32,000 nucleotides of DNA, taken from the NCBI GenBank assembly GCA_008080745.1, contig SHMX01000009.1, forward strand, positions 1-32,000, in the 5' to 3' direction. Source of the stretch: Candidatus Thorarchaeota archaeon. Lineage in GTDB: Archaea > Asgardarchaeota > Thorarchaeia > Thorarchaeales > Thorarchaeaceae. Both the position numbers and the translations under genes were made by a program. Positions 1 to 32,000 of the stretch are shown here, piece after piece; the first letter of the stretch is position 1, and each line of letters starts with the position of its first letter. The notes under the pieces were generated by a model. The model was given only the letters and a program-made list of their open reading frames with translations, was not told the origin of the DNA and did no database searches.

Positions 1-2
1 TT

Positions 3-674
3 CAAGATGCGGCTAAGATATTCTTCGAAGGAATCTTGCCTGCTGAAGCTAAGACCTTCAAGGATGGACTGGAACTCATCACCTATGCAAAGGAACAGGC
101 TCAGGGTCTTATCGATGCTGGCGTATCCACTCAGATAATCTCTGAACTGGTTCTGAAACAGGCTGCTGGCCATATACAGTTTGATGCAATTATAGAGGTA
201 GTAGCTCCCGGATATGGTACTATCATCTACACTCATGGTCCTAATGGTATAACTCGGTGGAACTCACAAGGTAAAATGATTCGAAACACCGATGCAACTG
301 GTATCATTCCTATGGATCAACAAGCATGGTCAAATGGAGCCCCTCAGGGGTTGACGCGTGTCAATGTGTATGATGTACAACCTGATGGTACGTTTCTTGC
401 ATCTCATCATATCCTTGACTCTGCACTAGGGTCTGCAATTCTATCGTCTGTTAGTTCATCCGACCTAAAGGTAAATCTCAATGATTATTGTAGAAGGAAC
501 TCTATTGGGGGCGCAGAAAAAGAAAGACTCGTTAGTATCCGAGAACTAATAGATGCTACATTCGTAGAAGGCTCTTCAAAATTCTGCTATGATATCCTAG
601 TTGCCGCAGTTCTCAACTCACCAGTGGAACACCACCATCTCGGACCAACCCAGTGTTCAGGGGACATCAAGTGA
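3..674 (+). CDS. Hypothetical protein, C-terminal part (frame is open to the window edge)
   Basis: The frame of ORF 36..674 has no stop back to position 3 (QDAAKIFFEGILPAEAK...). No family recognised. Confidence 0.6.
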   Translation, partial: QDAAKIFFEGILPAEAKTFKDGLELITYAKEQAQGLIDAGVSTQIISELVLKQAAGHIQFDAIIEVVAPGYGTIIYTHGPNGITRWNSQGKMIRNTDATGIIPMDQQAWSNGAPQGLTRVNVYDVQPDGTFLASHHILDSALGSAILSSVSSSDLKVNLNDYCRRNSIGGAEKERLVSIRELIDATFVEGSSKFCYDILVAAVLNSPVEHHHLGPTQCSGDIK

Positions 675-744
675 AACGGACCTATTAGTTCAGCAATCAT
701 AATTTATAGAGGTGGTCTGCTAATCATTGTAACGTGGTGGAGTA

Positions 745-1540
745 ATGTCAAAGAAACCGAAATACTGGGACTCGTGGAAAGGTCGTATTCTTCGTGCTAT
801 TATTCTTGACAAGTTAGAAACATGGACTGAAGTAAGAGAGAGGGCAGGACTGGAACAACGGCAGATGTTTAAAGTTGTCCGCGAATTGCAGCGATTGGGC
901 ATACTAGAATACTTGGATGACAAAAGATTTCGAATGTAGATGCAGCTATTCAGAGTGCATATGAGAGCACTCAAGAAGAAGTCCCCGTTAAAGAGGTCCC
1001 AAGAACAACTCAAGAGCATGTCAAATGGATTGCATCATGGATTGAACATGAGAAGATTGATGCATCTCTTGAGAAGAATCACTTCTTTCTAAGTGGGAAG
1101 GAATTGACAGAAATCACAAGTAAACTAATGGATAAGGCAAAACACACTCTCTATGTAGCTAATCCATTTGTGGAGGGTGCAACCCTAGGCAAATGTCTTC
1201 GAAACGCTGCTAAGCGAGGAGTCAAGGTACTTCTAATCTCAAGACGTCCTGTTGATGATCCGAAGAAATGGGAGTTTCACAAAACACTTACAGCTGAGAA
1301 AGTATTGATGTACTATTCAGGCGGTTATGGCGGTGCTGGTGGTATCCATTCTAAACTCGTCATTATTGATGAAGAAGTAGCTATTATCTCGTCCATGAAC
1401 TTTACTGCAAATTCTGAGGCTTTAACTTGGAAACTGGCATTGTCACAGTGGATAAAGATGTGGTAGTAACGGCTCTTCAATCAATTCTTGACATTATAGA
1501 TGAGAATGAAACCACACTTGCCCAAGATGTTCATCGATAA
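745..1540 (+). pseudogene. wHTH + phospholipase D-like (HKD) domain protein, two frameshifts
   Basis: 745..939 is an HTH-like N-terminus. The next frame is open 921..1466 and carries IHSKLVIIDEEVAIISSMNF (HxKxxxxD...SxN). A third frame from ~1430 gives ETGIVTVDKDVVVTALQSILDII...HR* (TAA 1538-1540), the expected PLD C-terminal strand and helix. Confidence 0.7.
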
Positions 1541-1684
1541 TGTGCAATACTGTTATAATCCCTCGATAGCAATTTTCCATCCAAGCTAGCTAGACTACAA
1601 AAAAGCGGCAAATTTCATCCAAAAATCAGCGTTCGTAACCGACACTATATATTGTGACTTTTCGAGTTTCTTCGCGATGCCCGA

Positions 1685-2161
1685 ATGCCGTTTGGACGAC
1701 AGCGATACACAGCCTTTCGAGTCACAGTGGCTGACCTGAAGAGAGGAATCTACAACAAGGACCACATCGGCCACCTAGTCACTTCACCGGAGGGATTGAT
1801 TCTAAGAAGGGTGATGGTGGCTGGCCTAGTCATAGATAGATTTGCCACCGATAACAGGTCTTACGCCTACATCATGGTGGACGATACCACAGGCTACATT
1901 CGACTGCGGGGGTGAGGCAGGGAGGCTGTGATGCTGTCTGAGGTTCCGGTGAACGTATTCGTGCTGGCAATGGGACGAGTGCGTCGGCGGGAGGAAGAGA
2001 TATACCTGCATCCAGACTTTGTGAGGGTGTTTGATGATCCGGAGTTGTTCATGCTGCATTTGCTTATGCGTGAGAGGAGTATCAAACTCAATCTTAGGGA
2101 AAACGAATCAAGAGAGTCTAGAATAGGAATGAGACAGGACGTTTCTCTCTCAATACAATGA
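1685..2161 (+). pseudogene. RPA32/RPA2-like OB-fold ssDNA-binding protein, in-frame TGA and truncated
   Basis: RRVMVAGLVIDRF...YAYIMVDDTTGYIRLRG*GREAVMLSEVPVNVFVLAMGRVRRREEEIYLHPDFVRVFDDPELFMLHLL. ORFs 1685..1915 and 1928..2161 share a frame. The TGA (1913-1915) falls where homologous OB folds usually have Trp. Confidence 0.7.
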
Positions 2162-2294
2162 AGAAATGGTTCGAATCTCTGGATAGTTTTTAATGATGAT
2201 TTTATCCAAATTATTCTCTTCTCACTCTTAACAGGTCATATAGTATCAAATTGTAGAATCTCAACTGAGATCGTTCTTGATGCATCTGTGTGAT

Positions 2295-2460
2295 TACGCA
2301 TTTTTGCAAATTATGATAAATTTGCGATATGCAGATTCTCATGGAATCTGCAACACAGACGAGCGGGGGAAGGACAAAAGTTACTTACCTCTTCGTCCAC
2401 TGTTGAGCACCCTATTTTCATTTTGCATTGATTATTTGGTTGAGTGGATACTAGGTTTCA
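2295..2460 (+). repeat. 16S-trailer repeat copy 1 (lacks the rRNA part; hairpin 1 doubled)
   Basis: tacgcattttt-gcaaatt..aatttgc-gata-t-gcagattc..gaatctgc-aacacagacgagcgggggaaggac...cttcgtccactgttgagcaccc...ttggttgagtggatactaggtttc. Confidence 0.9.
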
Positions 2461-2496
2461 GATATCCAATCAATAGTGCTAACCCGGCAAAATGGA

Positions 2497-4539
2497 TCAA
2501 TTCTGTTTTTCTTCCTTCATCTCATCCAGAACCTGTTGAGTTTCTGCTAGTTCCCGCAACCTCTCATACTTCTCTCTACGAAGATGTCTGATTGTTACAA
2601 GTACAATCACAGTCGCAACTGAAAGTGATGTCAAGGTTATCGGGAAACTATGATATTGTATGACTTCAAGGAGTGGAACCTGGGGGTCTAAGGGGTTCCA
2701 TCCGTTATAGACCTCCCATCTATCAGAAATATCGTCTCCATCTGTGTCCCAGAGATTGGGGTCTGTTCCGTGAAGGTACTCGTCAAGATTCATTAGTCCA
2801 TCCTCGTCCAAGTCAAAGAATGCATCATCAATTAAGGGATTCAGACCATTAGTGATCTCCCAGTGGTCCGCCATTTGATCACCGTCTGAGTCAGAACTAG
2901 TCGGGTCTGTATTGTATATATTATACTCTTCTGCATCACTTAGAAGGTCTCCATCTGTATCATTGTCGAAACGGTCAGTTCCAATCTCGTTCTCTAGATA
3001 GTCTGGTAATGTATCCCCATCTGAGTCTCCGCAGTCTCCCAACTTGAAGAGAAACCCATTGTCAAATCCGCTGGTTTGGGAGAAGTTCTTGGAGTTAATC
3101 ACTGGAAAGTCCTCCGAAATGGTTTCCCCTACTCCAATGATACATCCATCCTCCGATAGATGTATTGCTCTTGGAGTATCTCCCTTTGACCCCCCTACAA
3201 GTACAGAGTATTGCAACGTGTTGCTGAACTTCACTACAAAACAGTCATCTAATCCTGAGTACATTGAGATATACTGTCCATATATCCGAAAATCTGTTGA
3301 TCTAGTAAATCCCCCGAGATATATTTGGCCTTTAGTATCTACACACACCTCCGATGCTTCATCCATGTTCATCCCTCCTATTAGAGTTGACCATATCAAA
3401 TTATTTTGACTACTATCGAGTCGTAAGATGAACGCATCATTCGTTCCATTCAGAGTTCCATCATACGGGTTGTCTGTCAGAGGGAAATCTTCTGAATAGG
3501 TAGTTCCACAGATGATGATCTCCTCACCTGTGGGAACGATGTTTCTTGGAAAGTCGTCATCACTTCCCCCAATTCTTAGAACGTCTGCGACATCAAATGA
3601 TCTATCCAGAGATACGATGAGGCAGTCAAATTGACCCAGTGACCCCTTAGTTTCAAAGGTCTGTAGTGGATATACTACTTCTGTTGAGTCTGTGTATCCG
3701 TATAATCTGAATATCGCCTGTGTATCGATACAGCAATCTGTACACCTATCCTCTCCATCACCTCCAATCATTCTGGAGACAACTATCGTGTCGGAGGTCA
3801 AATTCCTGATTGTGAAAAACATATCCGATACACCTCCTTTGAATCCTCCTTGGGTGCAGTTGTAGACGGGAAAATCATAACTAAAGGTAGTACCCACTAT
3901 GTATATTTCCCCTTCTTGTAACAGCCCGATTTTTGATGGAAATTCATACGAGTCTCCTCCTATCAGTGATGAATACACAATCGTTCCATTAGCGTCTACC
4001 ACTGTGATGAAGCAGTCTGAATTTTCAATCGAAGGAATTCTATTATATGTCGAGTTTACAATTGGATAATCAGTTGAATATGTGTATCCTGTAACGATGA
4101 TATTCCCGTTTGCATCAAGTGCAATGCTTGTGGGAAAATCGTCTCCGGTCCCTCCAAACCTACTCAAAGCTACGATACTGTCTTCTTCCATATCACCTTG
4201 TATGATTACACAATCATAGTCACTATTATTGCTGATTTTTTTCGCTCCTAGGAAGTCATCAGAATTGGTCCGGCACAATGCATAAATCTCCCCATTTGTA
4301 TCTTCGACGATATCTACAATTCGATCTCGGTAGTCTCCCCCAATGATAGTTGAGTAGTAAAATGGATTAGTTGGTATATTTGATTGAGATTTACAGGTAA
4401 ATATCCCTTCTAACTCTCGATCTTGCCTCTCTATTAGCGAAATGGAAACGTATACCTCTGATACCCCGATACTAACAAATAGAAAAAAAAGAAGAATGAA
4501 ATGAAACTTCTTGAATGTCATATGATATTTCTCAAACAT
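2497..4539 (-). CDS. Membrane-anchored surface protein: SBBP-type beta-propeller repeats + Asp-rich DxDxDG Ca-binding (TSP3-like) repeats + C-terminal TM
   Basis: N-terminal hydrophobic signal; repeated GGxGDDxxxSIAxD blades; DSDGDTLPD/DTDGDLLSD/DSDGDQMAD repeats; hydrophobic C-terminal helix followed by a basic tail. Confidence 0.8.
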   Translation of the reverse strand: MFEKYHMTFKKFHFILLFFLFVSIGVSEVYVSISLIERQDRELEGIFTCKSQSNIPTNPFYYSTIIGGDYRDRIVDIVEDTNGEIYALCRTNSDDFLGAKKISNNSDYDCVIIQGDMEEDSIVALSRFGGTGDDFPTSIALDANGNIIVTGYTYSTDYPIVNSTYNRIPSIENSDCFITVVDANGTIVYSSLIGGDSYEFPSKIGLLQEGEIYIVGTTFSYDFPVYNCTQGGFKGGVSDMFFTIRNLTSDTIVVSRMIGGDGEDRCTDCCIDTQAIFRLYGYTDSTEVVYPLQTFETKGSLGQFDCLIVSLDRSFDVADVLRIGGSDDDFPRNIVPTGEEIIICGTTYSEDFPLTDNPYDGTLNGTNDAFILRLDSSQNNLIWSTLIGGMNMDEASEVCVDTKGQIYLGGFTRSTDFRIYGQYISMYSGLDDCFVVKFSNTLQYSVLVGGSKGDTPRAIHLSEDGCIIGVGETISEDFPVINSKNFSQTSGFDNGFLFKLGDCGDSDGDTLPDYLENEIGTDRFDNDTDGDLLSDAEEYNIYNTDPTSSDSDGDQMADHWEITNGLNPLIDDAFFDLDEDGLMNLDEYLHGTDPNLWDTDGDDISDRWEVYNGWNPLDPQVPLLEVIQYHSFPITLTSLSVATVIVLVTIRHLRREKYERLRELAETQQVLDEMKEEKQN

Positions 4540-4580
4540 TTCCGAAACCTCATTTCATATCTGCTTTATCATGGCTAACT

Positions 4581-6035
4581 TTACAATGTCACTCCTTGAT
4601 TGCCTAAAATGACTGTTATATCTCCAATGTCTGGTTCTTGTGTGTCTGCACAAGCAAACGCTTGAGATACGGTGTCACCATCATCGAGGGCGTCCCAGAA
4701 TGCTTCTGTAAACGATACTCCATCTGCTTGATCAACCGCATCATCAAATGTAACTACTGCATTTTGGTATATAGTAAGGTCCCCAAAGGTTGTCTGTTTT
4801 GAGTGCCAAAGCATTTGATATGGAATACAATCCTCTTCATTTCCTAGTGATGACCACCCTGAGTAACAGTGGAGAAGATACACAAGATATCGATTTGGAA
4901 CGTTTGATGTGATATCTGACGCGTACACATAGGAGATTGGTTGTCCATCATCTATTTGAATACGATTGCATGTGCCAGTATATCCACCATGTCCGACTGA
5001 GAAGAAAACATAGCTTGACGATCTTGTTAGCCACTGACTTTTGGAAGGCTGATTAATATAGACTGCACTATTCAAATTTGAATCCAAAATGTCGTAAACA
5101 TATTCCATAATGTCATATGCCGGATCTCCTGATTCATCTCCACTATAATCTGTATTTACGCTACTTCCTTCGTACTGAATGAGATATCTTCCATCTTTGA
5201 GAAAATCACCTGTCATGGCTGAGATTCCGATCCGACCAAGTTCATTCTCAATAACCCATGTCAGTTTGGCCTCGCTAGGATTTTCAAATTGTGTTATCCA
5301 CTCAAGACTCGTTTTACAGGTTGCGGTATAGCTTGCTGGAAACAATCCAAGATTCACGGCTTTTTGTATTGCTTCACTGGATGTCACACGGCAGGATGGA
5401 TCTGCAAAGTTTTCTGTCCACTTGATAGTGAATGCTGAAACCTCTCCACTGAATGGATTCACTTTTATCCGAATATAATCATCACGACACGGAAATCCTG
5501 ATTCACATCTCTCGATCTCTACGAACCAACCATCACTCCTCTCTCTTGCTGTTGCTCCATCAATTCCACCTAGATGGTTATATTGAGTAGAGAGAAATCT
5601 GAATGCACTGCTTCGTGCTTCCTCCTCCTCTACTAGCCAACAATATGACTCTGAATTTGATACAAGCTTCGACGTATCAATGAATGAAATTAGATTATGT
5701 GAATCACATTCAATTTGGATTTTTCTCATCTGAGCTCCTCTATCCCAGATGATCGTCCAGACCTTTTTGTATGTGGTAGGATCGAAATCTTTCGCAATTC
5801 GTCTTAGAGTCCACTGGTTATCAATTCTCGCAACATAATATGCTTTCTCTATTGCTTCGACGCACTCTTGATCTAGGCCTTCAATTTGCTGCTGAAGTTT
5901 GTTGAGCATATTCCTCTCTAGTGTTGTATTCAGTATTACTTGATTAGGTTGGAAGAATCCAATCCCTACTCCTAGTACAGGCGTACAGATAATCACAACT
6001 ATCAGAATAAAAGTTCCATTCCTATGAAACTCCAT
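4581..6035 (-). CDS. Secreted protein with PepSY/YcdB-like N-terminal part and possible caspase/gingipain-fold C-terminal domain
   Basis: Signal-like N-terminus; W-x-V and IKVNPFSGEV PepSY-like strands; FFSVGHGG and LVYLLHCYSG resemble the His-Gly / Cys dyad motifs of the caspase-hemoglobinase fold. Confidence 0.5.
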   Translation of the reverse strand: MEFHRNGTFILIVVIICTPVLGVGIGFFQPNQVILNTTLERNMLNKLQQQIEGLDQECVEAIEKAYYVARIDNQWTLRRIAKDFDPTTYKKVWTIIWDRGAQMRKIQIECDSHNLISFIDTSKLVSNSESYCWLVEEEEARSSAFRFLSTQYNHLGGIDGATARERSDGWFVEIERCESGFPCRDDYIRIKVNPFSGEVSAFTIKWTENFADPSCRVTSSEAIQKAVNLGLFPASYTATCKTSLEWITQFENPSEAKLTWVIENELGRIGISAMTGDFLKDGRYLIQYEGSSVNTDYSGDESGDPAYDIMEYVYDILDSNLNSAVYINQPSKSQWLTRSSSYVFFSVGHGGYTGTCNRIQIDDGQPISYVYASDITSNVPNRYLVYLLHCYSGWSSLGNEEDCIPYQMLWHSKQTTFGDLTIYQNAVVTFDDAVDQADGVSFTEAFWDALDDGDTVSQAFACADTQEPDIGDITVILGNQGVTL

Positions 6036-6420
6036 ATTATCCTTCCTCCGAAATTATGTTTTACCCCTTTACAAATTAATATATATATATCTATATATCT
6101 TTCATAATCTCCGTCATTTAAAACAGTTTGCTCGTTGTGATTGATGTAAGGGGGTTGAACCAATTTATTTCAGTAGTGGCTAAGCCTGTTGTCCTTGGTT
6201 TCAGTCATACTATCTATGGATTTGAAACATGAATTAATAAAATCAGTCTATGAAATGGCCATTGTCTTTAGTCCGACTGGATCTAGGTCTAGAACTCTAG
6301 GGAATTCTATATGTTATTGAATTATGACTATACTGAAAAAACAAAATGAAATAACCCAAAGACTGATTTAGATAATCTAGATTGTAGTACTTGAAATTAG
6401 TTTGAATTGTAACTAGAGAA

Positions 6421-7188
6421 TTGATTGTGATGATGACAATTGCACCAAGGATGGTAGGAGATTATCCATTCAACACTGACGATGCCACTGCCTTAGTTTC
6501 ACTGCTGGATGGGAAAATTGGGGAGAATTTGAAACGGATGATGTTGGATTTCTATCCTGAAACTATTTCCCAATTATTTTCAGATCCTGAAAAATCCCGT
6601 TTGGAAGCTCTTGCAGGATATGCAAATCTTCAGAGAGCACTTCGACAGATTCAATTAGATGAATCAATTTTCTCAACTGTCCAAAACAAATATGGTTCTG
6701 TTATCTATGCGAATTTATCTTTTTCCTTGAAATCATTAGAAACTCTGATAACCCCTCTCCTGATGTCTGTTACTCAGCCCACCTCGATCGAATATGAGCT
6801 TTCTGATGAGCAATTAGATGAATTAACGGAGCAGTTGAGGTCATTTGTACTCAATTCTCAAGACTTTCCCGATGCTACTCGATTGAAGGAAACAGGAAAC
6901 CAGGACCTATTGTCCGAACTGGTAATGGCGTTCAATATTGGATTATTCATTGTCCTCGTCTTTCTGGTGATCAATTTAGCCAAATCCAAACATGAATTAT
7001 CTGACGTGCAGATATCCGAAATTGAAACTCTCCTTCGTGATTGGTCTCAAGAAGTCCTAGCTCAACTCACTCTCTTCGGACCTGTGAAACCTCAAGATGT
7101 ACACACTATTAGCTTGGTTGGAATTGATGCTGATGAAGAGGATGTAGAGCTTGCTGATTCATTCTCTGGATATGTAGATGAGGAGTAG
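6421..7188 (+). CDS. Hypothetical protein overlapping the mazF start; candidate non-canonical partner
   Basis: 255-aa ORF with a hydrophobic stretch and acidic tail; overlaps the mazF ORF by 11 nt. Confidence 0.65.
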   Translation: MIVMMTIAPRMVGDYPFNTDDATALVSLLDGKIGENLKRMMLDFYPETISQLFSDPEKSRLEALAGYANLQRALRQIQLDESIFSTVQNKYGSVIYANLSFSLKSLETLITPLLMSVTQPTSIEYELSDEQLDELTEQLRSFVLNSQDFPDATRLKETGNQDLLSELVMAFNIGLFIVLVFLVINLAKSKHELSDVQISEIETLLRDWSQEVLAQLTLFGPVKPQDVHTISLVGIDADEEDVELADSFSGYVDEE

Positions 7189-7555
7189 ATTGATAGTGTC
7201 CTCTCCATCATCTTTCAATGTTGGAGATATTGTATTTGTAGATTTAGAACCTGTAAAGGGGCATGAACAGGGCAGAAATCGTCCTTGTGTAGTTGTTGCA
7301 ATTCCCACCAAGCAATCCTCTGGCCGAGGGCATTTTAATCTCCTTATAGTGGTCCCTCTAACATCACGTGAGCGGAGATGGTGGACTGTGGTCAAAATCC
7401 CTAATCAATCTGGACTTATTTCAGTATCTTATGCACTCTGTCATCAGATTCGGTCTATTTCCACAAAACGTGTTTTGAATACCACAGGTGCGATTCGGAA
7501 TAAAGATCTTATGAAGATTCGAATTGTCTTGGGTGGTGTACTCTCGATTCCCTAA
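7178..7555 (+). CDS. mazF: MazF/PemK family endoribonuclease toxin
   Basis: GDIVFVDLEPVKGHEQGRNRPCVVV, IVVPLTS, SYALCHQIRSIS: PemK/MazF signature motifs. Confidence 0.92.
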   Translation: MRSRLIVSSPSSFNVGDIVFVDLEPVKGHEQGRNRPCVVVAIPTKQSSGRGHFNLLIVVPLTSRERRWWTVVKIPNQSGLISVSYALCHQIRSISTKRVLNTTGAIRNKDLMKIRIVLGGVLSIP

Positions 7556-7696
7556 ATCACCTCCTACGCATTTCATGCAAATTTCCAAGAAATTTGCGAT
7601 AACATACAGACGAGCGGGGGTCGGACAAACAGTTACTTGCCTCTTCGTCCACTGTTGAGCACCCTTTCATTTTCTTTATTCTTGTCAGGATGAGTG
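7556..7696 (+). repeat. 16S-trailer repeat copy 2 (starts at ATCACCTCCT directly after the mazF stop)
   Basis: atcacctcctacgcatttcat-gcaaattt..aaatttgc...cagacgagcggggg...cttcgtccactgttgagcaccc. Confidence 0.9.
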
Positions 7697-7787
7697 AAGG
7701 TCAAAATTTTATCAATTCTGATTCTATCTCCCTAAAACTTTTTTAATAACTCTCATCATTATTGTTATACATTCTGGTGGGATTTGA

Positions 7788-9158
7788 TTGCAAATAGAAG
7801 TATACTTTGCTCAACTACGTAAGAGAGTGGACTGGATAGGACCCAAGTGCCTTATTGCAATGATCGGTCTATCCTTGGTACTGCTAATTGCTACCGTTGA
7901 AACGTCTCTCATTGAGGAGCCATTTGATTTCTCCACAACCCTTTCAAGCATCGGTGTTGTAGCATCTGTCTTCACCTTCGGAATCCCCTTTTCAATTGGA
8001 GCTGTGGTGATGTGGACTACACCAAAAGCTCACCAATCCATGTTGCGCACAGAACCAACCTCCTCATACATAAGAAGAACCTATCTCTCTCGGTTGATTC
8101 TCTCAACAGGACTGTCTTTCTCTGTTCTCTTCATCGGTGCCCTCGTCGGATTTGTGATCTATGGTGGAGATTTCACCTATTTCCCCTCGGTTCTTGTAGC
8201 CTCTCTTCTGGTTGGCATGATGCTTACTCTCTTGGTCTTTTCCCTTGCTCTATACTTGGACTCGCCAAAGTACACTCTTGTGATATCCACCTTGTTGTTC
8301 CTGTTTCTATCCTTTGAATTTGGTTGGTCTCCTCGGTCTGCAGATGACATATTCTCTCTCTGTACTCCGTATCATCTTTTCAGATATCTTGCTGTAATCC
8401 TGTCTGGATACCAATTTCCTCATGAGCAGGCAATGGAGCACTACATGGGAGTATATGCTGACTTCACCGTTCTACTAGGTCCTCTTCTGCTGTGGAGCAT
8501 AGCATCTGTGTTCTCAATCCTCGGATCATTATATCTGTTGAAGGGGAATATGATGCAATGGAGGAAGGAGTCATCTACGTGGGATGATGGAGCCCTTGGT
8601 TCAATGGAATCTCAACCTTCAGGTATGGTCGTTCATACTCATAAAAGAATCAAGATCATGGCAATGTTGATCGTGATACTCTTTTCGGCAGCTACCATAT
8701 TCAATACAGTCCTAATTCCTGCTGGTAGACAGATTCCAGAGGAGTTCTATCTCTATCAGAGTCCGGAAACGGGGGAACCAATCACTCTTGGCTCATGGAT
8801 GTACGATTCAGTCTACATCTCAGACACCCTTCTCTCACAGACAGATGGTTTCACATTGATGGTCACTATTCTGGAATGGGGTGGATATAGTGGGGATGAT
8901 GGCCTCCAAGTCAAGTATGATATGGTTTCTCTCTCAGTATCACAATTCGAAGCGATGAACGAAACTGAACGTGAAGATGCTATTTATCCCACTTCTCGAG
9001 GTCTAACTCCCGATAGACCCGCAACAGGTCCTGGCGTGCAACATTCGATAGATGATGCTGGCACCTATCTATGGGCTTTTCGATTTACGGATACATCTAA
9101 CGAAACTGCTGCCTATACCATAGTAGTGTTCATTGAAATATACTTCAATCCTGTCTAA
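7788..9158 (+). CDS. Multi-pass membrane protein (ABC-2 permease-like) with C-terminal extracellular domain
   Basis: About 7 hydrophobic segments, a PYHLFR loop, and a soluble C-terminal ~140 aa. No ABC ATPase is adjacent. Confidence 0.55.
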   Translation: MQIEVYFAQLRKRVDWIGPKCLIAMIGLSLVLLIATVETSLIEEPFDFSTTLSSIGVVASVFTFGIPFSIGAVVMWTTPKAHQSMLRTEPTSSYIRRTYLSRLILSTGLSFSVLFIGALVGFVIYGGDFTYFPSVLVASLLVGMMLTLLVFSLALYLDSPKYTLVISTLLFLFLSFEFGWSPRSADDIFSLCTPYHLFRYLAVILSGYQFPHEQAMEHYMGVYADFTVLLGPLLLWSIASVFSILGSLYLLKGNMMQWRKESSTWDDGALGSMESQPSGMVVHTHKRIKIMAMLIVILFSAATIFNTVLIPAGRQIPEEFYLYQSPETGEPITLGSWMYDSVYISDTLLSQTDGFTLMVTILEWGGYSGDDGLQVKYDMVSLSVSQFEAMNETEREDAIYPTSRGLTPDRPATGPGVQHSIDDAGTYLWAFRFTDTSNETAAYTIVVFIEIYFNPV

Positions 9159-9288
9159 TCATCTGAATTAGTAATCGATAAATGCAGGAGTTTTCCCGTT
9201 ACTAATAATATTTATTAGATAGATAATAATATTCTGTTAGTGTGGTTGGAATTGAAATGTTTCGTAGATACGAGATGTTATTCTTATC

Positions 9289-9960
9289 ATGGGAAATGAG
9301 ATTATGAAATTAGGAAGAATACCTACTCGTGTAGGTGCTATGCTATTTGTAGTTCTTTTTGTGATATATGCTAATCCGACTCTAGTTGCAGCTACATTTG
9401 GTGGAAGTGACACTCCAAGTTATGATGTATCTTCTGGAAGTGGAGGAGAATATGATATTGTTCGTGCGAATTCTGCCAATGGTGTTTGTGAAATTCGTGT
9501 TAAAGAAAAGAGTTGGCCTGCATCCTACCCGGATGACTACGTAGGATATGCATACGTTGGTGTGGAATTTGTTCCTACCGAGGATATCGGTAACAACTGG
9601 AAGCTTATGGCCAGTTGGGATTTGGAATATGAACTGAAAGCAAATTGGTGGAGTTGCATTCGAATTGATGTGGTACATTCTGTTCGTGATGAGAATTACA
9701 ACAGACTCTGGCCTTCCCAATCCAAATATAGTGTTGAACTAGCATCAACTGGTATATTCTATGAATCTACAGGTGCTGATTACTCGGGTTCCACAACTGC
9801 ACAGTGGGGTATTGATTTGGATGAAGGCGAAACATACTATTTCTGCATAGAGTTGCTGATTACTGTAGTAAATGGTGGTGCAGTATTTGCTACTAGCTAC
9901 TATGATTCCGACGATCCTGTGTCTTTGACAGTTAATTCCATTTCGTGGAGCTATCTCTAG
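9289..9960 (+). CDS. Secreted hypothetical beta-rich protein
   Basis: Signal peptide (AMLFVVLFVIYANPTLVAA) followed by a Ser/Tyr/Trp-rich domain. Confidence 0.7.
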   Translation: MGNEIMKLGRIPTRVGAMLFVVLFVIYANPTLVAATFGGSDTPSYDVSSGSGGEYDIVRANSANGVCEIRVKEKSWPASYPDDYVGYAYVGVEFVPTEDIGNNWKLMASWDLEYELKANWWSCIRIDVVHSVRDENYNRLWPSQSKYSVELASTGIFYESTGADYSGSTTAQWGIDLDEGETYYFCIELLITVVNGGAVFATSYYDSDDPVSLTVNSISWSYL

Positions 9961-9979
9961 GAATCCAAACTTTTTCTTG

Positions 9980-10012
9980 GAATCAAGATAATGATATCTT
10001 GATTCTTTTTTT
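9980..10012 (+). terminator. Hairpin + T-tract terminator-like element
   Basis: Perfect 11-bp stem gaatcaagata-atga-tatcttgattc followed by T7, 20 nt after the stop of 9289..9960. Confidence 0.6.
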
Positions 10013-10047
10013 GGGATTCCGACTTGATCCATCTGGTTTCAATGTCC

Positions 10048-10268
10048 TATCTCTAACAAGGTATCCGTAGCGGAAGCTGCGGATGGATCATCTCCTACGC
10101 ATTTTTCGCAGATTTTACAAAATCTGCAATAACAGACGAGCGGGGAAGGACAAACAGTTACTTACCCCTTCGTCCACTGTTGAGCACCTTTTTCATTTTT
10201 GCAATGATTATCCTGTTGAGTGGCAACTAAGTTTCCAGACTCTGGAGATAGTCCCAGATGGCGATGAT
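10048..10268 (+). repeat. 16S-trailer repeat copy 3 (full length, with rRNA part and coding tail)
   Basis: tatctc-taacaaggtatccgtagcggaagctgcggatggatcatctcct-acgc...cctgttgagtggcaactaagtttccagactctgg. Confidence 0.95.
10054..10096 (+). rRNA. 16S rRNA 3'-terminal fragment (helix 45 + anti-SD), not a full gene
   Basis: Matches the universal SSU 3' end TAACAAGGTA-CCGTAG-GGAA-CTGCGG-TGGATCACCTCCT, with one C>T change in the anti-SD. Confidence 0.9.
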
Positions 10269-10439
10269 GGTTTTTTCTTTAATCGCAGGTGTTACTGAGA
10301 GTCTTATCGCACTTGGGTTGCAACGGGTCACGGACGGTTCCGCCAATGCAATGTCTGTGTTTCCACACAATCAACTCCAAGTTTATTAGATACCAACTAA
10401 ATCATCATCTGTACAGATTGTTCTATGAGGTCGATTCTC

Positions 10440-10808
10440 ATGCCTGAAGATGAAAAAAGAGAACTGGTACGATTCACATATCAATACAGCCCTGATTTTA
10501 GAGAAGAATATGTTACAGGGGCTCGTGGTGGCATCCAAAACATATACCACCTTAGACTTGATTTCTATAATGAACGATCCAAATTACGTTCTCTTGAGGA
10601 TTCACTTGTTGAAGATACTGATGGCTCACGAAGAATCGAACCCACGGAATCATCAAATGAGCCAGATATCATTGAGCGTACATTCAAAGTGGGATTGGTG
10701 TTATCCTTCAATGCTGTTCGTGAACTTTCTCGATTTCTCGCAGAAAAAGTGAAAGAGATAGATGAGATTGAGAGAAAACTCGCTAAGCAAATTACTGGTG
10801 GTGAATAA
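10440..10808 (+). CDS. Hypothetical protein, DUF3467-like
   Basis: YSPDFREEYVTGARGG...LRLDFYNER and VGLVLSFNAVRELSRFL resemble this small family. The stop is 4 nt before the next ATG. Confidence 0.55.
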   Translation: MPEDEKRELVRFTYQYSPDFREEYVTGARGGIQNIYHLRLDFYNERSKLRSLEDSLVEDTDGSRRIEPTESSNEPDIIERTFKVGLVLSFNAVRELSRFLAEKVKEIDEIERKLAKQITGGE

Positions 10809-10812
10809 AGAG

Positions 10813-11130
10813 ATGATTGATGATGAACACTATGCAAAGGGTCATTCAGATACGGGTACAACTAATCCTGATTGGTACAAGCTAGGTTCGATATCGGATA
10901 TGATATCTAGTTCCAGTATTACCCATATTCATATGGATTCAACTGCATCCACTTCAGCTGATAGTACTCGTTCTACTAAATCATCATCTATTGACAGTCT
11001 GATGAAACTGTTTGGAATATTGGATGAAGAAACTGCAGATGCTATTGAGGATGCCATTGAAGAGTATCGTAAACGTCATGACAAAGCAATGACTAGAAGA
11101 ATCCAGGAGCGATATCATGATCCTTCTTGA
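10813..11130 (+). CDS. VapB-like antitoxin with Ser/Thr-rich N-terminus
   Basis: The C-terminal SLMKLFGILDEETADAIEDAIEEYR resembles the toxin-binding helix of archaeal VapB. It overlaps the vapC start. Confidence 0.6.
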   Translation: MIDDEHYAKGHSDTGTTNPDWYKLGSISDMISSSSITHIHMDSTASTSADSTRSTKSSSIDSLMKLFGILDEETADAIEDAIEEYRKRHDKAMTRRIQERYHDPS

Positions 11131-11512
11131 TACTAGTTTCGTGATAGATCTCATGAGAGGAAATACTGATTGTATGAAGTTGCTTCAAGATACTGAAGCC
11201 AGAGAGGAGGATGTTTTTCTGTCTACCATATCTGTCTACGAATTACTCGTAGGTGTTGCTCATGCAGATAATAAAATAGATGAAGAGCAGAAAATACGGG
11301 AATCTCTATCAGCAATTACCACCATCGATTTCGATAAGTATTCATCCTACGAATCGGGTACCATCTATTCAGAACTGAAGTCGCAAGGTTCTATGATCAA
11401 CTCTTTTGATATTCTCATTGCTGGTATTGCACGAAGACATAACTATTCTGTCATGACTCGAAATGGATCTGATTTCAATCGAATAAATGGTCTTCAAGTT
11501 ATTGAATACTAG
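11117..11512 (+). CDS. vapC: VapC PIN-domain ribonuclease toxin
   Basis: MILLDTSFVID, ISVYELLVG, FDILIAGIA, VMTRNGSDFNRI: PIN acidic tetrad motifs. Confidence 0.93.
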   Translation: MILLDTSFVIDLMRGNTDCMKLLQDTEAREEDVFLSTISVYELLVGVAHADNKIDEEQKIRESLSAITTIDFDKYSSYESGTIYSELKSQGSMINSFDILIAGIARRHNYSVMTRNGSDFNRINGLQVIEY

Positions 11513-11541
11513 TTTCTGTTTTTCATTTCGTAATCATTGTT

Positions 11542-11732
11542 TATCTCTAACAAGGTATCCGTAGCGGAAGCTGCGGATGGATCACCTCCTACGCATTTTA
11601 TCGCGAATTCTCATGGAATTCGCAAAACAGACGAGCGGGGGAAGGACAAACAGTTACTTACCCCTTCGTTCACTGTTGAGCACCCTTTTCATTTTTGCAA
11701 TGATTATCCTGTTGAGTGGCAACTAGGTTTCA
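11542..11732 (+). repeat. 16S-trailer repeat copy 4 (full rRNA part)
   Basis: tatctc-taacaaggtatccgtagcggaagctgcggatggatcacctcct-acgcatttta...gttgagtggcaactaggtttc. Confidence 0.95.
11548..11590 (+). rRNA. 16S rRNA 3'-terminal 43-nt fragment (helix 45 + anti-SD), not a full gene
   Basis: TAACAAGGTATCCGTAGCGGAAGCTGCGGATGGATCACCTCCT; 10-bp stem TATCCGTAGC/GCTGCGGATG closing a GGAA loop. Confidence 0.93.
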
Positions 11733-11784
11733 CGTGTATCCTTATATCCGTCAAAATCTAACTACTCTTAGAGGTCTGATTCCC

Positions 11785-11982
11785 TTGGCTACAAAGACTA
11801 TCACCATTTCAGAAGAGGTCTATAACCTATTGGAGAAGATGCTCCTTCCGGGTGAGAAGATAGAGGATGCGATACTCCGCCTGTGTGGTATCAAGAGTAG
11901 TCTTCATGATTCTGATTTTGAAAAGGGTCTCGAAAAGATCATCACTGAAGATGCAGAGCTTCTCAAACGACTTGCAAAATAG
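11785..11982 (+). CDS. Antitoxin (DUF217/VapB-type N-terminus) paired with Doc
   Basis: TTG start; ATKTITISEEVYNLLEKM...KIEDAILRL; C-terminal FEKGLEKIITEDAELLKRLAK; 1-nt overlap with doc. Confidence 0.8.
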   Translation: MATKTITISEEVYNLLEKMLLPGEKIEDAILRLCGIKSSLHDSDFEKGLEKIITEDAELLKRLAK

Positions 11983-12383
11983 TGCGTGGTGCATACTTCG
12001 TGAGATATTTGACCTATGATGAGATCCTGTCTATCCATGACCGTTTGATAGAATTCTTTGGTGGCGAGAGTGGTGTTTTTTCGGTCAATGCATTGGAGAA
12101 CTGCGTATCCCTCCCTATGATGTCAGTATTTGGAACTGAGACCAATCCCACAATCTGGTCAAAAGCTGCAGCACTTCTTTATTGTATACTCATTCGTCAT
12201 CCCTTTGTTGATGGAAATAAGAGGACTGCTTGGACCGCTGCGAAGCTCTTTCTCTATCTCAATGGATATGACCTACAAGTTGACGTGGATGATGCCTAGG
12301 CAAAGATTCTCAGGATACTGAAGGAAGCGTCATCAAATGATTCGATTGCAGAATGGCTTGAACAGTGTTCTACGAAAATATAG
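11982..12383 (+). pseudogene. doc: Doc (Fic-family) toxin with premature in-frame TAG
   Basis: HPFVDGNKRTA Doc motif. TAG at 12297-12299 is followed in frame by AKILRILKEASSNDSIAEWLEQCSTKI*, the usual Doc C-terminal helices. Confidence 0.85.
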
Positions 12384-12398
12384 TTTCTTCATTGCTTT

Positions 12399-12539
12399 CT
12401 ATGCATTTTTCGCAAATTCCATGAGAATTTGCAAAACAGACGAGCGGGGGAAGGACAAAAGGTACTTGCCTCTTCGTCCACTGTTGAGCACCCTTTCTTC
12501 TTTTGCAATGATTGTCTGGTTGAGTGGATCATAGATTTC
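12399..12539 (+). repeat. 16S-trailer repeat copy 5 (no rRNA part)
   Basis: ctatgcatttttc-gcaaattc..gaatttgc-aaaacagacgagcgggggaaggac...ctggttgagtggatcatagatttc. Confidence 0.92.
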
Positions 12540-12803
12540 GCATTCTTATTGTGACCGTTCATTGTTTATTGGACAATCTTGGACATCAGAGCGTTGGCCT
12601 CCCAGGTAACGGCACTGGGTGAGACTCTGTCCTGGTCAGGGATACTATGTCTTTCAACCATATCTTTCCTCCGTATCAAGCTATATAAACCCCTATCGGA
12701 ATCGGTCCAGCAATATCCAAGTTTTAAGAAGATGTTCGCAACCCCTTACTTGTTGAAATTGTTGATTTTATATGTATATGTACTCATATGTATGGTGATC
12801 GAA

Positions 12804-13046
12804 ATGGCAAAGAACATCGCTTTGGCAGAAGATGTCTACAGAGACCTCAAACGTATGAAAAGAGAGGGTGAAAGTTTTAGCGACCTGATTCGAAGACTGT
12901 TGAAGACAAGAGGGGCGATTTCCGACCTTGCAGAATCTGCGACACTCAGTACTGAAGAATGGTTGGAGATGAAAAGACTGAAGGAAGAACAAGCGGCTCT
13001 TGATGAGAGCCGAACAGATATTCTTCTCTCAAAACAAGAAGGGTGA
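12804..13046 (+). CDS. vapB: VapB antitoxin (DUF217-type)
   Basis: MAKNIALAEDVYRDLKRMKREGESFSDLIRRLL; GGTGA SD-like motif at 12794. Confidence 0.88.
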   Translation: MAKNIALAEDVYRDLKRMKREGESFSDLIRRLLKTRGAISDLAESATLSTEEWLEMKRLKEEQAALDESRTDILLSKQEG

Positions 13047-13052
13047 TTTTTC

Positions 13053-13457
13053 GTGCCACTCTTTGATACGAGCTTTCTCATAGATCTCACTAGAGGTGAC
13101 GTTGGTGCTATATCCGCCGCAAAACAGGTCGATGGAACCGCTGACATTAAAGCGGTATCTGTGGTGACGGTCCACGAGTATTTACGAGGGGTCTATTATC
13201 ACCACATCGGGAAGAAAACGCTGGATGGTAAGCTCCGTAAAGCTCTCACAGATCTTGCGCATTTTGAACAACTGGAATTCACTCCCTCCATTGCACGAGA
13301 AGCTGCATATACCGATGCTCTGTTACTCAAGCATGGAACTACGATTCCCTATGCTGATGTTGTAATTGCAGCAACCGCAAAGCATCACAATATCCCTTTG
13401 GTCACACGTGATGCTCATTTCAGAGCTATTGATGATATTGTATTGATAGACTACTAG
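13053..13457 (+). CDS. vapC: VapC PIN-domain ribonuclease toxin
   Basis: LFDTSFLID, VTVHEYLRG, ADVVIAATA, LVTRDAHF. Confidence 0.92.
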   Translation: MPLFDTSFLIDLTRGDVGAISAAKQVDGTADIKAVSVVTVHEYLRGVYYHHIGKKTLDGKLRKALTDLAHFEQLEFTPSIAREAAYTDALLLKHGTTIPYADVVIAATAKHHNIPLVTRDAHFRAIDDIVLIDY

Positions 13458-13465
13458 ATGCCCTA

Positions 13466-13501
13466 GTATCCGTGGCGGAAGCTGCGGATGGATCACCTCC
13501 T
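13466..13501 (+). rRNA. 16S rRNA 3'-terminal fragment (helix 45 + anti-SD), not a full gene
   Basis: Same as copy 4 except one A>G change that converts an A-U pair to G-U. Confidence 0.9.
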
Positions 13502-13632
13502 ACGCATTTTGCAGATTCATGATAATCTGCAGTATAGACGAGCGGGGGAAGGACAAAAGTTACTTGCCTCTTCGTCCACTGTTGAGCACCCTTTCATTTT
13601 TGCAATGATTGTCTGAATGAGTGTGAACTAGA
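13466..13632 (+). repeat. 16S-trailer repeat copy 6 (rRNA part from helix 45)
   Basis: gtatccgtggcggaagctgcggatggatcacctcct-acgcatttt-gcagatt..aatctgc...ctgaatgagtgtgaactag. Confidence 0.95.
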
Positions 13633-13698
13633 CTCTTGTGTTTCTCTATTGATCTGGAATAGTATCATTTCTATTTCCGATTATTCCATGAATCCCGC

Positions 13699-13998
13699 TT
13701 AGTCCGATTGTTGACTTATATTTCTGTATTGCCATAGTAGGTCCACTACTAATCCCATAAGAATTGCTGAGTCAAAGAATATTGCATTTGGATTTACGAG
13801 CATGAAATGCCCTACCGTAAATACACACCATCCAATCATGCACATGAGAAGGAAATAGACTGTCCTTTTTTGCTGCTTAAGTTTTTCATCCTCTTCATAT
13901 TCGTTCACCAGTTTCCAGAGTGTACCTCTTCCAATGATACAGATGAAAAAAAGCAGTGTAAACGCGGTTCCGTGAATTGCTGCTACTAGTGTTTGCAT
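13699..13998 (-). CDS. Small membrane protein (3 TM)
   Basis: Three hydrophobic segments in 99 aa. Confidence 0.55.
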   Translation of the reverse strand: MQTLVAAIHGTAFTLLFFICIIGRGTLWKLVNEYEEDEKLKQQKRTVYFLLMCMIGWCVFTVGHFMLVNPNAIFFDSAILMGLVVDLLWQYRNISQQSD

Positions 13999-14184
13999 AT
14001 CTTTCTCTCCATATCTCCGAATATTCTCAGATTGGTGGACTCAACCAAACTCGATCATCATGATATCCACCATAAGGTGCTGCATCACATTGATGTTGGT
14101 AGTCATAGATTGCGGAAAACGGATATAACAGTCCCCATTCGTAGTCCATGACATCGAAATGAACGAATGATGTATCCCCATCCC

Positions 14185-14283
14185 TTCTATTGCACAGTCA
14201 ATTTGGTTGAGTATGAACTAGGTCTCCAGAGTTCGCAGGTAGTTTCAGGCGGTGATAGATTCGCCTCTTGAAAGAACAGTGAT
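14185..14283 (+). repeat. Right-end-only copy of the 16S-trailer repeat with coding tail
   Basis: ttctattgca...tttggttgagtatgaactaggtctccagagttcgcagg...gatagattc...gaaagaacagtgat aligns to 16020-16120. Confidence 0.7.
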
Positions 14284-14323
14284 TTTATAATCTCTCATAC
14301 ACATACATACACGAGTGAACAAT

Positions 14324-14566
14324 ATGGGGTACAAGACAATCTCACTCTCTGAGGAAGCCTATGCTATTTTGAAAAAAGCAAAACGCGAGAATGAGAGTTT
14401 TAGTCAAGTTGTTATCAGGCTCGCACAAAGACGAACATTGAGTGATTTCATAGGATGCATCTCAGAAGAATCAGTAAGTAAACTGACTTATGCACTAGCT
14501 GACTTCAGACAAGAACGGTCCAAGGTCTGGTCAAAAAGCATGGAAGAGTTGGTGAAGGACCAATGA
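14324..14566 (+). CDS. vapB: VapB antitoxin (DUF217-type)
   Basis: MGYKTISLSEEAYAILKKAKRENESFSQVVIRL; ATGA overlap with vapC. Confidence 0.9.
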   Translation: MGYKTISLSEEAYAILKKAKRENESFSQVVIRLAQRRTLSDFIGCISEESVSKLTYALADFRQERSKVWSKSMEELVKDQ

Positions 14567-14955
14567 TTGCGGACTCGAGTTTTGTTATTGATATTATGCG
14601 AAATGATGAATCGGCACTACAGAAACTTGAACTGATAAAAACGAGTCAGAGTCCTCAATATCTAACATCTCCAACAGTAATGGAACTTGCGGCAGGTATA
14701 TCTCTGGCAAGACTACCAAATAGAGAACAGAATCGAATCGATATTATCATGGAAGAATTCCAAATACTTCCCCTTGACACGGCATCTGCATGGTGGGCAG
14801 GTCTGGAGCTTGGCCGGTTGAAGAGAGAGGGGATGATTGTTGATCCAATCGATGCACAGATTGCTGGCATTGCAGTCAAACATCAGGAAATTGTTGTGAC
14901 CCGAAATATCCGACATTTTGAACGATTCAAAGACTTGAGTGTAGAGTCATACTAA
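14563..14955 (+). CDS. vapC: VapC PIN-domain ribonuclease toxin
   Basis: MIADSSFVID, TVMELAAG, IDAQIAGIA, VVTRNIRHFERF. Confidence 0.93.
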   Translation: MIADSSFVIDIMRNDESALQKLELIKTSQSPQYLTSPTVMELAAGISLARLPNREQNRIDIIMEEFQILPLDTASAWWAGLELGRLKREGMIVDPIDAQIAGIAVKHQEIVVTRNIRHFERFKDLSVESY

Positions 14956-14988
14956 TTCTGATTTCAGATTGAATTAGTCCTTTCAACT

Positions 14989-15108
14989 CGCAGATCTAGA
15001 AAATCTACAAAACAGATGAGCGAGGGAAGGTTGATGTTTCTATCCCTCACATCACTGTTGAACACTCTATTTTCATTTTTGTTATTATCTGACCGAGTGT
15101 AGCTTAGA
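14989..15108 (+). repeat. 16S-trailer repeat copy 7 (divergent)
   Basis: cgcagat..atctacaaaacagatgagcgagggaagg...tccctcacatcactgttgaacactctattttcattttt...gaccgagtg. Confidence 0.8.
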
Positions 15109-15176
15109 GTTTAGGTCTATCTCTAGATACTACATAAGAGTCATATACACTGTCATATATAGTATACATGATTACA

Positions 15177-15479
15177 ATGGCACATGTGTTGTCAGTTCGC
15201 TTGGATGAAGACTTGGAGAAACGTCTTGCATTCCTGATGGAGAAACGTAAGATAGTAGACAAGTCAGCCTATGTTCGTCGTTTGATTGATCGTTCACTTA
15301 GAGAAGACCTTCTTGACTTCCTCTCTGGGGAGATTGCTGCAAAACGTATTAGTATGTGGAAGGCTTCTTCAATAGCAGGAATCTCGTTGAGAGCAATGAT
15401 GATTGAGTTAGCAAAACGCGAAATCTCCATCTATGATGAACAATCACTGAAGGAAGATCTGCTCTTTGCAGAGGGATAA
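15177..15479 (+). CDS. RHH / UPF0175-like antitoxin
   Basis: VLSVRLDEDL RHH strand; ISMWKASSIAGISL...SLKEDL UPF0175-like C-terminus; adjacent to a DUF3368 PIN gene. Confidence 0.8.
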   Translation: MAHVLSVRLDEDLEKRLAFLMEKRKIVDKSAYVRRLIDRSLREDLLDFLSGEIAAKRISMWKASSIAGISLRAMMIELAKREISIYDEQSLKEDLLFAEG

Positions 15480-15482
15480 TTC

Positions 15483-15980
15483 ATGATAGGAGTTGTGAAT
15501 TCCTCACCTCTCATTTACTTGGGGAAGCTTGGTCTTGTTAATCTATTGAATGAACTCTTCGATGGCGTATTCACAACGCGTTCTGTGATGAATGAAGTGC
15601 TTGATGATACATCACCCGAGTTTGCTATTCTCACAGATGCCTTTGCATCATGGTTGAATCTGTCTGATGTCATAATATCTCCTCTCTCTACAAAACTCTG
15701 TGAAATGGGGTTACATCAAGGCGAAGTAGATGTAATCACTCTTGCATTCGATATGAGAGAGAAAGGGCCAGTTGTGATTATTGATGATCTTGCGGCACGG
15801 GATATTGGAAGAACTCTTGGATTGTATATAACTGGAACAATTGGAATCATATTGCGTGCTGTGAAAAACAATATGCTCTCCAAAACAGATGCTGTTGTCA
15901 AGCTAAACTATCTCGTACAAGAAACTCCGTTCCGTATCTCTACTAAACTGTACTTGCAAATCTTAGAACAGCTGAGATAA
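15483..15980 (+). CDS. DUF3368-type PIN-domain protein (putative toxin)
   Basis: VVNSSPLIYLGKLG, LHQGEVDVI, IIDDLAAR, ITGTIGIIL, FRIS. Confidence 0.88.
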   Translation: MIGVVNSSPLIYLGKLGLVNLLNELFDGVFTTRSVMNEVLDDTSPEFAILTDAFASWLNLSDVIISPLSTKLCEMGLHQGEVDVITLAFDMREKGPVVIIDDLAARDIGRTLGLYITGTIGIILRAVKNNMLSKTDAVVKLNYLVQETPFRISTKLYLQILEQLR

Positions 15981-15985
15981 TCATG

Positions 15986-16122
15986 CTTCCCCTCGCGTTC
16001 ACTATTGAGCACCCTATTTTTATTTTTGCAATAGTTACTCGGTTGAGTGTTCACTAGGTTTCTAGACTCTGCAGGAAGTCCCAAATGGAAATAGATTCTC
16101 CTCCGGAAAGAACAGTGATCTC
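15986..16122 (+). repeat. 16S-trailer repeat copy 8 (right half plus coding tail)
   Basis: cttcccctcgcgttcactattgagcaccctatttttatttttgcaa...cggttgagtgttcactaggtttctagactctgcagg. Confidence 0.85.
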
Positions 16123-16159
16123 ATTTTCGCTTATACACCTACATACATGAGTGAACAAT

Positions 16160-16270
16160 ATGGGAAACAATATAATCTCACTCTCTGAGGAGGCCTATGC
16201 ACTTCTGCTCCATCCTCAATGGTGTTACTCATGCTCGCGAGGAGTCGGAAATTTCTGGTATTGGAAATGA
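16160..16270 (+). pseudogene. Truncated vapB antitoxin remnant
   Basis: MGNNIISLSEEAYALL matches MGYKTISLSEEAYAIL (14324), upstream region included, then loses homology. Confidence 0.75.
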
Positions 16271-16408
16271 GTCTTTCACTCCAATCATCTGTAGGTCTAT
16301 CTCTCTGAGCGAATTATCGTAGCGGTTCAACCTCAAAAACACGAAACGCGAAACATAGAAATGTGTTTACTCATATTATTTTTCGAATCTGCTTGGGATG
16401 GAGATACC

Positions 16409-19400
16409 ATGGCCCGAAACGCCACCGAAAGGATAGAAGCACGCCAACTAAGAAATTATGAACGTGATGCAATCAGATTAATTCTTTATTCAATTGTAAT
16501 ATGCATTGCTATTCTCCCGTTGATGTCTGGAGATGTACAACAAGTTAGTTTACCTGTGCACGAGCCTGTTAATAACGTCAGTTTATCAGATAATGATCTT
16601 CTGTTGACCATTAGATTGACACATAGCCCTGATTGCATAGCACCCGGTGTTGTGGATAGTTATAGAGGGTTTGCATATGCCGATCAATATGCTGATGTGG
16701 TTCGATTTATAGATCCTATTAATGATGTAACTCTTAATCAAACTATAGAATCTGGAACTGTAGAAGAAACGATTCTTACGGGTGCCGATATTGATAATGA
16801 TGGTAGTACTGAGTTTCTACTAGTTAATGATAATGGCACAGTCAACAATTTACTGGTAGTTGATTTCAATGATGCAACTACAACCATATACAATACCTCT
16901 ATTGAATATCCCACGGATATTGCAACGGGATATTTCAACGATGATACGTTTCTTGATGTTGCTATCTTTGATATATACGGTGTTGAAACACTGGACATTC
17001 ACTCGGACCAGCGTCTTGGAATTTTCATGCATTCGGGTTTTGATACTGATTGCTATTCTATCGGGCGTTTCATTGACCCAACAGAGGACTCTATTGCCTT
17101 GGGCATATACGATGCTGCAAAAAATGGAAATTTCACTATTATTGCTGGTAATGGTACTATTCTGAGAACCACTATGATGCATGTCCCCATAATGGGTATG
17201 GCGAATTTTGATTACGGGCCTGGACTTGATGACCTTGCAATCATGATGTTTGATGGGAATCTTACTACATTATCTCCTTCGACCATGACAGTATTATACA
17301 ACATCACAGGACTTCCTGAAAGGAGCTTGGTGACAACTGGGGTTTTGAATTTTGATGGTCAGACTGACTTGTTAGTTGCTCCTATGCAAGATAATTATAC
17401 TGTGTTCATTGATGGTGCAAATGGAGATATAATTCGGTATTCAGTCAAAATAGCTGGTGTCTTTGAAGGAGCTATTGCCGGAGATCCCCCCTCACCGCTT
17501 ATCGATGGTGGGTTCATTGATGACGATAATCTTACAGATTTTGCTATCCTTGAAGGTACAGCGCGCAGTGCGGCATTTCTCAGAGGGTCCGATGGAAACA
17601 TCGGTTATGAAGAACCAAGTATCTCCAGTAAGCCGACAAACATTAGAGTCTTCGATATCAACAATAACACCCGAGATGATATCCTCGTTCTGGAAGGGAG
17701 CAATGTCTATGTGATGTTCAGTGATGTGACAGCTCCGATACTATATCCAGAAACACTCTCACCGCCTCACCCCACTATTCGAGACCCCTATATCGAAATC
17801 GAGGTGGGTATTGATGATGATACTTCTATCATTCTTGCTGACATTTATTTGCGATTTGAAGACGGGAATTGGTCTCAACCTGTTGATGAGCTTCAAAATG
17901 CAGGAACACAGTATTTTGCATTCTTAGTCGGATTACCCGAAGGTTACTATGAGTACTATCTTGTCTTTCAAGATACTTACTTGAATATCGGAACACTTGG
18001 GAATGAGACTCACCCTGTGAATTTCACTATAGCTGGTAATCTTGCTTGGACTGATACAAAGTATCAATCTACCGCTCTAGGTCATCAGCTGATGGATATA
18101 GGTAACACCTCCACTGGCGAGGAGGTTATCTATACGTTGGATTCGAGCAGTGATGTCATCTATTTGGATCGTTACACGCCTAGGGGTGAAAAACAATCAT
18201 TAGGTGTCGTTGCAAATAGAACTTTCAGCGATTTTTGGATTTACACGGGAATGATGGATGGGGATCATCTTCTAGACCCAATTATTCTACTTTATAATGC
18301 AACCGCTGAGATAGTAAACGTGACTATCTATCACGGAAATACTGGCACACTTTGGTATTCAACTCAGTATCCGTATAATCACATGAGAGATGTCCAATCT
18401 GCTCAAGCTTATGATTGTGATAGAGATGGCATAGATGAGTTCTTCTTTGTATTCGAGAACTCAAGCAATAGCCATGATGTATATCTTGCTCGTTTGAAAG
18501 CAGATGGTTTTTGGTCCAATGTATCTGTCACCGGTGGTAGCTCTGAAACTCATTCACTAAGCTTAGCATATACTTTGAATGATAACACAGCAGAAGCGGC
18601 TTTATCCTCGTCGGGAACAGGTCATGTTGATATCTTCAATGCATCCAGTATGACACTAATCTCAACCCACAATGTGACCCGTATAGAATTCGACATCACA
18701 ATACCAATCTATCTTAGAAATTATCATAATGCGTCAGAATCGCGAACCAAGTTTCTATTGTACATGTACTTCATGGACCCCTCCGGAATAAGTTATGGGT
18801 TCCATGTATTCGATGGTTCCACACCTAGGATTAATGAAACTGTCTTTTTCGAAGGTCACAACGAGCTCTATCTTGATTTGAATATTGTTGACTTGGAGGG
18901 TGATGGAACAGACGAACTGGTGGGTGTCAGCTATATTACTGGAGATATCGCACTTCTAAGGTTAGACACTCCGATTACTGTAGAGTGGTCTGTGCCATTA
19001 AGCACTGCGGATTTCTTGAGTTCTGTTATTGTCGATTTTGATGGTGATGGGCAAGATGAGATTGGAGTCTTTACTAAACAGGATACAATACTGTGGATTG
19101 TCTCTTTGAATGGGAAAATAGAACGTGAATTGAATGTTGGAGAAGGTCATGGTTGTAAGAAATTAAGCAATATCGATCTTGGATATGGTGAAGAGATTGT
19201 ATCTTATCCGCTTGTCCAGGATGGTGTGACAAAGATTGGTGTGATTCGTGATATCGTACTTATCAGACGTCTGAATGCTTCACTCACTTATTCTACAGAA
19301 GAGCTACTTCAAAGTGAATCATTGGACATCTACGTGGATGTAAGCAATATCTATTCGGAAGAAATCCCGGATGCAGAGGTATTTTTCACAGTACACTACA

Positions 19401-21910
19401 AATCAGGAGGTTCCATTATCACTCAAACGAGCTCTCTGATTTATGACATATCCAATTATTCTACAACATTGGCAGCAACGTGGCCAATTGGTGTTGTGAA
19501 TTTCAGTCTGACCATCAGTCATGATCTATATGATGTCTACGAGGAGTATTATCCCAATACTTTGGTTGTGAAGAGTGACCTGAGTGTTGAGGTCTATACA
19601 AAGAGTCTCTTGATGCAAAATCAGACCTTGACCGCAGATGTGGCTGTCACAGATAGTCTTGGTACACGAGTTTCCGATGCTTCCGTCGATATTGAGTTGG
19701 ATGGCACTCATTATGCAGTTGCCTATTCCGTCAATCTATATCGTCTATTAATTCCAAATATAGGTCTCAAACCTGGAGAATATACGATAAATGCATCCGC
19801 GAGTCATGAATATTCCGACACTGTTTCCTACGCTACAATATCATTCAGTTTGGTGGCTAATGAGATTAATATCTCCCGATTTATGCCTAATGGCCTTGAA
19901 CAAAACAATGAGTTTGTAGGCTGGTTGAATCTCACAGATATCTTTGATCATCCGATTGAGAACGCACAGGTGACAATTGTTGGTGCGGGTTTGGAACTCT
20001 TTCTGTCTGAATTAGAACCTGGATGTTATTATCTTAATTCAACTGCTGCAATGGGGCTAGGTAATCATACCTTTGAGATTCAAGTAGTACATGACTATAT
20101 TCAGGGCTCAACCTTTGGGGACTTCTATGTTGCAACCGTTGGCTCTATCACCCCCAATGTACCCGATATTTCTGCTGTTTCTGGTGGAGATCTATTCAAT
20201 GTGACAGTGTTCATCTCAGATGAGTACGGAACAACCCCTGATGATACATGGGTATGTGTTGAGATTGATGGTACGAACTATACCGCGTCAAAGATTTCTG
20301 GAAACTCGTTTAGAGTACAATTGAATGCGACCTATTCGATTGGAAAGCGAGAACTCACAATATATTATCGGTCCGCTTTCATTCATGATGGCAAGATATA
20401 CACTGATCTCAATGTTCATTCAAATCCAATTCTATCCCTTTCACCATCAAGTTATTGGACTGTTAGCCAATCTGATACGACCTTGATTGAGGTTGCTGTC
20501 AAAGACTGGTTGGGAGTATCTATCGGGGATGCATCTGTGAGTCTTAGAATCAGAGGTGTCCCCTATACCCTGACTCATGTAGTTAATGGGCTCTATAGCA
20601 CAAATATCTCAACGGTTGGATGGCCATATGGATCACATCCTTACCAACTTACAGTAGAACACGAGTATCTCTACATATTTTCGATAAGTGGAGAACTCTC
20701 AGTCATTGCAGAACCCACCATCACCATCATCCCGTCAACTGAGGTGCCTGAACAATTTACCCATCTCACTGTTACGGTTGAAGTTACAGATATCTATGAG
20801 AATCCCATCACAAATCTTGAGGTTGTGGTAGAGTTTGCTGGTATGAGATCAATTGCAGAAGAAAGTAATCTACCTGGGACATACTTTACAATCTTCGATG
20901 TTGGAAACACCTATTTTGGTACATACAACATCTCTGTACAAGTGAATGGGACACTCGCGAGTTCTGGACGCATGAGCAAATCCATTTTTGTTGAAGTTTC
21001 TACACCTGATAATGAATCTCTCAGTGCCGAAACGGTGTCTGTTGCTGGAGGATTATCACTATTACTCAGCTTGATTGGTATGATTTTATTTGTGAAGGTT
21101 TCCTCGTCTGTGTCGACAACTCCTAGAAAAAAGGATGATATTACAAAAAGCATCAGACAGATTGATAGGATTTATCTAGTCATCGTAGCAATATCTGGAT
21201 TACTATTCCTTCATTCTTGGTCACTTTTCTCAGCAGGGGAGGTTGCACTAGCTTTACTAGAGAGCATCCTTTTACTTGGATCTTCAGTCTTACTTTATGG
21301 TATTTGGCTCTACAGGGATGCTTATTCATCAATCCTGTTACAAGGTCGACTAAGTAAAAGAAGAATAGCTCTAGGTATCTGGCATCTAACTCTCGTTCCC
21401 TTTATTGTGTTACTCATATTTTACTATGGTCCGAGCTTTCAGTTCTTTGACAGGTATGTTATGAGTGTGGAATGGATAACTGTAGGTGGTTTCAGCTTTC
21501 CACCAATACTGGCGACAATCCTTGCAACATATATGAGCAGTATCGTGGTAGTGGTTATCAGCTTCTATCGTGAGATACGAAAGGGATTGAAGAGGATAGA
21601 TGATATGATTGTGTCGGGTACACCAAAGAATGTGGTTGACGAGGAACAGGTACTTCTCATAGGTCGTACGGGTGCTTCAATCAGAATCAAGTTCCTGATG
21701 TTCTTACTAATTCTGGGTGCAACAACAGTAGTCCAGCTAGACTTCATCCTGAAGAACTACTCAATGGCGGCAATTGTGCTGGTACCCATTCTATTCCTAG
21801 TATTGATTCCATTCATATCTTCAAGACTAGTAAGAGGGCTTCCAAAGATGATGAAACGACTAAGAGGGCGCTCCTCTAGAGAAGATCTTGAAATACCACT
21901 GGTTGAGTAG
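16409..21910 (+). CDS. Large surface protein: FG-GAP/VCBS-like propeller repeats, Ig-like stalk, C-terminal multi-TM domain
   Basis: N-terminal TM; DIDNDGSTEFLL, DCDRDGIDEFF, DLEGDGTDEL and DFDGDGQDEIGV Ca-loop repeats; repeated VxVxDxxGxxIxDAxV Ig-like modules with NxT sequons; about 6 C-terminal TM helices. The ORF track starts at 16361. Confidence 0.8.
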   Translation: MARNATERIEARQLRNYERDAIRLILYSIVICIAILPLMSGDVQQVSLPVHEPVNNVSLSDNDLLLTIRLTHSPDCIAPGVVDSYRGFAYADQYADVVRFIDPINDVTLNQTIESGTVEETILTGADIDNDGSTEFLLVNDNGTVNNLLVVDFNDATTTIYNTSIEYPTDIATGYFNDDTFLDVAIFDIYGVETLDIHSDQRLGIFMHSGFDTDCYSIGRFIDPTEDSIALGIYDAAKNGNFTIIAGNGTILRTTMMHVPIMGMANFDYGPGLDDLAIMMFDGNLTTLSPSTMTVLYNITGLPERSLVTTGVLNFDGQTDLLVAPMQDNYTVFIDGANGDIIRYSVKIAGVFEGAIAGDPPSPLIDGGFIDDDNLTDFAILEGTARSAAFLRGSDGNIGYEEPSISSKPTNIRVFDINNNTRDDILVLEGSNVYVMFSDVTAPILYPETLSPPHPTIRDPYIEIEVGIDDDTSIILADIYLRFEDGNWSQPVDELQNAGTQYFAFLVGLPEGYYEYYLVFQDTYLNIGTLGNETHPVNFTIAGNLAWTDTKYQSTALGHQLMDIGNTSTGEEVIYTLDSSSDVIYLDRYTPRGEKQSLGVVANRTFSDFWIYTGMMDGDHLLDPIILLYNATAEIVNVTIYHGNTGTLWYSTQYPYNHMRDVQSAQAYDCDRDGIDEFFFVFENSSNSHDVYLARLKADGFWSNVSVTGGSSETHSLSLAYTLNDNTAEAALSSSGTGHVDIFNASSMTLISTHNVTRIEFDITIPIYLRNYHNASESRTKFLLYMYFMDPSGISYGFHVFDGSTPRINETVFFEGHNELYLDLNIVDLEGDGTDELVGVSYITGDIALLRLDTPITVEWSVPLSTADFLSSVIVDFDGDGQDEIGVFTKQDTILWIVSLNGKIERELNVGEGHGCKKLSNIDLGYGEEIVSYPLVQDGVTKIGVIRDIVLIRRLNASLTYSTEELLQSESLDIYVDVSNIYSEEIPDAEVFFTVHYKSGGSIITQTSSLIYDISNYSTTLAATWPIGVVNFSLTISHDLYDVYEEYYPNTLVVKSDLSVEVYTKSLLMQNQTLTADVAVTDSLGTRVSDASVDIELDGTHYAVAYSVNLYRLLIPNIGLKPGEYTINASASHEYSDTVSYATISFSLVANEINISRFMPNGLEQNNEFVGWLNLTDIFDHPIENAQVTIVGAGLELFLSELEPGCYYLNSTAAMGLGNHTFEIQVVHDYIQGSTFGDFYVATVGSITPNVPDISAVSGGDLFNVTVFISDEYGTTPDDTWVCVEIDGTNYTASKISGNSFRVQLNATYSIGKRELTIYYRSAFIHDGKIYTDLNVHSNPILSLSPSSYWTVSQSDTTLIEVAVKDWLGVSIGDASVSLRIRGVPYTLTHVVNGLYSTNISTVGWPYGSHPYQLTVEHEYLYIFSISGELSVIAEPTITIIPSTEVPEQFTHLTVTVEVTDIYENPITNLEVVVEFAGMRSIAEESNLPGTYFTIFDVGNTYFGTYNISVQVNGTLASSGRMSKSIFVEVSTPDNESLSAETVSVAGGLSLLLSLIGMILFVKVSSSVSTTPRKKDDITKSIRQIDRIYLVIVAISGLLFLHSWSLFSAGEVALALLESILLLGSSVLLYGIWLYRDAYSSILLQGRLSKRRIALGIWHLTLVPFIVLLIFYYGPSFQFFDRYVMSVEWITVGGFSFPPILATILATYMSSIVVVVISFYREIRKGLKRIDDMIVSGTPKNVVDEEQVLLIGRTGASIRIKFLMFLLILGATTVVQLDFILKNYSMAAIVLVPILFLVLIPFISSRLVRGLPKMMKRLRGRSSREDLEIPLVE

Positions 21911-22053
21911 ATACAATTCGTAATGTCTAGAGAACAGGCGCTGCTCTCAACAGAGAAACAACGTCCGAGCCATCTGGAATCAGTATTGTCCCAAAATTGG
22001 AGGCAAAATCTGCAAAGAAGCCTATTAGTACAATCTAATTCCTAGATCATAAC

Positions 22054-22959
22054 ATGATATATCATTCCCTGAACCAACTCATTGGTCATACACCTTTAGT
22101 CAAAATCCAACGACTCGATAATTTCACAAATCTCTCCATCTACGGGAAATTGGAATATCTCAATCCTGCAGGCAGTGTGAAAGATCGTGTTGCATCTTTC
22201 TTGATAGCAGATGGCGAAAAGCATGGTTTGCTTTCGAAGGACAAGAAGGTGATAGAAGCTAGTAGTGGGAATACGGGAATTGGTCTTGCAATGTTGTGTG
22301 CAGTAAAGGGCTACGATTGCATTATTGTGATGCCCGAGAGTGTGTCTGAAGAGCGAAAGCGAATTCTATGGAGTTATGGTGCGAAAGTGATTTTGACCTC
22401 TGCTGAGAAAGGGACTGATGGATCACTTGAATATGTGATTAGAACTGCTAACAAAAACCCAGAACAATACTATCATCCTAATCAGTATGATAACCCAGTC
22501 AATTGGCGGGCCCATTATGAAACCACAGCGAGTGAGATATTAGATGATACTGGTGGTGATATCACACATTTCGTTGCCGGACTTGGAACATCTGGGACCC
22601 TGATGGGAGTCGCTAAGAAACTAAAAGAGGAGTTAGATGAGGTGTCTATTGTGTCTGTTGAACCTTCTCCTGAGACCTCTATTCCTGGTCTGAAGAATAT
22701 TCAGTATTGCCGCCGACCAGCTATTCTGAATGACTGTTTGATTGATAGGAAGGTCTTTGTCAATCATCAAGACGCAATTGCTACTGCTGAAAGACTTGCT
22801 CAGACTGAGGGGCTGTTCGTTGGTCATAGTTCAGGTGCTGCAATGTATGGTGCTATTGAAATAGCTAAAGAATTGAATAATACTGATAAATCTGGAACAA
22901 TTGTGGTTCTTTTCCCCGATTCTGGAACAAAATACCTTTCGTCTAGCTCAGTATGGTGA
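22054..22959 (+). CDS. cysK: PLP-dependent cysteine synthase family protein (CysK/CysM)
   Basis: KLEYLNPAGSVKDR (PLP lysine), EASSGNTGIGLA, NQYDNP, GLGTSGT, GHSSGAA, FPDSGTKYLS. Confidence 0.88.
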   Translation: MIYHSLNQLIGHTPLVKIQRLDNFTNLSIYGKLEYLNPAGSVKDRVASFLIADGEKHGLLSKDKKVIEASSGNTGIGLAMLCAVKGYDCIIVMPESVSEERKRILWSYGAKVILTSAEKGTDGSLEYVIRTANKNPEQYYHPNQYDNPVNWRAHYETTASEILDDTGGDITHFVAGLGTSGTLMGVAKKLKEELDEVSIVSVEPSPETSIPGLKNIQYCRRPAILNDCLIDRKVFVNHQDAIATAERLAQTEGLFVGHSSGAAMYGAIEIAKELNNTDKSGTIVVLFPDSGTKYLSSSSVW

Positions 22960-23021
22960 TTATCAGTTTTTCTATTTGGTTTACAATTGACCGGAAACTT
23001 GAAGCCTGATTATAGTTTCAC

Positions 23022-23720
23022 ATGTTTACTATGGGCGATGATCGATACTACTCTGAGAAACTCTCCGCTGATAGGCTCAAGAGATGCTATGATATTGCAC
23101 CACCTCGAACTCGACAATATCTTGAGGCCGAACTAGATTATGCGACCTCCCTGCTAAATGAAAATGATATTGTTTTGGAGCTAGGCTGTGGTTATGGAAG
23201 AATTCTCCCTCGTCTAGCAGAGTCTGGCCAATCCGTTGTTGGTATTGACACGTCTTATAATAGCCTCTTAATGGCTAAGAATGACTACATAGGGGGAAAA
23301 CGGATAAATCTCTTAGAAGCCAATGCAAATTTACTTCCTTTCAGAAACGCATCTTTTGACGCTGTATTGGTTTTGCAAAATGGAATATCTGCTTTCAAAG
23401 TTAACCCCTTACAGCTGATGACGGAAACTATTCGTGTAACAAGAGCAGGAGGTCTATCCATTTTCTCCAGTTATTCTCCAAATTTCTGGGACGACAGAAT
23501 GGAATGGTTTAGGTTACAGTCTGAAGAGGGTCTTCTTGGTGAGATTGACTGGAATCTAACCAAGGATGGCGAGATTGTCTGTAAAGATGGATTTCGTGCG
23601 ACAACTTTTACCAAAGAGGATTTCCTTGCACTCACAAACTCATTAGAAACGGGGAATATTGAGGTGACCATTTCAGAAGTAGACAAATCAAGTATTTTTT
23701 GTATCATTCTCGTTCTCTGA
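23022..23720 (+). CDS. Class I SAM-dependent methyltransferase
   Basis: VLELGCGYGR motif I, VVGIDTS, LPFRNASFDAV. Confidence 0.9.
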   Translation: MFTMGDDRYYSEKLSADRLKRCYDIAPPRTRQYLEAELDYATSLLNENDIVLELGCGYGRILPRLAESGQSVVGIDTSYNSLLMAKNDYIGGKRINLLEANANLLPFRNASFDAVLVLQNGISAFKVNPLQLMTETIRVTRAGGLSIFSSYSPNFWDDRMEWFRLQSEEGLLGEIDWNLTKDGEIVCKDGFRATTFTKEDFLALTNSLETGNIEVTISEVDKSSIFCIILVL

Positions 23721-23828
23721 TTCCTTTTTGTTATCAGATCTGCCTAGATATGATATAGAAGCAATTAATAAGTACCTTTAACCATTGTTAATTAAACAAA
23801 TAGTACACTTAAATGAGGTTGTAAGAAT

Positions 23829-24374
23829 TTGGTTCAACCTATTGGCCCTCTAATGATCGAACATCGTTTGATTGAGAGAATGATTGCAGTAATGGAAAAG
23901 GAGATTGAACGTATCGAGGCAGACAATACAGCTAACCCCAATTTCATTGAGATAGCTGTAGACTTCATTCGAACATATGCTGATAGATGCCATCATGGAA
24001 AGGAAGAGGATATACTCTTTCGCGATTTGAAGAAGAAAGATTTGACTGACGAAGATCAAGCATTGATGGATGAACTGATTCAGGAACATATCCTTGGTCG
24101 AAAACTTACCCAAGAGTTAGTGGATGCAAAAGAGAGGTATGTATCTGGAACGGATGAGGCTATCATCTCCATTGTTGATGTGATGCGTCAATTGGTGGAA
24201 TTCTATCCCCAACATATCGAAAAGGAAGACAAAGTATTCTTTAAAGCGGCAATGAAATATTTCTCTCGTGAAGAGATGGACTTGATGCTGGAAGAGGAAT
24301 ACAAATTCGACAGGGAACTTATCCACTACGTATTTGAAGACAAAGTGGAAGAGGTTGAATCTTCTCACGAATAG
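23829..24374 (+). CDS. Hemerythrin-like (HHE cation-binding) protein
   Basis: EHRLI, CHHGKEEDILF, QEHILGR, HIEKEDKVFF. Confidence 0.88.
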   Translation: MVQPIGPLMIEHRLIERMIAVMEKEIERIEADNTANPNFIEIAVDFIRTYADRCHHGKEEDILFRDLKKKDLTDEDQALMDELIQEHILGRKLTQELVDAKERYVSGTDEAIISIVDVMRQLVEFYPQHIEKEDKVFFKAAMKYFSREEMDLMLEEEYKFDRELIHYVFEDKVEEVESSHE

Positions 24375-24447
24375 ATGTTCTCTACTTGTATGGTATCCCT
24401 ATTCTTATATTGTATTGTAACAATAGTTAATTACATGGCTGATATCA

Positions 24448-24684
24448 ATGAAACGTGAGATTGAAGGTACCATTGTTTCCTCTCAGATAGAACATTATGG
24501 CGATAATGATATTCCGACAGGAATCGTTACTATTCGTGCTCCAGACAAGGAGTACTATAAATTCGAGATTAACGTCAATACCGAATATGAAACTGTTGAA
24601 GAGGATGCAAAGGTACATGTGACCTATGAACCTATTTTGGACAGTAAGACACTCAGGGCTCTCAAGATTAAGAAAGCTGACTAA
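24448..24684 (+). CDS. Small hypothetical beta-rich (OB-like) protein
   Basis: 78-aa ORF with AT-rich upstream region. Confidence 0.6.
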   Translation: MKREIEGTIVSSQIEHYGDNDIPTGIVTIRAPDKEYYKFEINVNTEYETVEEDAKVHVTYEPILDSKTLRALKIKKAD

Positions 24685-24687
24685 TTA

Positions 24688-25524
24688 CTATCTCGAATTC
24701 TGAATCTTTTGGATGATATGAATTGATTCTTTTCGGCTGAGATAAAGAAACCAGACAATCATGAATATCACAAGAATGAGGGCTCCAAGAATTGCAACTA
24801 TAGTCACATCTGGTGCTGGAGTACTAGTAGGACTAAGCCTGTCCCCAACAACTCCAATAATTGCCCAGAGTCCTACTCCTGCAAATACAAAGTCGTTTTT
24901 GGTGACGAGTACCATAATGTAGATTATCAAAGTCATGAGTAGCACAAGGACAGTCCATCCGCTCTCGCCTAGAGGGCCGGGATCAAAACCAATTGACACC
25001 AGACCTGTTGTTGTGTTAACAATAGCAGCGACCGTCACCCAAGCTGTAAGCATACTCCACGCAACAGTAACAAAAAGATGTTCTTTGATTGGCCTGTTTC
25101 GTTTATTAATGCCTAATCTCAGATAAGCTCCTAACGAGGTTATCAGATAGGCGTACATTGCACCTATTGCAGGCCAGATATACCCCATGCCCCAGAGTGC
25201 GTACCAGGCTGTTGTTGATGCCCAAGAGAGGAAAAAGAACACGCTAACCTCGTGGACGTAGGGCATCTCAATTCTTTCTTCAGGCGGTTTTAGGATGTCT
25301 CGTGCTTGGTAGAAATAGAATAATGCTTGAAAGATGAATATTGGTCCCCATATCGCAAAAGTGAATGGTGCAGGACTAAGTAGTTTTGAATAGGTGTCAG
25401 CTGTAATCGACGACACAAAATCTAGGTCCAGTAGGGCAATGAAACCTCCACAAAGTATGGGAGTTAGCAAGTTAAGTATTTGGAGCATTCTCTTCTCTTT
25501 CTCTTTTTCCATTACAAGCACCAA
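24688..25524 (-). CDS. TspO/MBR-like tryptophan-rich membrane protein
   Basis: PAPFTFAIWGPIF, Trp-rich TM helices, AWVTVAAIVN. Confidence 0.7.
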   Translation of the reverse strand: MVLVMEKEKEKRMLQILNLLTPILCGGFIALLDLDFVSSITADTYSKLLSPAPFTFAIWGPIFIFQALFYFYQARDILKPPEERIEMPYVHEVSVFFFLSWASTTAWYALWGMGYIWPAIGAMYAYLITSLGAYLRLGINKRNRPIKEHLFVTVAWSMLTAWVTVAAIVNTTTGLVSIGFDPGPLGESGWTVLVLLMTLIIYIMVLVTKNDFVFAGVGLWAIIGVVGDRLSPTSTPAPDVTIVAILGALILVIFMIVWFLYLSRKESIHIIQKIQNSR

Positions 25525-25643
25525 CTATGATACAACAATGTTCTTTCTAATATAGGATTGGTTTTTTCGATTATTCTTTCTTATATTGAACAATTTGATA
25601 TCCCGTAACAATCCTAATGTTATAACAAGTTGATTAGAGATTC

Positions 25644-26168
25644 ATGCCCTCTGAGTATATTCAGATCATTCGGACACAAGTCCTCACTGGTGAACTGAGT
25701 CCATACAAGTTCTTTGATGAACTGAAAGATGCTGAATCAGCTGATGTAATAGCAATTTGTGAATGGATAACATCCAATCTCTCCATCAAAGAACATCCTT
25801 CTATGGTTAAATTGGCCTTTACTAAACTTGCAAAACGAAGGCATCTTCCATCCTATGATAAATTTCTCTCTCTCAAGAAGGATTGGATCAATTCATACTA
25901 CAACGAATATCAGTTTGTAGAGGCACTTTTTGAGAATGCTAGAAAGGGCGCTCAGTGTAACTGTTCAGTTTATCAAGTTAGCAGATTCAATGTCCCTCCC
26001 TATCAAGAAGATTTAGAAAGAGTCGATGAAAAACACTTGGATGATGTTGATTTCGGAGTCACTCATTTGGTCTATGTGAGATGTAAGGATTGTGGCGGCA
26101 TTTGGGAGGTCGGAATAGATTACATGTACCATTACCCTCATAGTCACTGGAGCAAAATGCGTGATTGA
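25644..26168 (+). CDS. Hypothetical protein with C-terminal Zn-binding motif
   Basis: CNC...CKDCGGIW. Confidence 0.6.
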   Translation: MPSEYIQIIRTQVLTGELSPYKFFDELKDAESADVIAICEWITSNLSIKEHPSMVKLAFTKLAKRRHLPSYDKFLSLKKDWINSYYNEYQFVEALFENARKGAQCNCSVYQVSRFNVPPYQEDLERVDEKHLDDVDFGVTHLVYVRCKDCGGIWEVGIDYMYHYPHSHWSKMRD

Positions 26169-26208
26169 AATCGTGGGATCTCAGTGGTCTGTTAAGATGG
26201 GACCAAAT

Positions 26209-26595
26209 TCATCTTTGCCCATTGGAGGTATAATCAGAGATATACTCGATGATGGGTATGACTTTTCCATTCTCAAGTTTTGGATAAACATCAACAGCAT
26301 ATCCCTTTGAGTCGTCATATACAATTAATGATGGAATCTCTTTGGCAAATTTGATCGCTCGTTGCTGAGCAGTACCATAAATTCTGCGAATTGCTGTCTT
26401 ATTCATGATTGCAACTTTCATTACGGTTTCGTAGGCTTCAGAGAGTTTGTCTTCAGGCCATCCTTTTGTATCAAAAATATCGATGCGGATGATTTTAGCC
26501 ATCTCTTTTAGTTTTTCAATTGCGTCTTGGATTCCTTTATTGATTGGATTTTCGGCAGGATCGATTGTTGAATCATAATAGAACTTCAAATACAT
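26209..26595 (-). CDS. Hypothetical protein (possible thioredoxin-like fold)
   Basis: 128-aa ORF; IPSLIVYD...VYP. Confidence 0.55.
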   Translation of the reverse strand: MYLKFYYDSTIDPAENPINKGIQDAIEKLKEMAKIIRIDIFDTKGWPEDKLSEAYETVMKVAIMNKTAIRRIYGTAQQRAIKFAKEIPSLIVYDDSKGYAVDVYPKLENGKVIPIIEYISDYTSNGQR

Positions 26596-26721
26596 GTTTA
26601 ACCAACAAACGCATAGACTTGCTTGGCAATTAAGCTTACTCCTCCCGCATGCCTATTGAAACGTAAATGTACACGAAAACGATTTGAGTTTTAATAAATT
26701 GGAGAGGTGGAAATGTCCACC

Positions 26722-27528
26722 TCAAGTTCTTCTCTTTCTAACTATGAATAATATTCCAATAGACACCACAGCTGCTATGGCAATAGTGCTGAGGAGCAAA
26801 ACGGTGGGTAGCTTTGGTAGGAACCATGAATCCCATGGATCATTTTCCAAGTCTACACCATAGCTAACAAGCACATCCGTTCGATTCTCCTGATCGGGAT
26901 AGAAGTACTTGACTGCACCTACATTTGGAGCATACCAGACCCAGAAACTGATTTCGCCATCTGGTGTGATTTCCTCCTCGTGAATTCTTATACATTCATC
27001 AAATGTACCCGCAGGAACGGTAACAGACTCGATTGCTTCTATGGTATAGTTTGCCTTGAACTCCACACCAGGGATTACTTGACTAGTTCCCTTGATTATC
27101 AAATCTCCCGTGGATGCTCCGCCAAGCATAGTTCCCTCTACCACTGGCTCACGAACATAAGGAAGTCCCTGTGCTACAGTTATTTTCGCATTTGTATCCT
27201 CGAATCCCCACCAAATCAAAGTGTCATCTGTCTTTGAGAGCCACATTTGATTGACCCAAGAATAGTCATCATCGTCTTCATACATGTGTGCCTCACACCA
27301 GTATACCGTGAAAGTTCCAAAGGGACCTCCTAAGAATTCCCATTCTTCAGCCACGTAGCGTTTGGTCATCCATGTTGTGCTATCTGTAGTGGTGTTAAAT
27401 TCATTAAAATTCCCTGGAGCGAGAGGGAAGTATTCCATTTTTAATGCTGAAACTGGTGTAATATGAGGTGACATTACTACCAGTGAAAGAATACAGCTAG
27501 TTAGAACTAATAATGATGCTCGCTTCAA
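26722..27528 (-). CDS. Secreted, C-terminally anchored protein
   Basis: Signal peptide; ESVTVPAGTFDECIRI and WYAPNVGAVK beta-domain motifs; C-terminal TM followed by RKRRT. Confidence 0.7.
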   Translation of the reverse strand: MKRASLLVLTSCILSLVVMSPHITPVSALKMEYFPLAPGNFNEFNTTTDSTTWMTKRYVAEEWEFLGGPFGTFTVYWCEAHMYEDDDDYSWVNQMWLSKTDDTLIWWGFEDTNAKITVAQGLPYVREPVVEGTMLGGASTGDLIIKGTSQVIPGVEFKANYTIEAIESVTVPAGTFDECIRIHEEEITPDGEISFWVWYAPNVGAVKYFYPDQENRTDVLVSYGVDLENDPWDSWFLPKLPTVLLLSTIAIAAVVSIGILFIVRKRRT

Positions 27529-27625
27529 AGTAATCAGACTTGTGAATTATAATTTATAAAAAAGCATATCTTCTATGTAATCATTATCAAAATCTTAAAC
27601 TACTGGTACTACTCTTGAAGATGAT

Positions 27626-27841
27626 ATGCCTGAACAGAGTGAGTTTGAGTGGTCTTCGTGTTTTGATATGAGCCCTAAGGTATTCGGAGTCAATTGTTTG
27701 ACTGTTCTACTCATCATATTGATCGTCATATTCCTTGCACAATTGGCTTTGATAGTTGTAGGAGTTCTCTTCGTATTCCTTTGCCTTGTGATTGCTTTTC
27801 GATTTGTGTCTTCAAAGATAGAACCGCACAGAACAGAATGA
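27626..27841 (+). CDS. Small membrane protein
   Basis: One long hydrophobic hairpin. Confidence 0.5.
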   Translation: MPEQSEFEWSSCFDMSPKVFGVNCLTVLLIILIVIFLAQLALIVVGVLFVFLCLVIAFRFVSSKIEPHRTE

Positions 27842-27861
27842 ATCCTTGCAACTCGCTTATT

Positions 27862-28263
27862 CTAGCCTGACCGAACAAATTTAACCAAAGGTTTGAGAAC
27901 TGTTTCCACTCTTAGCTCAATTTGCTTAACGAGATTGGCAAGCTCTCTTCTTCCCTCCTCAGTTATTTCATAGCTTTTCCTTCGTCTGCTTCCTTTGGCC
28001 TTGCCAGGAATCACGTATCCCATCTTCTCCAATCTCCTAAGTTCGGTATACACCGTTCCAGAACTTATCTCTACTCTGCCTTCAGTAAAGTCATTTGTTA
28101 GTTTTATCAAGTCATATCCAGCAGTGTCTGGATATTTGGATATGAATGCTAGAAATAGAACACGGACTAATGGAACAGGCTCAAGAGTTTCAAGAGTGTG
28201 TTCAGGTTTACTTTTATTGAATTCATCTCTCGTATCATTCATATCCAATTTCTCCAAGTACAC
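27862..28263 (-). CDS. PadR-family transcriptional regulator
   Basis: GYDLIK...ISSGTVYTELRRLEKMGYV...RRRKSYEITEEGRREL. Confidence 0.9.
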   Translation of the reverse strand: MYLEKLDMNDTRDEFNKSKPEHTLETLEPVPLVRVLFLAFISKYPDTAGYDLIKLTNDFTEGRVEISSGTVYTELRRLEKMGYVIPGKAKGSRRRKSYEITEEGRRELANLVKQIELRVETVLKPLVKFVRSG

Positions 28264-28286
28264 AGAATCTATCGAACACCTTGCTA

Positions 28287-28787
28287 TTAAGGTGTGTTTG
28301 ACATTAGTCCTGCTGCTGCAGTTAGTCCACTGAGAAACAATACTAGAATACCTAGAATGATATTGATAATGATGAGAAGAATATTCAATTTATTCTTTTT
28401 TGATTGTTCAATCTGCCTAATTCTATCAATCAATTGGCTTCTTACTAATGAAATCAATACCATTCCCGCAATCAAAATGTGTTTCAGAGTGAGAAATAAC
28501 GAGTATTCATTGCTGATTGAGAAATATCCCATAAACAATGGTGACCTATTACTCAATAGAACTCCTGTGATGAAGAGACCAATCATACACAGATATACAA
28601 CTTTGCTCAGTCGGATCTTAATCCTACTTGTAAGTTTCTTTGTTTGTTCGTTCATTCCAATGACATCTCTAATGGATGGAAGCAATACTGCTCCCATCAC
28701 AATCAGACCACCAATCCAGATTGCAGTACAAAGGTCGTGAATGAATTTGATGGTTCCAAGAATCCATATATTCGCCATAGAGTTCAC
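28287..28787 (-). CDS. CopD/DUF4149-like 4-TM membrane protein
   Basis: HDLCTAIWIGGL...LLPS, GLFITG, LTLKHILI. Confidence 0.65.
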   Translation of the reverse strand: MNSMANIWILGTIKFIHDLCTAIWIGGLIVMGAVLLPSIRDVIGMNEQTKKLTSRIKIRLSKVVYLCMIGLFITGVLLSNRSPLFMGYFSISNEYSLFLTLKHILIAGMVLISLVRSQLIDRIRQIEQSKKNKLNILLIIINIILGILVLFLSGLTAAAGLMSNTP

Positions 28788-28900
28788 CGTAATATGTATT
28801 AATGCTACATATATCCTCGCTACATATATCTTCCTATTGATACTTTCTATGCGGTAACTGCGCAGATTATATACATTATTATCTATAGTTAATCATTGAT

Positions 28901-29605
28901 GTGATAAATATGGAGTTGAATCAGAATAAGATTCTTGCAATTCTATTGACGATAATAGTCAACATTCTATTAGTTGTGCTTCTTGTCCTTTCATATGGGC
29001 CAATATGGCTAGAACCTAATGAAGAGATATTGATTCCCCAACTTGACCTTATTATGTCCCCCTTAGTAATTCTCACAGTAGTATTAGTTCCTACTCTGTT
29101 CTTTCTTAGATGGGCTTGGCCTGAGAGAATAGAGGAAAAATCGTTTTTACTTCCACTCCGGCTGGCTTTAGCCTATGAGTTTCTTCATGGTGGTATTGAG
29201 AAGCTTGCTGATCCGACATACCTGACAAATCCTGGTCTGATTGGTTATGGTGCATCAGCCGCTCCGAGTCCTTGGATTCAAGCGGTATTGACATTGCTTC
29301 TTGGGAACTATCAGGCATTTCTTTTGTTGATAGCTGTAGGTGAATTGCTTATTGGTTTGTCAATGCTTTTTGGTGGTTTTACTCGACTAGGTGCTATTGG
29401 TGGAGTATTGATGCAATGGACATTTCTTATTCTTCTCGGTTGGTTAAGCATCTCGACCTTTGGAGTGAACTTTATTGGATCTGTTGCGTTCCTAATAATT
29501 GGAATGTATCAGGCAGGTAGATTCATTGGTATTGATAGGATTATTGGTCCTCGTTTAGAAGAATCAGAAAATAAGATTCTCAAATATCTAGGTCTGTTGA
29601 CTTAA
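28901..29605 (+). CDS. DoxX/DoxD family membrane protein
   Basis: LRLALAYEFLHGGIEKL, GELLIGLSMLFGGFTRLGA, GRFIGIDR. Confidence 0.85.
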   Translation: MINMELNQNKILAILLTIIVNILLVVLLVLSYGPIWLEPNEEILIPQLDLIMSPLVILTVVLVPTLFFLRWAWPERIEEKSFLLPLRLALAYEFLHGGIEKLADPTYLTNPGLIGYGASAAPSPWIQAVLTLLLGNYQAFLLLIAVGELLIGLSMLFGGFTRLGAIGGVLMQWTFLILLGWLSISTFGVNFIGSVAFLIIGMYQAGRFIGIDRIIGPRLEESENKILKYLGLLT

Positions 29606-29621
29606 TTCGATAGGAATGTTG

Positions 29622-29660
29622 GAGAAGCGGTACCATTCAATACGCTTCTCTTTTTCCTTT
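29622..29660 (+). terminator. Hairpin + T-rich tract after the DoxX gene
   Basis: gagaagcg...cgcttctc 8-bp stem followed by tttttccttt. Confidence 0.5.
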
Positions 29661-29723
29661 CGTGTGAGTAATAATGAGTTCAATATTTCCGTGAGCATGG
29701 TATTTTACATCGGTTTCTCACAC

Positions 29724-30056
29724 TCACTGATTTAGAGATGGCCAACAAGTCACTGTGTTGTCTTCCGCCATGACAGCCCTCACAGCATGCTTAGCTTCAA
29801 ACAAACCTCGCTCAATAATCTCTCCCCAGAGGTCAATAGCTCCAAATGCTTCTGTGGGAATGAGATAGCTCTCCAGTCTGTGTTTTACAAAAATGAAAAT
29901 CTCATCTGACTCAAGAAAACAGCCGGTTTTGTAACAGACTCTAATGATCTCTTTCCATAATATTTCAGTCTTTGATGGCGTTCCTGGTTCAATTATCTTA
30001 ACCAGAATTTTTTCATCATCACATTCCACAATGAACCAATCAGACAGTGAACTCAT
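29724..30056 (-). CDS. Hypothetical protein
   Basis: 110-aa ORF directly downstream of the aldolase gene on the same strand. Confidence 0.65.
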   Translation of the reverse strand: MSSLSDWFIVECDDEKILVKIIEPGTPSKTEILWKEIIRVCYKTGCFLESDEIFIFVKHRLESYLIPTEAFGAIDLWGEIIERGLFEAKHAVRAVMAEDNTVTCWPSLNQ

Positions 30057-30087
30057 TGACTTATTCTCCCGAATAGGTCATCATATC

Positions 30088-30972
30088 CTATGCCTTCATC
30101 AATTCGTGCAGTTTTTTGGTCATAGATATGGCATCATCCCATTCTCTCTGCCACATGTTCCTGCCAAAAATCAGACCTGCTGCTCCTTCTTCAAGACATA
30201 CTTGTGCTCGATGTATTACATCATCATCGCTGATCTTACTCCCTCCTGAGAATAACACTAATGTCTTTCCAGCACTCTTTATGACATGTTTGACTCTTTC
30301 TCGATAGTCATAATCAAGCGAATGATAGGGCGCAGGTTGGTCTTTCTTTCGTTCATCAATCTCTGGAACATTTAGTTTGACAACATCCGCCCCAAGCTCA
30401 GCTGCTACTCTAGCTGCGTAATCCACTGCATACAAAGAGTCGCGACCTCCCTTCTTTTCAATCGCTTCTCCTCTTGGGTATGCCCACATAATGACCGGCA
30501 TTCCGTATCTGTCAGCATCATGCTTCACTTGACGAAATTGGTTCATGTCATCATATTGGGCAGGACTTCCTACGTACAAGGTATAGCCAATTGCGTCCGC
30601 ACCGATACGGACTGCATCTTCAACCGAGGCGGTCATTGGTGATATCGCATGACTATCGGGTGGGATACTTGTCTTCCCATTGATTTTGAGCACGATAGGT
30701 ACTTTTCCAGCGTATTGCCCCGCATATTTCTCTACTAATCCCAGATGTAATGCAATTCCTGAATATTTGCCCTCCAGAGCTAATTTGAATTGAAAGTCTG
30801 GATCTGCAGAAACTGGATTGGGAAAGAAATCACGTGGTCCATGTTCCATTCCCTGATCTATTGGGAGAATAAGCAATCGTCCATTCCCTGGTCCGTGTTC
30901 ATACATGAGTCTATGTAGTCGGACTCTTTTACCAAAACTGAGATGATTCAATACATCAAGTGTTATTGTCAT
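30088..30972 (-). CDS. fba: Class I (archaeal/DhnA-type) fructose-bisphosphate aldolase
   Basis: ILPIDQGMEHGP, VLKING, GADAIGYTLYVGS, WAYPRG, AARVAAELGADVVKL (Schiff-base Lys), FGRNMWQ. Confidence 0.92.
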   Translation of the reverse strand: MTITLDVLNHLSFGKRVRLHRLMYEHGPGNGRLLILPIDQGMEHGPRDFFPNPVSADPDFQFKLALEGKYSGIALHLGLVEKYAGQYAGKVPIVLKINGKTSIPPDSHAISPMTASVEDAVRIGADAIGYTLYVGSPAQYDDMNQFRQVKHDADRYGMPVIMWAYPRGEAIEKKGGRDSLYAVDYAARVAAELGADVVKLNVPEIDERKKDQPAPYHSLDYDYRERVKHVIKSAGKTLVLFSGGSKISDDDVIHRAQVCLEEGAAGLIFGRNMWQREWDDAISMTKKLHELMKA

Positions 30973-31102
30973 TGTAATTACCTGCCTCTGATACCTCTAG
31001 ACACTGTACTTTTTCTATTTCCATCTTCCGCTACCTTATGAAACACCATAGCCGCCGAAAGAGATATGTCCTCTTTTCATTGCCAAATCATGAGGGTCAT
31101 TA

Positions 31103-31708
31103 TTGCAAATGGAAATTCTTGTAGAGATTTTGCTAATCGTGGTTTTTGCCCTGATTGGTGGTGCATTAGCCAGCTATCTAATGATTGTTCGTTATGAGGG
31201 GAATCTAGTCGATTTTCCTCATGAGATTGTTGCTGAGGATAATTTCATATCCACCAAAGAATTAGAAGAGCTTCTTCAATCAGAAGAAGTAGATTCTGAG
31301 AAAGTGCAAAAGATAATCGATTATACAAGCCAACAATCCGAATTGCAAGACTTTCACAAGTATCTCCGGACATATTTCTTGCCAGTTGAACTTGCAATAT
31401 TTCGAACCCTTGCAGAAGCAATGATTGAAGATGGGCCTATCACCATGGGGCCGGATCCTTATCTCGTAGGTGGATGGAGGAACAAGAATCAGATAATGGA
31501 GCGGGCTAAAGTTCCCAAAAAAGCCCTATATGGCAGGAATAATGTCATCAAAAGGTTTCTCACACTTGGGATTATTAAACGTAGGGCCTCTCGAAGTAAA
31601 TGGGGCCGTCAAAAATATCAGTATAGTCTCAACAAAGGCTTGGATATCGTTAAACGGTATGTTAGAACTTTGTGGGAAACCAAAGAAAAACACAATACCG
31701 ATAAGTAA
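31103..31708 (+). CDS. N-terminally anchored hypothetical protein, possible C-terminal wHTH
   Basis: N-terminal TM; KNQIMERAKV...KRFLTLGIIKRR...YQYSL resembles a winged helix. Confidence 0.55.
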   Translation: MQMEILVEILLIVVFALIGGALASYLMIVRYEGNLVDFPHEIVAEDNFISTKELEELLQSEEVDSEKVQKIIDYTSQQSELQDFHKYLRTYFLPVELAIFRTLAEAMIEDGPITMGPDPYLVGGWRNKNQIMERAKVPKKALYGRNNVIKRFLTLGIIKRRASRSKWGRQKYQYSLNKGLDIVKRYVRTLWETKEKHNTDK

Positions 31709-32000
31709 CCAGTCTACTGACCTTATGGCTGATGTGTCATTACTACTTCAGCTATCTGGAGAATTACAATGTGTTCGTATTATCGTACTGTTTTGGAAGA
31801 TGTAAAAATCCCATCTATCAGCTTGAAGGTGTGTAGAGTAGACGATGATAGGTTTCTCGCTAATACATATCTGATCGAGTCTTCCAGTGGTCTTGAGATT
31901 CTTCTTAAACCATGGATTGTAGGAGCTGAGCTTGCCAATCTAGCAAGAGAGTGCAGTATGGATTTTCTAAGAACCATGTATTATCTAGTTGACGAAATCA

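Follow-up and report, generated by a model that had tools for sequence, protein, structure and literature searches.

Stacks of former gene ends, variably truncated at their 5' sides and interspersed with cargo, trail behind an intact gene in the arrays of orphan ends at rhs/CDI loci and in the WHO elements at yeast FBA1. In WHO elements the displacement is driven by a homing endonuclease, and in both rhs/CDI and WHO arrays the displaced ends are protein-coding. The ends of RNA genes are used in Prochlorococcus, where tycheposon-built islands consist of tandem integrative elements at tRNA/tmRNA 3' ends (bioRxiv 10.1101/2020.12.28.424599). Integrons, archaeal attC clusters included, have been treated by Ghaly et al. 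2022 (PMC9668308), and the HeimM2 element of Ca. Heimdallarchaeum, which is 8 kb long and carries a homing-endonuclease-like gene, is positioned between a 16S and a tRNA gene (Wu et al. 2022, PMC8813620).

The locus considered here lies within a window of 32,000 nt at the start of contig C9 of a Candidatus Thorarchaeota genome (G000). As in tycheposon islands, an RNA gene end appears to serve as the landing site, modules are bounded by partial copies of it, newcomers would displace older modules inward, degenerate remnants without an integrase pile up, and the cargo is adaptive or defensive. Unlike islands at tRNA ends, however, the target is the 16S 3' end together with its processing trailer, the modules contain one to three genes with none for integration or replication, a search of the genome for tyrosine recombinases found none, and the repeated segment, at 130-500 nt, is long as well as mosaic. 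The locus is like integrons in its co-oriented cassettes of ~1 kb that each end in a structured repeat, in its frequent toxin-antitoxin cassettes, and in that most arrays have no integrase nearby; it differs in that no IntI was found, the repeat is an rRNA trailer in which no imperfect palindrome of the attC type was seen, the cassettes appear to have their own promoters, and the platform is an rRNA gene rather than attI with Pc. HeimM2 is likewise a mobile element exactly behind the sole 16S gene of an Asgard archaeon, but it is one element, and no array of trailer copies has been described for it. In contrast to rhs/CDI and WHO, the displaced unit here is the end of an RNA gene, with its processing and terminator signals. 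No published description of such an array was found in the literature searched, and to that extent an earlier note on this DNA, which knew of no described prokaryotic array on this site, is borne out. An rRNA gene end in a gene-capture role across an Asgard family would represent a new class of landing pad.

The repeated element

Between 2295 and 16270 the window contains nine trailer copies, all on the + strand, three of which are partial or degenerate; the nine direct copies separating gene blocks that the earlier note had reported are thus present where it had placed them. The element is ~130-190 nt long and the copies flank gene blocks of 0.8-5.3 kb, with one copy standing after every module. 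Copies start at 2295, 7556, 10048, 11542, ~12391/12399, 13466, 14989, and 15986, and only a 3' half, itself degenerate, is present at ~14160-14235; the core-to-core distances are 5252, 2525, 1496, 808, 1098, 1476, and 947 bp. The earlier note had also raised the question of whether the repeats are scattered genome-wide. When a long copy was used as the query in a whole-genome BLASTN search (3.16 Mb), matches were confined to the array and the end of contig C2, where the genome's single 16S gene has its 3' terminus; the repeat is therefore not a dispersed MITE, and that candidate was rejected.

The element is the 16S 3' end plus its processing trailer. It begins with the last 0-42 nt of 16S and continues through a hairpin and the 3' strand of the pre-16S processing helix to an oligo-T tract. 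The 16S part comprises the last 42 nt (helix 45 and the anti-SD) in copies 10048 and 11542, 35 nt in copy 13466, and 10 nt in copy 7556, and it is absent or only a degenerate trace in the remaining copies, giving a series of 5' truncations at 42, 42, 35, 10, and 0 nt. (The SSU rRNA terminus that the earlier note had recognised as the 5' part of the long copies is longest in copies 10048 and 11542, and shorter, decayed, or absent in the others.) The true 16S end (42 nt) and the 34 nt of true trailer that are assembled behind it all match copy 11542 exactly, and the 77-mer with which C2 terminates recurs at C9:11548-11624.

The 16S leader is complementary to the rest of the repeat, which marks that part as the 3' strand of the processing helix. 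The predicted duplex between 16S leader and trailer has an energy of -75.5 kcal/mol, compared with -42.4 ± 5.2 for shuffles, and pairing with the leader is retained in six of the seven trailer copies tested. In five relatives (G002, G003, G004, G014, G017) the reverse complement of the core is present upstream of 16S, at a distance of ~140-155 nt in the two relatives measured. This extended complementarity, together with the 34 identical nucleotides, supports the earlier suggestion that the remainder of the element is the 16S 3' trailer. (The predicted leader-trailer duplex has only a symmetric 3x3 internal loop between GC-rich helices; a clear 3-4-3 motif, as in the canonical bulge-helix-bulge cleavage site, was not identified.) The family-wide core, CACTGYTGAGCACC, ends the 3' processing-helix strand in the trailer copies. 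It is 93% conserved among copies, compared with 47-76% for the rest of the element, and is conserved across at least 10 genera. In hairpin 1, changes among the copies are compensatory.

Organization of the array

Trailer copy 1 (2295..2460, +) is almost without a 16S part and has a duplicated hairpin 1 followed by the stem strand; its 3' portion contains the core CACTGTTGAGCACC, the oligo-T tract, and a right end of the form GAGTGG..ACTAGG. Cassette E (2497..7555), with genes on both strands, encodes by Pfam a 680-aa SBBP/TSP3 repeat protein (-) and a 484-aa DUF4901 protein (-), and on the + strand a 255-aa protein of no known family and MazF (7178-7555); the MazF end and its copy are orthologous in contig C168 of the congener G001. 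Copy 2 (7556..7700, +) opens with the last 10 nt of 16S, abutting the MazF stop codon. Cassette D (7788..10032, mixed strands) contains genes for 456-aa and 223-aa proteins, neither of which was assigned a family by profile search, and a 95-aa ORF (-). Its counterpart in G001:C14 has 82-83% identity and a different neighbour on the right. In copy 3 (10048..10245, +) 42 nt from the end of 16S, altered once in the anti-SD, precede the full trailer.

Cassette A (10425..11512, +) consists of three genes, encoding by Pfam a 127-aa protein without an assigned family, a VapB-like protein, and PIN/VapC, and is 68-69% identical to G001:C81. It is followed by copy 4 (11542..11735, +), whose identity to the true 16S end is described above, and by cassette B (11716..12299, +), a VapB-type antitoxin and Doc/Fic toxin pair (Pfam) that is 85-88% identical to G001:C81 with different neighbours there. 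In copy 5 (12391..12530, +) the 16S part has decayed. A multicopy element of ~107 nt (12554..12660), whose depth is ~7 times that of its flanks and which has related sequence at several contig ends, is inserted ahead of cassette C (12579..13457, +; Pfam, VapB and PIN/VapC), a cassette with relatives in G001, G270, and G003. Copy 6 (13466..13635, +) retains 35 nt of the 16S end.

Cassette F (13699..13998, -) contains a 99-aa membrane-like ORF with only a weak DUF5367 match, and is followed by the degenerate 3' half (14160..14235, +), with a decayed core, oligo-T, and a GAGT..ACTAGG end. Cassette G (14315..14955, +) is a further VapB and PIN/VapC pair (Pfam), with relatives in the arrays of G012 and G042. 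Copy 8 (14989..15110, +) is diverged and without a 16S part; its second hairpin is preserved by compensating changes, and its leader pairing is weakened. Cassette H (15168..15980, +; Pfam, a UPF0175 antitoxin-like protein and a DUF3368/PIN-like toxin) has a relative in the G267 array. Copy 9 (15986..16065, +), only the 3' third of the element, forms the distal end of the array. The remnant of a VapB gene start (16041-16207) follows it, and then the gene for an FG-GAP/invasin-like surface protein of 1849 aa (16361..21910, +; Pfam), which is a conserved distal flank in the genus; the same junction of array and surface protein is present in G001:C111.

Pfam agrees with the toxins named in the earlier note: MazF, three PIN/VapC, Doc, and DUF3368. 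The distance from stop codon to repeat is 0 nt for MazF, 6 nt for DUF3368, 9 nt for the VapC ending at 13457, 30-36 nt for the VapC ending at 11512, 34 nt for the VapC ending at 14955, and ~92-100 nt for Doc, so that of six copies said to begin within ~40 nt of a toxin stop codon, five do so and the copy behind Doc does not. The location of copies in toxin 3' UTRs could mean that they are kept mainly for an RNA function: the UTRs might mimic the 16S end (helix 45 and the anti-SD) as a decoy, or pair with the leader and so be processed by the rRNA-maturation enzymes. The strong leader complementarity kept by six of seven copies and the compensatory changes in hairpin 1 are in line with such a role, but the 16S fragment is missing or decayed in most G000 and G001 copies and is therefore not required, many cassettes of relatives have no toxin, and the compensation may be inherited from functional trailers. 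That the copies are kept mainly for such a function is considered very improbable.

Position of the array and support for the assembly

In G003, G004, G012, G042, and G162 the array lies directly behind the 16S gene on the same contig, so that an intact gene stands at the head of modules bounded by partial gene ends, and the genes distal to these relatives' arrays are syntenic with C9:23.8-37 kb. In G000 the 16S contig and the array contig are separate in the assembly, and the position of the array downstream of 16S is supported by this synteny and by an assembly-graph link from the 16S body to copy 11542. The expectation that the array would be found downstream of the 16S gene is borne out on these grounds. 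The repeats also explain the frequency with which 16S genes of these genomes stand at contig ends and are lost from bins.

Since the genome is a metagenome bin and contigs end at repeats, an assembly artefact, or a local tandem duplication without mobility, might be suspected. However, Logan contigs (contigs, not reads) from two marine-sediment runs, both probably of the source sample and hence not independent support, cover the whole array at even depths of ~47x and ~130x, with breaks only at repeats, and a 7-kb contig spans copy 2295. From this uniform depth it follows that the cassettes are single-copy parts of one organism. In addition, the cassettes are mutually unrelated in sequence, and the same architecture is present in independent assemblies of at least 15 genomes. 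An artefact or immobile duplication is accordingly regarded as exceedingly improbable.

Distribution and mobility across the family

The core 14-mer is present in 31 of 76 other genomes of the family, often as 2-6 matches clustered on one strand; outside the family there are five single matches in 224 genomes, and a reversed-pattern control gave four matches in 301 genomes. The largest arrays have 10 copies. As the earlier note had proposed examining, cassette content and order do differ across related genomes: the order is A-B-C in G000 versus C-B-A and D-C in the congener G001, and the small, co-oriented cassettes have cargo that varies by genome, spanning VapBC and other toxin-antitoxin pairs, mercury resistance (a mer operon), an ABC transporter, a methyltransferase, and hydrolases. 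Between genera with 90-93% identity in their 16S genes, one cassette reaches 91%, and vertically inherited neighbouring genes at that inter-genus distance are 71-78% identical. Comparison of these genomes shows, at the level of sequence, modules that have been gained, lost, reordered, and laterally exchanged. The arrays thereby provide a visible channel of gene flow between genera in the archaeal lineage closest to eukaryotes, as well as a marker locus for strain-level variation.

Movement of the modules

The reading preferred here, with a probability of about 0.58, is that genes have accreted as cassettes on the 3' end of the sole 16S gene, forming an array in which trailer copies act as portable homology. 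A copy beside incoming or resident DNA would recombine with the true trailer or with any array copy, and whole modules would then be inserted, excised, or shuffled, possibly through unequal exchange, by ends-in insertion, or by way of circles that loop out and re-enter. Gene conversion would hold the copies close to the host's own trailer. Each copy probably doubles as terminator and 3' UTR of the preceding module, each module would supply its own TATA-like promoter, and the toxin-antitoxin pairs probably guard the array against loop-out deletion, as in chromosomal integrons. The engine is likely to be the general recombination machinery, and a dedicated recombinase would be unnecessary, which points to a form of accessory-gene assembly that may do without an integrase.

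A dedicated recombinase is less favoured than homologous recombination, or unequal exchange, among trailer copies, since the copies are mosaics with scattered breakpoints and profiles for tyrosine recombinase, IS110, HUH, and reverse transcriptase (PF00589, PF01548, PF01797, PF00078) found nothing in this 98%-complete genome; PF00589 at E<=0.01 gave no match in the whole of G000, nor in G012 or G020. Within the window the profile search found no recombinase, in agreement with the earlier note, and no integrase was found in the arrays of G000, G003, G004, and G012 examined by Pfam. Breakpoints within the mosaic copies fall at several positions, and when G000 and G001 share a cassette, the copies that follow it are not always each other's closest. 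The left boundary of cassette-linked homology is at the core in six of six informative comparisons; the right boundary precedes the core by 45-70 nt in three pairs and lies beyond it in three others. Homologous recombination explains the scattered internal breakpoints no less well than an attachment site would, and it is also favoured by the repeats of one genus, which reach ~360 nt into the neighbouring convergent gene. Against it, an identical block of 15-30 nt offers little length for homologous recombination to work efficiently from genus to genus, no recombination intermediate was observed in the contigs covered, and the conservation of the core together with the left boundary at the core is as expected of a site-specific enzyme acting there.

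Such an enzyme is the basis of an integron-like explanation, in which the core and oligo-T end of the trailer would be the att site of a dedicated but unrecognised recombinase, with its gene elsewhere in the genome or brought in by a virus or plasmid, and cassettes would move as circles with one copy each. The conserved core and its fixed left boundary argue for this, as do the small, co-oriented cassettes in arrays of up to 10 copies. In addition, G001 contig C81 closes by a 64-nt overlap into a 3051-bp cycle of three cassettes, and some relatives are rich in tyrosine recombinases (eight in G004). These enzymes of G003 and G004 are, however, encoded on other contigs away from the arrays; G012 has an array, yet no tyrosine recombinase was found in it; and the serine recombinase matches of G000 are only on other contigs, C16 and C1, the C1 match looking IS607-like because it is ~2 kb from a TnpB-like gene. 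The scattered right boundaries and internal breakpoints also speak against it, and no attC-like palindrome was seen in the repeat: either strand forms a row of local hairpins without an end-to-end stem, and words resembling GTTRRRY (GTTGAGC, GTTGAGT) recur in direct orientation only. The earlier proposal of an integron-like or tandem-integration array with the repeat as recombination or attachment site is largely supported: its array features have held up, but no IntI or other tyrosine recombinase was found in the genome and no attC-like palindrome was seen. The integron-like explanation is a tentative one, possible but on the unlikely side. Somewhat doubtful, too, is the idea of an undescribed recombination system, lacking any known integrase and perhaps coupled to Asgard-specific rRNA-processing or recombination proteins, whose attachment site would be the conserved core of the processing-helix strand; if true, archaea would have a functional counterpart of the integron, with an independent origin at the end of an rRNA gene.

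Compared with recombination between trailer copies, sequential displacement of the 3' end is improbable. Here DNA from relatives would recombine within 16S on one side and join illegitimately on the other, each event replacing the 16S end with its trailer and shoving the old end downstream, and a LAGLIDADG endonuclease from a 16S intron might be the trigger. As in such stacks of former gene ends, the 16S remnants are variably 5'-truncated (42, 35, 10, and 0 nt); a LAGLIDADG gene is present inside an intron of this 16S; and the fully compensated hairpin-1 variants resemble snapshots of functional trailers from different lineages. However, no endonuclease gene was found in the cassettes examined, and the same 42-nt left boundary is seen in three different cassettes, which illegitimate joins would be unlikely to repeat. 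Nor is the new end tied to cargo on the downstream side only: cassettes B, D, and E keep their downstream copy in both G000 and G001 despite a different next cassette, and the persistence of cassette B and its right-hand copy as one unit is not predicted by displacement alone. As displacement would have it, pieces of the neighbouring convergent gene have been duplicated along with the trailer in G003 and G012.

The repeat and the 16S rRNA 3' end

A repeat search of the window resolves the element described in the earlier note into eight overlapping repeat families, every one of them on the + strand. In an alignment of the copies, which are named here by their start positions in the window, the first part comes from the 16S 3' end and varies in length: it measures 42 nt in 10048 and in 11542, 35 nt in 13466, and 10 nt in 7556, and is decayed or absent in the others. 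This is followed by ACGCATTTT, hairpin 1, a G-rich segment able to fold as hairpin 2, the 14-nt core CACTGTTGAGCACC, an oligo-T tract (TTTTCATTTTTGCAA), and, in the genus of the source genome (G000), about 40 further nt ending GAGTGG..ACTAGG. Copy 14185 consists of a decayed 3' half alone and copy 15986 of the 3' third alone. An Rfam scan of the window yielded no family reaching its gathering score.

The sole archaeal SSU rRNA gene of the source genome lies at the end of another contig, C2, whose terminal 77 nt (42 nt of 16S, a shared T, and 34 nt of trailer) are identical to positions 11548-11624 of the window's contig, C9, within copy 11542. The 16S leader carries sequence complementary to both the core and the G-rich segment, and the predicted leader-trailer duplex has an energy of -75.5 kcal/mol, compared with -42.4 ± 5.2 for 200 shuffles. 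This pairing is kept at -66 to -80 kcal/mol by six of the seven copies tested; for the diverged copy 14989 the value is -48. In five relatives (G002, G003, G004, G014, and G017), the core's reverse complement is also present upstream of 16S, at a distance of about 140-155 nt in the two measured. The leader complementarity and the identity with the 16S end thus identify the repeat as the strand that forms the 3' side of the pre-16S processing helix, with a terminator-like T tract behind it, in keeping with the earlier suggestion that the rest of the repeat is 16S trailer. No canonical bulge-helix-bulge motif was identified in the predicted duplex. (The 16S gene itself, L001:4939-7349 [G000:C2:589938-592348], is 2411 nt long against a 1478-position model, because of an insertion encoding a 262-aa LAGLIDADG-type protein, ORF L001:5902-6690; the insertion has the look of an rRNA intron that carries a homing endonuclease.)

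Across the genus's 16 copies, identity averages 93% in the core, 76% in the stem strand, 61% in hairpin 1, and 47% in the 16S piece. Copies that lie behind the same cassette in G000 and in its congener G001 are not consistently each other's closest relatives; the copies are therefore mosaics. Hairpin 1 shows full compensatory changes; of the 20 pairs predicted for the element as a whole, 7 have double changes. Such compensation need not imply selection on the copies, since it is expected if each of them preserves the state of a trailer that was functional in some other lineage; the same explanation can hold for the strong conservation of the core.

The right end of the repeat differs between genera. 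In genus g12, the repeated unit continues for about 360 nt within the convergent gene next to it, and in G003 a 221-aa C-terminal fragment of that neighbour has been duplicated along with the trailer. In G000, the minus strand of three copies encodes a common peptide with the terminus ...LQSLET*, but in one of the three a stop codon interrupts it, and the genome contains no intact gene as its source. A right end derived from the C-terminus of a convergent gene is therefore unsupported there, unlike in other genera, where the repeats do run into a convergent gene of about 1700 aa.

Location and distribution of the array

BLASTN against all 19 contigs of G000 finds the element only in the window array and at the extreme end of C2, and thus not scattered through the genome like an ordinary MITE. 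(Five of these contigs, C14, C15, C17, C18, and C19, are short, with 62-65% G+C against about 41% in the rest of the bin, and are probably contamination.) C2 and C9 are unjoined in the assembly. However, three lines of evidence place the array at the locus downstream of the 16S gene, where the earlier note had proposed to look for it: a k=77 link in the assembly graph connects the 16S body with copy 11542; a single contig holds 16S, the true trailer, and further trailer copies in G003, G004, G012, G042, and G162; and the genes just past the arrays of G162 and G012 (hemerythrin etc.) are homologous to C9:23.8-37 kb, just past the G000 array. In G012 (G012:C2:80561-83864) and G020 (G020:C2:34-2965), the 23S gene follows 16S on the same strand at a distance of 59-80 kb; in G000 it is found at 71 kb on C9 (G000:C9:71161-74266). 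In these three genera 16S and 23S have the same orientation without being linked, and the cassette array occupies the 16S side of the stretch between them.

The array is real and family-wide. The exact core 14-mer occurs in 31 of the 76 other family genomes, where 2-6 occurrences on a single strand of the same contig are common. In 224 genomes of the phylum outside the family there are five single matches, about the chance expectation; the reversed pattern, used as a control, gives 4 matches in 301 genomes. When three mismatches are allowed in the core search, arrays of 4-10 copies with a spacing of about 1 kb are seen in G229, G003, G021, G270, G150, G267, G252, G162, and G019. G002 and G020 have the true trailer only, within the 15-20 kb assembled downstream. 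The copies in each genome resemble that genome's own trailer, and trailer length and sequence vary between genera.

Genes within the cassettes

Pfam assigns MazF to 7178-7555, VapB/VapC pairs to 10762-11512, 12579-13457, and 14315-14955, a VapB-type antitoxin with Doc to 11716-12299, and UPF0175 with DUF3368 to 15168-15980. The remaining blocks encode secreted repeat proteins, proteins of no known family, and a PLD/DrmC-like nuclease (1104-1466), which is the sole NCBIfam/PADLOC match found for the family-less cassette proteins; the others have no match in either. Six copies had been described as starting within about 40 nt of a toxin stop codon. This holds for five toxins, whose stop codons lie 0-36 nt ahead of a copy, but not for Doc, whose stop is about 92 nt ahead. 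Between every copy and the next start codon, the sequence contains an AT-rich, TATA-like stretch, a putative promoter of the module.

Two details of individual cassettes deserve mention. The partner of MazF (6421-7555) is an overlapping upstream 255-aa protein without a known family, instead of a small MazE. At 12554-12660, ahead of the VapB gene of cassette C, there is an element of about 107 nt with roughly 7x the depth of its flanks; related sequence is found at the ends of contigs C1, C10, and C11, and it looks like the solo end of a multicopy insertion element.

Reordering and exchange of cassettes

The earlier reading of a cassette array built on the 16S end is borne out. Both content and order, whose comparison had been proposed, differ: the order is D-A-B-C in G000, and C-B-A (contig C81) and D-C (contig C14) in G001. 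The two ends of C81 (L032, G001:C81:1-3115) are identical over 64 nt, so that the contig closes into a 3051-bp cycle. It comprises three cassettes (VapBC, Doc, and VapBC) with a trailer copy on each. A circular molecule, duplication of the C cassette, or a mixture of two strains in the bin could each account for this.

Cargo also varies between genera. In G003 the first cassette, directly behind 16S (L024:4858-7654, on G003:C2), is a mercury-resistance operon that encodes a regulator of the ArsR type, an HMA-domain MerA, and MerB. G012 carries an ABC transporter and two VapBC pairs, and G004 a methyltransferase, an S9 peptidase, VapBC, and a hydrolase. A conserved block adjoins the 16S trailer in G004 and lies behind two cassettes in G003 (L023:3749-12202, L024:9388-17724). 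It encodes a convergent protein of about 1700 aa that belongs to no known family, a protein of 580 aa whose zinc-ribbon domain is of the Cas12f/TnpB type, and a ClpP-like protease of the SDH type, and is itself flanked by trailer copies. Particular cassettes reappear across genera, in other arrays and at other positions. A g6 genome and a g3 genome share one with 91% identity over 1059 nt. The 16S genes of these two genera are 90-93% identical, and vertically inherited neighbouring genes at that distance 71-78%; we read this cassette as a case of lateral exchange.

The closest described systems are islands that grow as elements such as tycheposons integrate one after another at the ends of tRNA genes (bioRxiv 10.1101/2020.12.28.424599); integrons, whose attC clusters, mostly integrase-less, are reported as enriched in Asgard archaea (PMC9668308); and HeimM2, a single element directly behind the only 16S gene of Heimdallarchaeum (PMC8813620). 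None of their descriptions includes arrays of rRNA trailer copies, and full-text literature searches found no published description of such arrays. The feature is accretion at an RNA gene end, a kind already known, in a form for which no published description was found.

Mechanism of cassette movement

Consistent with the earlier statement that the window lacks a recombinase, Pfam finds none there. Throughout the G000 genome (98% complete) there is no match to Phage_integrase, IS110 DEDD, Y1/HUH, or RVT_1, and G012, which has an array, lacks a tyrosine recombinase. Resolvase-domain matches in G000 number only two, on contigs C16 and C1; the latter looks IS607-like because it lies about 2 kb from a TnpB-like gene. 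Where the same cassette has different neighbours, shared homology on the upstream side begins at the core in six of six cases. This sharp left boundary is what a site-specific enzyme acting at the conserved core would leave. On the downstream side, however, homology stops 45-70 nt short of the core in three pairs and only after the core or oligo-T in three others. Such scattered breakpoints, together with long, variable, mosaic repeats and the absence of a recombinase gene, fit homologous recombination, unequal exchange, and gene conversion between trailer copies, which would move the cassettes; we give recombination between copies a probability of roughly 0.58. A site-specific enzyme, for which the left boundary speaks, is the less likely mechanism.

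Other origins find no support. For a group II intron or reverse transcriptase, the G000 genome lacks an RVT_1 match, and for TnpB, a TnpB-like gene is part of the block by 16S in G003 and G004 but none is near the G000 array. An attC-like reading of GTTRRRY words was dropped since these occur solely as direct repeats.

In Logan contigs (assembled contigs of public runs) from two sediment runs, probably the source sample, depth is uniform over every cassette; such contigs cannot show rare circular junctions or excisions. In each run, one contig joins window position 616 to 10336, skipping 9.7 kb, at about 20% of the local depth. This joint, on which none of the readings above draws, has just 33 nt on its shorter side and no homology at its ends; strain variation or an artefact may lie behind it.

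Follow-up and report, generated by a model that had tools for sequence, protein, structure and literature searches.

Results

Copies of the 16S rRNA gene flank lie between small gene cassettes

The window analyzed here is a 32,000-nucleotide stretch of Thorarchaeota DNA (GenBank assembly GCA_008080745.1, contig SHMX01000009.1, positions 1 to 32,000 of the forward strand). In it, the sequence that flanks the host's 16S rRNA gene on the 3' side occurs as eight direct copies. These copies, which we term T units, are placed between cassettes that mostly encode toxin-antitoxin modules (Table 1). Within a unit, a 16S 3'-end fragment of 0-45 nt is followed by hairpin 1 and hairpin 2, then by the core CACTGTTGAGCACC and a T-run. 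In the 16S processing stem, the core corresponds to the 3' strand; it is identical at 14 of 14 positions in six copies.

Fragments of the 16S 3' end in T3 and T4 (43 nt each), T6 (36 nt) and T2 (10 nt) place the units in continuity with the mature 16S 3' end. T2 begins with the final 10 nt of the gene (ATCACCTCCT), immediately 3' of the mazF stop codon. Positions 11548-11624 of T4 match the last 77 nt of contig C2 at 100%, and this contig end spans the genuine 3' end of the 16S gene together with the first part of its native trailer. Contig C2, which carries the host 16S gene, stops 34 nt past it, with a sequence identical to T4. The final unit, T8, is followed by a gene for a 1849-aa surface protein and by housekeeping genes. 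Rfam and tRNA scans of the window gave no matches. The first-pass annotation of this DNA had overlooked the truncated eighth copy, the second tandem hairpin of T1 and the decay of hairpin 1 in T7.

The sister species G001 carries the same cassettes at 78-86% identity, arranged in a different order; cassette B is 82% identical to one of them. A MITE-like repeat (12554-12660) lies in the 5' region of cassette E.

Table 1. T units and cassettes of the window, with hairpin 1 stems given as 5' arm/3' arm
Feature	Position	Strand	Description
T1	2296..2460	+	trailer copy without 16S fragment; hairpin 1 2331-2351 (gcagattc/gaatctgc), hairpin 2 2358-2397, core 2398-2411, T-run, right part
T1 additional tandem hairpin	2306-2325	+	gcaaatt/aaatttgc
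Cassette A	2497..7555	both	four genes, between T1 and T2
Cassette A, beta-propeller/TSP3 protein	2497-4539	-	
Cassette A, DUF4901 protein	4581-6035	-	
Cassette A, 255-aa protein	6421-7188	+	without known identity
Cassette A, MazF toxin	7178-7555	+	
T2	7556..7696	+	hairpin 1 7577-7597 (gcaaattt/aaatttgc), hairpin 2 7609-7649, core 7650-7663
Cassette B	7788..9960	+	two ORFs (456 and 223 aa), no Pfam match
T3	10054..10235	+	16S 3' end 10054-10096, hairpin 1 10108-10127 (gcagatt/aatctgc), hairpin 2 10135-10174, core 10175-10188
Cassette C	10425..11512	+	127-aa ORF without known identity, VapB-like antitoxin, PIN (VapC) toxin
T4	11548..11735	+	43-nt 16S 3' end, hairpin 1 11603-11623 (gcgaattc/gaattcgc), hairpin 2 11630-11670, core 11671-11684
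Cassette D	11716..12299	+	VapB/Phd-like antitoxin, Doc (Fic) toxin
T5	12399..12530	+	without 16S fragment; hairpin 1 12412-12432 (gcaaattc/gaatttgc), hairpin 2 12439-12478, core 12479-12492
Cassette E	12579..13457	+	VapB, PIN toxin
T6	13466..13631	+	16S 3' end 13466-13501, hairpin 1 13511-13530 (7-bp stem, gcagatt/aatctgc), hairpin 2 13537-13576, core 13577-13590
Cassette F	13699..14955	both	99-aa ORF (-), VapB 14315-14566, PIN toxin 14563-14955
T7	14985..15110	+	decayed; hairpin 1 remnant 14990-15008, hairpin 2 variant 15015-15052, core 15053-15066 with 2 mismatches
Cassette G	15168..15980	+	UPF0175 antitoxin-like protein, DUF3368 PIN-like protein
T8	15975..16062	+	truncated, without hairpin 1; hairpin 2 3' arm, core 16000-16013 (1 mismatch), T-run, right part

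Hairpin 1 covaries and hairpin 2 varies mostly on one side

The first-pass annotation had proposed that compensatory substitutions maintain both hairpins. Every hairpin 1 stem that it quoted was located in the sequence, and those of T1-T6 fold as predicted. We used alignment A2 for the hairpins and discarded the trimmed alignments A3 and A4, because these put the short-loop hairpins in the wrong place. Among the window copies alone, two-sided changes were found at 3 of 8 pairs (7 cells), and none of 5000 shuffles matched the observed pairing or the double-change cells. With nine sister-species copies added (16 copies in all), two-sided changes extended to 5 of 8 pairs and 19 cells, which 0 of 500 shuffles equaled. 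Controls in which the register was slid were 42-57% paired, compared to 94% in the true register. By both measures, the proposed covariation exceeds chance for hairpin 1. Almost all of the double changes are transitions that can pass through a G-U pair.

Neutral decay of recent duplicates could leave paired changes as a chance by-product, and the decay of distal copies, together with the lack of significant covariation in hairpin 2, would agree with this. For hairpin 1 that explanation is already contradicted by the shuffles of both copy sets and by slid controls that pair at only about 50%, and we regard it as barely credible for the pattern as a whole. The claim that the copies are not neutrally decaying duplicates stands for T1-T6, but it fails for T7, where 6 of 8 hairpin 1 pairs are left, and for T8; both are decayed, as are their G001 orthologues.

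Hairpin 2 is present in the form GACGAG.GGGG / CCYCTTCGTC, but its variation is almost entirely one-sided, from G-C to G-U. The alignment held no double changes in hairpin 2 among the window copies, and its covariation was not significant. What remains of the proposed compensation is the hairpin 2 of T7 (GATG..GAGGGA/TCCCTC..CATC), in which one true change from C-G to U-A (GATG/CATC) was spotted by eye. Because of the G-U pairs, hairpin 2 is more stable in the rRNA-sense strand (mean -15.0 vs. -10.7 kcal/mol).

Both hairpins correspond to parts of the native 16S trailer

In archaeal pre-16S rRNA, the leader and trailer form a processing stem that is cut by the splicing endonuclease. We examined native 16S trailers from the family and found a hairpin at the hairpin 1 site in 14 of 14, as well as in one from a neighboring family. 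These hairpins have 7-11 bp, start 4-12 nt past the 16S end and are unrelated in sequence; within one genus, a G-C to A-U change separates three species. Hairpin 1 is thus a conserved helix of native trailers across the family. The 16S leader contains TATGCTCAACAGTG and the complement of the hairpin 2 region, and in co-folds the core and hairpin 2 region of the unit pair with this leader. The T units resemble native archaeal pre-16S flanks in having the mature 3' end, a trailer hairpin and a leader-complementary 3' stem strand. They differ in that the flank is repeated eight extra times amid accessory genes, without a 16S gene or a leader partner.

These correspondences suggest that hairpin 1 is a pre-rRNA helix a few bases past the mature 16S 3' end, and that hairpin 2 and the core form the 3' strand of a long processing stem, in which they pair with the 16S leader. 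In its native setting hairpin 1 would only have to pair, so its sequence could drift fast through paired, mostly transition, changes. The processing-stem half, unlike hairpin 1, would be kept constant.

Array copies are mosaics

The T1-T6 copies agree least in the linkers (identity about 0.58) and in hairpin 1 (0.68), whereas hairpin 2 reaches 0.92 and the core 1.00; the left halves, including hairpin 1, are variable and the right halves are host-like. Host and G001 copies have either the left or the right half in common, in varying combinations, and the mosaic breakpoints differ in location from copy to copy. In the relative G069, the left half of an array copy is 85-90% identical to native trailers of other genera and the right half is 98% identical to its own native trailer. 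The left half of an array copy is likewise foreign in G026, where it contains a 30-nt insert absent from the host 16S. Both left halves match the native 16S ends of other genera and not those of their hosts.

A covariance model detected units in 34 of 61 genomes of the family, often several per genome. The array begins at the 16S gene in the closed genome G025 and in other relatives, and the distal copies of G025 are decayed, like T7 and T8. The 16S contig of the host genome ends within the trailer, and the junction between array and 16S gene is unassembled apart from the 77-nt overlap with T4. A search for sequencing runs listed only two DNA runs from one study, possibly the source sample, and no RNA run. 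Contigs from the two runs break at every repeat, and therefore neither the joining of the 16S gene to the array nor cassette gain and loss is visible in them. The loose ends at 11548 in these contigs are 16S ends of other organisms.

The first-pass annotation had offered two explanations: selection of each copy for its fold, or import from donor lineages whose trailers co-varied. The foreign left halves in G069 and G026 show import in these relatives. No donor can be named for the window copies, since the only congener has no assembled native trailer. A metagenome scan with CGTCCACTGTTGAGCACC detected no relatives; its 14 hits were due to chance and fell in unrelated GC-rich contigs. A protein search with Doc for closer strains gave homologues of 70% identity or less and no further congeners.

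Co-varying trailers of other lineages fit the data best, and we give a probability of about one half to the view that the paired changes of hairpin 1 are best explained by a role in rRNA maturation, not by a role in each copy. Recombination between trailer copies, probably driven by homology, would insert cassettes, mostly toxin-antitoxin modules, behind the 16S gene and reshuffle them, which would make each array copy a mosaic. The left part with hairpin 1 would move with the cassette and have its source in the trailer of another time or lineage; the right part of each array copy would be host-like. The hairpin 1 variants of the window would then come from other lineages or from earlier native states. 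Most of the compensatory pattern would have been made by selection on the working rRNA trailer and afterwards sampled into the array, where old copies would decay.

Some comparisons run against an origin of the paired changes in native trailers. The apparently orthologous copies T2 of the host (G000) and C168 of G001 differ by three paired hairpin 1 changes and no unpaired ones, and T3 and C14_6224 by one paired change and no unpaired ones. If the arrays were vertically inherited, these changes would point to compensation in place, and some paired changes between orthologous copies may indeed have arisen there. In addition, T3 and T4 have a left junction in common that is not the native one, but their differences concentrate in the hairpin (9 of 21 columns vs. 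11 of 175 outside; Fisher p = 2.6e-5), which requires a short conversion patch or local change.

The nearly identical flanks around the T3 and T4 hairpins would also be expected if perfect stems were maintained by a mutational process rather than by selection. In intra-strand template switching, replication uses one arm of the small inverted repeat as the template for the other, which would change several "compensatory" bases and invert loops in a single event; the mechanism and such footprints have been described for rRNA hairpins (PMC8794818). The stem of T5 is also that of its G001 orthologue, but the 7 inner nucleotides, CCATGAG in T5 and CTCATGG in the orthologue, are reverse complements of each other. 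This loop difference is explained equally well by two 1-nt indels, because TCATGA is nearly palindromic. The array shares multi-base compensatory changes, a short perfect stem and a possible loop inversion with the described hairpins but is a candidate case only, its loop being readable in two ways. Moreover, the double changes are nearly all transitions via G-U, as selection at the RNA level predicts, one-arm decay was left uncorrected in several copies (C81_477 of G001 and T7), and template switching leaves the foreign left halves of relatives unexplained. We consider this mechanism quite unlikely.

Possible selection of each copy in place

We also considered the possibility that selection maintains the fold of every array copy in place, either as an RNA element at the 3' end of each cassette transcript, acting in stability, processing or, together with the T-run, termination, or as a structured recombination site. 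The paired-only changes between apparent orthologues of G000 and G001 argue for such selection, as do the invariant core of six copies and the position of every unit directly 3' of a toxin gene stop codon, co-oriented with the toxin-antitoxin genes. On the other hand, T7, T8 and a number of copies in G001 and G025 have broken hairpins, and hairpin 1 is missing altogether from some copies. The right half is conserved in a species-specific way (hairpin 2 identity is 0.92 within a genome vs. 0.84 between the two species), which conversion or a recent origin from the native trailer would predict, and the mosaic breakpoints are variable. On this evidence, selection of every copy appears unlikely, though it deserves some weight.

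An attC-like version of the idea, raised in the first-pass annotation, did not hold up. The integron-type tyrosine recombinase domain (PF00589) had no match in the 98%-complete genome or in the window, and we found neither a Y1 transposase nor an integrase within the inserted elements. Serine recombinase matches lay on other contigs (C16 and C1), with no linkage to the array. In attC sites, R''/L'' and L'/R' pair in one bottom-strand hairpin; the unit has two separate hairpins and no R''/R' pairing, and its G-U pairs favor the rRNA-sense strand. GTTGAGC in the core fits GTTRRRY, but we rejected it as an R' box, since this stretch is the conserved strand of the processing stem; the unit does not contain its complement, which is confined to the 16S leader.

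The array is like integrons and attC arrays in its small, co-oriented cassettes rich in toxin-antitoxin pairs, in the repeat after each cassette, in keeping structure while sequence varies, and in a cassette order that differs between relatives. It is unlike them in having no detected integron integrase or other tyrosine recombinase, an rRNA-derived repeat whose right half is strongly conserved in sequence, and a favored top-strand (rRNA-sense) fold. Integron cassette arrays have been reported in Archaea in a paper that makes no mention of rRNA (PMC9668308). It is very doubtful, in our judgment, that a Thorarchaeota cassette system without an integrase uses the trailer copies as its working sites of recombination and expression, with hairpins 1 and 2 selected as a folded element in each copy. 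Such sites would match attC in function but descend from a signal for rRNA processing, and would explain the paired changes between orthologous array copies.

Discussion

Covariation is commonly read as proof of function in the place where a structure sits. In the present case the fold is that of the rRNA precursor, and the copies carry over its signature, so covariation alone does not prove a new structured site. The setting is nonetheless unusual.

The 3' ends of tRNA and tmRNA genes are known sites of tandem accretion of integrative elements. As in these accretions, the direct repeats formed by the T units are fragments from the 3' end of a stable-RNA gene, bounded on the left at variable points, and the copies most distant from the gene are the oldest and most decayed. 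The T units differ in their target, the 16S rRNA flank, in modules of 0.8-5 kb without an integrase, and in mosaic copies with variable breakpoints. Another Asgard archaeon, Heimdallarchaeum, also has mobile DNA directly behind its sole 16S gene: HeimM2 is inserted between the single 16S rRNA gene and a tRNA-Arg gene (PMC8813620). Unlike the array described here, HeimM2 is a single element with a homing-endonuclease-like gene and is not bounded by trailer copies. Our literature searches found no paper on the 16S 3' flank as a reusable homology block for cassettes.

If recombination between trailer copies built the array, the 3' flank of the only 16S gene would be such a block, behind which an entire Asgard family stacks and reshuffles toxin-antitoxin and other small modules with no recognizable recombinase. 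If instead the copies act in place, they would represent an attC-like site of known origin, which would bear on the origin of integron-type cassette sites.

Results

The repeat unit is a copy of the host 16S 3' flank

Repeat finding and motif searches in the window (C9 1-32000; host genome of 3.16 Mb, 98% completeness) revealed eight co-oriented copies of one unit, numbered T1 to T8 from left to right. The unit comprises 0-45 nt of the 16S 3' end, ACGCATTT, hairpin 1 (8-bp stem), AACAG, hairpin 2, the core CACTGTTGAGCACC, a T-run and a right part of about 40 nt that ends near GAGTGG.ACTAGG. The core is absent from the rest of the genome, save for its complement in the 16S leader. Contig C2 carries the single-copy 16S gene at its end and breaks off 34 nt past the gene, inside hairpin 1. 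The last 77 nt of C2 are identical to T4, and the repeat therefore duplicates the 16S 3' flank of the host itself. When the 16S leader and T4 were co-folded, the core and hairpin 2 region paired with the leader, which identifies the unit's right half as the 3' strand of the rRNA processing stem. The single 16S gene covers 2411 nt, against 1478 positions in the model; its insert contains a 262-aa ORF that has a LAGLIDADG_3 domain, and so probably represents an rRNA intron carrying a homing endonuclease.

The cassettes between units are MazF and its 255-aa partner (cassette A), a pair of unknown ORFs (cassette B), three VapB/PIN pairs (E and F among them), one Phd-like/Doc pair (D) and one UPF0175/DUF3368 pair (G). 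Beyond T8 lie a 1849-aa surface protein and then housekeeping genes. The MazF cassette and cassettes B, D, E, F and G are also found in G001, a sister species and the only same-genus genome, at 78-86% identity and in a different order. In a protein search, close homologues of the window Doc toxin belonged to Candidatus Thorarchaeota. The Doc ORF encodes 105 aa from a GTG start versus 127-130 aa in Thorarchaeota homologues; either a miscalled start or a 5' truncation of the gene may account for the difference.

Coordinates of the array features (window positions unless a contig is named)
Feature	Position	Remark
Core CACTGTTGAGCACC, perfect	starts 2398, 7650, 10175, 11671, 12479, 13577	
Core variant	15053	2 mismatches
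Core variant	16000	1 mismatch
T1 tandem hairpin 1 modules	2296-2351	
First module	2306-2325	gcaaatt..aaatttgc
Second module	2331-2351	gcagattc..gaatctgc
Doc ORF	11982-12299	
MITE-like repeat	12554-12660	about 107-130 bp; between T5 and cassette E vapB
Direct repeat, 167 nt	14205-14371 and 16041-16207	79% identity
16S gene	C2:589938-592348 (locus L001 1501-3911; its 262-aa ORF at L001 2464-3252)	

Within cassette E, the MITE-like repeat inflates the 155-aa 'VapB' ORF. At least 16 copies of the repeat are spread over 8 contigs of the host genome, and it accounts for a depth spike in public contigs. Sequence directly 3' of T8 resembles the region upstream of cassette F vapB and also matches G001 contig C111. 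In each run, one public contig links window position 616 directly to 10336 and omits the 9719 bases between them; its depth is roughly one-fifth of the local value. The shorter side of this join has only 33 letters, and its two sides lack local similarity; it may be chimeric, or it may represent a variant without cassettes A-B and T1-T3. Five small host contigs (C14, C15, C17, C18 and C19) with 62-65% G+C, versus about 41% elsewhere, are probably bin contamination.

Paired changes in hairpin 1

All of the stems quoted in the first-pass annotation are present and fold as it stated. Its claim of compensatory changes in both hairpins was examined in an alignment of the seven full window copies and nine copies from G001, from which RNAalifold recovered both hairpins. 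Across these 16 copies, both-side changes occur at 5 of 8 pairs in hairpin 1 and at 1 pair in hairpin 2. The two hairpins together contain 19 cells with both-side changes, and 94% of their cells are paired; these values were reached in 0/500 shuffles, and slid controls dropped to 42-57% paired. Within the window copies only, hairpin 1 has both-side changes at 3 of 8 pairs (7 cells), a value reached in none of 5000 shuffles, and hairpin 2 has 0 such pairs and no signal in the shuffle test. The claim is thus borne out for hairpin 1 and only weakly for hairpin 2, where nearly all variation is one-sided G-C to G-U and copy 7 shows, by eye, one real C-G to U-A change (GATG/CATC versus GACG/CGTC). 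Its G-U pairs make hairpin 2 more stable when read in the rRNA sense (mean folding energy -15.0 kcal/mol) than as the complementary strand (-10.7 kcal/mol).

A hairpin of 7-11 bp, beginning 4-12 nt past the 16S end, is present in all 14 native 16S trailers (the flanks behind working 16S genes) obtained from the family and in one trailer of the next family. The hairpin sequences are unrelated among trailers, and in three species of one genus they differ by a G-C to A-U change and by wobble changes while the remaining trailer is nearly the same. Hairpin 1 is therefore a helix that working trailers conserve while its sequence evolves fast. In some genera (natives of G003 and G021, and three array copies), the 16S 3' end also contains an additional hairpin of about 30 nt, inserted between GGATGGA and TCACCTCCT, which covaries between copies as well (GACGAGA/TCTCGTC versus GATGAG/CTCAC).

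Array copies are mosaics, with foreign left halves in two relatives

Mean pairwise identity among T1-T6 is 0.58 in the linker left of hairpin 1, 0.68 in hairpin 1, 0.59 in the right linker, 0.92 in hairpin 2 and 1.00 in the core. Hairpin 2 identity is 0.92 within the genome versus 0.84 between host and G001, and most G001 copies share CTCACGTC where host copies read CTT-CGTC. G001 copies have a left half in common with one partner and a right half with another. The switch points vary in place, and the pattern resembles homologous recombination or conversion more than a single fixed crossover. A non-native left junction, TATCTC|TAACAAGG, is common to T3 and T4, yet these two differ at 9/21 hairpin columns versus 11/175 elsewhere (Fisher p = 2.6e-5). 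Host and G001 have hairpin 1 alleles GCAGATTC and GCAAATTC in common; the host's native allele, GCGAATTC, occurs among the copies only in T4. The first of the two T1 modules resembles the T2 allele with its GCGATA linker, and the tandem appears to be what an unequal join, or a deletion, between two units left behind.

With a covariance model of the alignment, trailer units were detected in 34/61 family genomes, often several on the 16S-bearing contig; in G025, whose genome is closed, the array begins at the 16S gene. Comparison of array copies with native trailers of other species, as the first-pass annotation had proposed, uncovered foreign left halves in two relatives. In one G069 copy the left half, which includes a 16S end carrying a 30-nt insert along with hairpin 1 and another helix, shows 85-90% identity to native 16S ends from other genera, and the right half shows 98% identity to its host's own native trailer. 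Two G026 copies carry hairpin 1 of the other-genera type, one of them also with a 16S-end insert missing from G026's own gene. A metagenome scan for congeners of the host found none, and the G001 native trailer is absent from its assembly.

Discussion

From T1 to T7, hairpin 1 keeps 8, 8, 8, 8, 8, 7 and 6 of its 8 pairs, and T8 is without it; the core is intact through T6 and has mutations in the last two copies. In G001, the orthologues of T6-T8 are likewise broken, and distal G025 copies drift even within the core. Nothing in T1-T8, the G001 orthologues or the distal G025 copies points to maintenance of every copy. T2 differs from its G001 counterpart by three paired changes and T3 by one, with 0 unpaired changes; this counts against an origin of the paired changes purely in working trailers, the reading favored below, and leaves room for two other explanations. 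Selection acting in place on the array copies is an unlikely source of the paired changes, and template-switch mutation, a mechanism set out for rRNA hairpins (PMC8794818), is less probable still; a hint of the latter is the T5 loop, which is the reverse complement of its orthologue's.

The arrangement is similar to integron arrays and to accretion islands at tRNA genes, but the array failed the defining tests of both. The archaeal integron paper draws no connection between attC sites and rRNA (PMC9668308), and a single mobile element is recorded behind the 16S gene in Heimdallarchaeum (PMC8813620). In the host genome (98% complete), no tyrosine recombinase (PF00589, E <= 0.001), not even a XerA-type protein, and no Y1 transposase was detected; its two serine-recombinase matches lie away from the array.

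We favor, at a probability of roughly one half, an origin of the paired changes in working trailers. Selection on these trailers would yield paired changes in hairpin 1, the changed hairpins would enter the array on left halves linked to cassettes, and the array copies may later exchange sequence among themselves.

Follow-up and report, generated by a model that had tools for sequence, protein, structure and literature searches.

Gene tails beside copies of the 16S rRNA trailer in a thorarchaeal cassette array are probably dead 3' ends of a thioredoxin-like-fold gene

Introduction

Tandem islands at tRNA and tmRNA genes consist of several units that all point the same way, next to a target gene that remains intact; their direct repeats duplicate the 3' end of this stable-RNA gene together with the flank downstream of it. 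The same is true of the array analyzed here, which lies in a 32,000-nt stretch of a Candidatus Thorarchaeota genome (contig SHMX01000009.1, positions 1 to 32,000; hereafter the window). It differs from such islands in its target, which is the 16S rRNA gene's 3' end and trailer, and in its units, which are tiny (0.8-2.5 kb), consist mostly of toxin-antitoxin (TA) pairs and contain no integrase, none being detected by Pfam elsewhere in the genome either. Moreover, the repeats extend into the next gene and their ends differ from unit to unit.

Among the organisms with reported chromosomal integrons and CALINs are Asgard archaea (Ghaly et al. 2022, PMC9668308). As in these, the cassettes are small, co-oriented and TA-rich, each is followed by a structured repeat of ~130-230 nt, and cassette order is shuffled between sister species. 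The repeat, however, is an rRNA trailer and not an attC site, with its inverted partner 2.5 kb away in the 16S leader, and IntI is missing (no PF00589 match in the genome). In an attC, inverted core sites (R''/L'' and L'/R') pair within the repeat and crossover takes place at G|TT. Based on inspection only, GTTGAGC/GTTGAGT occurs in the repeats, the complement of this core is in the 16S leader rather than in the repeat, and the cassettes do not end at the GTT core.

A third comparison is HeimM2 of Ca. Heimdallarchaeum, described in parts of the report of Wu et al. (2022, PMC8813620) as a mobile element located exactly downstream of the single 16S gene. The insertion site, directly downstream of an Asgard archaeon's single 16S gene, is thus shared. 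In contrast to the array, HeimM2 is described there as a single element with a homing-endonuclease-like gene, and those parts of the report mention no arrays, trailer duplications or relics of neighboring genes.

Here we analyze the short minus-strand reading frames that abut the right ends of the repeats. We consider it likely, with a probability of roughly 0.8, that these tails are dead 3' ends of a 126-aa gene with a thioredoxin-like fold that stood tail-to-tail with the 16S trailer, and that the repeats are copies of the chromosome downstream of 16S.

Results

The window holds an array of co-oriented cassettes, mostly toxin-antitoxin, separated by structured repeats. The repeat is the 3' end of 16S followed by the trailer, which is the 3' strand of the 16S processing stem. 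As expected of an archaeal 16S trailer, it lies directly 3' of 16S (the end of contig C2, which holds the true 16S gene, equals copy 4 over 77 nt, the length of the assembler's k-mer overlap) and is complementary to the 5' leader. Against the leader (C2:589760-589840), the trailer copies form 44-50 intermolecular pairs with a dG of -59 to -65 kcal/mol (z about -6 to -7). No Rfam family matched the window, whether at the gathering threshold or at E<=1, the 16S fragments being shorter than the model can recognize. The copies relevant to the tails, and one adjoining cassette, are as follows.

10054..10226, plus strand: repeat copy 3, composed of a 43-nt piece from the 3' terminus of 16S in which the anti-SD is mutated (ATCTCCT), a small hairpin, the processing stem's 3' strand and a terminator rich in T
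11548..11722, plus strand: repeat copy 4, of which 11548-11624 matches the terminal 77 nt of contig C2 without a difference
14186..14217, plus strand: repeat copy 7, the last ~30 nt of the trailer only
14315..14955, plus strand: VapB/PIN cassette, whose 5' flank holds the copy 7 relic
15985..16053, plus strand: repeat copy 8, the 3' half of the trailer only, beginning inside the stem

Repeat boundaries vary on both sides, and the stop codon of the tail is fused to the end of the trailer in every copy. The tails themselves, which the preliminary description had placed in three copies and, as ET* alone (CTAGGTTTC; asterisk, stop), in two more, are all present.

10227..10301, minus strand: copy 3 relic of the 3' end of the parent gene; 10227-10268 reads IIAIWDYLQSLET*, and the last 13-15 codons align at the DNA level to the gene of a sister species
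16054..16122, minus strand: copy 8 relic, reading EITVLSGGESISIWDFLQSLET*, of which the last ~15 codons (GGESISIWDFLQSLET*) are gene-derived
14218..14283, minus strand: copy 7 relic, reading ITVLSRGESITA*NYLRTLET* and decayed (W->stop, D->N, Q->R, S->T)
2451..2459, minus strand: ET* only, a minimal relic, adjoining copy 1 on the right
11723..11731, minus strand: ET* only, likewise a minimal relic, adjoining copy 4 on the right

Other stubs of 2-3 codons like ET* occur at about 12531-12539, 13628-13635 and 15103-15112. The tails exceed what chance would give: scanning all six frames of the 3.16-Mb genome places the motif W[DEN][FYW]L..LE.* in copies 3 and 8 and nowhere else. The seven upstream codons of the copy 8 relic belong to a junction that is common to copy 7 and leads into the 5' region of a VapB cassette (plus strand). 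This junction recurs in the sister species and, truncated, at 16123-16207; one truncation junction is common to copy 7, copy 8 and a sister-species relic, EGDVTIWDYLQSLVT*, to which copy 7 is orthologous by synteny.

The derivation of the tails from a real gene, with its stop directly against the repeat, was supported by the only other genome of the genus, that of the sister species (G001). There, a full-length ORF of 126 aa (P0001) is convergent to a repeat copy and touches it; it ends in ...ITIWDYLQSLET*, with the CTAG at the close of the repeat copy as its stop. The parent gene had been described as absent from the window, and its orthologue is indeed missing both there and in the whole assembled genome, although a 37%-identical paralogue is present at 26212-26595.

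26209..26595, minus strand: intact paralogue P0002, 128 aa, 37% identical to the sister-species parent, with no trailer adjoining

The intact parent gene is also absent from Logan contigs of two runs of one study (probably the source sample), which contain only an alternative continuation past 10368.

The predicted fold of P0001, built from a 75-sequence alignment, is thioredoxin-like (pLDDT 94.9, versus a poor 58 from an earlier 2-sequence alignment). It shares with the thioredoxin-fold superfamily the predicted core (beta-alpha-beta-alpha-beta-beta-alpha) and a conserved proline at the cis-Pro position, and differs from it in an extra long helix and in the lack of any cysteine. P0001 and P0002 have no CxxC or CxxS active site, which a redox-active thioredoxin or glutaredoxin would carry. 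Structural matches reach a TM of 0.45-0.47 with Trx/Grx clusters and of 0.7-0.78 with unnamed ones, the 0.78 being archaeal; Foldseek against the PDB gave nothing at E<=0.001, the best hits being of AhpC/thioredoxin type (E about 0.03). The family comprises 227 representative clusters at E<=0.001, with profile coverage of positions 1-127. P0001 is thus a member of an unnamed thioredoxin-fold family, based on the full-length profile match and the shared fold. Searches of Pfam and NCBIfam assigned it to no Pfam family (only sub-threshold PF20575 matches) and gave no recombinase match, a word-index homologue search retrieved only P0001 itself, and a scan of metagenome contigs found no relatives.

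Within the family, I117 and L121 of the C-terminal helix are nearly invariant. The copy 3 relic aligns to positions 102-124 of the profile over 23 codons and is its best non-self match among 1543 six-frame fragments (23 residues). The stop-to-stop frame of copy 3 is 47 codons long (10230-10370); both family prolines are in register across it, as expected if the whole frame were gene-derived, but the profile alignment covers only the 23 codons, and a variant contig upstream of the relic lacks the family RRIFGS motif.

One of the origins proposed in the preliminary description was that the parent is the native neighbor of 16S. We infer that it is, or was, such a neighbor in this genus. This is plausible here, where both assemblies (G000, the present genome, and G001) break at the 16S 3' end and neither joins a complete 16S to the parent gene, and it is shown by analogy in another genus (g12). 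In G012, a genome of that genus, a contiguous 16S gene is followed by the trailer, a convergent 345-aa gene and then six partial copies of this segment, each with its own relic of 2-120 codons. These relics demonstrably stem from the gene directly adjoining the contiguous 16S. In a further genome (G003), the gene convergent to 16S encodes an unrelated 221-aa protein.

The parent might instead be an inverted cargo gene that came to lie beside a trailer copy by chance, its end being carried along when neighboring cassettes were copied. The family is patchy (6 of the 86 family genomes), and one member is located in a restriction-modification island between an HTH gene and a C5-methylase/EcoRII module. 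In addition, the sister-species parent comes after a MazF cassette and not after a full 16S, the adjoining copy retaining only ~10 nt of 16S, and a search of the present genome for an orthologue of the LRR gene flanking that parent gave generic LRR matches only, leaving the ancestral locus unplaced. The relics of G012 point the other way, as does the fusion of the stop to the trailer end in all copies, which is expected of an original flank. We regard the cargo origin as unlikely.

As had been described, four synonymous codons and one Y/F replacement separate copy 3 from copy 8 within the final 10 sense codons. Five of the six base changes are at third positions, and so few replacements are improbable if the observed base changes are placed at random (P about 9e-4). 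Based on the same 10 codons, the sister-species parent differs from copy 3 by 6 synonymous and 0 non-synonymous changes (1, 1 and 5 changes at the three codon positions) and from copy 8 by 6 and 1 (1, 2 and 6), with P<5e-5 in both comparisons. Between copy 8 and the sister-species relic the ratio is 4:2 (P about 0.002). Copy 7, with an in-frame stop and 5-6 replacements, looks neutral, and the relics of G012 show no synonymous bias and are decaying. A comparison of copies 7 and 8 for higher divergence in the relic than in its flanks gave 69% versus 83% and 77%, on numbers too small to support a separate history of the relic.

The tails had been described as under purifying selection. This holds for the parent gene but not for the relics: given the stop and decay of copy 7, selection acted on live gene copies. 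Were selection to maintain the relics, which might serve recombination onto the live gene as a reservoir of C-terminal ends or be small translated frames, the synonymous excess between copies 3 and 8 of one genome would be explained, as would that between copy 8 and the sister-species relic, which have a truncation junction in common. Such maintenance is improbable, however, in view of copy 7 and of the decay in G012. The relic frames, moreover, have no start codons (46-47 codons stop-to-stop), and the codon sets are genome-specific, as copying from a live allele would leave them. The codons CAG-AGT-GAA are common to both relics of the present genome, and CAA-TCT is common to the gene and the relic of the sister species, which suggests that the functional allele of each lineage was the source of that lineage's relics, by copying or by conversion. 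The mostly synonymous differences of copy 8 despite its shared junction count against our preferred reading, that of dead gene ends, and would require gene conversion from a live allele. Also counting against this reading are the missing synonymous bias in G012 and one cassette whose boundaries differ between the two genomes.

Two further explanations are very improbable. The conservation could reflect a plus-strand function, as promoter or operator of the downstream antitoxin or as part of the trailer RNA, with the minus-strand frame accidental: in copies 7 and 8 the tail is just upstream of a VapB TATA-like box and a repeat, D4, spans the tail into vapB, but the changes cluster at third positions of the minus-strand frame and include a Ser TCT/AGT switch, and the same 13 codons end the full-length sister-species gene and match the C-terminal helix of the family.

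The other, also raised in the preliminary description, derives the tail from an SSV-type integrase belonging to the element, whose gene would be cut at att on integration and lose this end. Direct repeats that partially copy the target RNA gene are indeed typical of islands made by integrases. A tyrosine recombinase, though, has a catalytic R..HxxR..Y domain and about 300 or more aa, and the full-length parent is a small, cysteine-free thioredoxin-fold protein without recombinase motifs, which likewise removes support for the suggestion that it would identify the mobilizing enzyme. PF00589 and PF16795 have no match in the 98%-complete genome (controls positive), which has only two serine-recombinase fragments, far from the array, and the variable boundaries on both sides of the repeat are contrary to this reading.

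Discussion

Under the reading of the tails as dead gene ends, the repeated unit would take in 0-43 nt of terminal 16S sequence, the ~175-nt trailer and 2 to ~23 codons of the parent gene, counted from its stop. Every cassette would carry its own cut of this stretch, making tail length a cassette-specific mark. Consistent with such marks, the VapB/Doc, VapB/PIN(6) and 456/223-aa cassettes have equal repeat boundaries in the two genomes while their order is different; those of the 127-aa/VapB/PIN cassette differ. The synonymous-only differences would have arisen while the sequence sat in live genes, and the relics would not be maintained. We read the sequences bounding the cassettes as duplications of the 16S 3' flank, derived from the target. 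Such duplications may form by recombination between the chromosomal flank and cassette DNA that has captured a copy of it, in a Campbell-type event that is probably homologous. TA cassettes may persist by resisting their loss.

As a tentative generalization, which may well not hold, the 3' flank of the single 16S gene in Thor-type Asgard archaea could be an integron-like cassette platform that works without an integrase. Small circles with a captured segment of 16S end, trailer and neighbor tail would enter, leave and swap by recombination with the chromosomal trailer. TA cassettes would accumulate there, and the tails would be capture fingerprints refreshed by gene conversion from the live neighbor.

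The tails reveal the origin of the repeats, namely the region downstream of the host's own 16S, and not a foreign att site or attC. As copies of that region, they rule out the integrase reading. The copying of the trailer also accounts for the break of Asgard MAG assemblies right after the 16S gene, where the k-mer overlap exactly ends. With the array, the gain of cassettes at an rRNA gene in the absence of a dedicated recombinase becomes testable, and relics of the neighboring gene beside trailer copies are a marker for such arrays in other genomes.

Array layout and relic tails

The assembly (G000; 3.16 Mb in 19 contigs, the window being the first 32 kb of contig C9) contains nine copies, some full and some partial, of a repeat unit of up to ~230 nt between ~2.3 and 16.2 kb of the window, all on the plus strand. 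These copies divide small, mostly co-oriented gene sets (cassettes), and some carry a minus-strand peptide relic at their right end.

Cassettes and relics of the window array
255-aa gene (6421-7188) and MazF
456-aa and 223-aa genes, 7788-9960
127-aa gene, VapB and PIN
VapB and Fic/Doc
VapB and PIN, two such sets
UPF0175 and DUF3368 PIN-like gene
Truncated vapB start
10227-10301, minus strand, relic of copy 3
14218-14283, minus strand, relic of copy 7
16054-16122, minus strand, relic of copy 8

No Pfam or NCBIfam match was found for the 456-aa, 223-aa and 255-aa proteins. The immediate right boundary of the array is a 1849-aa ORF (16361-21910), conserved at the corresponding place in G001, the genus's one other genome, with 77% DNA identity. 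Between copy 5 and the vapB that comes after it, ~100 nt (12540-12660) closely match the starts of contigs C10 and C11, and related sequence ends contigs C1 and C11. This stretch is a dispersed repeat that breaks the assembly, possibly an IS or MITE end; the orthologous cassette flank in G001 lacks it.

On re-reading the sequence, all three peptides lie where the preliminary description placed them and read as it gave them. Its statement that only a stub (CTAGGTTTC, reading ET and a stop) is left in copies 1 and 4 was also reproduced, as was its count of four synonymous codons and one Y/F replacement between copies 3 and 8 across the final ten sense codons.

The parent gene of the tail

The repeat is present in six genomes besides G000, from five further genera of the family (40 related genomes searched). 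After one of the G001 copies comes an intact ORF of 126 codons, read from the opposite strand and ending ...DGTVITIWDYLQSLET; its TAG stop lies within the CTAG closing the repeat. The tail thus came from a real gene with its stop abutting the repeat, as had been proposed. The parent had also been reported missing from the window. A six-frame scan of the whole G000 genome found the C-terminal motif at two places only, the relics of copies 3 and 8, where the open frames measure 46 and 47 codons from stop to stop, so the G000 assembly contains no full-length parent.

Over the last ten codons, the G001 gene differs from copy 3 by six synonymous codons (including a Ser TCT/AGT switch) and no replacements, with 1, 1 and 5 base changes by codon position, and from copy 8 by six synonymous codons and one replacement, with 1, 2 and 6. 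With base changes placed at random, neither pattern was reached (0/20,000 trials each, P < 5e-5). Copy 7 is interrupted by an in-frame stop, carries 5-6 replacements and fits neutral change (P 0.4-0.98); by synteny its orthologue is the second relic in G001, EGDVTIWDYLQSLVT and a stop. The codons CAG-AGT-GAA are common to the two well-kept G000 relics and CAA-TCT to the G001 gene and G001 relic, and copy 7 retains the G001-like type. The synonymous divergence would have arisen in live, lineage-specific alleles, of which the relics may be copies or conversion products; such an origin has to be assumed since a single truncation junction into the vapB 5' region is common to copies 7 and 8 and the G001 relic. 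In every relic, DNA homology with the G001 gene fades beyond roughly 40-45 nt; the family profile can be aligned to 23 residues in copy 3 and to 15 in copy 8.

The G001 protein is named hypothetical at NCBI. An exhaustive profile search retrieved 227 representative clusters (E<=0.001), most of 120-135 residues and matching end to end. None of 75 members reached the Pfam cut-off, and a few had sub-threshold matches to PF20575. The fold predicted from a 75-sequence alignment is confident (pLDDT 94.9, pTM 0.88). Unnamed archaeal and bacterial clusters have a similar fold (TM 0.7-0.78), and thioredoxin/glutaredoxin models a less similar one (TM 0.45-0.47); the best PDB matches are AhpC and thioredoxins (E about 0.03), and the protein has no cysteine. 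Because the tail is the last helix of the family, with the I117 and L121 columns nearly invariant, it is a native part of the gene and was not taken from the repeat. The family is patchy (6/86 genomes of the taxonomic family). An intact paralogue (37% identity) lies at 26212-26595 of the window with no repeat beside it, and one distant member adjoins a C5 methylase and an EcoRII-type nuclease.

The element's own integrase had been offered as a source of the tail. This was rejected, since neither the parent nor any array ORF has a recombinase match, and PF00589 and PF16795 have none anywhere in the 98%-complete G000 genome, with control genomes positive. Two serine-recombinase fragments occur elsewhere in G000.

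The repeat as 16S rRNA 3' end and trailer

The single 16S gene of G000 lies at the extreme end of contig C2, and window 11548-11624 matches the final 77 nt of that contig without a difference. An overlap of exactly this length, 77 nt, is also shared by contigs C9 and C16. The figure is therefore the assembler's k, and in the assembly graph the 16S end connects to a copy-4-type trailer (the ~175-nt stretch 3' of 16S). The repeat core CACTGTTGAGCA is complementary to TGCTCAACAGTG, 160 nt upstream of 16S, and two further blocks also pair. On co-folding, each copy forms 44-50 intermolecular pairs (dG -59 to -65 versus about -38 kcal/mol for shuffles). From the 77-nt identity and the leader pairing, the repeat is the 16S 3' end plus trailer, made up of the processing stem's 3' strand and, after it, a run rich in T.

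The rRNA pieces within the repeats are drifting: in copy 3 the 16S fragment (10054-10096) has its anti-Shine-Dalgarno altered to ATCTCCT, and helix 45 of copy 6 shows an A replaced by G. The 16S gene itself (C2:589938-592348) spans 2411 nt against a 1478-position model, and the ~930 nt of insertions are probably intron(s). In G001 (C92:1-300), a non-rRNA ORF precedes a 160-nt 16S 3' fragment starting from AATACGTCCC; the fragment is either one more copy of the array type, with more of 16S in it, or the junction of an intron.

Cassettes as units

G001 contig C111 is syntenic with the window from 32000 to 14206 (72-79% identity), and the right array end is therefore ancestral to the genus. Three cassettes (VapB/Doc, VapB/PIN(6) and 456/223-aa) have the same repeat boundaries on both sides in G000 and G001; their order is A-B-C in G000 and C-B-A-C on G001 contig C81, and their preceding neighbours differ. 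The boundaries of the 127-aa/VapB/PIN cassette are not kept. In each of two public runs of one study, one Logan contig follows the window to 10368 and then continues with other sequence, coinciding with the cassette edge from synteny (10373, where G001 cassette homology starts), which suggests cassette presence/absence variation in the population at 10368/10369.

G001 has the order MazF, trailer, intact gene; G000 has MazF, trailer, 456/223 cassette, 43-nt 16S fragment, full trailer, relic. A circle carrying the 43 nt of 16S, trailer and cargo, crossing over with the chromosomal trailer, would give the G000 arrangement as expected, and we infer that recombination of cassette circles with the trailer is the best mechanism. 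Insertion by an unknown site-specific enzyme is possible, as is homology-anchored illegitimate recombination using the conserved 16S.

The same pattern in another genus

G012, from another genus, has an unbroken stretch of 16S (258-1487), trailer and, convergent to them, an intact 345-aa gene (1628-2665). Beyond it, six more partial copies of trailer plus gene 3' end are spread over 31 kb in one orientation, each a different sub-interval, with relics of 2 to about 120 codons; these show no synonymous bias. Several are followed by VapB-type cassettes, one homologous to the window cassette at 14315. Because the G012 relics come from that genome's own 16S-adjacent gene, the tail always derives from whichever gene flanks 16S in a given lineage. 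Between trailer copies (C2:1-36000) lie VapBC pairs and also large cargo, namely two ~900-aa FtsX-like permeases with an ABC ATPase, and metabolic genes, so cargo is not limited to TA modules.

Relation to known systems

Three known systems come closest. Tandem islands at tRNA genes share the logic of the array but have integrases and fixed repeat ends, unlike it. Integrons and CALINs, whose enrichment in Asgard MAGs has been reported (PMC9668308), look similar in their cassettes but depend on IntI and on attC sites that pair with themselves; neither of these was found in the array. The third is the HeimM2 element, which sits immediately downstream of 16S in Ca. Heimdallarchaeum (PMC8813620). 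A limited literature search found no published description of neighbour-gene relics in trailer repeats. The main value of the tail is that it proves the repeats to be target-derived duplications, copied from the 16S 3' flank.
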